This document shows, one piece after another, positions 1 through 64,000 of a stretch of DNA of 64,000 nucleotides; positions within the stretch are counted from its first letter, which is position 1, and every line of letters begins with the position of its first letter. A model generated the notes under the pieces. That model saw only the letters and a program-made list of their open reading frames with translations, was not told the origin of the DNA and did not search any database. The stretch comes from Pecten maximus (lineage: Eukaryota). The position numbers and the translations under genes are program-made. The DNA lies in contig NC_047016.1 in the NCBI RefSeq assembly GCF_902652985.1, forward strand, positions 21,824,001-21,888,000. The letters run 5' to 3'.

Positions 1-474
1 CATTCCACTCCGTCATAAGGGACGGAAAGAAGATATTTTGATATAAATGGGTTTTTACAGCTGGAACATTAAACAATCTACTTTCACGGAAATTGAAGTT
101 GTCTCCTGTATTAATAAAACGTTGTATCAGTTCGTGAATATGAGAGGGTCAATTCTTATTATAGAGATTATTGTTGATAACTTGGTTATTAAAATACAGA
201 TTAGGTTGCAATGTCTGGGAGTCAATTCGTCTAGAAAAAAAAAGAGATACAGTTTTATCAGGATTGAAAATTATACCCATATCTCAGCCCATAAAGAACT
301 TTTCCTCAAATCATCATTTAAAATGGCAGCAGATTCATGTCGATTGTCTTCAATAAGAGTGTTTAAAGAAGCATCGTCAGCAAACAATTAAACATTTGAG
401 TTTATATCGTCACCAATGTCATTGATATACAACAGACATAGATATGGTCCTAGGACATAGCCTTGGGGTACCCC
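1..474 (-). pseudogene. Degenerate non-LTR retrotransposon (CR1/L2-like) reverse transcriptase fragment
   Basis: Minus-strand translation from 474 reads GVPQGYVLGPYLCLLYINDIGDDINSNV*LFADDASL, matching the GVPQGSVLGP...LFADD RT motifs, with an in-frame stop. It runs off the window start. Confidence 0.85.
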
Positions 475-1097
475 TAACCATCTATGACCTCTCTCTGCTA
501 CAGGTGCTTACATCGAAAAAGTCAATTTAAAAATGATATGGCAGTGGTAGCGTGTATTAATCTTTTGTTAAAAAATCAAACAAGAAAAATATCAGTTTAA
601 TCCCATTTTAAGACATGTAAAAATTGCAAGGGGAAATGTTATGCTTTGGGGTCAGCCTTCAATACTTATCATGTCCCCATAGGGGTGGTGGAGGGAGTCC
701 TCACTTGCATCACAATATTTAACACAATACGTGGATCTTTTCAGTTAATAATACACATTTTGTAAGTTATCATTCTCACACGATGGTGCATTGGCGGAAT
801 CACCGGCTGTTCCATCAAATTCGCATACTTTCGTATATCGTTATTAAAAGTTAAAAGTTAAAAATGACTTTGGTCTTTATGTTGTTGTTGTTTTGTTTTT
901 TTTGCAAATCACGCTAATGTAAGTATATAAATTGAATGGATATTTTTTTCATTTTCATGGCTGCTATGAATAGCAGTAGCTATCTGCATATCTTCGAGGT
1001 GCGCAACGTTATATAAGATATTTACTGCTATTCATTGCCGCAGTGAAAATTAAAAAAAAAATCCTTTCAAGATCAATTTGAACACTCTGCACAGCCA

Positions 1098-1191
1098 AAT
1101 TTAGACGATCTAACAATTTAGACGATCTAACAAATTTAGACGATCTAACAATTTAGACGATCTAACAATTTAGACGATCTAACAAATTTAG
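1098..1191. repeat. 17/18-bp tandem repeat (atttagacgatctaaca[a]), ~5 copies
   Basis: Directly visible tandem copies. Confidence 0.9.
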
Positions 1192-3067
1192 TTCGTTTCC
1201 AATATAACGCCGCTAGGGTTATGCATGGTTTAGAACGCCGTACTAGATACGATGTTTCATAAAATCTGTCACGAATACAGGTTGCATTATTACATCTATC
1301 TTAGGACAGTAAAGGCATGAATCAGTATCAAATAGTGCTGTGATGTAATGGTCTCATATTTCTGTCTTTAATTATAAGAAATTGTGTGTAGCAGAAATAA
1401 ATATGCACAGTGTATTTTTTGAGAGAAAAAAAGTGTATACCCATATACAGAGAGTGTACATACACCGTGAGCAACAATATACACAGACACACATGTATAT
1501 ACATGTACATATATGTAAACATAAATGGCACAACAAGGCAATTCCGGTTGAATATCGCTAACGTTTTCAAGCCGTGTATCGGCTATCTTCAGGCGTGCAT
1601 GCATGCATACATATTTTGCTCACATAATCACACAAAAATGCAAATACTAACACAACAGGAACACACACAAAGCACAAAGAACGACACATGTATACTGTTG
1701 ATTTTTTTTCATGGTATTGTTAAAAAAGAAACAATACATATAAAGATAAATGAATGTATAAGAAAAAATAATCGAATGCATAAGAAAACGTTTGGTCCCT
1801 TCTTGTCTTAACTGCATAGGATATCAAACGTACAACTTTTAATACTAGCACAATGTTACGAATATAATATTTGTTTTGAAATGTTAACTGTGTGGAGCAG
1901 TTAAGTACAGTTAAAATAAAGAGTAAAATACTATAAATATTACACTTGCGCCATTCACCGAGGGAAATTTGAGGAGTGGCATTATATCATAGTTTCACTA
2001 TGCATTTACAATACACATTATAAGAAAATTAGGATGATATTCACTGGTGTCATCTAGTACCTCGATCACTCATAGAGTATTTGATTTGATATCTTTGGGT
2101 TTTTTTATATTTGACTTAGCTTGGATTTTTTTTTCTGTCTTGACATGTAATATATAAAAAATAGTATGTATCATATTGGTATTAGCAGGAATATATCTTT
2201 AATTCGGATGTTTCACCAAAAAATGATACCTTTAATTTTAAAAGAGAAAATTATTGTATTCGGTATATTCTATGTTGTCTTTTCCTGATACTCATTAAGG
2301 TACTTTTATTTCACCGAGGACTTTATCATGACAGATTTGGCATTTACATTTTGATTAATGTCTTACATTTTGAAACATGTCTAATATCAACTATAGCGTA
2401 ATTAAAGCAGGAAATATCAATGAAGAATGTTTGCCAAATATTCCTATTTTTTCCTTTTGAAATCAAAGTCATTCTGCATAAAATATCATAGTTATGCTTA
2501 AATCAAACAATTGATATTGTACACAACCTGACGTTCAAGACACTTTTCATCATCTGTAAATGATTTGGTACTGATCCGCTTTTTTATTGTTTGAACGTTT
2601 TCTATTAAATGACAAATCACTATCATTACATCTACTTATATAATTTTCTGTTAACACTGACTTGCATAATTTTTGGTATCTACCGACTGGCTGCATTTTG
2701 ATCTTTTATATTATCGAAATCGCCAAAGAATACTTTTCATAGCAAAAAGACGCTACCATAGCGCTGATCAGTGATACAAAACCCAGCAGTAGGTAGAGGC
2801 ATGTATATATGGAAGAAGTTGTCAAATAGGTTACCATCAGCATCTGGTCGTGTTAAGAAATTGTTGACTACATATTCCCCACTAATGAACATTTATAAAA
2901 CATTCTTTTTGTCCTGTAAAAGTGATTAAAAATTACCTTTCATCCTTTCACAACAAGCATATCGTTATTTTAGTATTGTGTGAATTTTAACAAAGCGTTA
3001 TCGAGATAACTTCAAACATCTCACGTGGCGCCCCTATAAACTAACCTGTTTGTTTGTGTGGACTTAC

Positions 3068-3248
3068 CAATCACTAGGAGCAGACCGGAACTAAGGGAAG
3101 CTACCCAGCTGGTTTCTGCAGCACCAGATCCGAATTGATCCCGTAATTCGCTGTACATAACACAGAACGAAGTAACCATCCCTAAACTTACAATGTGAAG
3201 ACCGAAGCTGCTGACAAGAATAGATACTCTTGTCCATTGCCTTGCCAT
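3068..3248 (-). CDS. Exon 1 of a second SLC16/monocarboxylate transporter paralogue (remaining exons not found in window)
   Basis: MARQWTRVSILVSSFGLHIVSLGMVTSFCVMYSELRDQFGSGAAETSWVASLSSGLLLVIG, then donor gtaagt. Near-identical to exon 1 at 13695-13893, and the flanking promoter and intron DNA are homologous. Confidence 0.8.
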
Positions 3249-5525
3249 CTTTTGTGTAGTTGTTGGAGAAATATCGAGTTACCTGTATGTGGTATATATA
3301 TACAGTATATATACAGTATATACTAACACAAGTCCCAGCGTCAGGTCATCCGTCACGGCGCACACACGTTTTGTAATATACATGTAAGCTTCCTTAAACG
3401 AATCAACTGCGTTTTCAATAACTTCACGGTGAGACATTCAGCGGCCGTGCTACATTGGCAATGCTCTATTTATTTCAGCTAGAAGACCTCTGTTCGACAT
3501 AAATACCATCACTCCTGTGCATGATTATGGCATGTGTCTATGAATATCGAGTAAAGGAAAACCTATGTAACCTATATACATCATTTAATTTAGCCATATG
3601 CAAGTCATGTAATAATTTAGTTTGTTTGTGAAAGTTAAGATGGGTATACATCGTTAAGTTACGTGATAAATATAATAAAAATTAAAATAAAATATAAAAC
3701 AATAAAATGAAAGGTCACCAAGGAAACGAAGATATTAAAGTGATATGAAAAAATTATTTGATTCCATAACTTAACAACGGATGTGACATGTATCAACTTC
3801 GCAACAATGTGTTATTATTTTATTTACACACCGTAGTGTTAAACTGCCCGAGGCAAAGCTATCAAATTGACGTACTAACATCACCATTGATTCTCAATGT
3901 GCAGTGAACCATGATGGTCATGAATCATTAAAATACACCTCGATTGTTTCATAAAAACAAGGCCCTAACCGTAGTCATCTGAATGAAAAGCTACGTTAAG
4001 GGTCATCGATATAGGAGATGTCATTAAATTTTAAACGGATATATATATTCAAATTTGCACAAATCTAGTCATGTAATATACAAAAACGTTTGTTTGGACA
4101 GTTAGTTTCTTGAACTAGCACTTGTATTGTCCCTCTTGACATAATTCACATGCATTTCCCTCGGCTTCGGCTCGGGAAATCTCATCTCTCGGGGGACAAT
4201 AAAAGTGTTATTTCCCTCACACCCATACAACAACATAAGAGCATTTGTTTGGTCGGATTTTACTTTATGTACGTATACAGACTTACATTATCATGACCTT
4301 GAAATGCAATCGAGGACTATGAATATTACACAATTATCGTATAAAAGGGAGGCATTTCAAACATATTTTATTACGTGTACATTTATGATTAATCCTCAGT
4401 ACCAGGAAATCTTCGATCAATGAATTTAAAGCACTGTGTTATTGGATTATTAAAACGTTCATGTATACAATTCATAAACGTATCAGTATATGGTTCATTG
4501 TATATAAATGTTCTGTCAGCCTCGATTCTCCAAGAGTTTTGATCACATACGCTCTTACATGCTCTCATTACCCCTGGAATATGTCATGGCAAATCGGACG
4601 CTCCTTCAAGAGAAATCAAAGTACTGTAACTACTTAAAGAGGCGTTAATAAGGTATTTGAAATTTGAAAACAATGCCGTTTAATAGGTGTTCTTACGCGT
4701 CTTACGTTCGCGGAAAATCGTTGCGATTGGAAACTTTGGTCAAAATGTTTCAGAAAATATGTATTGGTTGGATTGTTCAAGCACAAATGAAATGAGGATA
4801 TGTCTAGATTATGTTATAGAATATGCTCGAAATTATTATCATTCTAACTAGTATTTTAGAGTCTTATATCCTTTTATACTTTTTGAAAGTGTGGCCGCAA
4901 TACAAGCCACAGTCATAAGAATGGGCAATGTGCCTAAATCAGTTAAGAGCTATTTGATGCCACTAGAAAAAAAGGAGAAATATACGCCAAACATGTGTTA
5001 GTAGACACGATATTATTTCTTTTCGAGACTCGAATGGGCAGCGTTCTACATGTACGTACGAGCGTTATTCATGTGAAATGTATGACCAGCCTAATTGTTA
5101 CGCTTTTATTTTGTTTTGATTCCAGTTTATATGACATATATTTGCGAGCACGTTTAAGTTTCGTATGGAAACGTCTCATTGTCATTTATTTTAAATCAAC
5201 GATTTGCACTGAGCAAAATATAAATGCCCTTCAGACGTTTGACAATTTACATTGGCACAGCGTCGCCTTCTTTATTCTTCCTGTTCTTGCTGTGAAGGTG
5301 GTGTGAGGTTCTTGTTTTGAGAACATATTCTGTACTTCTGTTTTCAATGTTACGATAATAAAAACAGTGTTCACGTGTTCGGGAACAGCCATGAACACTG
5401 TACTTGTTGTTGCCTAAAAAAATCATGCGTATCAACAGAAAACGATGGCATGCTGATATGTATATATATAAAAAACAAATGAATAAAATTATCCAATATA
5501 AAATCTCTAGATTCTTCTTTATGTA

Positions 5526-8500
5526 TCATAATTTGGTATCACATTCATAGCTAATGTTCGTATGACATCGATCGCCAGGGACATTATCCTGGTACGATGA
5601 TGCTTTGATCTCTGTTTGCCCGTCGCTTTTCGATCCACTGAAGTCAGTTTGTGTTTTTATTGCACATGCAAAGAAGGAACCCACGCAAAATAAACATCCG
5701 GCGTAGACAAAAGATACGGTGTTGTCGTGTGTTATGTCAGATATCCAACCTGGAAACAAACGTACTTGATCATCAATTGTCCTGTTTTAATGCACTGTAG
5801 TGTGTCAAAAGAATTGTACCGGGTGTATGTATTGGATGTACTATAGTAATTGCTATTTAAGTATGTTTTGTATGTTTCAATTTGACAGCAAGCAGTTATA
5901 AAATTATTGCACTTTTCGTTCTTCAAAACTTAAAATTAAAGTCAATAAAATTGTATGTCTATTAACAACAACTACTGAGATGTCATCGTCGTTCCAGCTC
6001 ACCTGCTATAGGCGGACCTATGATGACAGCTATTCCATGAAAAAGGGTAAGAAATCCAAATCCTATTCCCAACAATTTCGTTCCCAGGAGATCGACAACG
6101 ATGACGGACTGGAGAAAGCCGAACGTCCCTGTGTTGGAAAACAACATTGGAGTTCTATGAAGAAACAAAACCTTTTAAAATTTTAAACAAAAAGCAAAAA
6201 GATATTATCACTTTTTTTACAACAAACAGGGTTAGATGCAGTAGAGGACTGGTCAGTGATGTTTAGGGTGTAAGTGAGTATAGAAGGCGACTACATCTGA
6301 ACAAGATCAAAAGATATATCACAATTTTGATACGGAAGTGCAAATTCACATTTAGATTTGCTGGCTGATACAATCATTGCTTAGACATTAGCTGGTGAGA
6401 ATGATATTTACAGTTTATTGGGGATATCTATTTAACAACGTATTATTCATATACCTTTCCGTTGTTTTAAGAGCCTATGTTTTTGTGTTTCATAGTCAGA
6501 CATAGCCGAATTCTTCCTTTACATAATGACATAGGTTGATGCTACTGCGATACCTTATATGAATTGTATTGTATCCTGATACATTTTCTTGATATCAACA
6601 ATGGTTTCCTCGTTCATCTCCGTAAATAACGCTATACGAACCATCCAACTTGCGTTAAAATGAAAATGGATATCGAAGTTTGTGCAAACAAAAACACGGG
6701 TATGAGATATATTCTCGCTGTTCCTATTGTTTTTCTATCTTGTCGGAGAATTTGATTTCAGACCGTTGTAACCAATCAGGTTTTACAATAGAGCTAACTA
6801 ATGGGTTTGAATATTCGCTTTCTAGAGACATGACACTGCTGCATAGCCGTCTGGCGACGCCATTCGTGGTGTCTGATTTAGAGTAATGCTTGAGCTACAC
6901 CGATGCCCGTTATTAACGTCGGAAAACCCATACCCTTCATTCTCATACTTTATGTTAAAGCTGACAACGCAAGTTAAAAAGCTTTTGTTTTGAAATTTAA
7001 AAAAAATGAAATGGTTTGGAGATGTTCCCTGTTATAAATATATATATTCCGGCTACCGTTTCCAAGGAAGTGGCAGACATTTTATTTGAAGTCTGCTTGG
7101 ATACGAGACTAGGGACCAATGCCTATGAAAGCGCTATACCCGTCAAACCGGTATTTTCATGATATTTATATACACTGAAAAGATAAAGAAATGCAACTTC
7201 TCTAATTGTAAAACAGTTTGTGATGAATACATAGCCGTTTAAAAAGTAAGATATTAATACCCCATTGAATATTCAAAATTCCGCGACAAAAAACCTCATC
7301 CACTTCCGGTGGCCTAAATCACCAACATACCGTGACTGTACACATGCATGCATTATTTTCCATTCAAACTAGTGTCAATATCTGTCAGGACGCGTGATCG
7401 CCATACATTTCAAATTGAACTTTATTGTTTTACAAATATGCCACGGCTATCCCAAGTCGATAGAGGAAGGTCTCTCACAATGATCATGGGTGTTAGTACC
7501 CAACAACAGGTCGCTTCTTACTTACCTCGGAGTGCACAAATGGGTTATAAATCGGTTTTTAGACGTCTCATCACTACTGGAGGAGTTGATTCTAAAAAAG
7601 GCGTCTTGGAGCGCGACATATTTGAGGGAAGATCGGTTATGGGTTTGGGGGAGAAAGTTCCCGTGGATTAAAGATACCTTTAGTGATTATTAAAGGGAAT
7701 TCGGCGGCTTTACGCTATCGAGATGAGAGATGTCATCCGTTAGGAGACACCATTTGACTTTTCAGCAAAAAAAAAGCTAGACAACACGTTGCTAGACTTT
7801 ATAGCGACTTCCTTGCAACCCAGAACATAATCCCTATTGAATGGCCTCCACATAGCCACGATTATCCCTCACACTTGTGGGATGAATTAGACAAAAGATT
7901 TCGGAATCGGCAAAACACCCAGTTAACCTCCCCCAATCGGCAAACACACTTACCGAGGAATGGAATAACATTCCTTTACGGACAGTCAATAGCCTTAAGA
8001 ACTTAATGGCCCTCAAAACTAGAAACGTGTTAAATGTTAGAAACAAACGCGATATTAGGGATCGGTCTGACAACACTTATTTCAACTTTGTATACATAAG
8101 TGTACCCTAGTTCATAGCGGCCTAATGAAGTCCTTATTTGTAAAAATAAATGAAGGTAGGTGCTCTTATATTCGATCTTAACTAATGCATTTTACAGAAC
8201 TTAACTATTGCATTTTATATTATGTCTATTAAACAATGAAGTTGTAGTTACGTTTCTTTATCCTTTCAGCATATTTTCAATACATATTACGTCAATTTTC
8301 AATTTTTTTCAACATTTTGACTTTTAATGTTATTATTTCACTACTCACCCGTGAAAACTCCAAGAATAACACCATACCCAATAAAAAGCCATTTGTCATA
8401 TACAAATGCACAGCCTATCGTAGAGATTCCACCAATAAACAGAGCGATAGACAGAGTCCATATTCGGCTGATGTGTAAAATGTCAACGATGAACCCGATC

Positions 8501-11500
8501 AGAATTCTACCTAAAATACCTGCAAAGGTTAAAACAAGTTTTAATTCAAAGACGGCTAGGTCTAAATAGCCACATCATTGTTTTACAAGGCTAAATAAAG
8601 GGAGGTCATTCCTACTCTAACTGTTGACATAGTAGACAACGTTCGCTTTATTTATTAGAATGAAAAGCTTTTCGAGAAATTCCGCCTCTCAAGAAACAAG
8701 TAAATACCAGCAAGTAACTATTCAGATAGATATACTAGATAGTAGATAAATTGTCTAATAAAAGGTTTGATGTGATGACAGCGCTTTTGTTGCAAATGCG
8801 TTGTGTAATTTGGTTCATTTTCCCCACAAATTCGTCCACAATTTGGGGCAGCTGGAAGCAATGACACTATCGTTGCTATTTACCCTACCAAAGATAAAAT
8901 TTAATATTTCAATAGCATTATAAGATATATGACTGTTGTTTAACGAACAATATAGCGGAAAACTGATGATGTTTACCTTCGACAGAATATGTTGCACTCA
9001 CTTGATACTCCGGATACAGTAAATATAAGGGCCACATCAGTGGATGATAAACCTCTATTCTTTGCCAACTCAGGAATCATTACATGTGGTACAAAGTAAG
9101 CCAAAGCTGTGCAAAAACCCGATACGGCAAATATAAGGAAAGCCTTCGTTTTAAGTACTTTAGTCACTGCTGCTCGGAGTGGTGTATGATCTATGGTATC
9201 AACATTCTGGTGATTTCCACGTGGTTCTGCGATATGAATAATTACATGAATAATACTATAGTTGCTTTTCTCATTAGTTATGCAAGACATGTGCTTTGTT
9301 AACTTTGGACATCTCAAATACAGAAATGGATGAGTGTTGCAGATTAGAAACTATAAGTCTATCGAAAATACTATTGCAATAGTTAATGAACACCTAGAAT
9401 CATAACATATTCATAATAGTGCAAAGAAAGGCAACACCGGTTGTACCTATATTCCTAAGCAAAACATTGAACATCTACATCTAACCATTAGCAAAGACAT
9501 TGCCAATCAGCTGTTAGTACCATGCATTTGATGTTTTTGAAATAGATATTAAGTTAAATTAGACAGTCAGACTTTGGAAATAGTTCGTTAGAAATACTAA
9601 CCACCACTTGTTTGGACGTTGCCAATAATGGCTCCACAGACGAGTCCTTGTATGCCTATACCGGCCAGCAGGAGGAAGGTCTGTCGCCAGCCATACTCCT
9701 CAAGCCACACGGTAGTGAGCCAGGGTATTGCAATATTTCCACACCCAGATCCGGACGAGCCTATCGCTATCGCCACAGAACGACGTTTATCAAATGTTAG
9801 ATTCACCGTCACGGTTGCCACCAGATGAGCCATACCAAAGCCAACACCTTTTTCAGCAAAAACATAATGAAATCGATTTTAAAACTATTGCTTAAAGTTT
9901 AGTGGTCTTTTGTATACCAACAGGAGACTGTGACAAAATCTAACAATAGGTAGAATCGCAGTGGTGAAAGAATGGTGCGAAAGACTAAAAAACAAATATA
10001 AGCACTTTGTAAGTACAATTGTTGATTGGTTGAAAAATTGGTTGAAAAATTGGTTCGAAATTCATAAATAGTATTTTACTAATGTATAGGCCACTGTCAA
10101 GGTCAGCACGTTCACAAATGTAATAACACTAGAAAGATATTACGACCAGGAACACACGTATCAAACATGAAAGTCTTATCTTATATGATAAATATATTAT
10201 AAATATACTATAAATATACTATAAATATACTATAAATCCTGGCGCACTCAAATTTTAGCGCAAAATCAAATAAAAACAGATCAGCGGATTGATGGATTAG
10301 CGTACCAACAATGATTGCCATAGAAACCAATGTAGATACACTACGGTTAGCGTACCAACAATGATTGTCATTAAAACCAATGTAGATACACTACGGTTAG
10401 CGTACCAACAATTATTGCAATATAAACCAATGTAGATACACTACGGTTAGCGTACCAACAATGATTGCAATATAAACCAATGTAGATACACTACGGTTAG
10501 CGTACCAACAATGATTGCAATATAAACCAATGTAGATACACTACGGTTAGCGTACCAACAATGATTGCCATAGAAACCAATGTAGATACATTACGGTTAG
10601 CGTACCAACAATGATTGCCATAGAAACCAATGTAGATACACTACGGTTAGCGTACCAACAATGATTGCAATATAAACCAATGTAGATACACTACGGTTAG
10701 CATACCAACAATGACTGCCATAGAAACCAATGTAGATACACTACGGTTAGCGTACCAACAATGATTGCAATATAAACCACTGTAGATCAACCACAATTGG
10801 CGCAATTATATTTTAGCGGAATGCTTCCAGTGCGAAAAACGCTAAAATATGTACGTTTACCGTACTGTGGCCAAGATTAAAGTAGGTCAAAGGTCACAGT
10901 AAATGTCAGCAAGTTCGCAAGGAACACAAGGAACAGACATGTGAATTAACTAAGCTTTATACTCATTTTAAATATTGACACAACACTGTTTTCTAAAATA
11001 TTATATAGCATTACTTACCTGTAATGACGCCATAGGTGAGGAACAACCAATATAGGGAGGGGGCAAATGTGCTCGCGACCATACCCACACCTATCAGGGT
11101 CGATCCTGTCATAGCTACCACACGACAACCAAACCGCTTCTCTAGTATACCGGCTGCAGGACCTGACAAGACAATTCAAGCAGTTAAACGCCTTCGGATC
11201 TGTTGTTTCTATATAGATAATACACTTTAATTTTGATAAATCTGTGAACAATGATAATTGTTGCACTTAAAAAAGTAGAATATATATAAAAATATAATAA
11301 AATAAAAAGTCAAACACAGATCTGCTGTCTCCCTAGTACTTTCGCGGCTACATTGTGCCGCTCTTCAGGGGATTATGAATTTTATTCGGTACATCATTTT
11401 ATGACGTCATAGTTTGATGACGTCATAATAGTAGGGTACATAATTTATAAAACACTTATTTGTCCAGTTTACAAGGGTTGAGACCAACTATATGATACGG

Positions 11501-13893
11501 TTTAAACAAACCAATCCATTAAAAACTTGATTGGAGCAATGACATCGTATAGATATGTACAACAAATCTATAGATCCGTTCTCCGTACTCAAATTAAAAC
11601 CGGTCATGGTATACAAAGATTTTGCCGTATAGTACATGTAAAATAGATGCGGTAACTTGAAATAATGAAAACTTTCAATAGGTAATTGTGTTAGTAAACA
11701 CTTTCAAACATAAGTTTCATATTTGTACATAAAAACAGTACATACAAAATGTGCAAGATAATATACATGTATACATGTACATGTACATTCGGTAAGTTAC
11801 TGAGAAATCTTTTGTATACATAATTTATTTTATAAGTCATGATTAAATATACATAGTATATTGATATATTGAAGACGTGGAATTTATGGAAAACCATCGA
11901 AATATATGTATTAAACATTCGATATGATAATGAACTCATGAATCATAAAACAATATTGGAAACATATAAATCAATAGTATGGTATAGACTATACCTGTAC
12001 TAATCTCTACTAATGTACTATGTCGTGTTAAGTGTTTAAACGCTAAGTCTGCAGATGTTACCGATGATGGTCGTTTCCAGGAAATATTCAGACAAATGGA
12101 TAAAGGTATTTAAAGTATATCAGATGTTACCTTAAGTGGTCTGTCGACCATTATATGACAGATGATGCGTTGCAGATATTTCCGAGAAAAAATCAGCCAG
12201 TTAGTTTGTTTTGTCATGTTTTTACATTCCTGGACTAGTTTTCGCGTGGTATTGGGGATATATTCTATATCTTATCTGCTCCTAATACTCATTAAACATA
12301 ATGTACATTAATTTTTAACTTTAACATGACATACTCGGCATTTTCATTGATGACTCGTGCTTTGTTTATTACATGTTGAATATCAACTATTGGTAGCTAA
12401 ACATTTTTTTAGAAACAACCATTATTTTCCATTATTTGACAACGAGTAAATAGATTATTTGATATGTATAACCCATTCCATAGAATGCATGTATTAAATT
12501 CGTTCTCTATCTGAAATGAAAAGTGGGAAAATATATTTAAAAATCGAATGCTATAGGTTTAAATCAAATGATAAATATCATGCTATCAGCCCATTTCTTT
12601 CAGGATAAAATATAAAACATTTGATAAAATCAGTCAAACCAACAGGCCAAAGCGTGAAGATCAACATAGAAAAATTCATGGCTGATTGATTAAAACCAGA
12701 TCTCGTACCAAAGACAGATCATAACAAATCCAAATGTGGTATGTAAACTCTGTTTAGTAAACAAAACGGCACAACGCATGGAATCCGTGTATTTGTTTGG
12801 AATAACTTCTCATCATTACCCATCAGCGACCAGGCTATCATTCAGGTTGACAAGGAAATGTCTACCTAATATACACATTTTTTCTTTTGAATTTAATTCA
12901 TTTCGTCATTAATTGCTCCATACTAAGCTAATTTCTTCATGCGAGCACTCGTTGGAAAATCAGACATTTCTTTTTATATTGGTATTTATACTATTTATAT
13001 ACCCTTACTGTAAAAGCGAAGACGCTGAGAAGACAATTGGTGATATATATAAAGTATGTGTTCCAACGGTTTTTTTTTCTGTTAAGTCACTTGAGTAAAA
13101 GAAATTCATATGTAAATACACAACCTGACATTCCAGACTTGTTTAATTCGTTGACCAATACATGCATGATTGATTGTATTAAATATTTTCTGTTGAAAAT
13201 GACAAGTGACCATTATAAGATTTACTGATGACTTCGACTTTTTTTCACTGACTGGTTGCATTTTGATCTAAGTTTGATCAAAATCACCAAAGAATATTGT
13301 ATAGCAAAAGAAAACTGATTTAGTCAGGGACACAAAACTCAGCAATAGGCGGAGTCATGTAGGCAGTAAACCAGTGACTACCTACATTTTGTATAACGCA
13401 GAAGTTGTCAAATGGATGACCATCAGCATCCGAGTATGTATATAAATTGATATAATGTTACTGTGGTTTCAATAAACCGACTAATCAAATTAGTTTTATT
13501 AATCTTTTTACTGTAAAAGTGATCATAACTGACCTTAGATCCTTTCGCTCTGACTGATAGCCAACATAATTTGATTAGGGTAAAACATGTCATGGCCGTG
13601 TACTATGAATTTGTGTTATTGAGAGAACTTCAAAATTCTCAGGTGGCACATCTATAAAATAATCGGAGACACCTTTTCGTTTGTGTATACTTACCAATCA
13701 CTAGGAGCAGACCGGAACTAAGGGAAGCTACCCAGCTAGTTTCTGCAGCACCAGATCCGAATTGATCCCGTAACTCGCTGTACATAACACCAAACGAAGT
13801 AACCATCCCCAAACTTACAAAGTGAAGACCGAAGCTACTGACGAGAATGGATACGTTTGTCCATTGGTACGAACAACAGGAACGTCTTGCCAT
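5526..13893 (-). CDS. SLC16 / monocarboxylate transporter (MFS) family gene, 7 coding exons, ~444 aa
   Basis: Exons with GT-AG, phase-consistent boundaries: 13893-13695, 11162-11019, 9847-9602, 9226-9002, 8519-8349, 6128-6003, 5749-5526 (1335 nt). Motifs: SFGVMYSELRDQFG..AETSW, GPAAGILEKRFGCRVV, YGVITGVGFG, FDKRRSVAIAIGSSGSG, YGWRQTF, GPPIAGWISD. Confidence 0.9.
7173..8271 (+). mobile_element. Degenerate Tc1/mariner DNA transposon in SLC16 intron 5
   Basis: Imperfect ~26-bp TIRs (cactgaaaagataaagaaatgcaact / agttacgtttctttatcctttcagca) flanked by TA. Broken transposase pieces: MPRLSQVDRGRSL (HTH start), GRSVM(V)WG, FQQ..ARQHVAR, EWPPHSHDYPSHLWDELDKR (WPxxSPDLNPIExxW-like). Confidence 0.8.
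10297..10787. repeat. 50-bp minisatellite, ~10 copies, SLC16 intron 2
   Basis: Unit ttagcgtaccaacaatgattgccatagaaaccaatgtagatacactacgg repeated at exactly 50-bp spacing. Confidence 0.95.
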
Positions 13894-15018
13894 CTTTTAT
13901 GTAGCTGTTGGAGAAAATATGGAGACAACTCTGTGGTACAATGTATATATATTGTATACTAACACAGGTTACACAGTAAGGTCATCTGTCACGGTGTACC
14001 AACCTTTTGTAATATACATGTAAGCTGTCCTCAACGAATCAACGGGGCTATCAGTAATTATACGAAGACCCCTGCAGCGCCCGTGTTACATTGGCAAAGC
14101 TGTATTTATTTGAGCGAGAATACCTCTGTTCGACATAAATACCTCCGCTCCTATGCATCTGACATGTGTTATGTATATCGCGTACAAGACATTCTTTACA
14201 TTTTTGCAGCTGGTTTTATCCAAGTACCAAAATCATTGATTTGTGTTTAAAAGTGAGGATATGTGTAAATAGTCATGTAATATGATCACTGTAATAAGAA
14301 TCCAAATAGAATACAAAACTTAAAATGAAAAGCAAAGGAAATGAAGATGCTGATTTAAATTAACGTGATATGACAAAATATTTTGACCCCATCACTGCGT
14401 TCGCTTCACAACGGATATGACATGTAATTAACTTCGTAACAGTGGTCGTCTCCCACATCCAACATTTCATATTGGCCAGTCTCTGACCTTTGACCACTGA
14501 CTACTTTTCCTTTTCTCATAGGTGTCGTTTGTCATTTAAAAAAAGCAATACTACCACGTTTCTGTTTCTGAATTTGCTATCGATTAACATTGGCGGTATT
14601 GAGTGAGACGGTTGTCGTCAAGAAGAGATAATAACAAGAGGCCCATGGGGTCTGTATCGCTCACCTGGTTGGATTAGACCAAATGTCAAAATAATGTTCA
14701 TGTTCAATTCGTTTTATTTGTCAATGTCAAACAATGCTATATATGGTTATTGTGTAGGGATCCCAACTGCTTTAAAGAAATGACGAACTCCAGACTCTCT
14801 AAGGGTCTGAAAGACCTCAAGAATTGATTTTAGAACATCCATTCATAACTTTATGACTAGCAGCGATTTAAAGGAATTACCTCTATTTCCCCTATGGGGC
14901 ACTGCTCCTTTGGCCCCTCGGGAGTCAGAGTCACCATTTATGCAAAATCTAATCCCCTTCCCTCAATGATAATTCTGACCAGATTGGGTATAAATCCATT
15001 CAAAACGTTATGACTAGT

Positions 15019-15310
15019 AGTAGTACAAAAGTAAGGTTTCTGGGCCAGGGTCACCCGGTGCACTCCCCTATATAATCCTTACCACCTCCCGGGCACCTCC
15101 CTAGTGGCACCCCCTTGACAGGGGGGTACCGATGACGTCACAGGTAGAGGGTTATCCGGTGCACTATAAAAGGGGTCACGTCACTCAGGGGGTACAGATG
15201 ATGCAAGAGAGGTCACGCCCCATTCGTCAGGGGGAACCGATGACGTCATGAGTTGAGGGGATATAGGTGACGAGTTTTACTGACAGTTCTATATTTAGAG
15301 CGATTGCATC
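15019..15310 (+). repeat. Left terminal inverted repeat of the Polinton-like element
   Basis: Reverse complement of ~24446-24738 with scattered mismatches. Contains TGACGTCA motifs at 15133 and 15241. Confidence 0.9.
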
Positions 15311-16065
15311 ATGCTTAGAAATAGCTGGTTTTCAGCCAGTCAAGTTCATTTGGGACATTCTATGATACACAAAGTAAACAAAAAACAAAAGACGATACAT
15401 ATCTTATACAACATTTATGATTATCTCCGTAGCGAACGATTGAATATGGCTATGTAGTAAATGAATTTCAATAGGTTAGGTATGATTGGTTTTACCTAGA
15501 ACAAACATTCTGCAGTATGATGCTGAATATTACAGACACTATGTAAGATCAGAAATATCTACAGCTTTTCCTAATTAAATCGGAACCTTCTAAGGCGAAT
15601 ATGATGATATGAAACAAGTGTTAAACCACACATCCGTTTATATGAATATTATGTAGAAATACTGAAGCTAGCGTACACTACCTACCATTATTTATACTTG
15701 TGTCTAATCCCATTTGTGTTTTGACAAATAAAATACGTTTAAATCAAAATCACTATGTATTCACACAGGAAGATATGTGTAAACAAAGTACACAAGAGTT
15801 TTAGTACGGTGCAACGAAACAGAAGTAGCTAGTTATGTGAACCCCTCGGGCCTAGAATACACGTAGTTTTAACGAATATCGACGACAAACCTCCACAATT
15901 CAAGAACTTCCAGCATTAATAGAATCCAATATCGATAGCTAAATAATCAACTTCAGTCTGCTTGTAATGCAAATAGCGGCCTGTGTATACAAACACGATC
16001 GCATGACCTACTTTCAAATTTTACATTCGCTTTACGTGTATAAGATTATACACCTAAAATTGGTG

Positions 16066-16176
16066 GCCCGCTTAGCCGTGCGGTCTAGGTAGGGAAGCTT
16101 TGTATACTTACATACGGTATACGGTGAACGCCGCTAGTTCGACTCCCGTTCATAGCAGATACAAAAAAAAAAAAAA
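16066..16176 (+). ncRNA. tRNA-like Pol III unit (A box/B box plus A-tail) inside the Polinton-like element
   Basis: tagccgtgcggtctag (A-box-like), agttcgactccc (B-box-like), internal gtatac..gtatac stem, then A14. It does not form a clean tRNA cloverleaf. Confidence 0.45.
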
Positions 16177-16493
16177 TATTTTCAGTGTTTGATAGACTCG
16201 GCAGCTATGAAAAACACGTCTGATCACTTCAAAATCAACACAAAAAGTGAAAAAATAAATTACCAAAAAATCAAATAGCCAATCAAATTACCCGATTACT
16301 CTTGAAGGTGTCGGAGGGTATAAATACAAGTGCGAAATCACAAAAAAATCATTCTTAGGCTGCCACTTGGAGGAGTAAGACAGAAGAAAGTAATACAACA
16401 AATACAAGACACTGAAATAGTACACTGCTTACGGAACGAAAAGGTAAGTTTCAGTCCAATTATACAATTTGTAGGTTTATGATAATGTAACGT

Positions 16494-16970
16494 CTGAGGT
16501 GTTTGTCACACATGAATTGAGTGTACTGGGTTAGGGCGATGTCACAAGTCCACAACATGTCCCCGCGATATCCAGGAACATCTTTCCGACCAATAATTCA
16601 TGTGGGCCCATCGGGTGATGCTCCGTTTCTGGTGACAGAAGCGTTGATGTTCTTCGAAAGAACACCATAGGACTCTGTCCTTTAATCAGACATATACAAG
16701 ATTTTAGTTGCTATGTGGTTTCGATTTATACTTCTCACATATTTGTAAAACTGAGGTGTTTGTCACACATGAATTGAGTGTACTGGGTTAGGGCGATGTC
16801 ACAAGTCCACAACGGAAAGAGGGCGTTATAAAGTGACATGTCCCCGCGATATCCAGGAACATCTTTCCGACCAATAATTCATGTGGGCCCATCGGGTGAT
16901 GCTCCGTTTCTGGTGACAGAAGCGTTGATGTTCTTCGTACGAACACCATAGGACTCTGTCCTTTAGTCAG
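16494..16970 (+). repeat. Direct duplication (~195 and ~220 bp) in the Polinton 5' region
   Basis: ctgaggtgtttgtcacacatg...ggactctgtccttta occurs at ~16494-16688 and ~16751-16970. The second copy has a ~25-bp insertion. Confidence 0.9.
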
Positions 16971-17203
16971 TTAGCATTTCTCAGCTTCTAAAACACATCT
17001 GTATGCTTCAAAATCTATGATACATCTGAGATAAAAACACTAACCATATTTCTCAACATTTGTATTAACCAATCAAATGAGAGCAATGATGTCATTAATA
17101 AGAAAGGGTTTAAATACAGGAGTTATACCGATAAAATTTCATTCTGTAGCAGACACCTAGAGGACAGCACATCGCTTAATTTGTTCTTCCTATTGCAGAA
17201 ACT

Positions 17204-20200
17204 ATGGAAAAAAAGGACAGCTATCGATCAAAGTGCTACTCCGGCTAAGAAGGGGAAATTTTCTTGCCCACATTGTGATAAATCCTTTGAACACAAAAAG
17301 TCTCTCACGAGACATGTTGCACAACATGGAGATATCAAATGGAAATGTGGAGTTTGTAACAAAGAGTTTGCGAGAAAAGATCGACTGACGAGAGAGACAT
17401 GAGAAGGTTCATGGAAAACCACTACATTTATGTTGCGGAAAATCGTTCTGGAGGGCTGATAAATACCGTGAACATTTAAAAGCGCACAACAGAAGTCAAC
17501 ACGGGGGAGCATTGGAAATAGCCGAACACGAAAACAAAGAGAATGTCCAACCGCCAAAGGATCAAGAAGTTAAGCGTAACACTGACAGATTAAATGCAGA
17601 GATAGAAAACAACTCGGCAAACCCGACCATACAAGTTAATCAGCCAACGGATAATGACGAATGCCCTGAGGAAGCACTTGGTGGATCCTTTAAAGTGGTC
17701 ACTATTCCGGCAGAGGGTAAAGCCAAATTAGACGTCACAACATCCCTTCACCAACACTACGACACCATAAAGAAGAAAATAGAGAGTGCAGTTATCCAGG
17801 GGGGTGTCAAATGGTACCTATCGATCCAAGTCCAATTTTCAAAGCCGAAGGGAGAGACCGTGGAAAGCGTTACACCTCATTTTCGTGGAAAGTGTCAAAT
17901 CACTCTGAAATCTATTGACATTGACGAACACATGCGGGAATCGATACGAAAAATCCAGAATTCGTTCACAGAGTATCAACGACAGGGTAGCAACTGGACA
18001 TTAGACAAGGTGCTCCAAATACAGATTCATTTTGCCCGATACAAGCCTCTCAAAGGGTCCAGTTACATACCACTACCGATCAAGCTTAGATCTAAGCATG
18101 CTATTATCAACATTCAAAACAAAGACAAAAAATGTTTCATGTGGTCAGTATTGGTTGCTTTGCACCCAAGGAAAAATCATCCAGAGCGTGCTTCGAAATA
18201 CATAGATTACCAAAGCGAACTCAATTTCACGGGTATTTCCTTCCCTGTCAAAGTTGCTGATGTCATTAAGTTCGAGGCAGGAAACAAGATCAGCATCAAC
18301 GTCTTAGGATACGAAAAAGGTTCGCTTTTCCCAATACATGTGACAAAGCAAAGGTTTGACCGACACGTAGATTTACTACTCATATCTGACGGACGAAAAT
18401 CTCACTACTGCTGGATCAAGAATATAGACCGGCTTCTGAGTGATCAGTACACATGTAAAAACCGCTATTTTCACTGCATGTATTGCATGCAAGGGTTCAC
18501 CAAGGAACGGATTCTCAACGACCATATCCCCTACTGTCGTGAGCACGGGACACAGAAAATTAAATTACCAACAGAAGAGGATAAATGGTTGTTCTATAAG
18601 GACGTGAGAAAACAATTAAAGGTGCCTTACATGATATATGCAGACTTCGAGTCATTTCAAGTTCCCATACATGGATGCGAGGTTGACCCGGAAAAATCAC
18701 ACACTGAGAAGACCACGCGACATATTCCTTCTAGTTTCGCCTACAAAGTAGTAGGTGTGACAAAGGAAACCTCCAAAAATCCCGTGGTTTATAGAGGACC
18801 AGGTGTGACTGAGAAATTTGTAGAATGTATGCTGAGGGGGCAGGAGGATATAGAACAAAGATTCAAAAATGTCGAACCGTTGGTCATGACAGGAAGTGAT
18901 TGGCACTCATTCAAAACAGCAGTAGACTGCCATATTTGTGGGAAGGAATTAGGGGACGACAGAGTGAAAGATCATTGTCACGTGGCGGGAGCATTCAGGG
19001 GAGCAGCTCACAATGACTGTAACATAAACTATAAGTTTACGGGACGTATTCCGGTCGTCTTCCACAATTTGAGAGGTTACGATTCCCATCTCATAATGCA
19101 AGCAATTGGAAAGATGTCTGATAAAGAAATAAAATGTATACCAAATAATATGGAGAAGTACATTTCTTTCTCCATGGGTTGTATGGACTTTATCGATAGT
19201 TTCCAGTTTATGGGAACGTCACTGGAAAAACTTATCGGGAATTCATCTGTGGAGGGTAAGGACAAGTTCTCACACATGACGCAACATTTTGGCGATGAGA
19301 AAATCGAACTCCTCCTTAAAAAAACAAGTGTACCCATACGACTACTTCGATGGTCCCCACAGGTTTCGAGAGACTAGTCTCCCTCCAAAGGAAGCTTTTC
19401 GTAGCAGTCTGACGGGAGAGGATGTATCGGAAGAAAAGTATCACCACGCTTGCAAAGTCTGGAAGGATTTCAGCATACAGAATCTTGGTGAATATTCGGA
19501 CATATACGTCTTGACAGATGTACTAGGTCTGGCCGATGTATTCGAAAACTTTCGAAATCTATGTCTGGAATCATATGGCCTCGATGCAGCTCATTTTTAC
19601 ACTGCTCCAGGTCTTGCATGGCAAGCAGCTCTAAAAATGACAAATGTCAGACTCAAACCGCTTACTGACAGCGACCAGCACTTGTTCATTGAGGAAGGCT
19701 TGAGGGGAGGCATATCCATGATTAGTCACCGATTTGCTGAGGCTAACAATCCCTACGTCCTAGGATATGACCCAATGAAACCAACAGAATACATCACCTA
19801 CTTGGATGCAAATAATTTGTATGGCTGGGCCATGTCTCAATACCTGCCGACTCATGGCTTCGCCTGGCTTACCGATAATGAAAAGGACATGCTTGATATC
19901 ACGACAGTTACTGATGATGCGACACGTGGATATGTACTGGAAATGGATCTAGAATATCCTACAGAACTCCACGATCTACACAACGAATACCCACTAGCAC
20001 CCGAACGGGTAACCGTGGGAAAAGATGAACTGACTGACCACAGTAAAACCTTATGGCGGAAGCTGTCGCACTGTGGAAATCTACATGATGGTGAAAACCT
20101 TCACGATTGTTTGGATCATTATAACTCAGCACAAAAACTCGTTCCAAACCTTAGAAATAAGGAAAAGTATGTAGTACACTACAGAAACTTAAAACAATAC

Positions 20201-21143
20201 CTCTCACTCGGAATGAAACTCACAAAAGTCCAGAGTGTTAACCTTCGAGCAGGCGCCATGGTTGAAGACTTATATAGATTACAACACGGAAAAAAGGAAA
20301 CAATCTCGAAACAATTTCGAGAAAGATTTCTATAAATTAATGAACAACAGCGTGTTTGGCAAGACAATGGAGAACTTAAGAAAGAGAATGGACGTCAAGC
20401 TTGTAAACAGTGAGAAGAAAGCAATGAAACTTACATGCAAACCCATATTCCACGAGTTCAGAATTTTCTCTGACGATTTAATCGGTGTTCACATGCTTAA
20501 GGCAAAGTTGTTTTTGAATCGACCAATCTACGTCGGATTCAGCATTCTTGACATCTCAAAAACATTGATGTATGATTTTCATTATAATTACATCAAGCAG
20601 AAATTTTGATCTAATGCCCGTCTTCTCTTTACCGATACCGACAGTCTAGCATATACCATTCAGACAGATGACTTCTACCAACATATGTTAGAGGACAGTG
20701 ATTTATTCGATATATCAGAGTTCAGGAAAGACAATCCACTCTACAGTATTAAAAATAAGAACGTACTGGGCAAAATGAAAGATGAGACTCATGGCGATGC
20801 GATCCATGCCTTTGTTGGGCTGAAATCAAAGATGTATGCATATACATACAATACAATGGAAGATATTGGTGGTACAGAAGTGATAACACATGTGGAATCA
20901 AAGAAGGCAAAAGGTATCAAAAAGTATGTTATTGAAAACCACACTCGTTTTGAGCAGTACAAGGAATGTCTTCTTAAAAACAGAATTATCATGTCTCACA
21001 TGAATCAGATCAGAAGATTCAAGCACCAACTCTATAACATATCGATGACCAAAATAGGCCTGTCACCATTTGACGACAAGCGATATCTGCTAGACGATGG
21101 GATTACTAGCTACGCTTACGGTCATTGGAGGATACAAAATTAG
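17204..21143 (+). pseudogene. Protein-primed DNA polymerase B (Polinton type) with N-terminal C2H2 zinc fingers and an endonuclease VII-like insert; frameshifted
   Basis: ORF pieces 17181-17402, 17512-19377, 19289-20335, 20235-20609, 20685-21143. Motifs: YADFES (exo I), CHICG..DHCH..G.FRGAAHNDCN (endonuclease VII-like), [44 protein letters not shown] (just after the stop at 20607-20609), GKMKDE, KAKG, FDDKRY. About four frameshifts plus one stop. Confidence 0.92.
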
Positions 21144-21480
21144 GAGAGTGAACTATCCTAGAAAGGTCTCATTTCAGGACCCCGCTGAATGGAAAAAGGT
21201 GTACAATCGACACAGATCACCCGAGTACCATTGTGTGGGTGGTAGATGACTCTCAGTAGTGTAAATAAATCATATTGTCCATTTTAAAGTAGGCTCTATG
21301 TACAGGCAGACACAAGATGGGTCCCTGACTTGTGTACTGCCTTATTGACAGAGATTATAAATATCGATTGTTACAATGTGTCGAATTATATTTTTACCCA
21401 TAATGCACTGCCCGAAAGAGTATAAATAGACCTAAAGTCTGAAATTTTGTCATTTCATACCTGGACACCGAGGAGTAAAC

Positions 21481-22990
21481 ATGTATAAAGTTCAATGTTG
21501 TGACTGCCGAAGATGGTTTTCCAGAATAGATGTAATGAAAAGACATCAGAGAAACGTACATGGTTATCTATCAACACCACTTCAAAAAGACAGCCAGCCA
21601 GCGCCGCCGCCGCCGCCGCAGGAGGGCAGTCATGCGTATCCGCCGCCACAGGAGGGCAGTCATGCGTATCCGCCGCAGCCGCCGCCGGAGGGCAGTCAGC
21701 AGAAGCAGCGGGACTTTGTTTTTAAACATCCCTTTACTGCAAATGTATCGGGACCCACATCATGTGGAAAGACTTATTTTGTCAAGACTTTATTACAAAA
21801 TTGTTTGTCAAAGATATCGCCAGCTCCACAAAGGATTTTGTGGCTCTACAAACGCTGGCAACCTCTATATGATATCATCAGGTCAACGGTTGTACCAAAG
21901 GTGGAATTTATTCAGGGGATACCACTTGATTTAGATCAGGACTCGTTCATAAACTCTAGCATTAGAAACCTTGTAATACTTGACGACCTAATGTCTACAG
22001 CATTTAAGGATCCGGGGATCAATGAGTTGTTTACAGAAGGGAGTCATCACAGAAACCTGTCCATCGTTGCCATCAACCAAAATTTATATTATAACAAGGA
22101 CCCTACTCAGAGACGTAACTGTCATTACTTGGTTTTGTTTAACAATCCAGTGGATAAACAACAGGTCATGACTTTAGCCAGACAAATGTACCCTGAAAAT
22201 GTTCAACACCTGATGAGCCATTTCAAGGAAGCTACCAGGAAACCCTATGGATACCTTCTCGTCGATTTGAAACCCACTACACTTGAATCTCTGCGCTTGC
22301 GCAGTCATGTCTTCGCTCACGAACCTATAAAAGGGGACATAGAACAGACGTTCGATCATTTTGATAGCAGCAGTCGTAGTGAACGGACGTATTTCCGACA
22401 GCAACAAGAAAATCCTGAACATCCTCACCACTTTACCGAAGATATTCCACAGCAGCCCCGAGAATCAGACCAAATGTCTGCCTGTGACGATTGCGGTATC
22501 ATGTTCCAAAACATGCACGATTTACAGAGACACTTGAAAACCTGGTGTCCAGAAAATGATTCTAGGAAAAGGAAACGAGAATCAATAGAGGAAGAAGATG
22601 GGCCTCAGCCAAAAAGGTGGATCTCATATGAAGAGTCCGACGAGGAAAGTGGTGAAAGTGAAGAAAATGAAGTTGTCTGATGACGAAGCACAGAAAAAAG
22701 CGAACGAGAAGATGAAATTGTCTGACATGGAGCAATTTTACCACAATTATAAAGCCATTATCCAGTACATTCTTCAGCTACGAAATGGTATGATCCACGA
22801 AAAGATCATGGATGATGTCACTGAATTCATAGACGATGGATATGGGAGTCGTAAAGCAATCAAGATGGCACTTAAAAAGAATCGTCATGTTTTAGAAGAG
22901 TTGTGGGACCATGACTCCGAAGATGATGAATCGAACGTTGACTCCGAGGATGAGGAATCGGACGATGACTCCGAAGCAGATGAAAACTGA
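21481..22990 (+). CDS. Polinton A32/FtsK-like packaging ATPase with C2H2-like motifs and acidic tail (ORF 21481-22680, probably continuing by frameshift into 22598-22990)
   Basis: Walker A GPTSCGKT, Walker B LVILDDLM, LFTEGSHHRNLS, KPYGYLLVD. N-terminal CCDCRRWF..MKRHQRNVH, Pro-rich PPPQEGSHAY repeats, C-terminal CDDCG..LQRH motif. Confidence 0.85.
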
Positions 22991-23049
22991 AATATATAAG
23001 GTTTGTTGTTCAAATCTTCATTTCAACGTCTAGCACTTGACGAGGAAAG

Positions 23050-24158
23050 ATGCCTTCCTGGGAGGATTATCTAAGAGATATTTATTTTAACCCTGCAAAT
23101 GCGGGGAGTTTCTCCGGACCCGACAAATTGTATAGATATGTACGGAAAGACGGAAAATACGTCATCAGCAAATACAAAATAAGAAAATGGTTACAACGCC
23201 AAGAGCCATACAGTCTTCAGGGATCGCTCCGACGTCCATTCAAGCGAAACAAAATCATAGTGACGGGTATCGACGACCAATGGTCGGCTGATCTCATGGA
23301 CATGGTCAAATTCAAGAGTGAAAACGATGGTTATTCCTATGTACTCGTTGTCATAGATGTCTTCTCTAAGTATTTGTGGATGAGACCTCTAAAAGACAAG
23401 AAAGGTGCATCTGTAGCAAAAGCGCTACAGGATATTTTATACGAGGGGAGACAGCCGGGCCGGATACGTACCGATAAGGGCCAAGAATTTCGATCGAAAG
23501 AGGTGAATACACTCATGGATGGATATGGCATACAGCATTTATATGCCCAAAACGACACCAAAGCCGCCGTAGCCGAGCGTGTCATCAAAACCATAAAATC
23601 TAGACTGTACAGGTATTTCACGCACAGAAGAAACTACGAATACGTTAAGAAATTACAAACGTTTGCCGACAGCTATAATCAAACGTATCACCGGACGATC
23701 GGTATGCCCCCCACAAATGTGTCTAAAGATAAGGAGACGTCTATCTGGTGGAGAATGTATTGGCCGAAAAAACAACCAGTCTTGCCAAAAACGAAGAAGG
23801 TTCGTAAACCTTTCAAGTTCAAAGTTGGAGATAAAGTGAGGTTGTCCCATTTGAGAAACCTTTTCTCCCGAGAATATGACCAAAAATGGACGGGGAGATA
23901 TTCACCATTTCTCAAAAGATACTTCGTGGAGGCTTACCAGTGTATAGAGTTAAAGACTTTGATGGAGACGAGATCAAAGGAACCTTCTACCAGTCCGAAC
24001 TACAGAAAATAGATGTTAGGGACGATGATATGTGGAAGGTTGAGACCATTCTGAAAACCAGAGAAAAAGGTCGAAACAAAAAAAACTACGTGAAATGGCT
24101 ACACTGGCCGAAGAAATTCAACTCCTGGATACGTGCGTCTGATGTAACCGATTTGTAG
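23050..24158 (+). pseudogene. Retroviral-like (rve, DDE) integrase with C-terminal chromodomain; one frameshift near 23895
   Basis: WSADLMD, VIDVFSKY, IRTDKGQEF, AERVIKTIK, YNQTYHRTIGMPP, FKVGDKVR. The frameshifted tail reads GTFYQSELQ..VETILK..YVKWLHWPKKFNSWI (chromodomain). Confidence 0.9.
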
Positions 24159-24445
24159 GAGAGTGAACTACCCTAGAAAGGTCTAATATCAAGACCCCTT
24201 GTTATGGGAAAGAGCGTACATATACACAGATCGCTCAAGTACAATAACATGGGTGGAAGATGGCTCTCGTTTATTTGTAAATATTCATTTGTCCATGATA
24301 GAGTAGGTTTTCTTTGTAAGGATGGATGTGGGATGGCTCTCCGACCTACATTCATTCCATCGCGACGGGGAAAATAAAATGTTGTACATAAAAAGTCTTA
24401 TCTTATATTATGATCTAGTTTGACCTAAAAGTTATTTCAAAATAA

Positions 24446-24738
24446 GATACAACCGCCCTAAATATAGAACTGTCAGTAAAACTCGTCACCTATATCCCCT
24501 CAGCTCATGACGTCATCGGTTCCCCCCTGACGAATGGGGCGTGACCTCTCTTGCATCATCTGTACCCCTGAGTGACGTGACCCGTTTTATAGTGCACCGG
24601 ATAACCCTTCATATGTGACGTCATCGGTACCCCCCTGCCAAGGAGGGTGCCACTAGGGAGGTGCCAGGGAGGTGGTAAGGATTATATAGGGAAGTACACC
24701 GGGTGACCCTGGCCCAGAAACCTTACTTTTGTACTACT
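24446..24738 (-). repeat. Right terminal inverted repeat of the Polinton-like element
   Basis: Reverse complement of 15019-15310. Confidence 0.9.
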
Positions 24739-27700
24739 ACTAGTAGCGATTTGAATGAATTAACTCTATTTCCCCTATGGGGCCCGCCCCTCAGGCCCCT
24801 GGGGGTCAGAGTCACCATTTATGCAAAATCTGTTCCCCTTCCCCCAATGATGTTTCTGACCAAATTGGGTTCAAATCCTTTGATAACTTTATGACAAGTA
24901 GCGATTTGAAGGAATTACCTCTATTTCCCCTATGGGGCCCGCCCCTTTGGCCCCTTGGGGGTCAGAGTCATCATTTATGCAAAAACTGTTCCCCTTCCCC
25001 CAATGATGTTTCTGACCAAATTGGGTTCAAATCCTTTCATAACTGTATGACAAGTAGCGATTTAAAGGAATTACCTCTATTTCCCCTATGGAGCCCCGCC
25101 CCTTTGGCCCCTTGGAGGTCAGAGTCACCATTTATGCCAAATCTGTTTCCCTTCCCTCAATGAAAATTCTGACCAAATTGGGTTCAAATCCTTTCATAAC
25201 TTTATGACAAGTAGCGATTTAAAGGAATTACCTCTATTTCCCCTATTGGGCCCCACCCATTTAGCCCCTCAGGGGTCAGAGTCACCATTTATGTAAAATC
25301 TGTTCCTCTTCCCCAATGATGTTTCTGACCAAATTTGGTTCAAATCCTTTCATAACTTTATGACAAGTAGCGATTTAAAGGAATAACCTCTATTTCCCCT
25401 ATGGAGCCCCGCCCCTTTGGCCCCTCGGGGGTCAGAGTCACCATTTATGCAAAATCTGTTCCCCTTCCCCCAATGATGTTTCTGACTAAATTGGGTTCAA
25501 ATCCTCTCATAACTTTATGACAAGTAGCGATTTAAAGGAATTGCCTCAATTTCCCCTATTGGGCCCCGCCCCTCAGGCCCCTTGGCGGTCAGAGTCACCA
25601 TTTATGCAAAATCTAATTCCCTTCTGCCAAGGGTGTTTCTGACCAAATTTGGTCAAAATCCAATAGGAACTTTTTGACATGTAGCGATTTGAAGGAATTA
25701 ACTCTATTTCCCCTATGGAGCCCCGCCCCTTTGGCCCCTCGGGGGTCAGAGTCACCATGTATGCAAAATCTGTTCCCTTCCCCCAATGATGTTTCTGACT
25801 AAATTGGGTTCAAATCCTTTCATAACTTTATGACAAGTAGCGATTTAAAGGAATTGCCTCAATTTCCCCTATTGGGCCCCGCCCCTCAGGTCCCTTGCGG
25901 GTCAGAGTCACCATTTATGCAAAATCTAATCCCCTTGTGCCAAGAATGTTTCTGACCAAATTTGGTCAAAATCCAATAGGAACTTTTTGCCATGTAGCGA
26001 TTTGAAGGAATTAACTCTATTTCCCCTATGGAGCCCCGCCCCTTTGGCCCCTCGGGGGTCAGAGTCACCATGTATGCAAAATCTGTTCCCCTTCCCCCAA
26101 TGATGTTTCTGACTAAATTGGGTTCAAATCCATTCATAACTTGAAGACTAGTAGCGATTTAAAGGAATTACCTCTATTTCCCCTATTGGGCCCCGCCCCT
26201 TTGGCCCCTCGGGGGTCTGAGTCACCATTGATGCAAAATCTGTTCCTCTTATCACAAGAATGTTTCTGACCAAATTGGGTTCATATCCATTCATAACTTT
26301 ATGACTAGTAGCGATCTAAAGGAATTGCCTCAATTTCCCCTATTGGGCCCCGCCCTCAGGCCCCTTGGGGTCAGTCACCATTGATGCAAAATCTGATCCC
26401 CTTCCCCAAAGAATGATTCTGACCAAATTGAGTTCAAATCCATTCATAACTTTATGACTAGTAGCGGTTTAAAGGAATTAACACTATTTCCCCTATGGGC
26501 CCCGCCCCTTTGGCCCCTCGGGGGTCAGAGTCACCATTTATGCAAAATCTGTTCCCCTCCCCCAATGATGTTTCTGACCAAATTGGGTTCAAATCCATTC
26601 AAAACTTTATGACTAGTAGCGATTTAAAGGAATTACCACTATTTCCCCTATGGGCCCCGCCCCTTTGGCCCCTCGGGGGTCAGAGTCATCATTTATGCAA
26701 AAACTGTTCCCCTTCCCTAATAGATGTTTCTAAATAAATTGGGTTCAAATCCATTCATAACTTTATCACTAATGGTGATTTAAAGGAATTACCTCTATTT
26801 CCCCTATGGAGCCCCGCCCCTTTGGCCCCTCGGGGGTCAGAGTCACCATTTATGCAAAATCTGTTCCCCTTCCCCCAATGATGTTTCTGACTAAATTTGG
26901 TTCAAATCCTTTCATAACTTTATGACAAGTAGCGATTTAAAGGAATTGCCTCAATTTCCCCTATTGGGCCCCGCCCCTCAGGCCCCTTGGGGGTCAGTGT
27001 CACCATTTATGCAAAATCTAATTCCCTTCTGCCAAGGATGTTTCTGACTAAATTTGGTCAAAATCCATTAAAACCTTTATGACTAGTAGCGATTTAAAGG
27101 AATTGCCTCAATTTCCCCTATTGGGCCCCGCCCCTCAGGCCCCTTGGGGGTCAGTTTCACCATTTATGCAAAATCTAATCCCCTTCTGCCAAGGATATTT
27201 CTGACCAAATTTGGTCAAAATCCATTAAAACCTTTATGACTAGTAGCGATTTAAAGGAATACCTCTATTTCCCCTATGGAGCCCCGCCCCTTTGGCCCCT
27301 CGGGGGTCAGAGTCACCATGTATGCAAAATCTGTTCCCCTTCCCCCAATGATGTTTCTGACTAAATTGGGTTCAAATCCTTTCATAACTTTATGACAAGT
27401 AGCGATTTAAAGGAATTGCCTCAATTTCCCCTATTGGGCCCCGCCCCTCAGGTCCCTTGCGGGTCAGAGTCACCATTTATGCAAAATCTAATCCCCTTCT
27501 GCCAAGGATGTTTCTGACCAAATTTGGTCAAAATCCAATAGGAACTTTTTGCCATGTAGCGATTTGAAGGAATTAACTCTATTTCCCCTATGGAGCCCCG
27601 CCCCTTTGGCCCCTCGGGGGTCAGAGTCACCATGTATGCAAAATCTGTTCCCTTCCCCCCAATGATGTTTCTGACTAAATTGGGTTCAAATCCTTTCATA

Positions 27701-28500
27701 ACTTTATGACAAGTAGCGATTTAAAGGAATTGCCTCAATTTCCCCTATTGAGCCCCGCCCCTCAGGTCCCTTGCGGGTCAGAGTCACCATTTATGCAAAA
27801 TCTAATCCCCTTCTGCCAAGGATGTTTCTGACCAAATTTGGTCAAAATCCAATTGGAACTTTTTGACTAGTAGCGATTTGAAGGAATTAACTCTATTTCC
27901 CCTATGGAGCCCCGCCCCTTTGGCCCCTTGGGGGTCAGAGTCACCATCTATGCAAAATCTGTTTCCATTTCACCAATGGTGTTTCTGACTAAATTGGGTT
28001 CAAATCCATTCATAACTTGAAGACTAGTAGCGATTTAAAGGAATTACCTCTATTTCCCCTATTGGGCCCCGCCCCTTTGGCCCATCGGGGGTCTGAGTCA
28101 CCATTGATGCAAAATCTGTTCCTCTTCTCACAAGAATGTTTCTGACCAAATTGGGTTCATATCCATTCATAACTTTATGACAAGTAGCGATCTAAAGGAA
28201 TTGCCTCAATTTCCCCTATTGGGCCCCGCCCTCAGGCCCCTTGGGGGTCAGTCACCATTGATGCAAAATCTGATCCCCTTCCCAAAAGAATGATTCTGAC
28301 CAAATTGGGTTCAAATCCATTCATAACTTGATGACTAGTAGCCATTTAAAGGAATTGCCTCAATTTCCCCTATTGGGCCCCGCCCCTCAGGCCCCTTGGG
28401 GGTCAGAGTCACCATTTATGCCAAATCTGCTCCCCTTCTGCCAAGGATATTTCTGACCAAAGGTCGATATCCAATAGGAACTTTTTGACAAGTAGCGATT
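24739..28500. repeat. ~167-bp satellite array (~22 monomers; about one more monomer lies left of the Polinton at ~14850-15018)
   Basis: Monomer actagtagcgatttaaaggaattacctctatttcccctatgggccccgcccctttggcccctcgggggtcagagtcaccatttatgcaaaatctg...ctgaccaaattgggttcaaatcc..tcataactttatg, with two recurrent sub-variants. Confidence 0.95.
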
Positions 28501-31500
28501 TGAAGCAAATGTTGACGGACGACGGACGACGGACGGACGACGGACGCCGCACCATGGCATAAGCTCACCGGACCTTCGGTCCAGGTGAGCTAAAAAGCTT
28601 TGGTTGGAGTCGTATAAAATAGAATTGGTTGATGGTAACATACGCACAGACGCAAGATACCTCATTGACGTATGAACAACCCCATTGATTCCCAATGTGC
28701 AGTGAACCCTGATAGTCACGAATCATGAAAAGTCTCAATTGTATGATAAAACCCTGTCCCTAACCGTAGTGAACGTATGCCCCAAGAGTGAATACATTAA
28801 CACTATCTAATAGTTCCACTTACCTTCATGGCGAGTTTATATTCCAAATACAAAAATACAAAATTCCATTTTGTAAGCTCGTGTCTTTTCAAAATTAGAA
28901 AACTAATAACTCGACTAAATAAAAATAAAATTTTGAACAGGTACACAGCTTGTCAATGTGTTTATAAATCTGTACATGTGTACACTGTACCGGCTGTCGG
29001 CATGTTCCAGTGACTTCACTAGCTAAAATTCACTGTAGTGGAATACACAGGTAGGTTCTGGTATACGTAATGGAGTGAGTTGTAAGCAAGTATAGGTTTG
29101 CTTTGTATGACTATGCCTCGGTCAGTTTGTGGTGTGTTTACTTGACCGATACAAGTATAGGTTATAGTATTCATTACACCCTCGTCCGGCTCGCTCGAAT
29201 ATACAGAAGAAGCGAGTGAAAAAAATGTACTCACCTTGTCAAATTTTTGTGTATTATTTACCTGTGCCTATTTGAGTATTCGTCAGTACCAACGAATCTT
29301 CCATTAATATATTAGCATAAATGTTTTACAAACGTGTCAGCTATTAGGGCATTCTATTTTAGTTTTGTAATAATCGAATCTTCAAATGTTTCGATCACAT
29401 TCTCTCTTTTCACCCCTGAAATATGCCATGGCAAAATCGAAGGTTCCCGAAAAGTAATTTGATCTGACTACAGCCGTTTCAGGAGAAACAAAAAACCCTG
29501 ACCAATCATAATCCACGATATCGTCTGTCTGCTTTGCAACTTTTCAAAAAAACATGGTGACGACCTTGCTGGATTGTCGCTCACGAAGGACAGCTTACCA
29601 GAGAAAAAAAGGTAGAGTGATCTTAGGTACATATGTACGTTCGTCTTTGTGTTTGACTTCCCTATCACAAACAATAGACTACGTTACTTCAGAAACGACA
29701 GTTTATCACATTATATAATATACATTCCACACAGCCTACCTCGGATAACGTTTTATTTACCGGCTTCAAAAACAGATCGACGAAACTTCAAATGTTTTTG
29801 TTTAGAATCAGCGTGGTCACCGAGAAGTCAGACTGAGAATTTATCAAAACAAACTACAACGATGCCTGTTATTTTAACCTTATAAAGCCGAAGTACGAGC
29901 TCTCTTATTCAGAGGGATGTGTTACATTACTATTTGTCAATGGGATGCTGTTGCATCATATTATATACCAAAAGTCTGTTTTCAGATTATACGTGTGAAA
30001 TATTAAAACTGCACCTGTTATAAGATATCAAAATCAGAAAATGGTCTCGGACGATGTTTTTATAATATTCTAGATATGTCAAGAGTACTGTCTGAATCGT
30101 TTATATAAATAATCATGGGATGCGTTAGTAATTTCCTGGTACATACATTGATTTGATTTTAATTTTCCCCGGATACCATAATTTATACCTTAACTTGAAT
30201 CAATTTATGGTGCCAAAAGCACGTTTCAAATCAACAAAGCAATAATATAGCCTTTTGTAATTGTTTAAGGATTTAGTAAACATAACATGTAGTGCGAAAA
30301 CAGCATCAATAGTGCTTAAACCAGGGCGAAACCCAAACTGGGTATCTGAAATCACATAACTGGTTTCTGACCATTTTATGTCACGGGTATTAAAGATAGA
30401 TGTAAGTAGTTTTGTTATACAACTTAAAAGACTAATGCTCCTGTTAAATGATTAATGACGTCACCAAAAAGATGTACAATGCCGCACGATTGTCTGTGTG
30501 GAAAAACCGTCCGAGTCGAAATTCGTCTGACCTTTATAGAAACAAAATAAGTTTTGACCTTTATTCGCATTAATATGGGTTATTTGATAAACAGAATCTA
30601 AACTCATGTGTAATACAGAATACGAATTTTTTAAAACTTGTATGTCATCTGTCTAAGGACTGAAATGTATATGAAATTATTGTATTCGTTTTATAAATTC
30701 TATATAACAGCCAGTCATGTAAGATCCTCTGTTTAACGTTACTAAAAATCGTCATAACTATTGTAATTTCTATTAACTAGAAAATCAAACTAATTTTATT
30801 TCCGTAGTCACAGCATTGAGTAGAACTGGTATCCATCGCCTGTAACTCTGACACACATCAAAGATGGTGACCTCTGTTGTCCTAGAGATATCATTATTGT
30901 TTTCGTTTCAATCTTAAAAACAAAAATACTTGTGTAAATTATTTAACAAAATAAAACTTACCTTTCGCACAAACAACCACAAGTACAATTGACCAACAAT
31001 AAAGATTCAGTATTTAATTCAATTCCGCTATTTTTGGATTTGTCTGCACGGCACTTCCAGTTGCTAACAGTTCGTGCGTTATCAAAGCTTCGTGATTTAA
31101 TACTAGTCAGTGATGAAATACTGGTTTCTAACCTGTAGGAGCATCACTGTTATGATATATGGTGAGAGGTTCCCGTCACTTTGATTCTACGTTATCATAG
31201 GACCGAGGAGGAAATCTGTACATTGTGTATTATCATTTTATACAAATTTAATCACATAATCGTTGGGTTATCCAAAGAATTCGCCTGTGTAATATTTTTG
31301 CATATGTCACTTGTATATATTACCCTGAACCTGCAACACTCAGAAATCGATTGTGATGTCATTATGTACATAATGACGTTACGTTAGGATTTGACACTGA
31401 CGCAAAAAAAAAAAAACAAAAAAAAAAACGGCTGCGTTCGTCTGATTTAGCCCTCCACAATTAGAAATGAATGTTTATTACTTCTGTAATCTCATTTTAT

Positions 31501-32239
31501 ATCATTTTTAATGAAACTGATCTCGAATCTTTAATTTTATTCGACACAGTCTGCAAAAATAATAATTTAAAAAAAAAAAACCGTTATTGATTTTGATTTC
31601 TTGTTTTGCTAAATCTTCACTTAAGCAATGATACATGTAGGAATATCTTCTTGTTTCAGGCTGTTAGGAAATAAAACCGCTGTATCAGCCAATTAAAAGC
31701 GACGCTACAGATGGTGACGTCATATTTTACATTAATTATTGACCAAATGAAAACGCTTGTTATAGGCAAGATTAAATTGTATACACTTTGAAACACTTAG
31801 AAAATTTAACTTCACGGGACATGTTTTCACTACAGCAAATTATAACAAATCATACAAACAATAACTTGTGTGGAATGTTTTTTAATGCAGATACAGTAAA
31901 GATGAGTATCAGATATCCTGTTTCTATAATTCTGTCAAATCTATGGACATTCATGTACTTACAATGTGCTTGTACACGTATACTTTTTAACATTTTGATA
32001 TCGATATGGGGTATTGACTCGTAGGTAAAATACACGTTTATGTAGACATGTACTATTGTACTTGTCACTTCCAGCTACTCAAAGGACTGTATTCCATACA
32101 TTTACTGTGACCAGTATACAATGTATATACGGACCACTGATTAGAATGACCATGTTCGGTTGCAGGATGAAAAAAAAGAAACTAATCTTTAATGTGAAAT
32201 GGTGAATCACAGATACGACACCTGAAATGAACTTATCAG

Positions 32240-34060
32240 AGCTACCGAGAGACTGTCCCACACAGCTACCGAGAGACTGTCCCACAGAGCTACCGAGAGG
32301 CTGTCTCACAGAGCTACAGAGAGGCTGTCTCATAGAGCTATCGAGAGGCTGTCCCACAGAGCTACCGAGAGCCTGTCCCATAGAGCTATCGAGAGGCTGT
32401 CTCACAGAGTTACAGAGAGGCTGTCTCACAAAGTCACCGAGAGGCTGTCTCACAGAGCTACAGAGAGGCTGTCCCACACAGCTACAGAGAGGCTGTCTCA
32501 CAGAGCTACCGAGAGCCTGTCCCATAGAGCTATCGAGAGGCTGTCTCACAGAGTTACAGAGAGGCTGTCTCACAAAGTCACCGAGAGGCTGTCTCACAGA
32601 GCTACCGAGAGGCTGTCTCACACAGCTACAGAGAGGCTGTCTCACAGAGCTACAGAGAGGCTGTCTCACACAGCTACAGAGAGGCTGTCCCACAGAGCTA
32701 CAGAGAGGCTGTCTCACACAGCTACCGAGAGGCTGTCTCACACAGCTACAGAGAGGCTGTCCCACAGAGCTACCGAGAGGCTGTCTCACAGAGTCACCGA
32801 GAGGCTGTCTCACACAGCTACAGAGAGGCTGTCCCACAGAGCTACAGAGAGGCTGTCTCACACAGCTATCGAGAGGCTGTCTCACACAGCTACAGAGAGG
32901 CTGTCCCACAGAGCTACAGAGAGGCTGTCTCACAGAGCTACCGAGAGGCTGTCTCACAGAGTCACCGAGAGGCTGTCTCACAAAGTCACCGAGAGGCTGT
33001 CTCACACAGCTACCGAGAGGCTGTCTCACACAGCTACAGAGAGGCTGTCCCACAGAGCTACCGAGAGGCTGTCTCACAGAGTCACCGAGAGGCTGTCTCA
33101 CAGAGCTACAGAGAGGCTGTCCCACAGAGCTATCGAGAGGCTATCTCACAGAGTCACCGAGAGGCTGTCTCACAGAGTCACCGAGAGGCTGTCCCACAGA
33201 GCTATTGAGAGGCTGTCCCACAGAGCTACCGAGAGGCTGTCTCACAGAGCTACAGAGAGGCTGTCCCACAGAGCTATCGAGAGGCTATCTCACAGAGTCA
33301 CCGAGAGGCTGTCCCACAGAGCTATTGAGAGGCTGTCCCACAGAGTCACCGAGAGGCTGTCTCACAGAGCTACAGAGAGGCTGTCTCGCACAGCTACAGA
33401 GAGGCTGTCCCACAGAGCTATCGAGAGGCTATCTCACAGAGTCACCGAGAGGCTGTCTCACAGAGTCACCGAGAGGCTGTCTCACAGAGCTACAGAGAGG
33501 CTGTCTCGCACAGCTACAGAGAGGCTGTCCCACAGAGCTACCGAGAGGCTGTCCCACAGATCTACCGAGAGGCTGTCTCATAGAGCTATCGAGAGGCTGT
33601 CTCACAGAGCTACCGAGAGGCTGTCTCACAGAGCTACAGAGAGGTTGTCTCACACAGCTACCGAGAGGCTGTCTCACAGAGCTACCGAGAGCCTGTCCCA
33701 CAGAGCTATCGAGAGGCTGTCTCACACAGCTACAGAGAGGCTGTCTCACAGAGCTACCGAGAGGCTGTCCCACAGAGCTACAGAGAGGCTGTCTCACAGA
33801 GCTACAGAGAGGCTGTCTCACAGAGCTATCGAGAGGCTGTCCCACAGAGCTATCGAGAGGCTGTCCCACAGAGCTATCGAGAGGCTGTCTCACAGAGCTA
33901 CCGAGAGGCTGTCTCACAGAGCTACAGAGAGGCTGTCTCACAGAGCTACAGAGAGGCTGTCTCACAGAGCTATCGAGAGGCTGTCCCACAGAGCTATCGA
34001 GAGGCTGTCCCACAGAGATATCGAGAGGCTGTCCCACAGAGCTACCGAGGGCTGTCTCAC
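32240..34060. repeat. 24-bp minisatellite, ~76 copies
   Basis: Unit cacagagctaccgagaggctgtct with recurring variants. It produces spurious ORFs on both strands. Confidence 0.97.
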
Positions 34061-34456
34061 ATAAAATTGTTAGCTTTGTTCTTGCGCTGCTGTCCTTTCT
34101 TTTTCTCGACCCCCATCACGTTGTTAAGTTGGTTAACCATAGCGCGTCGGCGCCTCTCTAGGTACTCCATTTGGTCCTCATCTATTATCTCCTCGACCTC
34201 CTCCTCAAAGTTGGGGTTATTTACGATGTTGCGCCCCTTTGTCGCAATCAAGAAGCGCCTGGCGTTGGCGTTGGCGAGCCCCTCCCCGTCTCGCGTATTC
34301 AGGTAACTGAGATAAAGCGCCATCTTCTTTTTCTGGTCCGCAAATTTATCAATTTCATCTGCGATATCGTCCACTACATCCGAATTTGGATTCGGGTCCT
34401 CTTCTTTTGATTTCACAGGCTCGGCACTCACTTCTTCCGGGGCAACTTTCTTCTTT
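34061..34456 (-). CDS. Internal coding exon of an uncharacterised, charged protein (probable last exon 32221->~32182)
   Basis: Open frame KKKVAPEEVSAEPVKSKEEDPNPNSDVVDDIADEIDKF...ANNF between acceptor ttactttatag and donor gtgaga, with GC content above the flanks. A phase-compatible downstream exon (ttcatttcag|G TGT CGT...) adds MCRICDSPFHIKD*. Upstream exons are uncertain. Confidence 0.6.
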
Positions 34457-36659
34457 CTATAAAGTAATTAACCAACACTTAATTAATGATAGTGATATTT
34501 GAAAATTAAAAACGTATCTAAAAGGCATTAAACACACCTTTTGTTAACTACACTTGAGCGTATTTAAACACATGACATAAGCCAAGATAAAAGTACAGCA
34601 GTTGAAATTGTTAGATGGATTGAAATAATTTCCAGTTCTATATTTTGGTGACTTTTTAGCATACGTTTGCCATTCTCCTAGGATCTAATTGTACTCATTT
34701 CTTGGGCAACTTGTTTATTCAAAAGAGGGTATCTGTACAGGTAGCAAAGACTTAGAAAGTCATTCAAATAACCGTTAGATATATAAATGTTGTGCTATCT
34801 TTAAATAACGTAAACTTATTAATTGCTGAAAAAATAAATTATAGACACTACAGACTCTTCACCATCGCCCGCTTACCTCGATCTTCATTTACGTAACCAA
34901 AAGCAACCACTTACAACTAAGACGTATATCTATGGCAATCGTGATGACTTCAATTTCTTATTGTTAATTTTCCATTTTTATATAGTAACATTCCTGCACC
35001 CCTTCTGCGGTGCTTACATCTCCCAGCAACATAAAATTTCAATAGATCTATATTGATGATTTTGATCATTATAAAGTTATGGTGAGATCGTGATTCCGTT
35101 TGGATATATCCCATTTCCTTTTGTGATACCAAGCTTGATGTGTTCAATATCCGTTCATGTTCCTGGGAATCACTTACATGGTTCTCATTTTGAAGAATGA
35201 CACGACATGGATTTGACCAAGATTTACATGACTGGCATCGTTCACGAAGCAGAAGACGCTTACCCTCCCGGAATACCTGGTCGTATTCTGAATTTACTTT
35301 GTATGGTATTAGTGTTGTTATTGATGATGTTCATATACTGCCCTCCCTTTGTTGATTTTGAGTTGGACTTAAGATTTTATTTATACATGTGTATGTTTTC
35401 TACCAATAAACCTATTTTTAATATATTAACGTATTTTTATTTTTTTTTTTTTTACGCATGAGCAAATAACGTCATATTTGAAGCGACAGCCAGAAGCATG
35501 ATAACGCACCCTAACATGAAAACACTTTTAACTATTTTATATAGCAATGACAGTCACTAGCACGATAGCATACCGATATATAAACATGTTCATATTATTA
35601 AGTTAAACGTAAGTATTGTGATTGTATTTTTATCTGAAATATTTCAGTTTTATTTCAATGAGGACAAACAAAAGCACAGTATCCGAATCATATATCATAC
35701 TTACTTTTTACTTAGACAAGCTACCAGTACAATAGCTCCGACCAATATTAGGAGTGCCAGAAACAACAACACTATATTGGGACATCCGCTTATCATTCCA
35801 TGGTCCCCTGTGGACAGTTATAAAAAATAATCACTTTAAATGTTCTGTTATTAAGATAAACTGCTTTTCTTGGAGTAAAACATTTCTTTTTCACTTCCGA
35901 ATATCTCAACTTGATTCATCAAACAAATTTATAATTGACATTTTGTATATTGTATACAATGAATGGCAGAGACATGACCTACCTGACAGGAACTGGTTAT
36001 ACATGACATTTTCCCCCATTGTGATGTTACGTGGGTATCCACTTATATATCCTAGTGTCAGTCAGACGTCAGCAGTCTGTCATCCTGTACTAAACACCAC
36101 TACTTCTGTGCGTCCTGCTCAGGACGCCTGAAACGGCCGCCATTTTGAACGTTAGTACTCTTGATGTATCATTACAGTAACTGATTTTTTCCAGGTCAAG
36201 AAAATCTTGACGGAAGTTTATTAATTGCATTTTATTTGTTTTAGTATTTATATTTATTCATGTAGTTATTTTGCAAAATTTTATAATTGAGCATATTTAC
36301 AAAACGACGCAAATAAAAATACACTGTCTACTTTGTACCTCGATTTGTTGTGTTTAATGGTATATACTGGTGTCCTACTGCCATTGTTTATGTGTTAGCT
36401 AGTGTAGTGTTAATCTAGGATTAAGAAAATATTATAGCATAGCCGGAGAGAATTTACGTTACTTTTATTTCGGCGGAAAACTAATCTCGTATAAATCCCC
36501 ATTATTAAGGTCATACAATACTTACACTTATATAAAATATGGTATGCGAGTATAACGACCACGATTACGGAACACAATATATTTTTTTATGTAAGATATT
36601 CCGAGCAAATTAATTTTATTTGTAAGCAGACATGGGTCTCTGTCGAATCTAAATTAATT

Positions 36660-36870
36660 AGGTATGGTGAACTTGGTTCAGCAAAATGTCTATAGACTCT
36701 GTCATTAAGAACTGTGGATTCGTTACTTCGAACATGGCGTCTTTGGTTCAGTAGAACGTCTATGGACTGGGTATTTACAAACTGGGTCCTTTACTTCGGA
36801 CATGACGACCTTTGTTAAGTGAAACGTGTATAAACTTGGTAATTACAAACTCTGGGTTCGTTACTGCTAT
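36660..36870. repeat. Degenerate ~70-bp tandem repeat, ~3 copies
   Basis: Recurring atgg..ctt.ggttcag...gtctat.gact...aactg.g..cgttacttcg.ac. Confidence 0.55.
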
Positions 36871-37693
36871 TAGTTCTGATATTTTGGACACATCAGTGTC
36901 CTACTATCAACGATGATTTGTTTTGAGAGGAAGTCCGATCAATCCGGACATTTGGGATCCAGTAGAATCGTTAGTTAGAAAACCAAATAATCGGTGAGCA
37001 ATCGAATCTGGTTAGTTGTCTGGACATCTGGTTTCCACAAAATCGACTTTTCGTCAATTACACCCATGTTAATTAATTATTTCTTGAACAATTGGTTATC
37101 CCAGATCTGAAGTTGGTCTATAGTACTTACATTACAAGCTTACTCTAACTTTATAATTGATGTGAACCATAAACCAATGTTACTGTACATTGTTATACCG
37201 GATCCACGTTCAATACCAAAGGTTTCACCGATTTTTAATTCTGCGATATGTTTTGAGCCTATATCGTGATAATATTTTTGGCATTTTTTGTCCCCTTTTT
37301 TAAATTAACCAAACTGAGACCTCATTGTAACGTCATATCCCAGTTTACCAGACAGCAGTCAAGGAACGACAAGAACAACGTGCTCAAACATTCAATGTAA
37401 GGTGTTTTATTTCACCGCCATCTCCAAAATCACAGCCGGTTTCCGGGCATGCGCAGTTAACAACTACTAAATTGAGATTACTTTGTATAGCAAATATGCA
37501 AAGTTGTATACTACCATTATCAATAGTGAATATATTGAGCTCAATTAATTACATCATATATCATTACAGGCATGAAGGTACAGATGAGAAATAGTTATGG
37601 AAATGAACTAAGATATACATCACAAATATGTATACAAATAACCAATGCTCAACAAACGGGAATGTAGACATTGTATATAAATATCACAGAGTT

Positions 37694-40600
37694 TTAGCAA
37701 TCGTTGTTACCATTTTCGTTTGGCTTTACTGAATACTGTTGATCTGAGGAAACTCCATTATCCCTGCAACACGTGGTTTGTGACAAACTGTCATATTCAA
37801 ACGTAGGCAAGAATGGCACATATCTACACCATTTGTTTCTGTGAAGGAGAGGTGTTATAAGTGGCAGATCGTAAATAGACAGTGAACTGACAGCCGACTC
37901 CGCTCTAAACTCACTATCCTCATTGTCGTCAACATTTGTAGACGAAAGTTTATTTCGCCAAAGCAGTATTCCTCTTTCTTCGTCCGTCCCTATTAATAAA
38001 GAAGCTTCAATATATATATTTACTTAATAATCTAACGTATATCACCACATTGTTATAAACGTATTAACGCGAGTAAGGCTTTGCGACTTCAACGCCAAGA
38101 AAGATAACTCGCTTCAGATTTGAGGTTCAAGCAATGATGACACCATCAATGACGATAAATGGCATTAAATCATCAGTAAAATAATAATTGTAAAGTTAAA
38201 ATATTTCATATCTGATATAGTTTATAAAACCACCAGTTGTGTATCGGTTTTACATACCCGGTATTGTTTTGATAATTATTTTTAAAATACACGACACTGC
38301 AATTTCCATTATTTTTATATATCCCCAACATAGTATAATAAAACTTGATATAATTTTATGATTGATATTATTTGAATACAAACTCAAATGTATACGCACT
38401 CACCACACGCATGCATATCGCACGCACGGGAGGCCGTCCTTAAATGACCTTAGCTGTTAATAGGACGTTAAACTAAATAAACCAAACCAAATGTTTATCA
38501 TTTACATACAAACACGGTATTGTGTTGTTTATTTATAAACATACCAGGTATTGGATTGCTCATTATTTAAATACAAGCCCGGAATGCAATGTTTATTATA
38601 TATATATACATAGGGCCGACCACCACTGCGCCATTGAAACGTTCTTTTTTTAAGAACGTCGATGTGGCACAGCGGTATAAGCTGCGGATATTTAAAATTT
38701 CTGGCTAGGCGATTTGGTGCCGTAGATCGTGAGTTCGAGGCCCGGTCAGGGCACGAGTCAAAAATGTGTCTTCCTTCGTCATTTGTGTTACTATATATAC
38801 ATACTCGGTATTGTGTCTTTTATTATTTTTAGACAATCAAAACTGCATTTTTCATCATTTTTGTATACCTGGAACTGTATTACTTATGTTAAAAATGTGA
38901 ACGTACCTGGGACTGTATTGTCAAGGATAAACGCCAGCATGCCCCCAACAAACATCGCTGTACTCAACAACACCACAAGGGCCTGGTCCAGTTCGCCTAC
39001 TCCTGTTGTTGAAATAATTAAATTAGCATATGCCCATATTTGAAATCTTCATTTTCTCAAATAAGTGGTATCATAAATAAAGATTAAACGTGATTACAAC
39101 CTTACCTGTGTTAATAACCCCTGGGTTGTCATTCAGGTATTTGGGCGCCATTAGTCCAATCAGCAATGACGACCCAATGATACATAAATTCCGGCCAGAT
39201 GACAAGTCCACGAACTGTAAATTAGATAGTCCCACTGACGTCACCATTCCGAAACTGATGACCACTATGCCACCCAAAACCGGATCAGGAAGCATCACTA
39301 GGACCGCACCAAATTTTCCGAGCACGCCACAAATGAGGAAAATGAGTCCGGCGGCCACGAACGCTCCACGGCTGGCGACCTGTGTTCATTCACAAATATA
39401 AAAGAAGCTACCTTCGTTATGTTATCTACAGTAGTCTTATATGAAAACAGTACAGCTACATGTAAAGGAAATCGTCATTTATCTTTAAGGAGAAAAGGAC
39501 TCAATAACACAAATGTATGACTCATGTCTTCTATACATGTACTTGATTTTCAGGTGAATTGTGAAATATTAAAGTAAATTTTCATCAGGTTGACATATTG
39601 ATATGTTTTGGTGATTCCATAAGAACACCGTCCCGATACAGAAAGCACTCGTATACATCTCCACTTTCCCAAGCAATCAACTGTTACATACCTTCGTGAA
39701 ACCGATGGCTCCTACATTCTGACTGTAGGATGTCGTCGCCCCACCAGAACCAACCAACCCAGACAAGATGCTTCCGAACCCTTCAATGGCGATTCCGCGG
39801 TTTATTGCGTGCGCCGGAGGGGGAGTGGCTCCTGACACTCTGGCGCATGCGTAGTAGTCCCCCACAGATTCAATGATAGACGTCAACGTAGCTGCCAACA
39901 TGGCCATGAAGCTTGCGATACTTACAGTCGGCAGTCCCCACTGACCTGTAACATTAAACAACAGATGTTATAACTTTTGTGCGGAATTAAGGGGAGATAA
40001 TTTCTTTAACTACTAGTTGATATAACTTAAGAGGGCTGTATTAAGTATATCGATGAAAAGTTGTACTTAACAGACACACGTACATTTTGTGTATGTTAGT
40101 ATGAACAGGGTTGTCCTCGTTATGACCAGGCAAAATCACTTGGAGGCATTTCTTACAATCTCAAAATGTTTTGAAACGAAAATGTAAAAAAAAAATTAAA
40201 AAAAAAGAAAGATTGCTTGGTCGTTTGTTAGTACAGAAGATGCTGATGATAAGGACAAATATACAGATATCCTTGCTTGGCGCCTGATGTTGTATTTCCC
40301 CGTCAATATATAACATTTTTATTAACAGATTAAGCAGAAGTGGGCTGAAATAACTAATTGTGAAGTAAACTAAAACATATCTACGTCGAGCATTTACAGG
40401 GATATGGAAAAAATAGCCACTCTGTCGAATAAAGCACGTCGGTTCTAGCGTCAGTCCTTGCCCAGTATTCCGGAAGTGAGCTGTTGGATGAAAATACTTC
40501 CGTTTCCGTTAAGATTGCACACACACTCCAGGACAGTCCTACGGCTAGCAAAACCTAAAATATATAAAGGTTGAAATTACCTTACAAACTCGTAGTTGAT

Positions 40601-43600
40601 CAGAGGAACATGGTATGAGACGGATAAACCTGCTACACTTACCGGAAGTAGCTTGAAATAAGGAAACTTAATGACATGGCAACCCTTTTTCCGGGTCCAT
40701 GATGGCGTCGGGATGGAAATGTTACGTAGATAAAGGGAAAATATGAAGACCAGGACGATTGTTCTGAAACAAAAACAAAAACAAAACTCAACGCTGAGAC
40801 AGATGTACTAGATTCTAAGTATATCACTACAGACGAAGATCAATTCCATAGATTGATAGGAAGTTTCAATGTTAATTACTCACAGTGCTGATATCCCCCA
40901 CTGTTTCTCACAGAACCGGATAGCCACATCAATCAATGACAAACCGACCAGGGTTATAGTAGGGACGATTGTGATTGGTCCGATATAATTTAAAAGGACC
41001 CCCAACAGTCCAGTACAGCCAATCAAAACCTGCGTTACAGATGCAAGCATGATACCGCCCTGTATCTGCAAATAACAAATAAAAGGGTCATTTTTCTATT
41101 GTTGTATATATCTAGATAAGCATATTATGCTGCATGTTATGACTTTGTTATATGTAGAGGATACAACTTTCTGTTTTGGTTATTGTCATTATGATATATT
41201 TATTTATAGGAATTATATCAACTTGCCATCACTCTCAGTTTGCTTGAAACACCAGGAATATAAACAATGATATACAATGTATATTTGAAAATTAATCGTC
41301 TTGTTTACATCACGTTAAATGTCCTGACCAAGTTTGCATACGTAAGTAAATTGTGTGTGATAAAATGCCATGCACGCTACTGACAATAACAAAATTGCAT
41401 TGTTATATTAAACCAATCTCGCACGAAAAGAAGACATAACAATAGGTGACAGCGCATTGTTGAGTATAACACGCATATTGATAGCTCCTCCGATCCGGAA
41501 AAGGTCGGACCCGATATTCGCGTCGGTATACAATGGAGAAGATAGAAGTGTTTACGTGACAAAATACATGTCTTCGTCAGTGTGACCAAACAAAATTAAG
41601 TGTAGTTTATTGCAGACGTTACTTTGATAAGATTTTTCTATACGTTGAATTCGACTAAAACCCGGACACCTGCCATGTTATCAATTAACGATACAGCTAT
41701 GGGATGTCCCTATCATTTCAGAAGAGTCCTGAAAAAACAAAACTACTGTATGACGTCCTTACATCACTAAGGAGTCCAGACTGACGAAACGAATGTATCT
41801 TGAAGGACAAAACAGCTGTATTGGAGAGCTTTATATCTACTACTTGATATATATATATATATACGCTTTATATCAATTATTCGGCTTTATCTGTATCTTA
41901 TATATATACAATACGATTTATACAACATACACGCTCATTTTAGGGTCTTCAGAAAAGATCCAACATTCCAAAGATTAGATTAATTAAATCATCGGTTAAT
42001 AACCCCCTCATTTGGAATAATAGGATCTAACACAGCAGGATACAATTGATAAATAATACAGTTTTATCGCTTGAGTTTATGTTTAAATGTTAAGTCACCG
42101 ATGTATTTTTGTAAAGCGATAAGATGCTCCATGTTCCATTGGCTAAACGTTTTCGCGTTTCCTGGTGTTATTTTGGCTATAAAGACCTCACCACATTATC
42201 TGGTCTCTGCCAGACTTCATATTTCAATTTCGTAAATCTATTTGTACGTTGCACTTAAAAATTGTTCAAATGACAAACTAATGCAACCTGGACATGCTAC
42301 CGTTGCTGCTTATTTGAGACATTTCTCTAATTAAGGATCATGTCTACGTGTTCCAAGGTTACATATTAACAACCGTATTAACATTATACCAATGATGAAA
42401 CATGAGACATATTTCACATCCGTGACTGTCAGATATCCATGTTTATCTCCCTTATCCGTGACTGTCAGATATCAGTGCTTACCTCCCTTATCCGTGACTG
42501 TCAGATATCCGTACTTACCTCCATTATCCGTGACTGTCAGATATCCCTGCTTACCGCCCTTATCTGTGACTGTCAGATATCCGTACTTACCTCCTTTATC
42601 CGTAACTGTCAGATATCCGTACTTACCTCCCTTATCCGTGACTGTCATATATCCGCGCTTACCTCCCTTATCCATGACTGTCAGATATCTGTGTTTATCT
42701 CCCTTATCCGTGACTGTCAGATATCCGCGCTTACCTCCTTTATTCGTGACTGCCAGATACCCGTGCTTACCGCCCTTATCCGTGACAGTCAGATATCCGT
42801 ACTTACCTCCCTTATCCGTGACTGTCAGATATCTGTGTTTATCTCCCTTATCCGTGACTGTCAGATATCCATACTTAACTCCCTTATCCGTGACTGTCAG
42901 ATATCCGTGTTTATCTCCCTTATCCGTGACTGTCAGATATCCGTGCTTACCTCCCTTATCCGTAACTGTCAGATATCCGTGTTTATCTCCCTTATCCGTG
43001 ACTGTCAGATATCCATACTTACCTCCTTTATCCGTAACTGTCAGATATCCGTGCATACTTCCCTTATCCGTGACTGTCAGATATCCGTGCTTACCTCCCT
43101 TATCCGCAACTGCCAAATTTCCGTTCTATCCAGAACAGTACCGTTGAAGGTAGCATTACTCGTGTCGAAAATCTCAGCAGCTAAAATGAAGCACACATTC
43201 GTATGGATACGTTTGTTGGCATTAATATAACAGTCGGTATAATTTGAAAAGCAGAATCTTAAATGTCTTGCGCACATATGTATTTCTATGCAGCTAAAAG
43301 AGTTGATGGCTCTAAATTTAACACCAGAACCTCAAGTGAATTGGAATTATATCTAGGTATTACTGATTTCACGTCTATTGCAAGATCGCATGTTGTACCT
43401 GTCGTGTCAATATCCGGGCACCTCCATTTCTCAATGGCTAGTAGGGCAGTGATGGCGGGAATGAACTTGTGACATCCTCCCTGTATGATGGGGAGTCTGC
43501 GAAGAAATTCACAAGGTATAGCTACCTTATTGACTCAGCGTAAGCAAATAGAACAGCATTACAACATTTTAATTCAGTCTAAATAGTCGTGTTAATCAAT

Positions 43601-45587
43601 TGTCTTTGGTATCGTTGAGATTGACTATGTCATGCGGTGATAAACATCCTTGTTGTGGCGAGTTCGAAAGCGTTGCCCTCATACTTTAGGGAATATGGGC
43701 GGATCATAGACTTTGATTAAACATGACGAACCTCGAACAAGCTACCTGTTTGTATAAACCTAACTTCCACCATTGTGATAATGAAATTTCACCTTGTAGT
43801 GAAAATAGTTGAAACGTTTTATCAATCCGACGAATCTTTATTGCATTTGCGGTATCACATTCTCGGTCGGAATTTACTATGCCATTTTGTTTTCATTTCA
43901 AAATCTTTATCATCCGATATTTGGAAATACTCCTAAGCGTCAGGGGTCAACGAAAGTCCGTCGTTAGAAAAAATGCACATGAAACGAAGTGTCCTGATAT
44001 ACGTACCTGACACCTACAACCACCTGAAGTATGGTACACACACCACACATAAAGAGAAAGGTGGACATGATCTCCGACTTGACCACCTGTAGGTCCCCGG
44101 CACAGATTTTGTCGCTCACGATCAGCGGGATAGAGATGGTGGAACTGATAGATAGAAGTACTTGCTGTCAACAACAAACAATATAATTATTAAATGTATG
44201 CATACTCGACGTTGAACAATACACTAAACTAAAGAAAATATCTATCTGATAAGACCATTCCAACTTGTATATATAGAGCAGTTTGTTGACAATCATAATT
44301 TCCCCGTAATTGGATCGTTTTACAAGGTCGATTGACAGCTGTATATTTTGGGTGTATTGACAGACAAGGCTAGTACCTGTGGTGTTGCAATACATGCAGA
44401 TACACGTTCGGATGGCAATACATACTAATTGTTTCTTTTAATTTGGCATTCTATTAACATATTCATTCCCCTAATTCTCGCTGGTGTTGGTGTATAATTT
44501 AATACCGAAATGCCATATGTTACAGTATAGCGTGTTACTGGAAATATTGAAATATTTTGTTTTCATCACAGATCCCATCGCTAATGATCGGCATCATCTT
44601 TATCACATGTTGATCAAGTCCAAGTTTCTAATAAAGAATATTAGGACTAGCTAGATGTGAGACAGGTGCTCGAGACTCTTTACCCAGCCTTTAATTCAGA
44701 TAGTATGCGATTGAAATGCAAACACACGATTCAAAGCATACCTGTTCTTGATCATTTCCCGTAAAACACTTAAAATGCACTGGCATTCAGCCGAAACGCG
44801 ATATCTCCATACCAATATAAGAGAGCGTTTCTTTATTGATATGTAATTCTATACTGCAGGAACTTTTTGAAGCACCTCGTATGTGTGGAATTACACTCAA
44901 TATCGTTCCAAGTCAGACGTGTATGTTTTGTTTGTACACACGTACACTTCGACACCTATGTAAAGAAAAGCGTTGATATTTATGTGTTTACAGGATGTTC
45001 ATCATCACATAACTGTGGTGCGTTGTGCCGCTACATGTATCACGTACAGAGTGTGCATATGTACACGTGCTAACAACCATTTATTACATCAAAACAGGCT
45101 CACGTGTAACTGGTACTGGTAATAATGTAAATATGTTCACACATCGACAGAGTTATCATTTTAATAAATATATCCTGTTACATCAAATACTTCTCCTTTA
45201 GTAATGTCGGTGACTGAGAAGGGTAGTAAATCAACTAAACACTGCTAAACTAAATATCAAATTTCGCTATCCAAGCATATTCAATTGTATTGAACCCCCT
45301 CGGCTACCGAAGTTGATAAACATTGTGTAATTGTGTTTTTAACGTACCTGGAGGCCGAAAATAAAACACATATGCACTGAAGGCAAATCATCAACTCCAT
45401 ACTCCAGACCGATGTAGCGGCCCTTTTCTGACTTCTTAAATGTGGAGATTCCGTTCGAGACTCTTGGGCCACTTCCACATAATCCACCTACATCGGATGA
45501 AGAATGATGAAGCTCGAGATGGCATTCTTCTCGGTCGTTTTCGTCTGTTTCGCATGAAGACTTGGTGAAATGTGTGAACTCAGCCAT
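37694..45587 (-). CDS. SLC23 / nucleobase-ascorbate transporter (NAT) family gene, 11 coding exons, ~653 aa
   Basis: Phase-consistent exons: 45587-45348, 44164-44007, 43496-43399, 43180-43095, 41065-40884, 40763-40643, 40554-40398, 39945-39692, 39379-39106, 39002-38907, 37989-37694 (1962 nt). Motifs: [94 protein letters not shown]. Confidence 0.93.
38428..38491 (+). mobile_element. 3' tail of a 5'-truncated SINE
   Basis: ggaggccgtccttaaatgaccttagctgttaataggacgttaaactaaataaaccaaaccaaa, a SINE-like tail ending in (aaacc)n. Confidence 0.5.
38612..38791 (+). mobile_element. tRNA-derived SINE-like insertion
   Basis: A box tggcacagcgg, B box gagttcgaggcc, flanked on both sides by tatatatacata. 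Confidence 0.6.
42418..43110. repeat. 36-bp minisatellite (~19 copies) built from the SLC23 exon 4/intron 4 junction
   Basis: Unit gtgactgtcagatatccgtgcttacctcccttatcc; on the gene strand it reads ggataagggag|gtaagcacggatatctgacagtcac. Confidence 0.95.
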
Positions 45588-46585
45588 TTGGATGCACTAC
45601 CTTCCGTGGAGATGTGGGTGCAGAGGTGAGCTTGACCAAGTTCGGACCTACCGTTTACACAGTCGAGCGGTCAGTTTATGACAACTGACAACATTCAGTG
45701 TCGTCATAAATCAGGATTGTTTGTACTGTCACGGATGGATTCGTGTTCACGTGTTGGTTTTATATGTTAGATACTGGTAGTGACATACATACATAAATCA
45801 CCCAGGGGGACAAGACTTTCTTCTATGTGAAGGTGAAGGTCATCACAAAGTTTAAAATAACATGTTAAAATTGCTCTCAATATATCGGATGACGAATTGA
45901 GAACACCAAATTCAATTATGCGATACACAATTACACCGATCGTAGATTTATAGAGGTATTAGATAATACATAAAACACTGTAAGTAGAAACGTATTAAAT
46001 GGCTGTAAGACAATGACACATCGACTCCGTGACAGCCGGTATACAGTTATTACCTGGCAGGGTAGGTAATCGGCGTGTATACAATATACATCAGGTGTAT
46101 TGTACGTATATACCTTTACCTGTAGACAGTGTTTTACGGGTCATCGATCCACGGAAACTTATGTTTGAACATTTCTTGGTGATTCTTGTGTCATTTGAAT
46201 TTCTATAATTAGCTTACCGTGTTGCTTTGAGGGATTGAGAGTTCTACCTGCTGTTTGGATGTACAATATTCCTTTTTTTTTACATGCAAAATATAAGTTA
46301 CTGAATTTTATTAAAGTGTGGTCTATTGTTCCAACTCTTATCTATAAACAAATTTTCTGTAATGGATGGGGTTTGTTAAAACATGTGAATCTTGTACAGT
46401 GCCGTTGGTTGTCCATTTTGTTTGTAATGTGTATTTATGTGGAATAAATGGCGAGCTACTTTCCCCCGTTACCTAGCCTTGTCGATCTCGTATTTCAGAC
46501 CACATTTTAGAGTGTGCCTCTTGGATTACTTCACCTTAGGTTTGTGAACACACGTGTGCCTGTCTCATGGTCCTATCAGTCTCGT

Positions 46586-47160
46586 TTTCAGCTTACCTGG
46601 TCCGACGGTGATCTTATGCCATGGTGCGGCGTCCGTCCGTCAACATTTGCTTTAAATCGCTACTAGTCATAAACTACTGAAACGATTTTAACCAACTTTG
46701 GTCAGAAAGGTCCGTGGGAGTACAGATTGTGCATTAATGGCGGGGCCCAATTTGGGAAATAAAGGTAATTTCTTTTAATCGCTACTAGTCATAAAGTTTT
46801 GAATGGATTTCGACCCATTTTGTTGTTTAAAAACATCCTTGAATTATGCATTAATAGTGACTCTGAGCCCCAAGGGGCGAGAGGTCGGGGCCCGATAGGG
46901 GGAATAGGGGTAATTCCTTTAAAATGCTACTAGTCATAAAGTTATTGATTGATTTGAACCCAGTTTAATCAGAAACATCCTTGGGGGGAAGGGGAACAGA
47001 CTTTGCATAAATGGTGACTTTGATCCCTAAGGGGCAAGAGGGGTGGAGCTCAATAGCTGAAATTGACGTAAATCCTTTATATCCCAAAAACTTGCCCTAA
47101 ATTACTACATGGATTTTGATGAAATTTAGTCTGAAGCATTATTTTGCTAACGGGATCTAA
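46586..47160 (-). mobile_element. Second, older HINE-type element of the same satellite family (~3 degenerate monomers), reverse orientation
   Basis: tttcagcttacctggtccgacggtgatcttatgccatggtgcggcgtccgtccgtcaacatttgctttaaatcgctactagtcat is the reverse complement of the 28490-28596 terminus, followed by diverged monomers. Confidence 0.75.
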
Positions 47161-48858
47161 TGTTCTGTGAAAGGACGGTATGGGTCCCTCAGGGCTGGAG
47201 AGAGAGGGCTTAAGGTAGACCGACCCTTCGGGTTTCCTCTGATAGATCTCCTTAATTTTATTTTTATTTCAATGTTAATTATGCTCTTATCACAAAAAGC
47301 ACATAAAAAACATATGTCACCACGTTCGTTTTACTACCAGGGCCACATAAAGATACGTATTAATTAATAGCTGAACCATATTTTTAAGGATTTTGGTAGA
47401 TTTTATCTTTCCCCGATAATATTCACCTCAAGCATAAAAAGAAGTTTATATCCTATTTATATCATCAGTATGAGCAATATCATTCATAATTATCAAAAAA
47501 AGAGAAGATTCTTTGGGTGGTTAACAAAATATGGCTATTTTTATACGAAAAACCTGTTATTTTTAGTGAAAAATTGATTTAAAAAAATACACGTTTATTT
47601 TTTTCCTGAAAAAATGAACAGAAAAATTACCCCCTTTTTTTTGCTTAATTAAAAATTTCATATGTATGCTTTAAGAAAAAAAAAGAAAAATAACACCTCA
47701 CCATATTTCTTTTCACACTATGGCCGTTTACTTTGCTGGTACCCCAAAACTTTTGCTTCAAGTATGGCTCAAATTACCAAATTAGAGCAGTTATTTTGGA
47801 ATCTGAGATTGATGAATTTTTTTGTTAAATCTTTACCATTTTCTTTCATAAATTATATTGTAATCTATGTTACTGGTGCTTTTTTTTCTAGAAGAATTTT
47901 ATTTGTTTGATTTCCCAAACGCAATTAACTTTTTCCGGATATTTTCCTCTTTTCCGGATGAAAATTAGAACATTACACTAACGGTCCTTCAGACGCTTGC
48001 TTCTAATACGCCATGTGAAACGAAGCGTATCGGTGATACAGAATGCCAGAACATGCACAATATGAGCTTCATTTGCAGCGCTAAACAATGTTGCTCGAGT
48101 GTCGAGTGTCGAGCGTTCCAACCTATGCGATAATGTAATTTGAATGAAGGCAAAGCCTTAGAAGAACGCAGCTATGACAGTAATCACTCACCGTAACATG
48201 TATATACTACCACATTTTCAGATTTTAGACTTTTTTTTTTAAATCTAAATCTAAACATGTAAACACATTGTAACATAAACTATGTATTACATCTAAACAT
48301 CTATACATGAAAGTATATATGAAAATTCCTTAGACAGTATGTCTACAGAAAATTGAAATCCCATAGCCCAAGTCATTTTTCCATAGACCCATTTTGTAAA
48401 CATATTGTTGAAAAGTAGCATTACTGTCACGCAAACGCTTGCATCATCCAGTAATAACACGCTATTATGGGTTAAAAAAACCTCTATTTTAAGCTCTGAT
48501 TTCATATCATCATTTGTCAGAAAATATTGGAATGTTGTTTACATGAATTGTAATGTATGTCAGGACTCAAACTTTTCATAGCCATTGGGGCCAACACTAA
48601 GAAACTTTACATATACCGACCAGGTTTTCTATAGCCTCTGGCCATCGGACCACCTTTACTTTCGAACACTGACAGAATTGTTTATTGTTTGTCCTGATGT
48701 GAATTTCATTGTCTTTACTTTGCACTGTTGGATTCCAAATGATCGTGCACTTAATAATGGCATCAGTATTCTACTGCCATATTTCTTTACTATTAACAAC
48801 GTAAAAGGGCAGACGATACAACAATATTTTCATGATATATATAACAGAAAAGCGAATT

Positions 48859-48928
48859 TAGTGCCTCCACAAGGGGTTAAACCCGCGACCCTCTGCTTAC
48901 TGCTCCGTCGCTCTACCGACTGACTTAA
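48859..48928 (-). pseudogene. tRNA-derived sequence (Thr-like pseudo-tRNA or SINE head); a related degenerate copy lies at ~49115-49175
   Basis: Minus strand reads agtcagtcggtagagcgacggagcagtaagcagagggtcgcgggtttaaccccttgtggaggcac: D-arm and T-arm-like motifs, with an altered B box. Confidence 0.4.
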
Positions 48929-49573
48929 TGGAAATTCCCCCACCTGAAATCACTATGTACCCTATTTACAATTAAAACCTGCCTCACTATTCCTCACTTT
49001 TCAAACGTGTTCGCCCCGAACACACATTAAGCCAGGTTTTATCCCCAACGAAGCCTCTAATTTTCATATAGCTTGCACTTGGAGTGGTCAACCGATGTAA
49101 CAGAAAAGCAAGTAGTGTGCCTCCACCGTCATCGAACCGCGACCCCAGGCTTTACTCACCGGGTTCAATCGTACTGACCGGGCGCCGGTGCTTACACCTG
49201 GGCGTCGATGAATTTTACACCCGGGCAACGATAATTTCTATAGAAAATGAACGCCGAAGACGGGATCGGAAGAACGGTTGGAATATTTTTTCTCTTTTTT
49301 GATGTGATAATGATGTCCTTCAAGGAAAATAACCCGACCACGGAACAAAATGATAAATTGGCTATAACTTGCAAGGATAACTGACAGGAAAAACACCTCT
49401 CATTTTTTGCTAATTCTCCCACATTGTAGGCGGGTATGACCAAATTATGCCGCAATCCACGAATTATGCAACATATACAGCAAAATCCGCGATCGAAATG
49501 ACTGTAAATCTCACAGTTTATCGGAATTATATATTTTGACATTGTCAAGTCTTATTGGATTGATTGGTAATAG

Positions 49574-49605
49574 CAGAGACCTATATACTAGTATATAGGT
49601 CTCTG
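49574..49605. mobile_element. 32-bp perfect palindromic mini-element (CA..TG) with 7-bp TSD
   Basis: gtaatag[cagagacctatatactagtatataggtctctg]gtaatag. Confidence 0.75.
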
Positions 49606-49955
49606 GTAATAGTTAAATAGGAAAATTAAACATTTCCGTATTTTACACCTGTGGCAACGAAGACGCTCTTGAGCTTAACACCCGGGCGCCGCAATTTGCT
49701 GACATGGTAGTGATGTAGAAATTACCAGAGTTGGCCTTTTGATGGTTTTTATTTATGTATTTTTTGCATTTATGCAACTCGTTACAATTCATTCACGGAC
49801 ATGCCTCTTTAAAGGGTCCGAATTTGTGCTTGTCAATCTGTCATCCGTTTTTGTTATGATCTATTTATAAAACTGCTCGAACCTGGTAGAGAGCTCCCCA
49901 TGGAGTGAAATCTCCAGCCTGGACCGATCACAAGAAACGTGTTTTATAGGCCTAC

Positions 49956-50559
49956 CACAGGTCCTAGCCTCGTCTGTCAATACACCCAATATATAATCAA
50001 GGTCAATAACTCGATCGGCATAGATAACCCACCTAATTTCAGGAAAATTGTAATTGTAGACAAACCATCGAAGATGTGCCGCTGGTAATGGTCTCAATCG
50101 ACAGACAAATGTCCCCCCTTTAATTTGGTATATAATTCACTATATATATAGTCATAGAACTATCACTAGACGTCACAAAACATCGAAAATTAGTCAGATT
50201 TTATTTAGTCGGACACTCATCTGTCCAGCGAATAACACGAAATGTCTCTAGAGAGTAGCTTCAACAGTACCGCATGTCAGCACTCCAGTCTCTAAACGAT
50301 GAAACTTAGGCAGGAAACAAACTTACTTGCACATGTGTTCCTATCTAAAAATTACCCTGTTGCTCGCCTCTGGCTTTTGTTGATAACGCATCGCTGATTT
50401 TATGCCTGAAGCCGCCATGTTTTCCGCTGTGTAAGAAGTTGTTATCTCAACGCTGATTGGTTCGTTATTTTCAGGTAATTCGACCTTCACATTCGCTAAT
50501 TCTCTCGAAACTCTCGGGGTTTTTCATATCACAATCGCTAAACGGAAATCGTATCCGAA
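49956..50559 (+). repeat. Left TIR (604 bp)
   Basis: Reverse complement of 60463-61066. Confidence 0.95.
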
Positions 50560-51629
50560 CAATGTAATTGGCGGACTTTTCGAATGGTGTTATTTAGCGG
50601 AATTTTTTTAGCAGACGAACTTTAAGGATGGCAGTTGTCACTTGGTAATTCTTAATTATTTATGGAAACCATTATATCATAGGCATGAGACAGTTAAGAA
50701 TTTTCAGATATTAATCATGAGTTAAAAATTATATTACAGACAAAAAATATATGACTATATGTCTTTGATTGATTACATATAGATGCATCATTACTATGTT
50801 ACTTAATAGCAAACTTAATTAAAGGGCCGATGGGAATTGTTTAGACCTATGACAGGCCATAGCTATCATAGTGATTTTTTATGTATATTTTAAATTTTTA
50901 GTAATTAACTGGTGTTATTTATTTGATAATAGCACAGCATGTTTTATGCAAATTATGGTTCAGCAGTTTAATTTTATCTGAACTTAAAATTGAAAACAAG
51001 ATCTGTCGGAGGACCGCATCTTTTAGTTAGACTCATGAACATGAGGAGATAGTCTATTCCCTCATGGGGACCATAATACCAAATATAAACACAACTAGAA
51101 AATAGTCTGCAAGATATGTAAGCCGCAATGTGAAAACAAGTCATGTGACAACCATTGTTGAACATGTACAGATCATGTGACTTATGAAGATTGTCCAGCT
51201 GATTTATGTGACACACCATAAGCTTGATCAACATATATACAGTACTAGTTATGAGACATCCATTGATCAACAGCTTACACCAAAACTGTAACATTTGAAA
51301 CAATATATATAATATTATTGCAATGAGAAATAAAACCCATCCAATGATAAAATTCAACAAGAGCAGGAGGTACATTATGAAACTGTAAATACCAGCAGCA
51401 ATACAGAACAAATAATAAAATGGAAAAAAAATTAAAGATTGATTGAATGTTCAATATGAAAATATACATAGTGTTAGTGTAAATCAGACATATTACATAC
51501 CATTTAAGAAGTATGACACTAGCTACACCATATTGCATCTCTAGATCTATTAAACACAAGAAGTGAGTGTACATGCATGTGAAACTATCTACTTACAATG
51601 AGGAAGTATACCACAGCTCTTTCATTACA

Positions 51630-52260
51630 CACTGAAGAAATGTGGCACTGTTCCTCCATTACACACATTATAAGTGTGGCACTGTCCCTCCATTACACAC
51701 ACTGAAGAAGTGTGGCACTGTTCCTCCATTACACACATTATAAGTGTGGCACTGTTCCTCCATTACACACATTATAAGTGTGGCACTGTCCCTCCATTAC
51801 ACACACTGAAGAAGTGTGGCACTGTTCCTCCATTACACACATTATAAGTGTGGCACTGTCCCTCCATTACACACACTAGAAGTGTGGCACTGTTCCTCCA
51901 TTACACACACTGAAGAAGCGTGGCACTGTTCCTCCATTACACACACTAGAAGTGTGTTCCTCCATTACACACACTAGAAGTGTGGCACTGTTCCTCCATT
52001 ACACACACTGAAGAAGTGTGGCACTGTTCCTCCATTACACACATTATAAGTGTGGCACTGTTCCTCCATTACACACATTATAAGTGTGGCACTGTCCCTC
52101 CATTACACACACTGAAGAAGTGTGGCACTGTTCCTCCATTACACACACTAGAAGTGTGGCACTGTTCCTCCATTACACACACTAGAAGTGTGATACTGTT
52201 CCTTTATTACACACACTAGAAGTGTGTTCCTCCATTACACACACTGAGAAAGTGTGACAC
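51630..52260. repeat. ~33-36-bp minisatellite inside the P element (~18 copies)
   Basis: Unit aagtgtggcactgttcctccattacacac(attat/actgaag/actag). Confidence 0.93.
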
Positions 52261-52355
52261 TATATATATATATATATCACACACAATTTGGAATCCAGAA
52301 AAATATGTTTGATTTGTTATGAAATAATGGTAGTTTTAACATTTCTAAATCTAAT

Positions 52356-54225
52356 TTATTGACAGTCATTACAGAAAAACCTTACTCCTTCTTGTCTTGC
52401 ATTGTCCCACTTTTTTTTTGAACGAAGCCCTGCACAGTTCCTGTGTAGCCATTTAGAGCAGCTTTCACAGTATATCCAATACAATACACTACCAACTTTA
52501 TTGCAAACTTTGCAGACTTCCTCTTCTTCAGGATCTTTTTGAAGCATTGCTTCACCCTCTTCAGTCGAGGTACCTTTAGGTTCTTTCTGAGTGTCCTCAA
52601 AAGAATCTGCTGCAGAACTTGGTCCTGGTTGAGGTTCTGAAAGAGTAGTTGTCTCTGCCATCTTGGATTCTGTGTCATGGTGAATGACGTTTGGATTTGG
52701 CATGGCATTACTGGCGAGTATCCTTGCTTTCAAGTCCTGCATTAATTTTGCTTTTGTATAAACCCTTGATACCTTCAGAGAGTATGCCTTGCATAATGTT
52801 TGGAGGTTGGTCTTGGTAAATGACTTCAAAACATCTTTCTGTTGGAGAAGTAAACCTTTCAGTAAATTGTGTGACATATCTTTACCTATGGAGTTATCTT
52901 TACTGATACTATCAAAGCTGACTGTTCCCTGAATATCACTTTGTTTTGATTTCTTGATCAAAATTTGCTTTCTGTGAGCTAATGTTTTCTCCACTGAAAA
53001 TGCTTGAAGCAGGTCTTTCCTAAATTGATTAAGCATCACCATGACAAACTTCTCAACAATATCCTTGTAAATACACTCGGTCACAGAGACTTCCAATGTG
53101 AGTTTATTGAGAATGTCTTCAACGACTGATGAACCCACATCACATGTATTTTCATACAAAGAAAAACTTTTCATAGGCACTGTCTTGACAACTTTCAGAA
53201 ACTGTTCGTAAAGTTGAATATTCCCCATGATTACATTAAAGCATTGACTGTGGAGATGTTGACCGTGTTGATGGAGATGTTGATCAGTCAGGTTTGTAAG
53301 ACAATGTTCACACAGCTTCATGAAAAATAAGAATAGTTCATCTCTGATCTGAGTTAACCCCCTGCTTACATTTTGTTTCCTGATGACATCAACCAATGTT
53401 TCAGGAAGAGCAGAATGTTTTTCCAACACAACCTCATTCTCCCTTAAAGCATCAAGTATGTTGATTGCCATTGTTGATTCCTCATACTGTTGCTGGTCTT
53501 CAATGCTGACTTTGGTTGCTCTTGTCTTCTGAAGCTGCAGATTGCGATATCTGACCTTACTGATACAATACCCACCAACATAACGGATCCTCGCTTTTGA
53601 TGCACTGGTCACAAACCTCTGGTAAGTGGATTTCTTGGTTGTCTGGAAGAGGTCAACCTTCTCCTGAAGCAAGAACTTCCTTACCTCCACTGCCAACTTG
53701 TAGCAGATGTGGGCTTGGGCATCAGAATGTATGGGCAGGTCTTGAAACAGTATCATGGTAGTCAAGAGGTATTCCTGGCTTGTTTGATGCCGATTGCATT
53801 TTTCATAAAAATGACAAAGAGCCTCAGACTTTACTGGACCAGAGGCAGTGACGTTGAGGTCTTCCATAAATGCAGACAAAACTAAGAATTGTTTTTTGCA
53901 GAAGTCTGCAACCCTCTCAACATGAAACTTCAGCAAATGGTCAATCAATTCATTTGATTCCGTTTGTATAGCTGTGGCTTCATGCTTTGATCGCATTGTT
54001 TGAAGGAGAGCCCCTGGGTCAAATGAAGCCGGCAAAGTATACTCAGATAGTTCATCAGTTGAGAATACACTGTCAGATACAATGATTTTGTTGAAGTCAT
54101 CATCAAAAGTATCTTCATCTTCCTCTTCTGTTTCTGCTTCACCTTCACATCCGAGATTCCCATCAACAATGAAATCGTCGTCGTCATCTGGCCCAAATAT
54201 GGTCTGCCAATCCATGGACACCTGT
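52356..54225 (-). CDS. PHD-finger-containing exon; predicted last exon of the PIF1-PHD fusion gene
   Basis: 621-aa open frame preceded by acceptor aatttttcag. C-terminal C4HC3 PHD: CKVC...WIYCESCSKWLHRNCAGL...FFCNDC. Acidic N-terminal part. Confidence 0.85.
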
Positions 54226-54878
54226 CTGAAAAATTAAAAACAATAAAAATTGGTGATAATTATTATAAATGTTACAGTAAATGTCTGACTCCCCCAGGCC
54301 TACCAGCTGAACATTTTCCATTAAAATCTCTTAACAAAAATGCATTAAATCCTTGTTTATGGATAATGTATGATGAAAGAAATGACCTTGCACCATTTTG
54401 AAGGTTACAGGGGTATATATGTTTAAAAAAAATAACATTTCTATATATAAACCAAAAGTTATGTTTAAGTTCATACAAACTTTTATCATTTCTTTATTCA
54501 ACTTCAATATCAACAAACTTTATTAACACAGAAAGAAAGTCAATAGGATAGCCTATCTAAGTCTTCTCCTTAGTAACAACAGGTGGTAAGAAATACAGAC
54601 AAATATAATGTATATGTACACATTGATATGACAAATTAACTTACATATATATATATACAATTGAAATCAAATATATCGGGGATAGATAACACATTATATA
54701 CAGTCTCGAATATGTCATGACGTTTATTTGTGTGTATATATATTTGTGTGAAGGAGTTAAGGTGTGTATGATATAAATATAAAGTAAACATAAAAAGACC
54801 AACAGTACAAATGTGTTTACAGTTTGTAGGTTATTATTAAAGGCTTATTAACTAAATTGCTTATCTTTCTAATTTCAG

Positions 54879-57237
54879 GATGTTTTCAAGATTGATAGAA
54901 GAAGGCACTGTATCGGCAAATGTTTTGTTTGAGACATATCGCTTGGAAATAACGGATCTTGGCTATAAAGAAACTGATGTTACATCTCCACAACTGTTTT
55001 CTCAATATGTTACACAGTTGTACCCCAATGTTAAGAAAACAAGACAACATATTGGATCTTTGAAACAAACTATTTATATTGGACTATCATTATCTACCAA
55101 CTCTTTCCAAAGGGATAGAAAAATAACACCAGAAGAACTAGTAACTAACCTACCACTTGGTTTTATATTGACTAAAAAAACAGAACAAAAAATTCAATGG
55201 TCATATCCAACACCTCACATTTCAAATGGAAACACTGTCTATAAAGATATAACTTTCAATAAAGACGGAAGCTGGCAGATGGTCATTGGGACGAAAGACA
55301 TTGATTTGAAAAGCATTGGAATAGATAATAGTTTCATTGGTGATTTAGATTTGGTCTGTAAACAGGTGACTTCAATTAGACTGTGTGAAGGAATCGCTAT
55401 TGACAAAAATATAGTATGTAGTCGTTTCCACATCCTTGATGCATGGCAAGACAGTGATGGCAAATGCGAGAAACATTTAAGATCAATTAACTGTGTCAAA
55501 GTAATTGGATTCATTCACAGATCTCAAGTGTGTAGAGTATGCCAAAAAATGACATTTGGGTCACAAACAGAGAATACCACACAAGAAAATTCAAGTCCTC
55601 AACTTACTCTTACTCTTAGGGAGCAATTTCAAAAGTTAATTCCAAATGCACCAGAAAACATGCTTGAACTTTTAATAAGTCAAGCCAATAACTGTGGAAA
55701 GGATGCCCGTGGTAGAAGATGGAGTCAAGTATTGATTTCAATTTGCCTTCAACTCTTCACAAGAAGTCCAAGTGGTATCTGTATGTTAAGAAACAGTGGC
55801 ATATTAATGCTTCCATCACCTTCCCTACTGATTTTGTATAAAAACAATGTGAAGCATGAAGTAGGGTTCAAAGAGGAGATATTTCATTGGATGTATAGTG
55901 AGGCAAAGCGGCTAAATATTTCTTCCGCTGGTATGATTGGTGGTGTTATACTAGACGAGATGGCTATACAGAGTGACATTCAGATAACCAAGAATGGTGA
56001 CGTCGTGGAACTCCTTGGATTTACTGACCTAGGTCAAGAAGGAAACATGTGTGAGGTCCTCAAATCAGGCAAGAAAGAAAAGACATTAGGAACTCATGTA
56101 CTTCAGCTGATTTTTCTGGGTGTAACAGGATTTCGCTTCCCTTTTGCACATTTTTTATCAACGACAGTACAAGCAGCACAGCTTCATGTTTTATTTTGGG
56201 ATGCTGTGGATTGGCTAGGAATGTATGGGTTCCAAGTTGCCTATACTTGCATGGATGGAGCACCATGCAACAGATCCTTCATGCATATAAACTTGCAGCA
56301 TCGCCTGGTTGAGGAATCTGTATGTGTTCCTAGTCCATGTAGATTCAATACATCGGTTATTTTTATGATGGATTTCTCTCATTCTATCAAGAAAATCAGA
56401 AATAATATCATGAAAAGTGGAGTTTCAAAGGAGTCAACAAGATTATTGACACTTCAAGATGGTACCCAAATTCAATGGCAGATGTGGATAGAGTGCTACA
56501 GATGGGACCAACAAAATGGCCTCTCTCTCCACAGAAGTCTAACAAATGAACACATCTTTCCAAGTTCACAAATGAAAATGAGAAACCACCTCGCTGAAGA
56601 AGTGCTGAACAATGAAATGCTTCATCTCTTTCTTCAGTACCAAGCATCTCTTGGCAAGAAAGGAGAAGTGTTGAACGGGGCTATTCAGCTTATTCGACAA
56701 ACGTCTAAGCTGATAAGTATATTTCGGGATAGAAGACCAATTCAAACCAACGATGATGAGAGACTTAAAGTACTGCAAGAAGCTCTAAGCTGGTTTATTG
56801 ACTGGAAATCTACAATAACATCAGATTCGTCATTGTCAAAACAGGTCAAGGCACATATGCTAATGTCTTCACAATGTATAGAAGATTTGCAGGCATGTGT
56901 AATTGGATTTGTAGAACTTTGTTCTAAGCTTACATCAGGCAGTGACTCAATATCTATAACACCATGTTTAGTCAATTCAGATGCTATAGAAAATGAGTTT
57001 AATCAGCAGAGATCAACATTCAATGGTGCAAACACAAACCCAAATGCCCTTCAATACCGAAGAACACTGAATAATATCATACTTGGTCAAAATATTGTAT
57101 CTACGAAAGCAAATGCTGGCAAAAACAATGCTGCTTTATCATACGCGTTCCAAAATCCAAATCCCTTGAAGACCCAAAAAAGGAAAATCCAGGACAAGCC
57201 AGCTGATTCACAGAAAATTAAAATCATCAGAATGTAA
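54879..57237 (+). CDS. P-element/THAP9-family DDE transposase (785-aa exon; short upstream exon likely)
   Basis: Uninterrupted ORF with LPSPSLL, ILDEMAI (D1), CMDGAPCN (D2), MDFSHSIKKIRNN (DxxH..K.IRN), QMKMRNHLA, NSDAIENEFNQQRS..GANTNPNALQY (E). Preceded by acceptor ctaatttcag. Confidence 0.9.
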
Positions 57238-57602
57238 TTATTTTGATGTGTGAATGGTGTATATTTGACGATTTTGTATCATCAGATGTGCAGTGCAACA
57301 CTAACGTGAAATACTTTTTTTTAATAATTTTTCTGAAGTCCTGTTAACAGCCATGGTCATTTCAGTACTCGCCTGGTTTGGAGATGCAGGAATGCCAGAG
57401 TACCCAGAGAAAAACCACTGAACATTGAACATTGAACCAAGTATGTGTTGAACTCACAACCCAAAGATGTATGGCTAGTGATAAAGTGTCGGGATATTTC
57501 AATGGACCACAAAGGCCCAAAAATAATGTGAAATTAATATGGTAGTGTGTATCAGTGACAGTGTAATGGATGTAAATATAATATCTATGGCAATTTGAAT
57601 AC

Positions 57603-60199
57603 CTGATAGCATTACAGCAGTGTAGACTGTCATCAAGTTCTCGAGACGGTGTGTCAATGAAGGTCTGGACGATATCTGGCTGCTGAATACAAACACTCGG
57701 ATTGAAATTCAGGATACGAAGCCCAGCCGCACTCCTAACTCTTCCCATGGCAACGCCTAGCTGACCAGCTTTAAATATGTTGCGACAGTCAACTTCTACT
57801 CTGAAATAAGAATTTTTATAAAGTGTGTAAAGTTTAACTGACTATTATATCATATTCAATGATGTTTACATTGTACTTATAACAAGCACTTTATAGCAGG
57901 TGCATGTAGTCCAAAACATTATAATACAGACATTTTTCTACGCAATGTTTAGCAACATTATCTTGGAAAAATATCAATTTAATCCAACATAAATCAACTA
58001 ATAGTTACAAATATATTTACTTAACATATATATGCATGACACCATGAGACAAGTCAAATGAAATTAATCAAATTATTCTATTTCATTCAAGTGAGTACTT
58101 AAAGAAAACTACAAGATTTATGATGTAAAAATAAAAAAATTAGTTACAGAAAAAAAAAGATTAGCATTGTTATGTAATACATGCCTACATATGTTTATTT
58201 ATATGTATATATATGTAAGCAATAAGTATACATGTGTGAATGAATATGAGCCTTTGTGAATGTTGTGAATGAATATGAGCCTTTGTGAATGTATGTATGT
58301 TTGTTTGTATGTATGTAATATTTTCTCCTTATATCTGATTGAACTCTCTTTATTATTACTTCGAAATCCTTTTCTTTATCTTCTTCTTTATCCTTTCTAC
58401 GTTTTATTCTAATAAAAAACTTCTCCTAATATAGATCAATTACATCCTTCTGCATTTAATCTTTCTTGTGTATTGCAATACTATATAATACATATCTTTC
58501 TATTTCTCATTGTTTCTTCTCTTTTACAACAATCAGATAACCAGATTTCTTGGAAAGGACCACTATAGGCTTAGCCTGTTGTCTAATCCATTTATTTATA
58601 TAACTTTATTTAAATGTATAAACACTAATTACTTGATATAAAATATTTTGAAATGAAATGAGATCACTTTTTTTTCCTTTTCTTTAGAACATATAATACC
58701 TATCCAGAGTCATTCCTTGGGCCTTGTGGATACTCAGGGCAAAGGCAAGCTTCAATGGGTACTGCATCCTTTCTGCCACATTCTTTCCAATGACAGGACT
58801 AAATACTAAATGAACATAAATACATGCAATGTATGTGTAATCAATATCATTATAATGTATGTACATTGTAATCATTATAAGTACTGTGAACTGTGTCATC
58901 AATACATTTGGGCTTTCAGTAATATTTGTTTCCCAAACTAGATTCAATAGAACTTGGGCATTGTTGTATTGACAGATTGTGTGTAAATAGATTGGGCTAT
59001 TTATAAGTAAAACAGAATAACTGAGTAGTTATTTAATTATGGATAATCTATATATACATGATAACATACATTATTTTGTAATGATTAATTATTAATAATT
59101 AAGCAATTATGATCATTCTATCATCAAATTAAAACCCATGTATACAAGTGTTTTAGTACATATGAATAACTGTTATCAAGATCATATGAATTTCATTTGA
59201 CATCTCAACTTTAAGCATCTTATATTTACCTGTGAACTTAATTTTTGTTATCCTATGTACACCTAATGATCCGAAGTCCACTACAGGTCCATCTTTCCCC
59301 AGTGAAACAATATATCCCTGCAATCCATTGTAAAGAACTTTGGAAAAATTGCGAAGGAGCACAACTGGACAACCTTCCTTCAACCAAAGTTTTTGTGGAG
59401 CCAGTATCTTTGAGAGATGTTTTTTATCCCCAGTATCAACTGCAGAGTACTCAATCAACTCTCCCCTCCAGTTCAAAATACGCCTTCTGTTATAGTCATC
59501 CACAAGGTTATTAGTAGCAAACAACTTAACAGAAGGAGGCCCTGTTGGTAATGGCCTCTCCATAGAGTTAATAAGGGTTAATGATTCTTCTGTCAGTTCA
59601 ACCCCTTCACTGACCTCTTGGATGGCTTTAATAAGGGTCTGGTCTTGTTGCCTGATTATGTCACATAATATAACACGATGAGGAACAGCAGTTTGAAATA
59701 GTTCTGACTGAAAGCAGAAGTTACCTTCATCATTGTATTGTACATTAGGAACAGGTGGGAGTTGTCTGAAATCGCCACAGAGTATAAGTTGTATACCACC
59801 AAAGATAGCATCTGGATTTTTCAGGCTGCATACTTCCTCCAGTTGCTGAAAAAGCTTATCTGAAAGCATGCTTATTTCATCTATTATTAGTGTGTCAGCC
59901 TTCATCAATCGTTCTAAAGTGTCTCTGTGTTTGGGGGTTTCCTTGATCAATGTAGCAATTTCTTTGGATGAATATCGACCGTCATCTATGCCAGCCCATC
60001 TGTGAATTGTCATCGCATTGCTAAAATTTGCACAAGCTATCCCTGTTGTACACGTGATATGAACACTTTTGTCTGCTTTACGGAGTCCGTTTTCTATTTC
60101 TGAAATCAGAAAGGACTTGCCAGTTCCCGCTGATCCACCTATGTATAAATTGTGGACTGCGATGGCAATATCATAGGCTTCCTTCTGTTTTAAATTCAT
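57603..60199 (-). CDS. PIF1-family (SF1B) DNA helicase, coding exons 60199-59230, 58805-58700, 57800-57603
   Basis: GSAGTGKS (I), TCTTGIAC (Ia), TIHRWAGI, LIIDEISML (II), FGGIQLILCGDFRQLPPV (III), IRQQD (IV), LKEGCPVVLLRN, QYPLKLAFALSIHKAQGMTLD (V), GQLGVAMGRVRS (VI-like). Splice sites are GT-AG and phase-consistent. Confidence 0.92.
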
Positions 60200-60462
60200 T
60201 TTTGAGAACAGTGTGCATGTCACAGTACAAATCTATATACATTGTATTTAGATCACGGACAGTAGATGCACCGTGCTACTAAAAGGTGTTTTTACGATGC
60301 ATCTTACCTTTTCCACTGTAAGGATGCTAACATTTTGTACTTTACATATACAAAGTCATGATTTATGACAAATTATTTCGTATCTGAAGTTGATAAACCT
60401 GTAGAGTGATGGGAAATACAAATCGCACATGCTGCTCTGCTTCTGCTTGTTTGTTGTTATAA

Positions 60463-61066
60463 TTCGGATACGATTTCCGTTTAGCGATTGTGATATGAAA
60501 AACCCCGAGAGTTTCGAGAGAATTAGCGAATGTGAAGGTCGAATTACCTGAAAATAACGAACCAATCAGCGTTGAGATAACAACTTCTTACACAGCGGAA
60601 AACATGGCGGCTTCAGGCATAAAATCAGCGATGCGTTATCAACAAAAGCCAGAGGCGAGCAACAGGGTAATTTTTAGATAGGAACACATGTGCAAGTAAG
60701 TTTGTTTCCTGCCTAAGTTTCATCGTTTAGAGACTGGAGTGCTGACATGCGGTACTGTTGAAGCTACTCTCTAGAGACATTTCGTGTTATTCGCTGGACA
60801 GATGAGTGTCCGACTAAATAAAATCTGACTAATTTTCGATGTTTTGTGACGTCTAGTGATAGTTCTATGACTATATATATAGTGAATTATATACCAAATT
60901 AAAGGGGGGACATTTGTCTGTCGATTGAGACCATTACCAGCGGCACATCTTCGATGGTTTGTCTACAATTACAATTTTCCTGAAATTAGGTGGGTTATCT
61001 ATGCCGATCGAGTTATTGACCTTGATTATATATTGGGTGTATTGACAGACGAGGCTAGGACCTGTG
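60463..61066 (-). repeat. Right TIR (604 bp)
   Basis: Reverse complement of 49956-50559. Confidence 0.95.
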
Positions 61067-61239
61067 GGCCTACAGTTAATTAAATACAATATTTATAATA
61101 TATCCAGTATATGAGTAAAAAGACACTTAACATCTACATCAATTTCACGGGTTTTAGGTTTTTGAAAAATTGTCGAATGTCAACATAAATTTCGTGAGAG
61201 TTTATATAGATCTTTTATACCATCAATGCATGTTGCAAG

Positions 61240-61540
61240 TTTTGTGTTTACGTCCAATGCGTTTCCTCCTTTTTCTGACTGTGTCTACCCGCGGTTGGAA
61301 TATGGTTGACTACCTCGCATTCTGAATAACAATATATCACATGTAAAGTGCGCAAGGCCGAACTTACGTTCCCCTTACAATATACAATCTGACAGATGGA
61401 GTACATACTGAAGTAATAGTTGGTTGCCGCAAAGTGCACATGCTTTTAGAGCATCGGCCAAAGTCCCCAACTCCACTATGCGTCGGCCCGTGCGCCATGA
61501 AGTGTCCTCTTGTTCTACATTGCCATAAATTGGAGATGTG
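61240..61540 (-). pseudogene. Fragment of another DNA-transposon protein (Mutator-like/Kolobok-type N-terminal Cys-rich region)
   Basis: Minus strand SWRTGRRIVELGTLADALKACALCGNQL...LSDC*..ERKFGLA..C..SECEVVNHIPTAGRH, with stop and frameshift. The family assignment is from memory of the motif only. Confidence 0.45.
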
Positions 61541-61668
61541 CTAACCTCTTCCTGACTTGATATAAATTGTCTCCGCCGAGACTGTAACTAACGTTATATG
61601 GTCGTCACACATTGGCACAAATGTGATACATCGGCGCTGTCCTTGTTTTCAATGGACCATCTTTAATC

Positions 61669-61768
61669 ACAGGTGCCTGACTCGTTTTATAAAATAATAA
61701 CATATAGAGTACATATAAATGAGAGTACTCTATATGTTATTATTTTATAAAACGAGTCAGGCACCTGT
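61669..61768. repeat. Perfect foldback: 44-bp arms, 12-nt loop
   Basis: acaggtgcctgactcgttttataaaataataacatatagagtac-atataaatgaga-gtactctatatgttattattttataaaacgagtcaggcacctgt. Confidence 0.9.
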
Positions 61769-62576
61769 TTTTTTGCTTTAATTTATGTTCTCACTTCATT
61801 GAAAGCATAAGCCTTACCTAGTCTTTTAGTTTTACAAAACTGACCCCTTTACCTCTTGACCGTATCGTGCTGTAGGCCTAAACATTTATCTCCCAGCTGA
61901 CTTGAAAATGTATAGTTTTCACTTGTTAACAATGTATCTAACAAATTGATTTTTAATTTATTTACATGATCAAACTAGGTATATTTTCAACATTCCACAT
62001 GCTACTGTCGCTCTAGTATTTTTGTAAATGATTAACAAATAATTGTTAATATGTTTTGATTTTTAATTAGACGTGTTTGTGTGAGTGAAGGAAATATTGA
62101 CAAAAAAGTTACGATGTTTGTATTGCTGTCAAAATGAATGTTTTTGGTTTCTTCATGTTTTATGTGAGGGCCATATGTAAGATTAGTACTGTACTAAATA
62201 TGTAACCCTCGTGAAATAAAGTTTTATTATTATTATTATTATAAAACCAGATGTAACTATTCGTGAATATAATCAAGGGCCCGGATCGCCGGACGCCGGA
62301 TCGCCGGATCGCCGGACTCATGTCTGTGACGTCACAGAAGGGTCGGTCTACCTTAAGTATAATAGAATAATATATAATCTTAGTGACGCTAGATTGTATC
62401 CATGCGCGAAAATCTATTCACATTCCAATGCGAAAATTAACCAATAAAATTATCCAAAAATATTTACATCTCTCCCTAATTCTTCAGCTTAGTAAACTCT
62501 GACTGTGTTGAAATTAGCGTAAAACAGTGAAAAGGGTTAAGCGGATTAATAAGCGTGGGAAAGTTTAACATAATCA

Positions 62577-64000
62577 TGACGTCGTATGTTTGTGACGTTA
62601 CCGGAACGTCAATTAGACGTCGCCATTTTCATAGGAGTGATCAACGCAATTTTAGCGTTTTCTCCTGTTACCCGATTGTAATGATATTTGGTGTAGTTCA
62701 ACCATAAGCTCTACACAGTCAGAGTTATCGCCCTTGTGAGAGCACATGTGATTCATTCGAATAAAATGGCTGCTGGAACACACACGTAATGTCTTAGTGT
62801 CGTTCCTCTTAATGGAAAGCTACGGTACGATCAACCAAGACCTGATCTACACGATAGCATTATTACATGGTGTCTGAATAGTCTGAACTTAAGAAATGGC
62901 ATTATCGGGGATCCAAACACCCGAATTAGACTTGAATTCTACAAATCTGCCGGAGGCATGGCGGAAGTTTCGGCAGCACGCTGGACTGATTTTTGATGGA
63001 CCCTTGAAAGGCAAGGATGAAGCAACGAAGTGCACTTATCTATTATTATGGGTTGGACAAAAAGGTATCGATATTTACACTACATGGAACCTGTCCGAGG
63101 AAGACGGCAAGAAAATTAAATCGTACGACGATGGCTTTGCAAAACATGTACAGCCGAAGGCTAACCCAGTATTTGCACGATACAAATTTAATAACATTGT
63201 TCAGGATACGTCAACGTTTGACGAGTTTGTAACAAAACTAAAGCTAGCTGTGAAGGACTGCTCGTACACAAATGCAGATGAGATGGTACGTGATCGTATT
63301 GTCTTCGGTGTTAGTTCACAGAAAGCTAGAGAAAAACTTATCAACGAAGGGAAAGACTTAACTATGGACAAGGCAGTACAAATTGGACAGAGTCACGATT
63401 ACGAACAAAAGCAGATGAGCACAATGACGATGGGAGCACAGGCACAAGAAATACACGCAATTTCACACAGAACAAAGGGACATTACTCTAGTCGCGAAAG
63501 TGAACACAGACGGGGTGAAAGAAAATATTAACGTCAACAACATGGAACAGACAAACAGTACGTGAATAATAACACATTCAGTGACAAAAACAACACAAAA
63601 GAGTGTGGGAGCTGTGGAAGGGAACATAAACCCTCTGACGTATGTCAAGCAAAAGGCAGAAGATGCAAAAAGTGCAACAAATGGAACCATTTTGCTGTGA
63701 AGTGTAGATCTAGAGACATACATCAAATAACAGGCGGTGATGAATCGGAGTCTGAGTAATCAGACAGTTTTTTCATTGATACTATAAGTAATAACACTCA
63801 AAAGCACAACAATAATCAAGCCCTGGTCTCTATCACTACAGGCCCCAACTCCTGCCCAGTTACATTTAAACTTGATACAGGTGCCCAGGTAAATGTGTTG
63901 CCCAAGAGTGTATTTCATAAAATATGCCCAAATATGACCCTGTCTAAGCCCGAAAAACACTTGTCGTCTTATGGAGGCGCACCCATTGAAACACTAGGTC
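62577..64000 (+). mobile_element. 5' part of a Gypsy/Ty3 LTR retrotransposon (Mag-like), truncated by the window end
   Basis: Putative LTR TG..CA ~62577-62867 with AATAAA, followed immediately by TGGTGTC (PBS-like), then gag and protease. Confidence 0.85.
62896..64000 (+). pseudogene. gag-protease of the Gypsy element with two in-frame stops
   Basis: NLPEAWRKF..YLLLWVG..FARYKF..RDRIVFGV gag core, knuckles CGSCGREH..C / CKKCNKWNHFAVKC, aspartic protease FKLDTGAQVNVLP. TAA at 63529-63531 and 63757-63759 in the same frame. Confidence 0.85.

Follow-up and report, generated by a model that had tools for sequence, protein, structure and literature searches.

Introduction

Conservation of a packaging ATPase is a standard argument that Polintons form virions. 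Polintons that lack capsid genes are known already, and 9 of 13 tabulated ones lack the ATPase too, Polinton-1_TV included (PMC4028283); passages of PMC4405056 describe capsid-less Polintons as pure transposons. Two ATPase-only cases, P_Pd1.1 from Platynereis dumerilii (10,777 bp) and P_Gi1.2 from Glomus intraradices (11,019 bp), appear in Table S1 of PMC4028283. Passages of PMC4405056 also present the yeast cytoplasmic linear plasmids as Polinton derivatives in which pPolB is retained and the capsid is gone, and Polintons without PolB are reported in parts of 10.1101/2025.02.07.637071. In the literature we found neither a family-level account of capsid-less Polintons that keep the ATPase nor a published three-gene bivalve Polinton family, of which a prior description may exist.

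Here we analyze an element in a 64,000-nucleotide stretch of Pecten maximus DNA, the window. This element belongs to a Polinton family with three genes and no capsid, family 1, that has inserted recently, and the copy in the window has decayed.

Results

The element spans 9,720 bp (15019-24738 of the window), with AGTAGT...ACTACT as its outermost letters. An earlier note on this DNA had reported terminal inverted repeats (TIRs) and a target-site duplication, and both were confirmed. The left TIR (~308 bp, + strand, 15019-15326, starting AGTAGT) and the right TIR (- strand, 24430-24738, ending ACTACT) pair over 308 bp with 289/307 identity. The unstranded duplication ACTAGT stands at 15013-15018 and again at 24739-24744, where a 157-bp tandem array follows; the insertion point is the first unit of this array. 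Polinton TIRs range from 100 to 1500 bp and target duplications from 5 to 8 bp (10.1101/2023.08.22.554363), and family 1 falls within both ranges.

All internal features lie on the + strand. As the note had claimed, the gene content is limited to ZnF-pPolB, ATPase and integrase-chromo, and the copy is decayed, with all three genes broken; a six-frame profile search of the element returned no major capsid, penton-like, protease or PW gene. The ZnF-pPolB gene (ATG at 17204, to 21143) encodes Cys/His motifs of OTU-like type together with an insert resembling Endonuclease VII; in the window copy its frame shifts near 17210, 17393, 19325 and 20235, and a stop codon lies at 20607. Its Pfam match in this copy falls under the cut-off (DNA_pol_B_2, PF03175, E 1.4e-3), and the Exo and Pol A/B/C motifs are present in copy L007. 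The OTU-like label for the N-terminal domain follows 10.1101/2024.03.18.585575; Atlas returned no family for this region, which is putatively assigned from its Cys/His motifs, and a PDB sequence search with PolB gave only zinc fingers among the matches listed. The D..C and HY motifs are retained in family 1 and in L056. A long A32/FtsK-type ATPase gene (21481-22990) encodes a zinc finger, a low-complexity linker, a P-loop core, a second zinc finger and a helical domain (Pox_A32, PF04665, E 9e-6); the protein is 520-580 aa long with the domain order ZnF-ATPase-ZnF-helical, and in the window copy the gene is broken at 22677, where ~80 bp are missing relative to other copies. The integrase (23050-24158; rve, PF00665, E 1.5e-13) ends in a C-terminal chromodomain (E 6e-5) and has a frame change near 23890.

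The note had assigned each gene its own promoter-like module. This held for PolB (17109-17163), ATPase (21421-21473) and integrase (22993-23045); there is also a fourth module (16319-16373; TATA, TCATT, CAC..GAGG), which has no ORF downstream. A pattern derived from these four modules themselves matched nowhere else in the window (0 hits over 54 kb) and in 0 of 300 simulations. The matched 3' elements that the note placed after PolB and integrase were recovered as element A (21141-21293), conserved with a weak predicted structure, and element B (24156-24307), 76% identical to A.

Conserved elements are also present in the left arm, which is non-coding. Pol III-type A (16074-83) and B (16137-45) boxes lie within 16066-16150; across left arms the B box is found in 15/15 and the A box in 14/15, with a spacer that differs among copies. 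This region is not a tRNA, and ARAGORN found 0 tRNA genes in 13 loci. Further on, a splice-donor-like AAAG/GTAAGT (16440-16449, ~50 nt 5' of structured unit 1) is present letter for letter in 12/15 left arms, from which splicing may be inferred. Among the sequencing contigs none joins the donor by splicing to the start of PolB, and one reads through the donor without splicing; that these runs are RNA is a presumption, and in X1 the single-copy flank has no coverage.

Two copies of a 220-nt structured unit follow, one at 16494-16689 (24 nt missing in the window copy) and a full-length one at 16751-16970. From covariation, unit 2 is predicted to fold into a multi-branch RNA that includes a GNRA hairpin and a pseudoknot between a loop and an internal loop. 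Most double changes stem from two diverged copies plus a single subfamily; in the pseudoknot helix there are 0. Single-sequence folding is ordinary (z -1.4). Rfam, with its ribozyme, snoRNA, IRES and VA RNA families, gave 0 matches to the whole element at E<=1, units and 3' elements included, and, with the limit at E<=5, none to the unit of three copies; assignment as a twister, hairpin, group I, RNase P or 7SK-like RNA was abandoned on this ground. A covariance model applied to 86 sources matched family-1 loci exclusively, with none in the tested family-2, full-Polinton or foreign loci; copies were counted by DNA searches; an 18-nt unit motif had 0 matches in viral_contigs. We found no structured RNA in Polintons in the literature, where a prior description may exist. 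The duplicated structure is a candidate for a new class of RNA, carried by a DNA transposon, and the units may be RNAs within an intron that would run from promoter 1 to the PolB start.

Complete elements were compared within the Pecten maximus genome. All 12 gene-bearing TIR-to-TIR copies measure 6,883-11,326 bp, TIR length across copies is ~260-370 bp, and a perfect 6-bp duplication, at a different site each time, flanks 12 of the 14 copies bounded by TIRs. Copies L006 and L007 agree at 9885/9889 aligned bases (99.96%), have different duplications and keep all three frames open. Copies of 15-20 kb with the same TIRs and capsid genes, which the note had named as evidence against its reading, were absent among 53 TIR matches (40/67 candidates scored). 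Family 2 (8-9 kb) has the same three genes with other ends and another gene order; two of its TIR matches near capsid genes proved on inspection to lie outside those elements.

The same genome also carries full Polintons of 16.4-16.6 kb, whose 440-aa protein groups with DJR-like clusters and whose PolB is 48-49% identical to that of family 1. Of the 66 long-ATPase loci, not one has any of the 82 detected capsid loci within 20 kb. Among 134 of 145 integrase matches, tallied with second fragments omitted, 62 adjoin a capsid gene, 48 a long ATPase, 0 both and 24 neither. Major capsid, penton-like and protease profiles recovered the genes in 4/4 held-out controls; they found 0 in 27 compact stretches (best E 1.5) and 0 in 43 further stretches (best E 0.044, 7 bits).

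Purifying selection acts on each of the three genes, with dN/dS of 0.05-0.13 for the ATPase core, 0.12-0.14 for its C-terminal part, and 0.08-0.16 for both PolB and integrase (17/21 comparisons unsaturated, every pair using one common reference copy); the subfamilies also appear recombined. The ATPase model matches the A32, B204 and IVa2 packaging ATPases. The long-ATPase clade spans bivalves and has capsid-bearing relatives among its members; on this basis, loss of the capsid block is likely. Within it, Pinctada and Mizuhopecten ATPases nest among Pecten maximus copies (support 97/83), a placement that hints at movement between hosts. Tree support for a single origin is mixed (ATPase 91/87, PolB 44), and the integrase tree requires two changes (AU p 0.068). 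Rows whose best unbroken match was under the length cut were excluded from these trees (integrase 5/38, PolB 15/34, ATPase L034 and L051).

Discussion

We consider it highly probable that family 1 is a stable self-transposing lineage. Given such a lineage, the chance that its ATPase serves borrowed capsids seems to us somewhat better than even, and we narrowly favor the full account in which a three-gene capsid-less Polinton family copies and inserts itself while its ATPase loads DNA into the capsids of other Polintons. By analogy with established Polinton biology, family 1 would be replicated by its own protein-primed polymerase from the TIR ends, and the OTU-like domain of that polymerase would release the terminal protein, so that the lost adenain would be dispensable. 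Its own integrase likely makes the 6-bp target duplications at insertion. The packaging ATPase was likely kept for loading element DNA into capsids of co-resident Polintons, and the compact elements may travel in capsids from related elements of the same genome. Docking on these capsids is not assured, because the ATPases of the capsid-bearing elements examined there are just 29-44% identical to that of family 1 and only 5-7 terminal bases are common to both. As for origin, the penton-capsid-protease block was probably lost and transposition then continued. The note had offered a deletion derivative or a minimal lineage as alternatives; the lineage stands, and the two are not mutually exclusive, since an origin by loss is likely.

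The reading less favored in the note, that of a full Polinton internally deleted once and dead on arrival, has next to no probability, even though no gene of the window copy is intact and many full elements show POL-ATP-INT in their left half. Against it stand the many independent insertions that share one layout, the young copies that hardly differ, and the purifying selection, and within the scored candidates it is refuted by the 12 TIR-bounded gene-bearing copies and by the separation of long-ATPase from capsid loci. A capsid that escaped recognition, either in the helical domain at the C-terminus of the ATPase or in a spliced left-arm gene, is very improbable. That domain is kept in 115 of the 120 homologues listed, across bivalves, but its model is a zinc finger plus ~110 helical residues, and the long ATPase with its extra domains also occurs on contigs L142 and L074, which have a normal capsid gene; these domains are thus no adaptation to satellite life, because capsid-bearing relatives have them too. 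Searches with the domain reached at best a VIA Z of 6.6 (43 residues); Foldseek matched nothing at E<=0.001, and the PW profile did not match (probability 0.1%). These searches are too weak to speak against a retroviral-type, CA-like fold. In unbroken copies the left arm has no 130-aa ORF and is only 40-70% conserved outside motifs, and no spare ORF could encode a capsid.

A purely intracellular self-synthesizing transposon, with no particle and an ATPase re-used for, e.g., DNA translocation in replication, excision or integration, is possible but on balance doubtful. It would suit the zinc-finger and helical domains kept across the ATPase clade, the gene's own promoter module, the lack of any capsid-bearing element of this clade among those found in the Pecten maximus genome, and the term pure transposons used in passages of PMC4405056. 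However, published capsid-less elements mostly lack the ATPase too (9/13, PMC4028283), the core retains the packaging-ATPase fold and motifs, and the Pinctada and Mizuhopecten placement hints at host-to-host movement. Quite unlikely, in our view, is a two-part system in which family 1 supplies replication and family C capsids. Family C invites this reading with paired TIRs flanking integrase, penton-like, capsid, protease, ATPase and PW genes, no PolB match in any locus tested, and ends AGTAGTATAGG against AGTAGTAC/TAAAA in family 1; yet only 7 terminal bases are common, and the family-1 promoter module is absent from family C. PolB-less Polintons are moreover known from parts of 10.1101/2025.02.07.637071, and the family C capsid is 68-69% identical to those of L220, L222 and L223; two of these three encode a different type of PolB and could act as helpers for family C. 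A broader version, which we hold to be unlikely, has bivalve Polintons split into a replication half (family 1, whose gene-free arm would supply a new class of pseudoknotted RNA) and a capsid half (family C), as a two-part integrating DNA virus or true Polinton satellite whose 220-nt RNA would be a ribozyme or packaging RNA.

Surveys that demand major capsid, minor capsid and ATPase together, as described in passages of PMC11131425, would overlook this lineage entirely. An ATPase under strong selection in capsid-less families would either work in trans, making family 1 a Polinton satellite, or have a second job. Some phage satellites keep their own packaging subunit and take helper capsids; their likeness to family 1 lies in the proposed logic and implies no homology. 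Non-autonomous N-type Polinton derivatives lack working PolB and integrase, whereas family 1 has open frames and dN/dS of 0.08-0.16 in these genes. The yeast cytoplasmic linear plasmids, unlike family 1, do not integrate and have lost the entire morphogenetic module. P_Pd1.1 and P_Gi1.2, single table rows in PMC4028283, resemble family 1 in their size of ~11 kb and in having the ATPase and no major capsid, penton or protease. Trichomonas Polinton-1_TV, as portrayed in passages of PMC4405056, shares pPolB, rve integrase, TIRs and the lack of capsid genes; family 1 differs in retaining an ATPase under selection and in being half the size. Family 1 (6.9-11.3 kb in 12/12 gene-bearing copies) is also smaller than the usual 13-25 kb Polinton, and its structured unit and promoter module were not found in the full Polintons tested. 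Compared with the polintoviruses and adintoviruses (Orthopolintovirales), the 16.4-16.6 kb Polintons of the Pecten maximus genome among them, it is without hexon, penton, adenain and PW, and its ATPase is lengthened by zinc-finger and helical domains; what the two share is a ZnF-pPolB with OTU-like Cys/His motifs, integrase-chromo, a packaging ATPase, AG..CT ends and a 6-bp duplication.

A dispersed family of compact Polintons

The element at 15019-24738 of the window has the two terminal inverted repeats (TIRs) and the target duplication claimed for it in the earlier note (repeats of ~308 bp, 289/307 identical, with ends AGTAGT..ACTACT; duplication of 6 bp), and the copy is decayed, as that note held, with all three of its protein genes broken. 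Its insertion site lies within a 157-bp tandem array, and with this internal 157-bp array and its ACGG-rich tail the host site (14630-28600) looks like a non-autonomous element, which we take to resemble bivalve pearl/CvA-type elements. Other tandem arrays occupy 10297-10787 (period 50 bp), 32237-34061 (24 bp), 42418-43124 (36 bp) and 51623-52261 (34/70 bp). Each gene is indeed preceded by its own promoter-like module, TATA-TCATT-CAC..GAGG, which occurs four times on the + strand, the fourth at 16319 with no ORF downstream, and never in the remaining 54 kb of the window or in 300 simulated sequences; because the search pattern was written from the element's own modules, this result demonstrates recurrence, not function.

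Family 1, the capsid-less Polintons (ZnF-pPolB, long ATPase, integrase-chromo) that include this element, has a common structure, has spread in the genome and has been under selection. At least 53 matches to its TIR occur in the genome of 918 Mb, with scores for 40 of the 67 candidates. Among 14 TIR-to-TIR copies examined, 12 bear genes and measure 6,883-11,326 bp, the other two 0.8-0.9 kb; perfect 6-bp duplications, all different from one another, flank 12 of the 14. The three copies above 10 kb contain insertions, one with RNase H-like sequence. Two copies, L006 and L007, are identical at 9885/9889 aligned bases, differ in target site and keep all three frames open, so the three-gene form inserted very recently. 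With every gene-bearing copy examined in this size range, and no 15-20 kb same-TIR copy with capsid genes among the TIR matches scored, the stable design is favored over the unique deletion weighed in the earlier note; a one-off deletion of a full Polinton is hardly credible. The family-1 TIR also occurs on MITE-like derivatives of 0.8-0.9 kb, and some copies are palindromic, with integrase-ATPase at each end (L039, L040, L010, L164).

Pairs of open frames give dN/dS of 0.08-0.16 for both PolB and integrase; in the ATPase the values are 0.05-0.13 for the core (dS up to 1.8) and 0.12-0.14 for the C-terminal part. Of the 21 comparisons, four are saturated and all include L007. Because only capsid-less family-1 copies make up the unsaturated pairs, purifying selection likely acted after loss of the capsid. 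PolB retains its polymerase motifs and the Cys and His of a putative OTU-like domain, which in a published model frees the terminal protein (10.1101/2024.03.18.585575); replication could thus continue without adenain. Copying would be protein-primed from the TIR ends, and insertion would be carried out by the element's own integrase.

A structured unit in the non-coding arm

Left arms carry a Pol III-type B box (15/15) and A box (14/15) with a variable spacer, and a donor-like AAAG/GTAAGT downstream of promoter 1 (12/15); a pyrimidine-rich YAG lies 5 nt upstream of the PolB start in most copies retaining it. Between donor-like motif and YAG stands a 220-nt unit, single or in two copies (43 matches genome-wide). 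Conservation per 50 bp is mostly 85-100% in the unit and drops to 40-70% in adjoining DNA. A 66-pair structure worked out on the window copy holds in 94% of the cells when 20 sequences are compared. Double-sided changes occur at 19 pairs against 5.9 in shuffles (0/500 as high), and the excess of G-U over A-C cells (112 vs 22) points to the + strand. Kinship among sequences can, however, beat this shuffle, most changes stem from L158, L031 and one subfamily, the 7-bp pseudoknot is nearly invariant, and single-sequence folding is unremarkable (z -1.4). In the 3' elements the consensus fold is weaker, with double changes at 11 of its 27 pairs. In a second organism one contig agrees with the unit at 110/111 bases, while the PolB contig differs at 77/822. 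The likeliest reading of these sequences would be an RNA held in a putative intron of a spliced PolB leader.

At L016 and L017 (G000 C10:40,680,692-40,699,740), a 2,194-bp unit forms a head-to-tail array. The unit comprises the left TIR and entire non-coding arm, ending ~22 bp before the PolB start, and is 2188/2192 identical to L007. An LTR retrotransposon splits the first unit, and the array joint recurs in contigs of sequencing runs X1 and X2. The array could derive from self-integration or a circle.

Relatives and ancestry

A second compact family (family 2; L051, L053, L166, L168, L169-L172, L174, L175) has the same three genes, a length of 8-9 kb, 6-bp duplications and 41 TIR matches; it differs from family 1 in its ends, TGATGAAT not AG..CT, and its gene order, POL followed by converging INT-ATP. 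Its integrase is 42% identical to that of family 1, and the structured unit is absent from the loci tested. Long-ATPase homologues number 594; among the best 120, those that carry a name belong to Pecten, Mizuhopecten, Argopecten, Solemya, Pinctada, Mytilus, Ruditapes, Mya and Mercenaria, along with one labelled Sedimenticola MAG, probably DNA of a host, and 115 of these 120 have the C-terminal domain. A scallop is accordingly the probable host of the element.

In foreign contigs L142 and L074 the long ATPase lies downstream of a capsid gene, so the ancestor likely carried the capsid block. A branch with support 91/87 sets the compact ATPases apart, and both families' PolBs group with a capsid-bearing element of the same genome (94). 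The integrases separate, each grouping beside contigs of foreign origin (95, 100), and their union in a single clade is not rejected (p 0.068). The trees would accommodate a capsid block that may have been lost once, with gene exchange, or lost twice.

Several other arrangements were observed. At L034 (C12:21.78 Mb), where no TIR was found, the long ATPase, together with an integrase of 60% identity, adjoins another PolB type (PF03175, E 1e-20), which suggests polymerase exchange. In contigs of other organisms (L065, L068, L082, L088, L098) a spliceosomal-type intron appears to split the long ATPase within Walker A. Foreign contig L065:250-3957 has integrase and ATPase directly after a family-2 end, and L067:256-3310 has ATPase, integrase and, ~430 bp on, ACTACT; both lack the opposite end, and no capsid genes were found in 8 kb of L067. 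At L077:472-1971 a same-clade ATPase is fused in-frame with an adenain-like protease.

Retention of the packaging motor

Profiles for major capsid, penton-like, protease and PW proteins, built from Polintons, recovered held-out controls (4/4 for the first three, 3/4 for PW) but had no match in 27 compact stretches searched across all six frames and past stops, nor in 43 more, which upholds the claim that capsid and protease genes are missing. Genome-wide, with 96 of 204 capsid and 140 of 1304 integrase candidates scored, none of the 82 capsid loci was within 20 kb of any of the 66 loci with the long-ATPase C-terminal domain; 62 integrase matches adjoin a capsid gene, 48 a long ATPase and none both. 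The predicted ATPase model (pLDDT 77.6) contains a P-loop core, zinc fingers and helices, and no beta-sandwich was found in it. A capsid hidden in family 1 is very improbable.

Possible helpers reside in the same genome, which holds Polintons of 16.4-16.6 kb with all core genes, their PolB 48-49% identical to that of family 1. It also holds family C (L041/L042, L043/L044, L204-L207, L209, L210), multi-copy, TIR-bounded elements mostly of 6-10 kb (one of 15 kb with an insertion) that encode integrase, penton-like, capsid, protease, ATPase and PW proteins, show no PolB match, and have ends with 7 bases in common with those of family 1. A two-part partnership of family 1 with family C seems to us improbable. 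Further PolB-less capsid elements occur at C15:1.367 Mb and C5:5.556 Mb. The ATPase, conserved under selection, might have been kept for an intracellular role, a tentative reading that we find rather unlikely. Overall, we slightly incline to cross-packaging as the reason the motor was kept: family 1 would have retained it to be packaged by other elements' capsids.

Comparison with known systems

The available portions of 10.1101/2025.04.19.649669, PMC10294476, PMC8097293, PMC11131425, PMC11071296, 10.1101/2023.08.22.554363 and 10.64898/2026.10.13.758929 describe no family of this kind. PolB-less mobile polintons have been reported (10.1101/2025.02.07.637071), and the name Polinton is retained for capsid-less forms (PMC4405056); family 1 is a Polinton, not a polintovirus. 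In PMC4028283, including its Table S1, 13 of 72 Polintons lack the major capsid, nine of them also ATPase and protease, and two entries of ~11 kb, P_Pd1.1 and P_Gi1.2, have the same gene pattern as family 1. What is new here is the family-level evidence, the finding that an orphan packaging motor is under selection, the ATPase clade of bivalves and the structured unit.

Follow-up and report, generated by a model that had tools for sequence, protein, structure and literature searches.

The king scallop Pecten maximus carries, at positions 49956-61066 of the stretch of 64,000 nucleotides analyzed here (referred to as the window), an element in which a P-type transposase gene and a PIF1 helicase-PHD finger gene share one pair of ends, and the question raised by this locus is whether the helicase belongs to the transposon and, if so, what it may do there. 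The 11-kb element is probably a young cut-and-paste DNA transposon of the P superfamily that is still mobile. Considering all of the evidence together, we regard with good confidence an autonomous and recent P-superfamily transposon, which belongs to a mollusc-wide two-gene lineage and employs the helicase protein as an accessory factor, as the best explanation of the locus.

The inverted arms (49955-50559 and 60463-61067) were 605 nt long and 100% complementary; read together with their flanks, they correspond to a 604-bp terminal inverted repeat (TIR; CACAGG...CCTGTG) and a 7-bp target site duplication (TSD). The identical TIRs and perfect TSD described in a first-pass annotation of this DNA were thus borne out by the comparison of the arms and by the flanking GGCCTAC (Table 1). 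The P. maximus genome contained seven copies at different loci, six of full length and one a deletion derivative, all with the same outer ends and each with its own TSD; the TSDs varied in sequence and measured 7 bp in four of the seven and 8 bp in the other three. A chance arrangement is excluded by the six copies other than the present one, which combine these ends with different TSDs. Substitution differences among the copies were 0.04-0.6%, and these values of 0.6% or less agree with the young family that had been proposed. The transposase ORF was intact in five of the six full-length copies and helicase exon 1 in all seven (7/7), while the 34-bp tandem repeat array varied in length among copies. 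The derivative, located on C5, was 4.2 kb in length and carried an internal deletion with a 3-bp microhomology (TAA).

Table 1. Features of the P. maximus element and its flanks, in window coordinates.
Feature	Position	Strand	Basis
Left TSD copy, GGCCTAC	49949-49955		identical 7 bases after right end
Left TIR, 604 bp, begins CACAGGTCCTAG	49956-50559	+	100% complementary to right arm; bounds six other copies
34-bp tandem repeat array, ~17.6 units	51623-52261		Tandem Repeats Finder; downstream of helicase-PHD stop codon
Helicase-PHD exon 4, ~622 codons: disordered acidic start, all-helical region (exon aa 37-515), PHD finger, TAA	52356-54225	-	ORF, splice sites, homologues
PHD finger (C4HC3), Pygopus/TAF3/DIDO type	52359-52514	-	Pfam, profile, structure
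Helical domain, exon-4 aa 203-412	52989-53618	-	structure match, homologue clusters
Intron 3, 3377 nt, GT..AG, enclosing the complete, oppositely oriented transposase gene	54226-57602	-	contig joint reading CT..AC on +
Transposase gene, single exon, 785 aa	54880-57237	+	ORF without stops, Pfam, profile, fold
RFX-type winged helix of transposase (aa 1-73), in the place of THAP	54880-55098	+	structure, profile
Helicase exon 3: motif VI region	57603-57800	-	joints 54225>57603 and 57800>58700
Helicase exon 2: motif V region	58700-58805	-	splice joints, homologous gene
Helicase exon 1: PIF1 helicase with Walker A, Walker B (DEISM), Pif1 signature motif, 2B domain	59230-60199	-	PF05970, PF21530
Right TIR, 604 bp	60463-61066	-	perfect complement of left TIR
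Right TSD copy, GGCCTAC	61067-61073		matches left TSD

Regarding the transposase, which had been annotated as intact and was found to be a 785-aa ORF free of stops, the order of domains is an RFX-type winged helix, a Cys-rich beta domain, an HTH, and a split RNase H with an insertion domain, and the catalytic residues are D359, D459, and E704. Pfam identified TNP-like_RNaseH_N (PF21787, E 3.6e-12), and PF21788 is on record for several homologues. A profile of 27 homologues retrieved 6p5a_A at 5e-8, with D359/D459/E704 aligned to D230/D303/E531, and Foldseek retrieved 6pe2_A at 7.5e-18 (TM 0.74-0.77). In the VIA comparison with the Drosophila P transposase, the model reached Z 32.6 over fly residues 128-569 (next fold, Z 10.7); of the 442 residues modelled in fly chain A (128-569), 428 were aligned, and the GTP-binding insertion domain of the fly enzyme falls within this range. 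The transposase is therefore a member of the P superfamily by its fold, its aligned DDE triad, and the TSD length of 7-8 bp, as had been assigned. The expectation of a typical THAP-DDE gene held for the DDE core; the THAP domain, for which there was no Pfam match in the transposase even at E up to 10, is replaced by the winged helix, which matched 1dp7_P (Z 10.2, rmsd 1.9, 70 of 76 residues aligned), 8zjr_M (Z 9.6), and, in a profile search, RFX5 (E 0.0024). The helical C-terminal domain (CTD) of P type is also missing from the transposase; the structural match stops at model residue 759, equivalent to fly residue 569. Disorder covers the final 50 residues, and the same end point was common to all 27 homologues.

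The second gene was confirmed to be a single spliced gene of four exons, as annotated, in which PIF1 and the PHD finger form one protein of 1047 aa. The exons total 3144 nt, or 1047 codons plus a TAA stop, and are in frame, with three GT..AG introns. Public contigs (of run type RNA by the tool's guess) covered both genes, and two carried splice joints, 57800>58700 and 54225>57603 being represented by one contig each with 23-26 bases on the shorter side. In NCBI gene models of Pecten, Argopecten, Mizuhopecten, Saccostrea, and Littorina, PIF1 is fused to the exon-4 region, the PHD is on record in those of Argopecten and Littorina, and single ORFs with PIF1, the helical domain, and the PHD exist among the homologues. 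Both genes are present between one pair of TIRs, as had been claimed; they are not arranged side by side, the transposase ORF lying antisense and entirely within intron 3 of the helicase-PHD gene.

Such a position, in an intron and on the opposite strand, is compatible with a P element that inserted into a separate helicase element or host gene, in which case just one of the two would account for the outer TIRs. We consider this barely credible because no second repeat pair or TSD surrounds the transposase gene, the outer ends are common to all seven copies, and the C5 derivative retains these TIRs together with helicase exons. In Tegillarca, moreover, the two genes adjoin without nesting, the helicase gene being contiguous, between a single pair of TIRs of ~560 bp, and the TSD measures 8 bp. 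The helicase lacks separate ends, contrary to the separate insertion that the first-pass annotation had considered.

The two genes have been shown to have travelled together across molluscs. The helicase is retained by relatives from four bivalve genera and one gastropod whose transposases show 33-56% identity; the pairing is shared by Littorina and, with CACAGGT termini, by elements of Mercenaria, Tegillarca, and Mytilus, the TSD being 8 bp in all three, with one mismatch in that of Mytilus. The TIRs of the lineage measure 430-604 bp and the elements 7-20 kb, and most members, the Pecten element included, have the nested antisense layout with the transposase in the last helicase intron. The gene order was the same in members L032, L033, L034, and L044 and in part in L035, L042, L043, and L045. 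Within Pecten, 25 diverged loci had a PIF1 match (31-86% identity) 1-8 kb from a transposase match (31-80%), and P-like ORFs of ~1000 aa at 28-30% identity had no PIF1 match nearby. Transposase and helicase distances co-varied (Mantel test, r 0.61, p 1e-4), in agreement with co-divergence, and all nine linked PIF1s (9/9) formed one clade (SH-aLRT 97-100) in a tree built without Helitron or host animal PIF1 rows. The proposed helicase-equipped P lineage was upheld, since mollusc relatives and the 25 Pecten loci keep the pairing, and the objection that relatives would lack the helicase gene failed. Some members have lost helicase parts and still have good TIRs, a 5-kb Mytilus element retaining only the N-terminal half of PIF1 and L042 being without exons 1-2, which indicates that not every copy requires the helicase in cis.

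A neutral passenger, namely, a host or Helitron helicase that was captured once and is carried without being used by the element, needs to be weighed against these data, given that transposons capture host genes and that Helitrons supply this genome with many PIF1-like helicases (92 matches to Rep, PF14214, none of which lay inside copies of the element). This origin is very improbable. Linkage, exon structure, and orientation are conserved in bivalves and the gastropod at the above transposase identities and at the 25 Pecten loci, the two proteins co-diverge, and the helicase motifs and ORFs are intact. By bit score, the element helicase is distant from Helitron helicases, with ~38 bits and 27-33% identity to those of Pecten and 26.6 bits to Helraiser, versus 117-138 bits to cellular PIF1. 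Since the pairing recurs in other molluscs and at 25 Pecten loci, the distances co-vary, and the Helitron helicases are distant, it does not represent a one-off capture; the protein divergence of 45-70% between linked loci also excludes recent horizontal copies of one element.

The domains of the helicase protein bear on its possible role. As judged from its sequence, the helicase is a member of the Pif1 family of SF1B with a complete core; exon 1 matched PF05970 (1.4e-29) and PF21530 (2.7e-5), yeast, human, and other cellular PIF1 structures were matched at 5e-39 to 9e-33, motifs V-VI were readable in the exon translations, and all helicase motifs were intact. The PHD finger matched PF00628 at E 4.5e-5 with 23.8 bits in the window sequence against a cut-off of 24, and the same family was matched in 17 of 20 homologues. 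Its profile retrieved Pygopus (7e-7) and TAF3 (1e-6) from the PDB, its predicted structure matched 3zpv (Z 7.8, rmsd 1.6), and, by eye, two Trp fill positions from which fingers of this type build the methyl-lysine cage; the finger appears to resemble readers of H3K4me.

Exon 4 was modelled with AF2 (pLDDT 77), and its helical domain occurred in 969 clusters and was fused to PIF1 in 10 of the 10 long matches tested. Among 48,161 chains, its best structural match was the CTD of the Drosophila P transposase (6p5a_B, Z 9.4, rmsd 2.9, 118 of 118 residues), a Z within the background of helical models, where the next row scored 9.0; at the sequence level, Pfam, PF12596, and PDB profile searches of this domain yielded nothing. 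The resemblance of the modelled domain to the CTD that is missing from the transposase is accordingly a lead only. Within the fly complex, this CTD makes contact with both the transposon and the target DNA (PMC7776569). It is conceivable, albeit doubtful, that the lineage moved this DNA-contacting domain onto the PIF1-PHD protein and that an active transpososome requires both proteins. The helicase protein would then be mainly a structural and targeting subunit whose helical domain supplies the CTD in trans, with the PHD finger steering integration to H3K4-methylated promoters, the motor handling single-stranded ends, and gap repair being secondary. This arrangement, which we entertain tentatively, is favored by the common end of the transposase model and all 27 homologues at the equivalent of fly residue 569, by the identity of the best structural match and its DNA contacts, by the constant fusion to PIF1, and by the H3K4me-reader likeness of the PHD finger; the Z of 9.4, not above unrelated helical rows, and the empty profile searches speak against it. 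The complex prediction scored 0.00 and was counted neither for nor against. If such a split machine were true, a 5'-3' motor and a histone-mark reader would be brought directly to the transposon ends, and cutting, target choice, and the long-tract repair of 7-20-kb elements would be coupled.

Regarding the mechanism, the transposase would bind the TIRs, excise the element, and, in the manner of P elements, insert it at a target cut with a 7-8-bp stagger, and the helicase protein would act as an accessory transposition factor; we infer long gap repair, chromatin targeting, or both as its role. The first-pass annotation had proposed that the PHD finger may read chromatin and that the helicase may assist in end processing or gap repair. 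In the reading that we prefer, to which we give slightly less than an even chance, long-tract synthesis during repair of the 7-20-kb donor gap would be powered by the PIF1 motor. With a full-length element restored at the donor site from a sister copy, transposition would in effect be replicative. The protein would be held at H3K4-methylated chromatin by its PHD finger, and the helical domain may dock it on the transpososome, standing in for the lost CTD. The microhomology deletion in the C5 derivative is the type of product left by aborted gap repair, and Drosophila PIF1 has been shown to promote long synthesis in the repair of a 14-kb P-element gap (10.1101/554550).

A helicase that serves a replicative, copy-out step or counters host silencing, instead of repairing the donor site, appears unlikely. 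The absence of a nickase or Rep domain and the TSDs and exact TIR ends, which are of cut-and-paste type, argue against copy-out, for which the strand displacement that PIF1 motors reportedly drive in Helitrons may be adduced. As for silencing, the nested antisense genes could yield double-stranded RNA that needs management, and the PHD finger could hold the element in active chromatin; nothing in the present data bears on it.

No description of a P transposase combined with a PIF1-PHD helicase was found in the literature searched, Repbase and Dfam lying outside that search. Like Helitron/Helentron RepHel, the element is a eukaryotic transposon that encodes a Pif1-like SF1B helicase; it differs in having TIRs and TSDs, a helicase protein separate from the transposase, and no HUH Rep. 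Pfam detected no Rep/HUH domain in any ORF of the element, confirming the earlier observation, and a Helitron/Helentron identity was rejected on the basis of this absence, the perfect 604-bp TIRs, and the 7-8-bp TSDs. PIF/Harbinger (transposase and Myb-like protein), CACTA, and MuDR are two-gene cut-and-paste systems in which, as here, a second element-encoded protein has been conserved alongside the transposase and is assumed to play a part in transposition or targeting; to our knowledge, their accessory proteins are DNA-binding and have no motor, helicase, or PHD finger. The Kolobok superfamily has TTAA targets, and membership in it was rejected because the TSDs, 7-8 bp long, vary in sequence and the best fold by far is that of P transposase. 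KolobokH and Kolobok-1_CCri, which are elements of that superfamily with a RecQ helicase (PMC9587614), similarly represent a DDE cut-and-paste lineage defined by a conserved accessory helicase, located in Kolobok-1_CCri on the complementary strand as well (PMC9587614). Their helicase is RecQ (SF2, 3'-5'), whereas that of the scallop element is Pif1 (SF1B, 5'-3'); these two have no PHD finger, and KolobokH was reported only from fungi (PMC9587614).

With the Drosophila P element and vertebrate THAP9, the element shares the transposase fold, which runs from the HTH to the split RNase H and apparently includes the insertion domain (Z 32.6), the aligned DDE triad, 7-8-bp TSDs, ends beginning with CA, and internally deleted derivatives. 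In contrast to these relatives, which have a THAP domain and the CTD and TIRs of 13-31 bp, the scallop transposase has an RFX-type winged helix and no CTD, and the mollusc lineage has TIRs of 430-604 bp. Its members reach 7-20 kb versus 2.9 kb for the P element, from which the scallop element differs further by its second conserved gene, PIF1-PHD, and by a single-exon transposase gene nested antisense in an intron.

The first-pass annotation had described the element, an 11.1-kb transposon encoding a transposase and a PIF1 helicase-PHD protein, as bounded by identical 604-bp terminal inverted repeats (TIRs) and a perfect 7-bp target site duplication (TSD) and as carrying intact ORFs. Each of these points was borne out: the two arms were 100% complementary over 605 nt in an inverted-repeat comparison, the same direct repeat was read in both flanks, the ORFs are uninterrupted, and no N bases occur within the element. 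The window spans positions 21824001-21888000 of contig C2 in the 918-Mb Pecten maximus assembly, in which the TIR sequence flanks six elements besides the window copy, namely five further full-length copies of 10.9-16.0 kb on contigs C17, C35, C11, C4, and C1, and a 4.2-kb internal-deletion derivative on C5, the deletion joint of which connects window ~51121 to ~58065 via the 3-bp microhomology TAA. The flanking DNA is different at every copy and each has its own TSD, which is 7 bp long at the window, C11, C4, and C1 copies and 8 bp long at the C17, C35, and C5 copies. Relative to the window copy, the others carry 0-11 substitutions per region (<=0.6%), and indels or the unit number of a 34-bp tandem array account for the bulk of the differences between copies; five of the six full-length copies retain an intact transposase ORF, and all seven copies an intact helicase exon 1. 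With distinct TSDs, few substitutions, and mostly intact ORFs, the family has been mobile in the recent past, as the initial description of a recently active element had supposed. Decayed, older relatives with TIR identities of 80-93% are also present in the genome, and the helicase and transposase of the one on C15 are arranged in the same order as in the element.

Coordinates in the window of the features discussed, and sizes and ends of related elements
Feature	Position	Strand	Length	TIRs	Start	TSD
Element	49956-61066		11,111 bp	604 bp	CACAGG	GGCCTAC
Left complementary arm	49955-50559		605 nt
Right complementary arm	60463-61067		605 nt
34-bp tandem array	51623-52261
Helicase-PHD E4 (exon 4)	54225-52356	-	1870 nt
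Helicase-PHD intron 3	54226-57602	-
Transposase ORF	54880-57237	+	785 aa
Helicase-PHD E3 (exon 3)	57800-57603	-	198 nt
Helicase-PHD E2 (exon 2)	58805-58700	-	106 nt
Helicase-PHD E1 (exon 1)	60199-59230	-	970 nt
Mercenaria element			16.2 kb		CACAGGTGGCAG	GTTTTTAT
Tegillarca element			7,253 bp	~560 bp	CACAGGTACTTG	CATTTCAT
Mytilus element			5,037 bp		CACAGGTATTTG	8 bp with one mismatch

Regarding the transposase, the gene of which is one uninterrupted ORF, Pfam detected TNP-like_RNaseH_N only (E 3.6e-12). The ORF is regarded as a complete single exon because full-length homologues of 770-825 aa (32-56% identity) were found in the bivalves Mercenaria, Dreissena, Pinctada, Tegillarca, and Mytilus and in the gastropod Littorina. 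Two full-length homologues, P0016 and P0020, are listed in the databases under metagenome-assembled genomes of Sedimenticola sp. as hypothetical proteins and most likely represent mollusc host contigs that were mis-binned into bacterial genomes. A profile built from 27 homologues aligned with the Drosophila P transposase (6p5a_A; E 5e-8) over three collinear blocks, in which the invariant residues D359, D459, and E704 correspond to the fly catalytic residues D230, D303, and E531. Foldseek with an AlphaFold model (pLDDT 76) retrieved 6pe2_A and 6p5a_A at 7.5e-18 and Hermes at 5e-4, and VIA-align placed model residues 252-759 on fly residues 128-569 with a Z of 32.6, the runner-up fold being Transib (Z 10.7). 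The alignment of catalytic residues and the fold match identify the element as a P-superfamily transposon, in agreement with its original classification. Kolobok, lineages of which carry RecQ helicases and various nucleases (PMC9587614), was rejected because the TSDs are 7-8 bp of varied sequence and the P transposase is the best fold match.

At the N terminus, residues 1-73 of the transposase fold as an RFX-type winged helix (1dp7_P, Z 10.2, rmsd 1.9; RFX5, Z 9.6), an assignment backed by a sequence profile match to RFX5 (E 0.0024), and no THAP domain was detectable in the protein by Pfam, profile, or structure. At the C terminus, ~25 structured residues lie beyond the final catalytic helix and lead into a disordered basic tail, and the transposase is, therefore, without the helical C-terminal domain (CTD; fly residues 617-734) that touches both transposon and target DNA in the fly complex (PMC7776569).

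The minus strand of the element contains an ORF of 356 aa with a PIF1 domain and another of 621 aa with a terminal PHD finger, which had been proposed to belong to one spliced gene. The exons were taken from the NCBI model and from homologues mapped exon by exon, and were then refined at splice sites. All three introns are GT..AG, and the exon lengths sum arithmetically to 3144 nt, which corresponds to 1047 codons plus a TAA stop in a single frame; the entire transposase ORF is enclosed in intron 3, antisense to the helicase-PHD gene. The joints 57800>58700 and 54225>57603, reading CT..AC on the plus strand, were found in public contigs of presumed RNA runs, which alone are modest evidence because there is one contig per joint with 23-26 bases on the shorter side. 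The fusion of PIF1 to exon 4 is also present in gene models of Argopecten, Mizuhopecten, Saccostrea, and Littorina, all four parts adjoin on one strand in the Tegillarca element, and single ORFs combining PIF1, the helical domain, and the PHD finger exist in the protein library (e.g., P0265, 1156 aa). Taken together, the joints, fusion models, Tegillarca arrangement, and single ORFs indicate that exons 1-3 (PIF1) and exon 4 (PHD) encode one protein, which confirms the spliced gene. The NCBI model LOC117315301, derived from the C17 copy, omits the PHD finger and draws its last 50 residues from the 34-bp array, and for this reason was probably mis-predicted or represents an alternative 3' end.

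Protein searches with this gene used single exons, not the joined 1047-aa product, as queries. Exon 1 matches PF05970 (1.4e-29) and the Pif1 2B domain and contains Walker A, DEISM, and the Pif1 signature motif, with the motif V and VI regions being located in exons 2 and 3; these helicase motifs and the catalytic motifs of the transposase are intact. Among solved structures, cellular PIF1 was nearest to exon 1 (5e-39 to 9e-33), and the Helraiser Helitron helicase matched at 3e-5 (26.6 bits). A PIF1-type helicase in eukaryotic transposons is treated as the hallmark of rolling-circle Helitrons. At least 92 Helitron Rep-domain matches were found in the Pecten genome, none of them inside the element, and the helicases of Pecten Helitrons reached only ~38 bits with 27-33% identity. 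An origin as a Helitron fragment was rejected because the element has no Rep match and possesses TIRs and TSDs. The open frames around many of the Pecten Rep matches are 2,500-3,200 aa long and suggest large Helitron or Helentron genes, possibly intact.

The order exon 4 (-), transposase (+), exons 3-2-1 (-) recurs at loci around transposase homologues in Mercenaria (48% transposase identity), two further ENA assemblies (46-47%), and Littorina (38%), where a depositor-annotated 994-aa PIF1-PHD gene spans the transposase gene; partial versions were found at three more loci. The terminal CACAGGT is common to the Pecten, Mercenaria, Tegillarca, and Mytilus elements. Based on the coordinates of matches, 25 diverged Pecten loci pair a PIF1 match (31-86% identity; 31-44% without the decayed C15 relative) with a transposase match (31-80%; 31-48% without it) at a distance of 1-8 kb, and all of these pairs except one are convergent. 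Transposase matches at 28-30% identity with ORFs of ~1000 aa had no PIF1 match nearby and are taken to be ordinary P elements. Protein distances correlate across ten pairs of a transposase and the PIF1 linked to it at the same locus (Mantel r 0.61, p 1e-4, 9,999 permutations), which is the co-divergence that the first-pass annotation had suggested looking for. A 110-row PIF1 tree containing neither Helitron nor host animal PIF1 rows unites the nine linked PIF1s and every named mollusc row in a single clade (SH-aLRT 97-100), from which the fungal and protist PIF1s are separate. A one-off capture of the helicase as a passenger, an alternative raised at the outset, was rejected because of the same gene order across genera, the 25 Pecten loci, and the correlated distances. 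Nested independent elements were also rejected because seven copies share outer ends and the Tegillarca genes lie side by side between one TIR pair. The transposase and helicase-PHD genes have, thus, long been inherited together.

P0053 (ENA ERZ26052378) is, at 32% identity, the most remote of the full-length transposase homologues, and in its neighbourhood a 763-aa ORF without a Pfam match occupies the position and has the orientation of PIF1 at the other loci; this may be a different accessory gene. At C15:16285665-16293562, five PIF1-like fragments with 45-53% identity to exon 1 are arrayed ~1.4-1.7 kb apart on one strand, with no transposase match nearby.

The exon 4 model (pLDDT 77) is all-helical at aa 37-515, followed by a disordered linker and the PHD finger, which is nearest in profile, Foldseek, and structure searches to the H3K4me-reading fingers of Pygopus, TAF3, DIDO1, KDM5, and MLL. 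Foldseek on exon 4 matched the PHD finger only, with no match for the helical part. When 48,161 chains were searched separately by structure, aa 203-412 matched best to the CTD of the fly P transposase (6p5a_B; 118 of 118 residues aligned, rmsd 2.9) with a Z of 9.4, which is not above unrelated helical rows (next row 9.0) and can be reached by helical models by chance. This coincidence is notable because the CTD is the very domain that is absent from the neighbouring transposase, and we regard the resemblance seen in the model as a tentative lead. It forms the basis of the main rival explanation, namely that the transposase is split and the transpososome requires the helicase protein as a subunit; this would suit a CTD-like fold in exon 4 beside a transposase without one, but appears the less likely reading given the helical background and three sequence-level tests without a match: a Pfam search of exon 4 and five homologues with E up to 10, PF12596 against the whole Pecten genome, and the helical-domain profile against PDB sequences. 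A complex prediction for the transposase core and helical domain scored 0.00 and weighs neither way. With the helical-domain profile, 969 clusters were retrieved at a cut-off of E 1e-3, and all ten long matches tested were PIF1 fusions and none were transposases.

We favor a role for the helicase protein as a partner of a P-type cut-and-paste transposase, which would use its winged helix to bind the long TIRs and would cut the target with a stagger of 7-8 bp. Excision would leave a gap of 7-20 kb, and its repair from the sister chromatid would decide the survival of the donor copy. In Drosophila, the repair of 14-kb P-element gaps frequently remains incomplete, and PIF1 takes part in long-range synthesis (10.1101/554550). 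With a PIF1 of its own, the element would obtain more full-length copies, and the C5 deletion copy with its microhomology joint would be an expected failure product of gap repair. We infer further that the PHD finger would set the helicase protein on H3K4-methylated chromatin and that the helical domain may dock it onto the transposase-DNA complex.

Several other features were noted in and around the element. At 61669-61768, 600 bp right of the element, there is an AT-rich, perfect inverted repeat with arms of 44 nt and a spacer of 12 nt, which resembles a small hairpin or a MITE-like feature. Three stretches in non-coding parts (54548-54643, 57344-57498, and 58523-58600) showed a contig depth 10-100x that of their surroundings, with loose ends entering unrelated sequence, and are probably embedded fragments of other high-copy repeats; the 16-kb C17 copy has a 4.8-kb insertion at ~window 54652, beside the first of these. 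The GC content of window 32001-34000 is 0.54 versus 0.32-0.45 elsewhere in the window. In a run labelled as a second species, 68% of the sampled words of window 53900-59899 were present, which indicates a near-identical element under that label, and either a close relative or horizontal transfer could account for it.

It is already established that DDE transposons can carry accessory genes. In the full-text literature searched (Repbase and Dfam being outside its scope), we found no paper on the combination of a P lineage with a PIF1-PHD partner, an RFX-type domain, no CTD, half-kb TIRs, and nested antisense genes, and the initial statement that no description was known holds within that scope. 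A conserved PIF1 partner of a cut-and-paste DDE transposase places PIF1 outside Helitrons, and annotation pipelines that equate the two will, therefore, misfile such elements in mollusc genomes. The element represents a natural system for studying the faithful copying of large DNA transposons via gap repair. Because the family appears active, moves 7-20 kb flanked by simple ends, and encodes both a motor and a chromatin reader, it is a candidate tool for large-cargo gene transfer in molluscs, for which none is known. Whereas canonical P transposases have an N-terminal THAP zinc finger and a CTD, the present transposase has an RFX-type winged helix in place of the former and is without the latter, and this lineage shows that membership in the P superfamily requires neither.

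Follow-up and report, generated by a model that had tools for sequence, protein, structure and literature searches.

The 64,000-nucleotide stretch of the king scallop (Pecten maximus) genome analysed here, referred to as the window, contains at positions 49956-61066 one young DNA transposon, recognizable by its borders and inverted repeats, by the target duplications and by its copies (Table 1). The element carries two genes on opposite strands, one of which lies within an intron of the other. The smaller (gene 1) encodes a predicted transposase, while the larger (gene 2) encodes a PIF1-type helicase joined to a PHD finger. The whole is very probably an autonomous, recently active transposon of the P superfamily with two genes, the second of which would provide a helper.

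Table 1. Features of the scallop element, in positions of the window
Feature	Positions	Strand	Remarks
Whole transposon	49956-61066		11,111 bp; termini CACAGG...CCTGTG
Left target-site duplication	49949-49955		GGCCTAC, same 7 bases at both ends
Right target-site duplication	61067-61073		GGCCTAC
Left terminal inverted repeat	49956-50559	+	604 bp; inverted match to 60463-61066, 99.5-100%
Right terminal inverted repeat	60463-61066	-	pairs with left terminal inverted repeat
Subterminal tandem array	51623-52261		34-bp unit, about 18 copies
Transposase ORF (gene 1)	54880-57237	+	P-superfamily DDE type by sequence; 785 aa, single exon; PF21787
Gene 2, exon 1	59230-60199	-	N-terminal part of PIF1 helicase: Walker A, Walker B, motif III, 2B domain
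Gene 2, exon 2	58700-58805	-	helicase motif V
Gene 2, exon 3	57603-57800	-	helicase motif VI and C-terminal limit of helicase domain
Gene 2, intron 3	54226-57602	-	3377 nt; houses transposase gene
Gene 2, exon 4	52356-54225	-	acidic linker, helical domain, PHD finger, stop codon
Helical domain	52989-53618	-	fold like C-terminal domain of P element transposase
PHD finger (C4HC3)	52362-52514	-	nearest to Pygopus and TAF3 type
Dispersed-repeat fragment in intron 3	57312-57502		high-copy: 2553 candidate places, 75-79% identity

At least six full copies with around 99% identity are present in the Pecten maximus genome, together with one internally deleted derivative of 4.2 kb. Full copies are found on C35, C1, C11, C4 and C17, each within different flanking DNA, and across seven insertions the target duplications measure 7-8 bp and differ from copy to copy (GGCCTAC, ACGCAGAG, GTGTAGAT, GTTTGACC and others). 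The lineage looks currently active in this commercially important scallop, and its young copies differ by too few substitutions for gauging selection. The C17 copy has a further element of 4790 bp nested in intron 3. The subterminal array varies in unit number among copies, and its 34-bp motif is absent from the terminal inverted repeats, so that it cannot be called a transposase-binding site.

Judging from its sequence, the product of gene 1 is related to the transposases of the Drosophila P element and of THAP9. Indeed, it matches the P-type N-terminal RNase H domain in Pfam (PF21787, E 3.6e-12), and its invariant triad (D359, D498, E704) aligns with the DEM, D..H.IK..RN and N.D..E..F blocks. 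A profile of 12 transposase relatives matches 6p5a_A along three colinear stretches (E 1.9e-7); the single sequence found no match among solved structures, and 6p5a is reached by the profile only. A D, D, E catalytic core is thus found together with terminal inverted repeats and 7-8-bp target duplications, as in the P superfamily. Several close relatives have a precomputed match to PF21788, the GTP-binding insertion domain, which is unreported in the Pfam scan of the window's protein; the same scan showed no THAP domain in the transposase. The N-terminus matches nothing beyond an RFX-type winged helix, and that weakly (E 0.019); four invariant cysteines suggest a zinc module of a different kind from THAP. 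The alignment to 6p5a chain A stops at position 564 of 569, after which around 40 residues remain, and the C-terminal helical domain (residues 617-734 of the Drosophila enzyme) is absent. The ORF is intact in five of the six full copies.

Gene 2 is made of four exons of 970, 106, 198 and 1870 nt (3144 nt in sum), which are entered in the compatible phases 0, 1, 2 and 2. All donors are GT (gtaa, gtat, gtat) and all acceptors AG (ttag, tcag, tcag), and the first in-frame stop, a TAA at 52356-52358, gives 1047 codons. Reading frames were verified one exon at a time, and the query of the region search was the database protein P0001 (RefSeq LOC117315301), which stems from a paralogous Pecten maximus copy. 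In P0001 all three splice junctions are identical to those of the window's gene 2, and the exon 3/exon 4 junction is spanned as ...CCNAI-R-QVSMDWQ.... In four other copies of the element, the gene 2 exons and their GT/AG sites are unbroken. With the borders, the phases and the paralogue in agreement, the four exons drawn in an earlier note on this DNA are real, and the transposase ORF does lie wholly within the third intron and antisense to gene 2, as had been claimed there. The old C15 copy (91%) has its exon 3 donor changed to AT, but being decayed and in fragments it is uninformative.

In the 1047-aa protein of gene 2, a complete PIF1-family helicase is followed by an acidic linker, then by a helical domain and lastly by a PHD finger. 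By its motifs, the N-terminal region is a PIF1-family SF1B helicase with predicted activity: exon 1 contains GTGKS, DEISM and GDFRQLPPV, and IHKAQG and GQLGVAMGR follow in exons 2 and 3, respectively, while Pfam reports PF05970 (E 1.4e-29) and PF21530. GQLGVAMGR had been read correctly as motif VI but called atypical; the variant is conserved throughout the family and is a trait rather than a defect. Outside the family, the nearest relatives in the region search with P0001 are cellular PIF1 proteins (32-37% identity). At the other end, the C4HC3 pattern and the fold are those of a PHD finger, with a Pfam match (PF00628, E 4.5e-5), a profile match to the Pygopus PHD (E 7e-7) and a structural match to the Pygo PHD (Z 7.5, rmsd 1.6); histone reading is a putative function. 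Between them, the helical domain has a single strong structural match, to residues 617-734 of 6p5a_B, with 118 of 118 residues aligned (rmsd 2.9) and Z scores of 9.3 and 9.9, the latter being under the safe level for helical matches. The similarity is structural only. The next unrelated structural match scores 6.5. Foldseek returned PHD fingers only for both models and nothing for the helical domain, and a protein atlas search gave no match. The Pfam family Tnp_P_element_C was detected in 0 of 20 helper proteins, even with E values of up to 10 allowed, and nowhere in a whole-genome search, in which the controls were silent too.

The same arrangement, a fusion of PIF1, helical domain and PHD with an antisense intronic transposase, is present in three other bivalves, a gastropod and a sea cucumber. 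In particular, the order of helicase exons 1-3, antisense transposase and PHD exon is found in Argopecten, Mizuhopecten, Saccostrea and Littorina, while in Holothuria a single exon of 676 aa comprises the C-terminal half of the helicase and the PHD module. In two contigs of relatives (L025 and L032) the fused ORF is uninterrupted by introns. The last residues of exon 3 (CC...R motif) are conserved between species. With exon order and nested ORF shared by five further species, the layout is more than chance. The pairing of transposase and helicase is kept at 35-53% transposase identity across six species and two phyla, and the intron that hosts the transposase differs between the two phyla. The ORFs of the element are intact at 26-57% identity in molluscs and an echinoderm, invariably next to the same transposase lineage, and this speaks for selection within the element.

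The earlier note had joined the helicase and PHD ORFs into a single spliced gene, and this is borne out by the RefSeq junctions, the architecture in six species, the intron-free contigs and the one-exon fusion of the sea cucumber. A quite improbable alternative divides the locus into three transcription units, namely a helicase-only unit ending by read-through at a stop at 57362, the transposase, and a PHD unit that starts from the ATG at 54215 and shares a promoter with the transposase, the fusion being a prediction artefact or a minor isoform. The PHD exon has indeed an in-frame ATG 10 nt past its acceptor, and the 660 bp separating this ATG from that of the transposase could house a divergent promoter. 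Reads give it further room: a contig of run X1 (57426-57786) passes the exon 3 donor unspliced, and no Pecten maximus read or contig has the joint of 57603 to 54225, where depth is near zero (0 to around 25 over 54000-54399). However, the coverage of run X1 extends to introns 1 and 2, so that this run is DNA or pre-mRNA; both it and run X8, which covers introns as well, are probably DNA. That the read runs are RNA is only a guess, and they may be DNA, which makes the absence of the long joint uninformative rather than negative. A contig of run X3 joins 57800 to 58700 and skips 899 nt, an exact match to intron 2, with CT..AC on the plus strand corresponding to GT..AG on the minus strand. The read-through tail past the exon 3 donor is mostly the dispersed-repeat fragment, over which read depth is very high (57200-57599). 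Against three units there are also L025, L032 and the single Holothuria exon, where the fused ORF is seen with no prediction step, and the conserved end of exon 3; the PHD homologues that seem to stand alone come from short genomic contigs, where their ORFs are last exons with an acceptor upstream.

Two other readings concern the origin and the role of gene 2. That a cellular PIF1-PHD gene had its intron invaded by an unrelated transposon, with an accidental antisense pairing that perhaps became regulatory later, is extremely unlikely. A transposase that is entirely intronic and on the opposite strand has the usual look of such insertions, but the inverted repeats and target duplications surround both genes, the copies move as an 11-kb unit, the transposase has no separate inverted repeats of its own inside intron 3, and the pairing persists between phyla as described above. 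A host gene harbouring the transposase, implied by the earlier note, is thus replaced by two genes that are both cargo of one repeated transposon with terminal inverted repeats. Mutual regulation of the two genes through collision, dsRNA or piRNA, which the earlier note derived from their antisense overlap, is a hypothesis. As transposons do capture host genes, gene 2 may be a passenger with no role in transposition, for instance one acting against host silencing or functionless. This is unlikely, although less so than the other two alternatives, given that its ORFs stay intact across molluscs and an echinoderm beside one transposase lineage and that its helical domain resembles precisely the domain absent from the transposase.

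P elements, a textbook example of cut-and-paste transposition, are believed to require only one protein of their own, and they gain copies via synthesis-dependent repair; PIF1, in turn, drives break-induced DNA synthesis. In the scallop element, a C-terminal-domain-like fold that is carried by the helper and missing from the transposase suggests a split, helicase-coupled transposition machine. The transposase would cut and paste the element, and the helicase protein would act as its helper, docking via the C-terminal-domain-like module while its PHD finger would read chromatin. Its 5'-3' unwinding might occur at the transposon ends or, as another option, power the long-tract repair synthesis by which the 11-kb gap left by excision is filled again. 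A P-type machine whose C-terminal domain has moved to a PIF1-PHD partner, in which excision or integration is directly coupled to unwinding, long-tract gap repair and choice of chromatin and the antisense nesting is selected, is offered as a tentative proposal, conceivable but rather doubtful in this full form. Within it, selection on the nesting would follow from its being kept in two phyla despite a different intron.

Searches of the literature, Repbase aside, turned up no P-type element described as carrying a PIF1-PHD gene. In this lineage a full PIF1 helicase is always joined to a chromatin reader, perhaps also to the missing domain of the transposase, and the scallop element is a natural test of the service of a helicase to DDE transposition, with gap repair as one option. 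Annotation is corrected as well, as the many mollusc and sea cucumber genes named 'PIF1' or 'uncharacterized' that have a C-terminal PHD finger are transposon genes and not host helicases.

Several known systems share parts of this organization. A PIF1-family helicase is also encoded by transposons of the Helitron/Helentron type (Rep/Hel), but these have neither inverted repeats nor target duplications, both of which the scallop element has, and no HUH Rep endonuclease domain is found in any of its ORFs; a Helitron identity was rejected on these grounds. AcademH and PIF/Harbinger likewise combine cut-and-paste transposition with an accessory gene, which codes for a helicase in the former and for a Myb/MADF DNA-binding protein in the latter, whereas their transposases belong to other superfamilies and they have no PHD module and no gene-within-intron layout. 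The helicase of AcademH is not known to belong to the PIF1-type SF1B enzymes. Vertebrate RAG2 has at its end a PHD finger, which reads H3K4me3. ProtoRAG (RAG-like) transposons have a RAG1-like transposase and a RAG2-like partner (PMC7204232). Like the scallop element, they combine a DDE transposase with a second element-encoded protein, but the transposase is of another superfamily, the partner is a kelch-repeat protein instead of a helicase, and the genes are merely convergent, whereas those of the scallop element are nested.

Other parallels are within the P superfamily itself. The target duplications of Galileo are 7 bp long. Galileo is a Drosophila element of this superfamily with long inverted repeats (PMC3573991, PMC2775673). 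It shares with the scallop element a P-type transposase and very long terminal inverted repeats, but encodes the transposase only, to which the scallop element adds the helicase-PHD gene. The Drosophila P element and human THAP9 have in common with it an RNase H-like DDE transposase with PF21787, colinear with 6p5a, 7-8-bp target duplications and internally deleted derivatives. In contrast, the inverted repeats measure 604 bp in the scallop element and 31 bp in the P element, and the scallop transposase has no detected THAP domain and stops short of the C-terminal domain. Unlike both, the scallop element possesses a second and larger gene, for a PIF1 helicase with a PHD finger, in the intron of which the transposase resides.

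The 785-aa transposase ORF is present in six near-identical copies on different chromosomes, as found by a search of the 918-Mb Pecten maximus genome, and the similarity between the genomic copies covers both genes adjoining it. Alignment of the retrieved copies delimits one element of 11,111 bp with the termini CACAGG...CCTGTG, which ends in 604-bp inverted repeats (99.5-100% identity) and is flanked by a direct duplication of 7-8 bp of the target that is unlike at every insertion (GGCCTAC in the window; ACGCAGAG, GTGTAGAT and GTTTGACC at other sites). The differences among the copies are non-coding throughout, and on C5 a 4.2-kb copy has lost its interior, with 51121 joined to 58065 and the two ends retained. 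The inverted repeat used as a query recovers 14 ends that are 99-100% identical, together with older fragments at 80-93%. Five of the six full copies retain an intact transposase ORF, and of the five full copies besides the one in the window, four preserve all four exons and splice sites of the minus-strand helper gene. The transposon is young, low-copy and probably still active, and it carries both genes as cargo. Nothing resembling a second inverted-repeat pair was found inside intron 3 of the helper, so the transposase did not arrive as an insertion of its own.

Features of the element and variants among its copies (window positions; C numbers are other Pecten maximus sequences carrying copies)
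Feature	Position	Strand	Basis or copies
Whole element	49956-61066		alignment of copies
Terminal inverted repeats	49956-50559, 60463-61066		alignment of copies
Large ORF, PIF1 helicase domain and 2B domain	59153-60223	-	ORF and domain scan
Large ORF, N-terminal RNase H domain of P-type transposases	54880-57237	+	ORF and domain scan
Large ORF with terminal PHD finger	52356-54221	-	ORF and domain scan
Helper exons 1-4	60199-59230, 58805-58700, 57800-57603, 54225-52356	-	GT..AG borders
166-bp deletion	intron 1		C1, C11
Insertion	intron 2		C35
Nested 4790-bp element	intron 3		C17
34-bp tandem array, variable			

The 4790-bp element in the C17 copy (loci L015 and L022) is non-coding, has perfect inverted ends (ACAGTACGAGG...) and lies at a TA-rich site corresponding to window 54652/54653; the RefSeq model splices across intron 3 of this copy despite the enlargement. 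The right-hand border of the transposon coincides exactly with the start of a separate high-copy dispersed repeat (61067-62357); since this repeat has dozens of 96-99% copies genome-wide, the transposon seems to have landed within or next to it. Elsewhere in the window, a series of large plus-strand ORFs at 17512-24012, one matching a poxvirus A32-type packaging ATPase and one a retroviral-type integrase core, looks like a Polinton/Maverick-like element; a 644-aa ORF (32227-34161, +) lies in a GC-rich patch (54% GC) with five matches to Cornifin/SPRR-like proline-rich repeats, and a 211-aa ORF (62896-63531, +) has a weak retrotransposon gag match. Sequencing run X8, filed under a different organism label (organism B), contains most of the element at identities of at least 99% with low and even depth (compared over 54000-59999), which could mean that the two sources are one species or sister species, that a hybrid is involved, or that the element was recently transferred.

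The helper exons, verified one at a time for reading frame, are each open in their own frame with phases 0, 1, 2 and 2 and sum to 3144 nt, and they are separated by introns of 424, 899 and 3377 nt, the last of which contains the entire transposase ORF on the opposite strand. Both the exon borders and this antisense nesting had been placed exactly by the earlier note, which had also proposed that the helicase and PHD ORFs are one gene. Indeed, the best match of the PHD exon is the Pecten maximus RefSeq protein of LOC117315301 (P0001, 1048 aa), a prediction from the C17 copy that is continuous over the exon 3-4 junction (...CCNAI-R-QVSMDWQ...) and shares both upstream junctions with the window gene. 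Fusions are also annotated in Argopecten irradians, Mizuhopecten yessoensis, Saccostrea cucullata and Littorina saxatilis, where the loci are ordered as in the window, with helicase exons 1-3, an antisense transposase ORF (38-53% identity) and the PHD exon, as well as in Mercenaria, Mytilus, Pinctada, Haliotis and the sea cucumber Holothuria leucospilota. Evidence independent of splice prediction comes from a 3626-nt contig (L025) with the helicase and PHD parts and none of the three introns, from a 3316-nt contig (L032) that is a single 1031-aa ORF from the helicase start through the PHD finger, and from one 676-aa Holothuria exon that joins the C-terminal half of the helicase, linker, helical domain and PHD finger; the Holothuria antisense transposase lies in a different, upstream intron. 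Both contigs are RNA or intron-less DNA, and the ORF is continuous in either case. PHD proteins of 500-650 aa that appear to stand alone turn out to be ORFs of last exons: they lie on short genomic contigs and have an acceptor immediately upstream. Read-through beyond the exon 3 donor would add an 80-codon tail, most of it a piece of a high-copy dispersed repeat, and this composition favours its being intron. One contig of Pecten run X3 joins 57800 to 58700, exactly removing intron 2 (GT..AG on the minus strand); no reads spanning the long intron 3 were seen in Pecten, where coverage is almost nil and the runs are possibly DNA. The helicase and PHD parts very probably form one fused gene. P0001 itself departs from exon 4 after ...EEEVCK (window 52509, -) and its tail is translated from the 34-bp tandem array (51623-52261), so that it represents an isoform without the PHD finger, an end that could reflect either alternative splicing or an artefact of prediction. 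A contig from run X4 (depth ~25) agrees with the start of exon 4 (54000-54147) and past 54147 continues into unrelated sequence, perhaps because it derives from a related member of the family whose upstream exon is different. Public annotation already includes the protein fusion, labelled 'uncharacterized' or 'PIF1'. Literature searches, which did not extend to Repbase, found no account of a P-type transposon with a PIF1-PHD gene, nor of the nested arrangement.

Homologues of the transposase are widespread in bivalves and occur in one gastropod, all with PF21787 and some with the GTP-binding insertion domain PF21788. The element's transposase and PIF1 exons are also filed under bacterial symbionts (L031, a 'Sedimenticola sp.' MAG contig, and P0122, from a 'Candidatus Thiodiazotropha' MAG), most likely as host-clam DNA binned into MAGs. 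Against the structure of the Drosophila P element transposase (6p5a), a profile of 12 homologues gives a match (E 1.9e-7) made up of three colinear blocks, which contain the invariant D359 (DEM), D498 (D.SH.IKK.RN) and E704 (NSD.IEN.F); this match and the 7-8-bp duplications place the element in the P superfamily. A THAP domain was not detected on the transposase. The alignment stops at 564/569 of 6p5a chain A with only ~40 basic residues beyond, and the transposase therefore lacks the C-terminal helical domain, which is 6p5a chain B, residues 617-734.

Exons 1-3 of the helper encode a complete PIF1-type helicase. A Helitron identity was ruled out, since the element has no Rep domain and the nearest relatives outside the helicase's own family are cellular PIF1 proteins (32-37% identity). 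The atypical motif VI noted earlier is a real sequence variant but not a lesion, as GQLGVA[MI][GS]R is a family trait conserved from scallops to sea cucumber. Exon 4 has no Pfam domain besides the PHD finger, and in its AlphaFold model (pLDDT 76.7) everything but the PHD finger is helical; among all solved-structure representatives, the top match is the P element transposase C-terminal domain 6p5a_B (Z 9.3, rmsd 2.9, 118/118 residues). Modelled alone (pLDDT 88.5, pTM 0.83), the helical domain has 6p5a_B as its only match above Z 8 (Z 9.9; next 6.5), while Foldseek gave no match to 6p5a_B and the helper carries no sequence-level signal for this domain. Taken by itself the modelled match is suggestive only; it gains weight because this is the sole domain that the adjoining transposase lacks, in an element of the same superfamily. 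The PHD finger most resembles those of Pygopus and TAF3, a type that reads methylated H3K4, and is a putative reader of this mark.

The mobile unit is single and carries two conserved genes in a nested antisense layout. In a possible mechanism, the DDE transposase would excise and integrate the element, while the helper would attach to it via the C-terminal-domain-like module, be guided by the PHD finger and provide 5'-3' unwinding; a prediction of the transposase-helper complex gave no verdict. The antisense mutual regulation suggested by the earlier note is possible, if hypothetical, its sole favouring point being that two phyla retain the nested antisense arrangement though they use different introns. 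An attractive role for the helper, resting on established knowledge, would be in gap refilling: P elements multiply as synthesis-dependent repair fills the gap left by excision with a copy of the sister chromatid, and PIF1 is known as a driver of long-tract break-induced synthesis, so that an 11-kb element would profit from a PIF1 of its own. Internal deletions like that of the C5 copy are typical of P elements, and long inverted repeats also occur in the P superfamily, in Galileo (PMC3573991).
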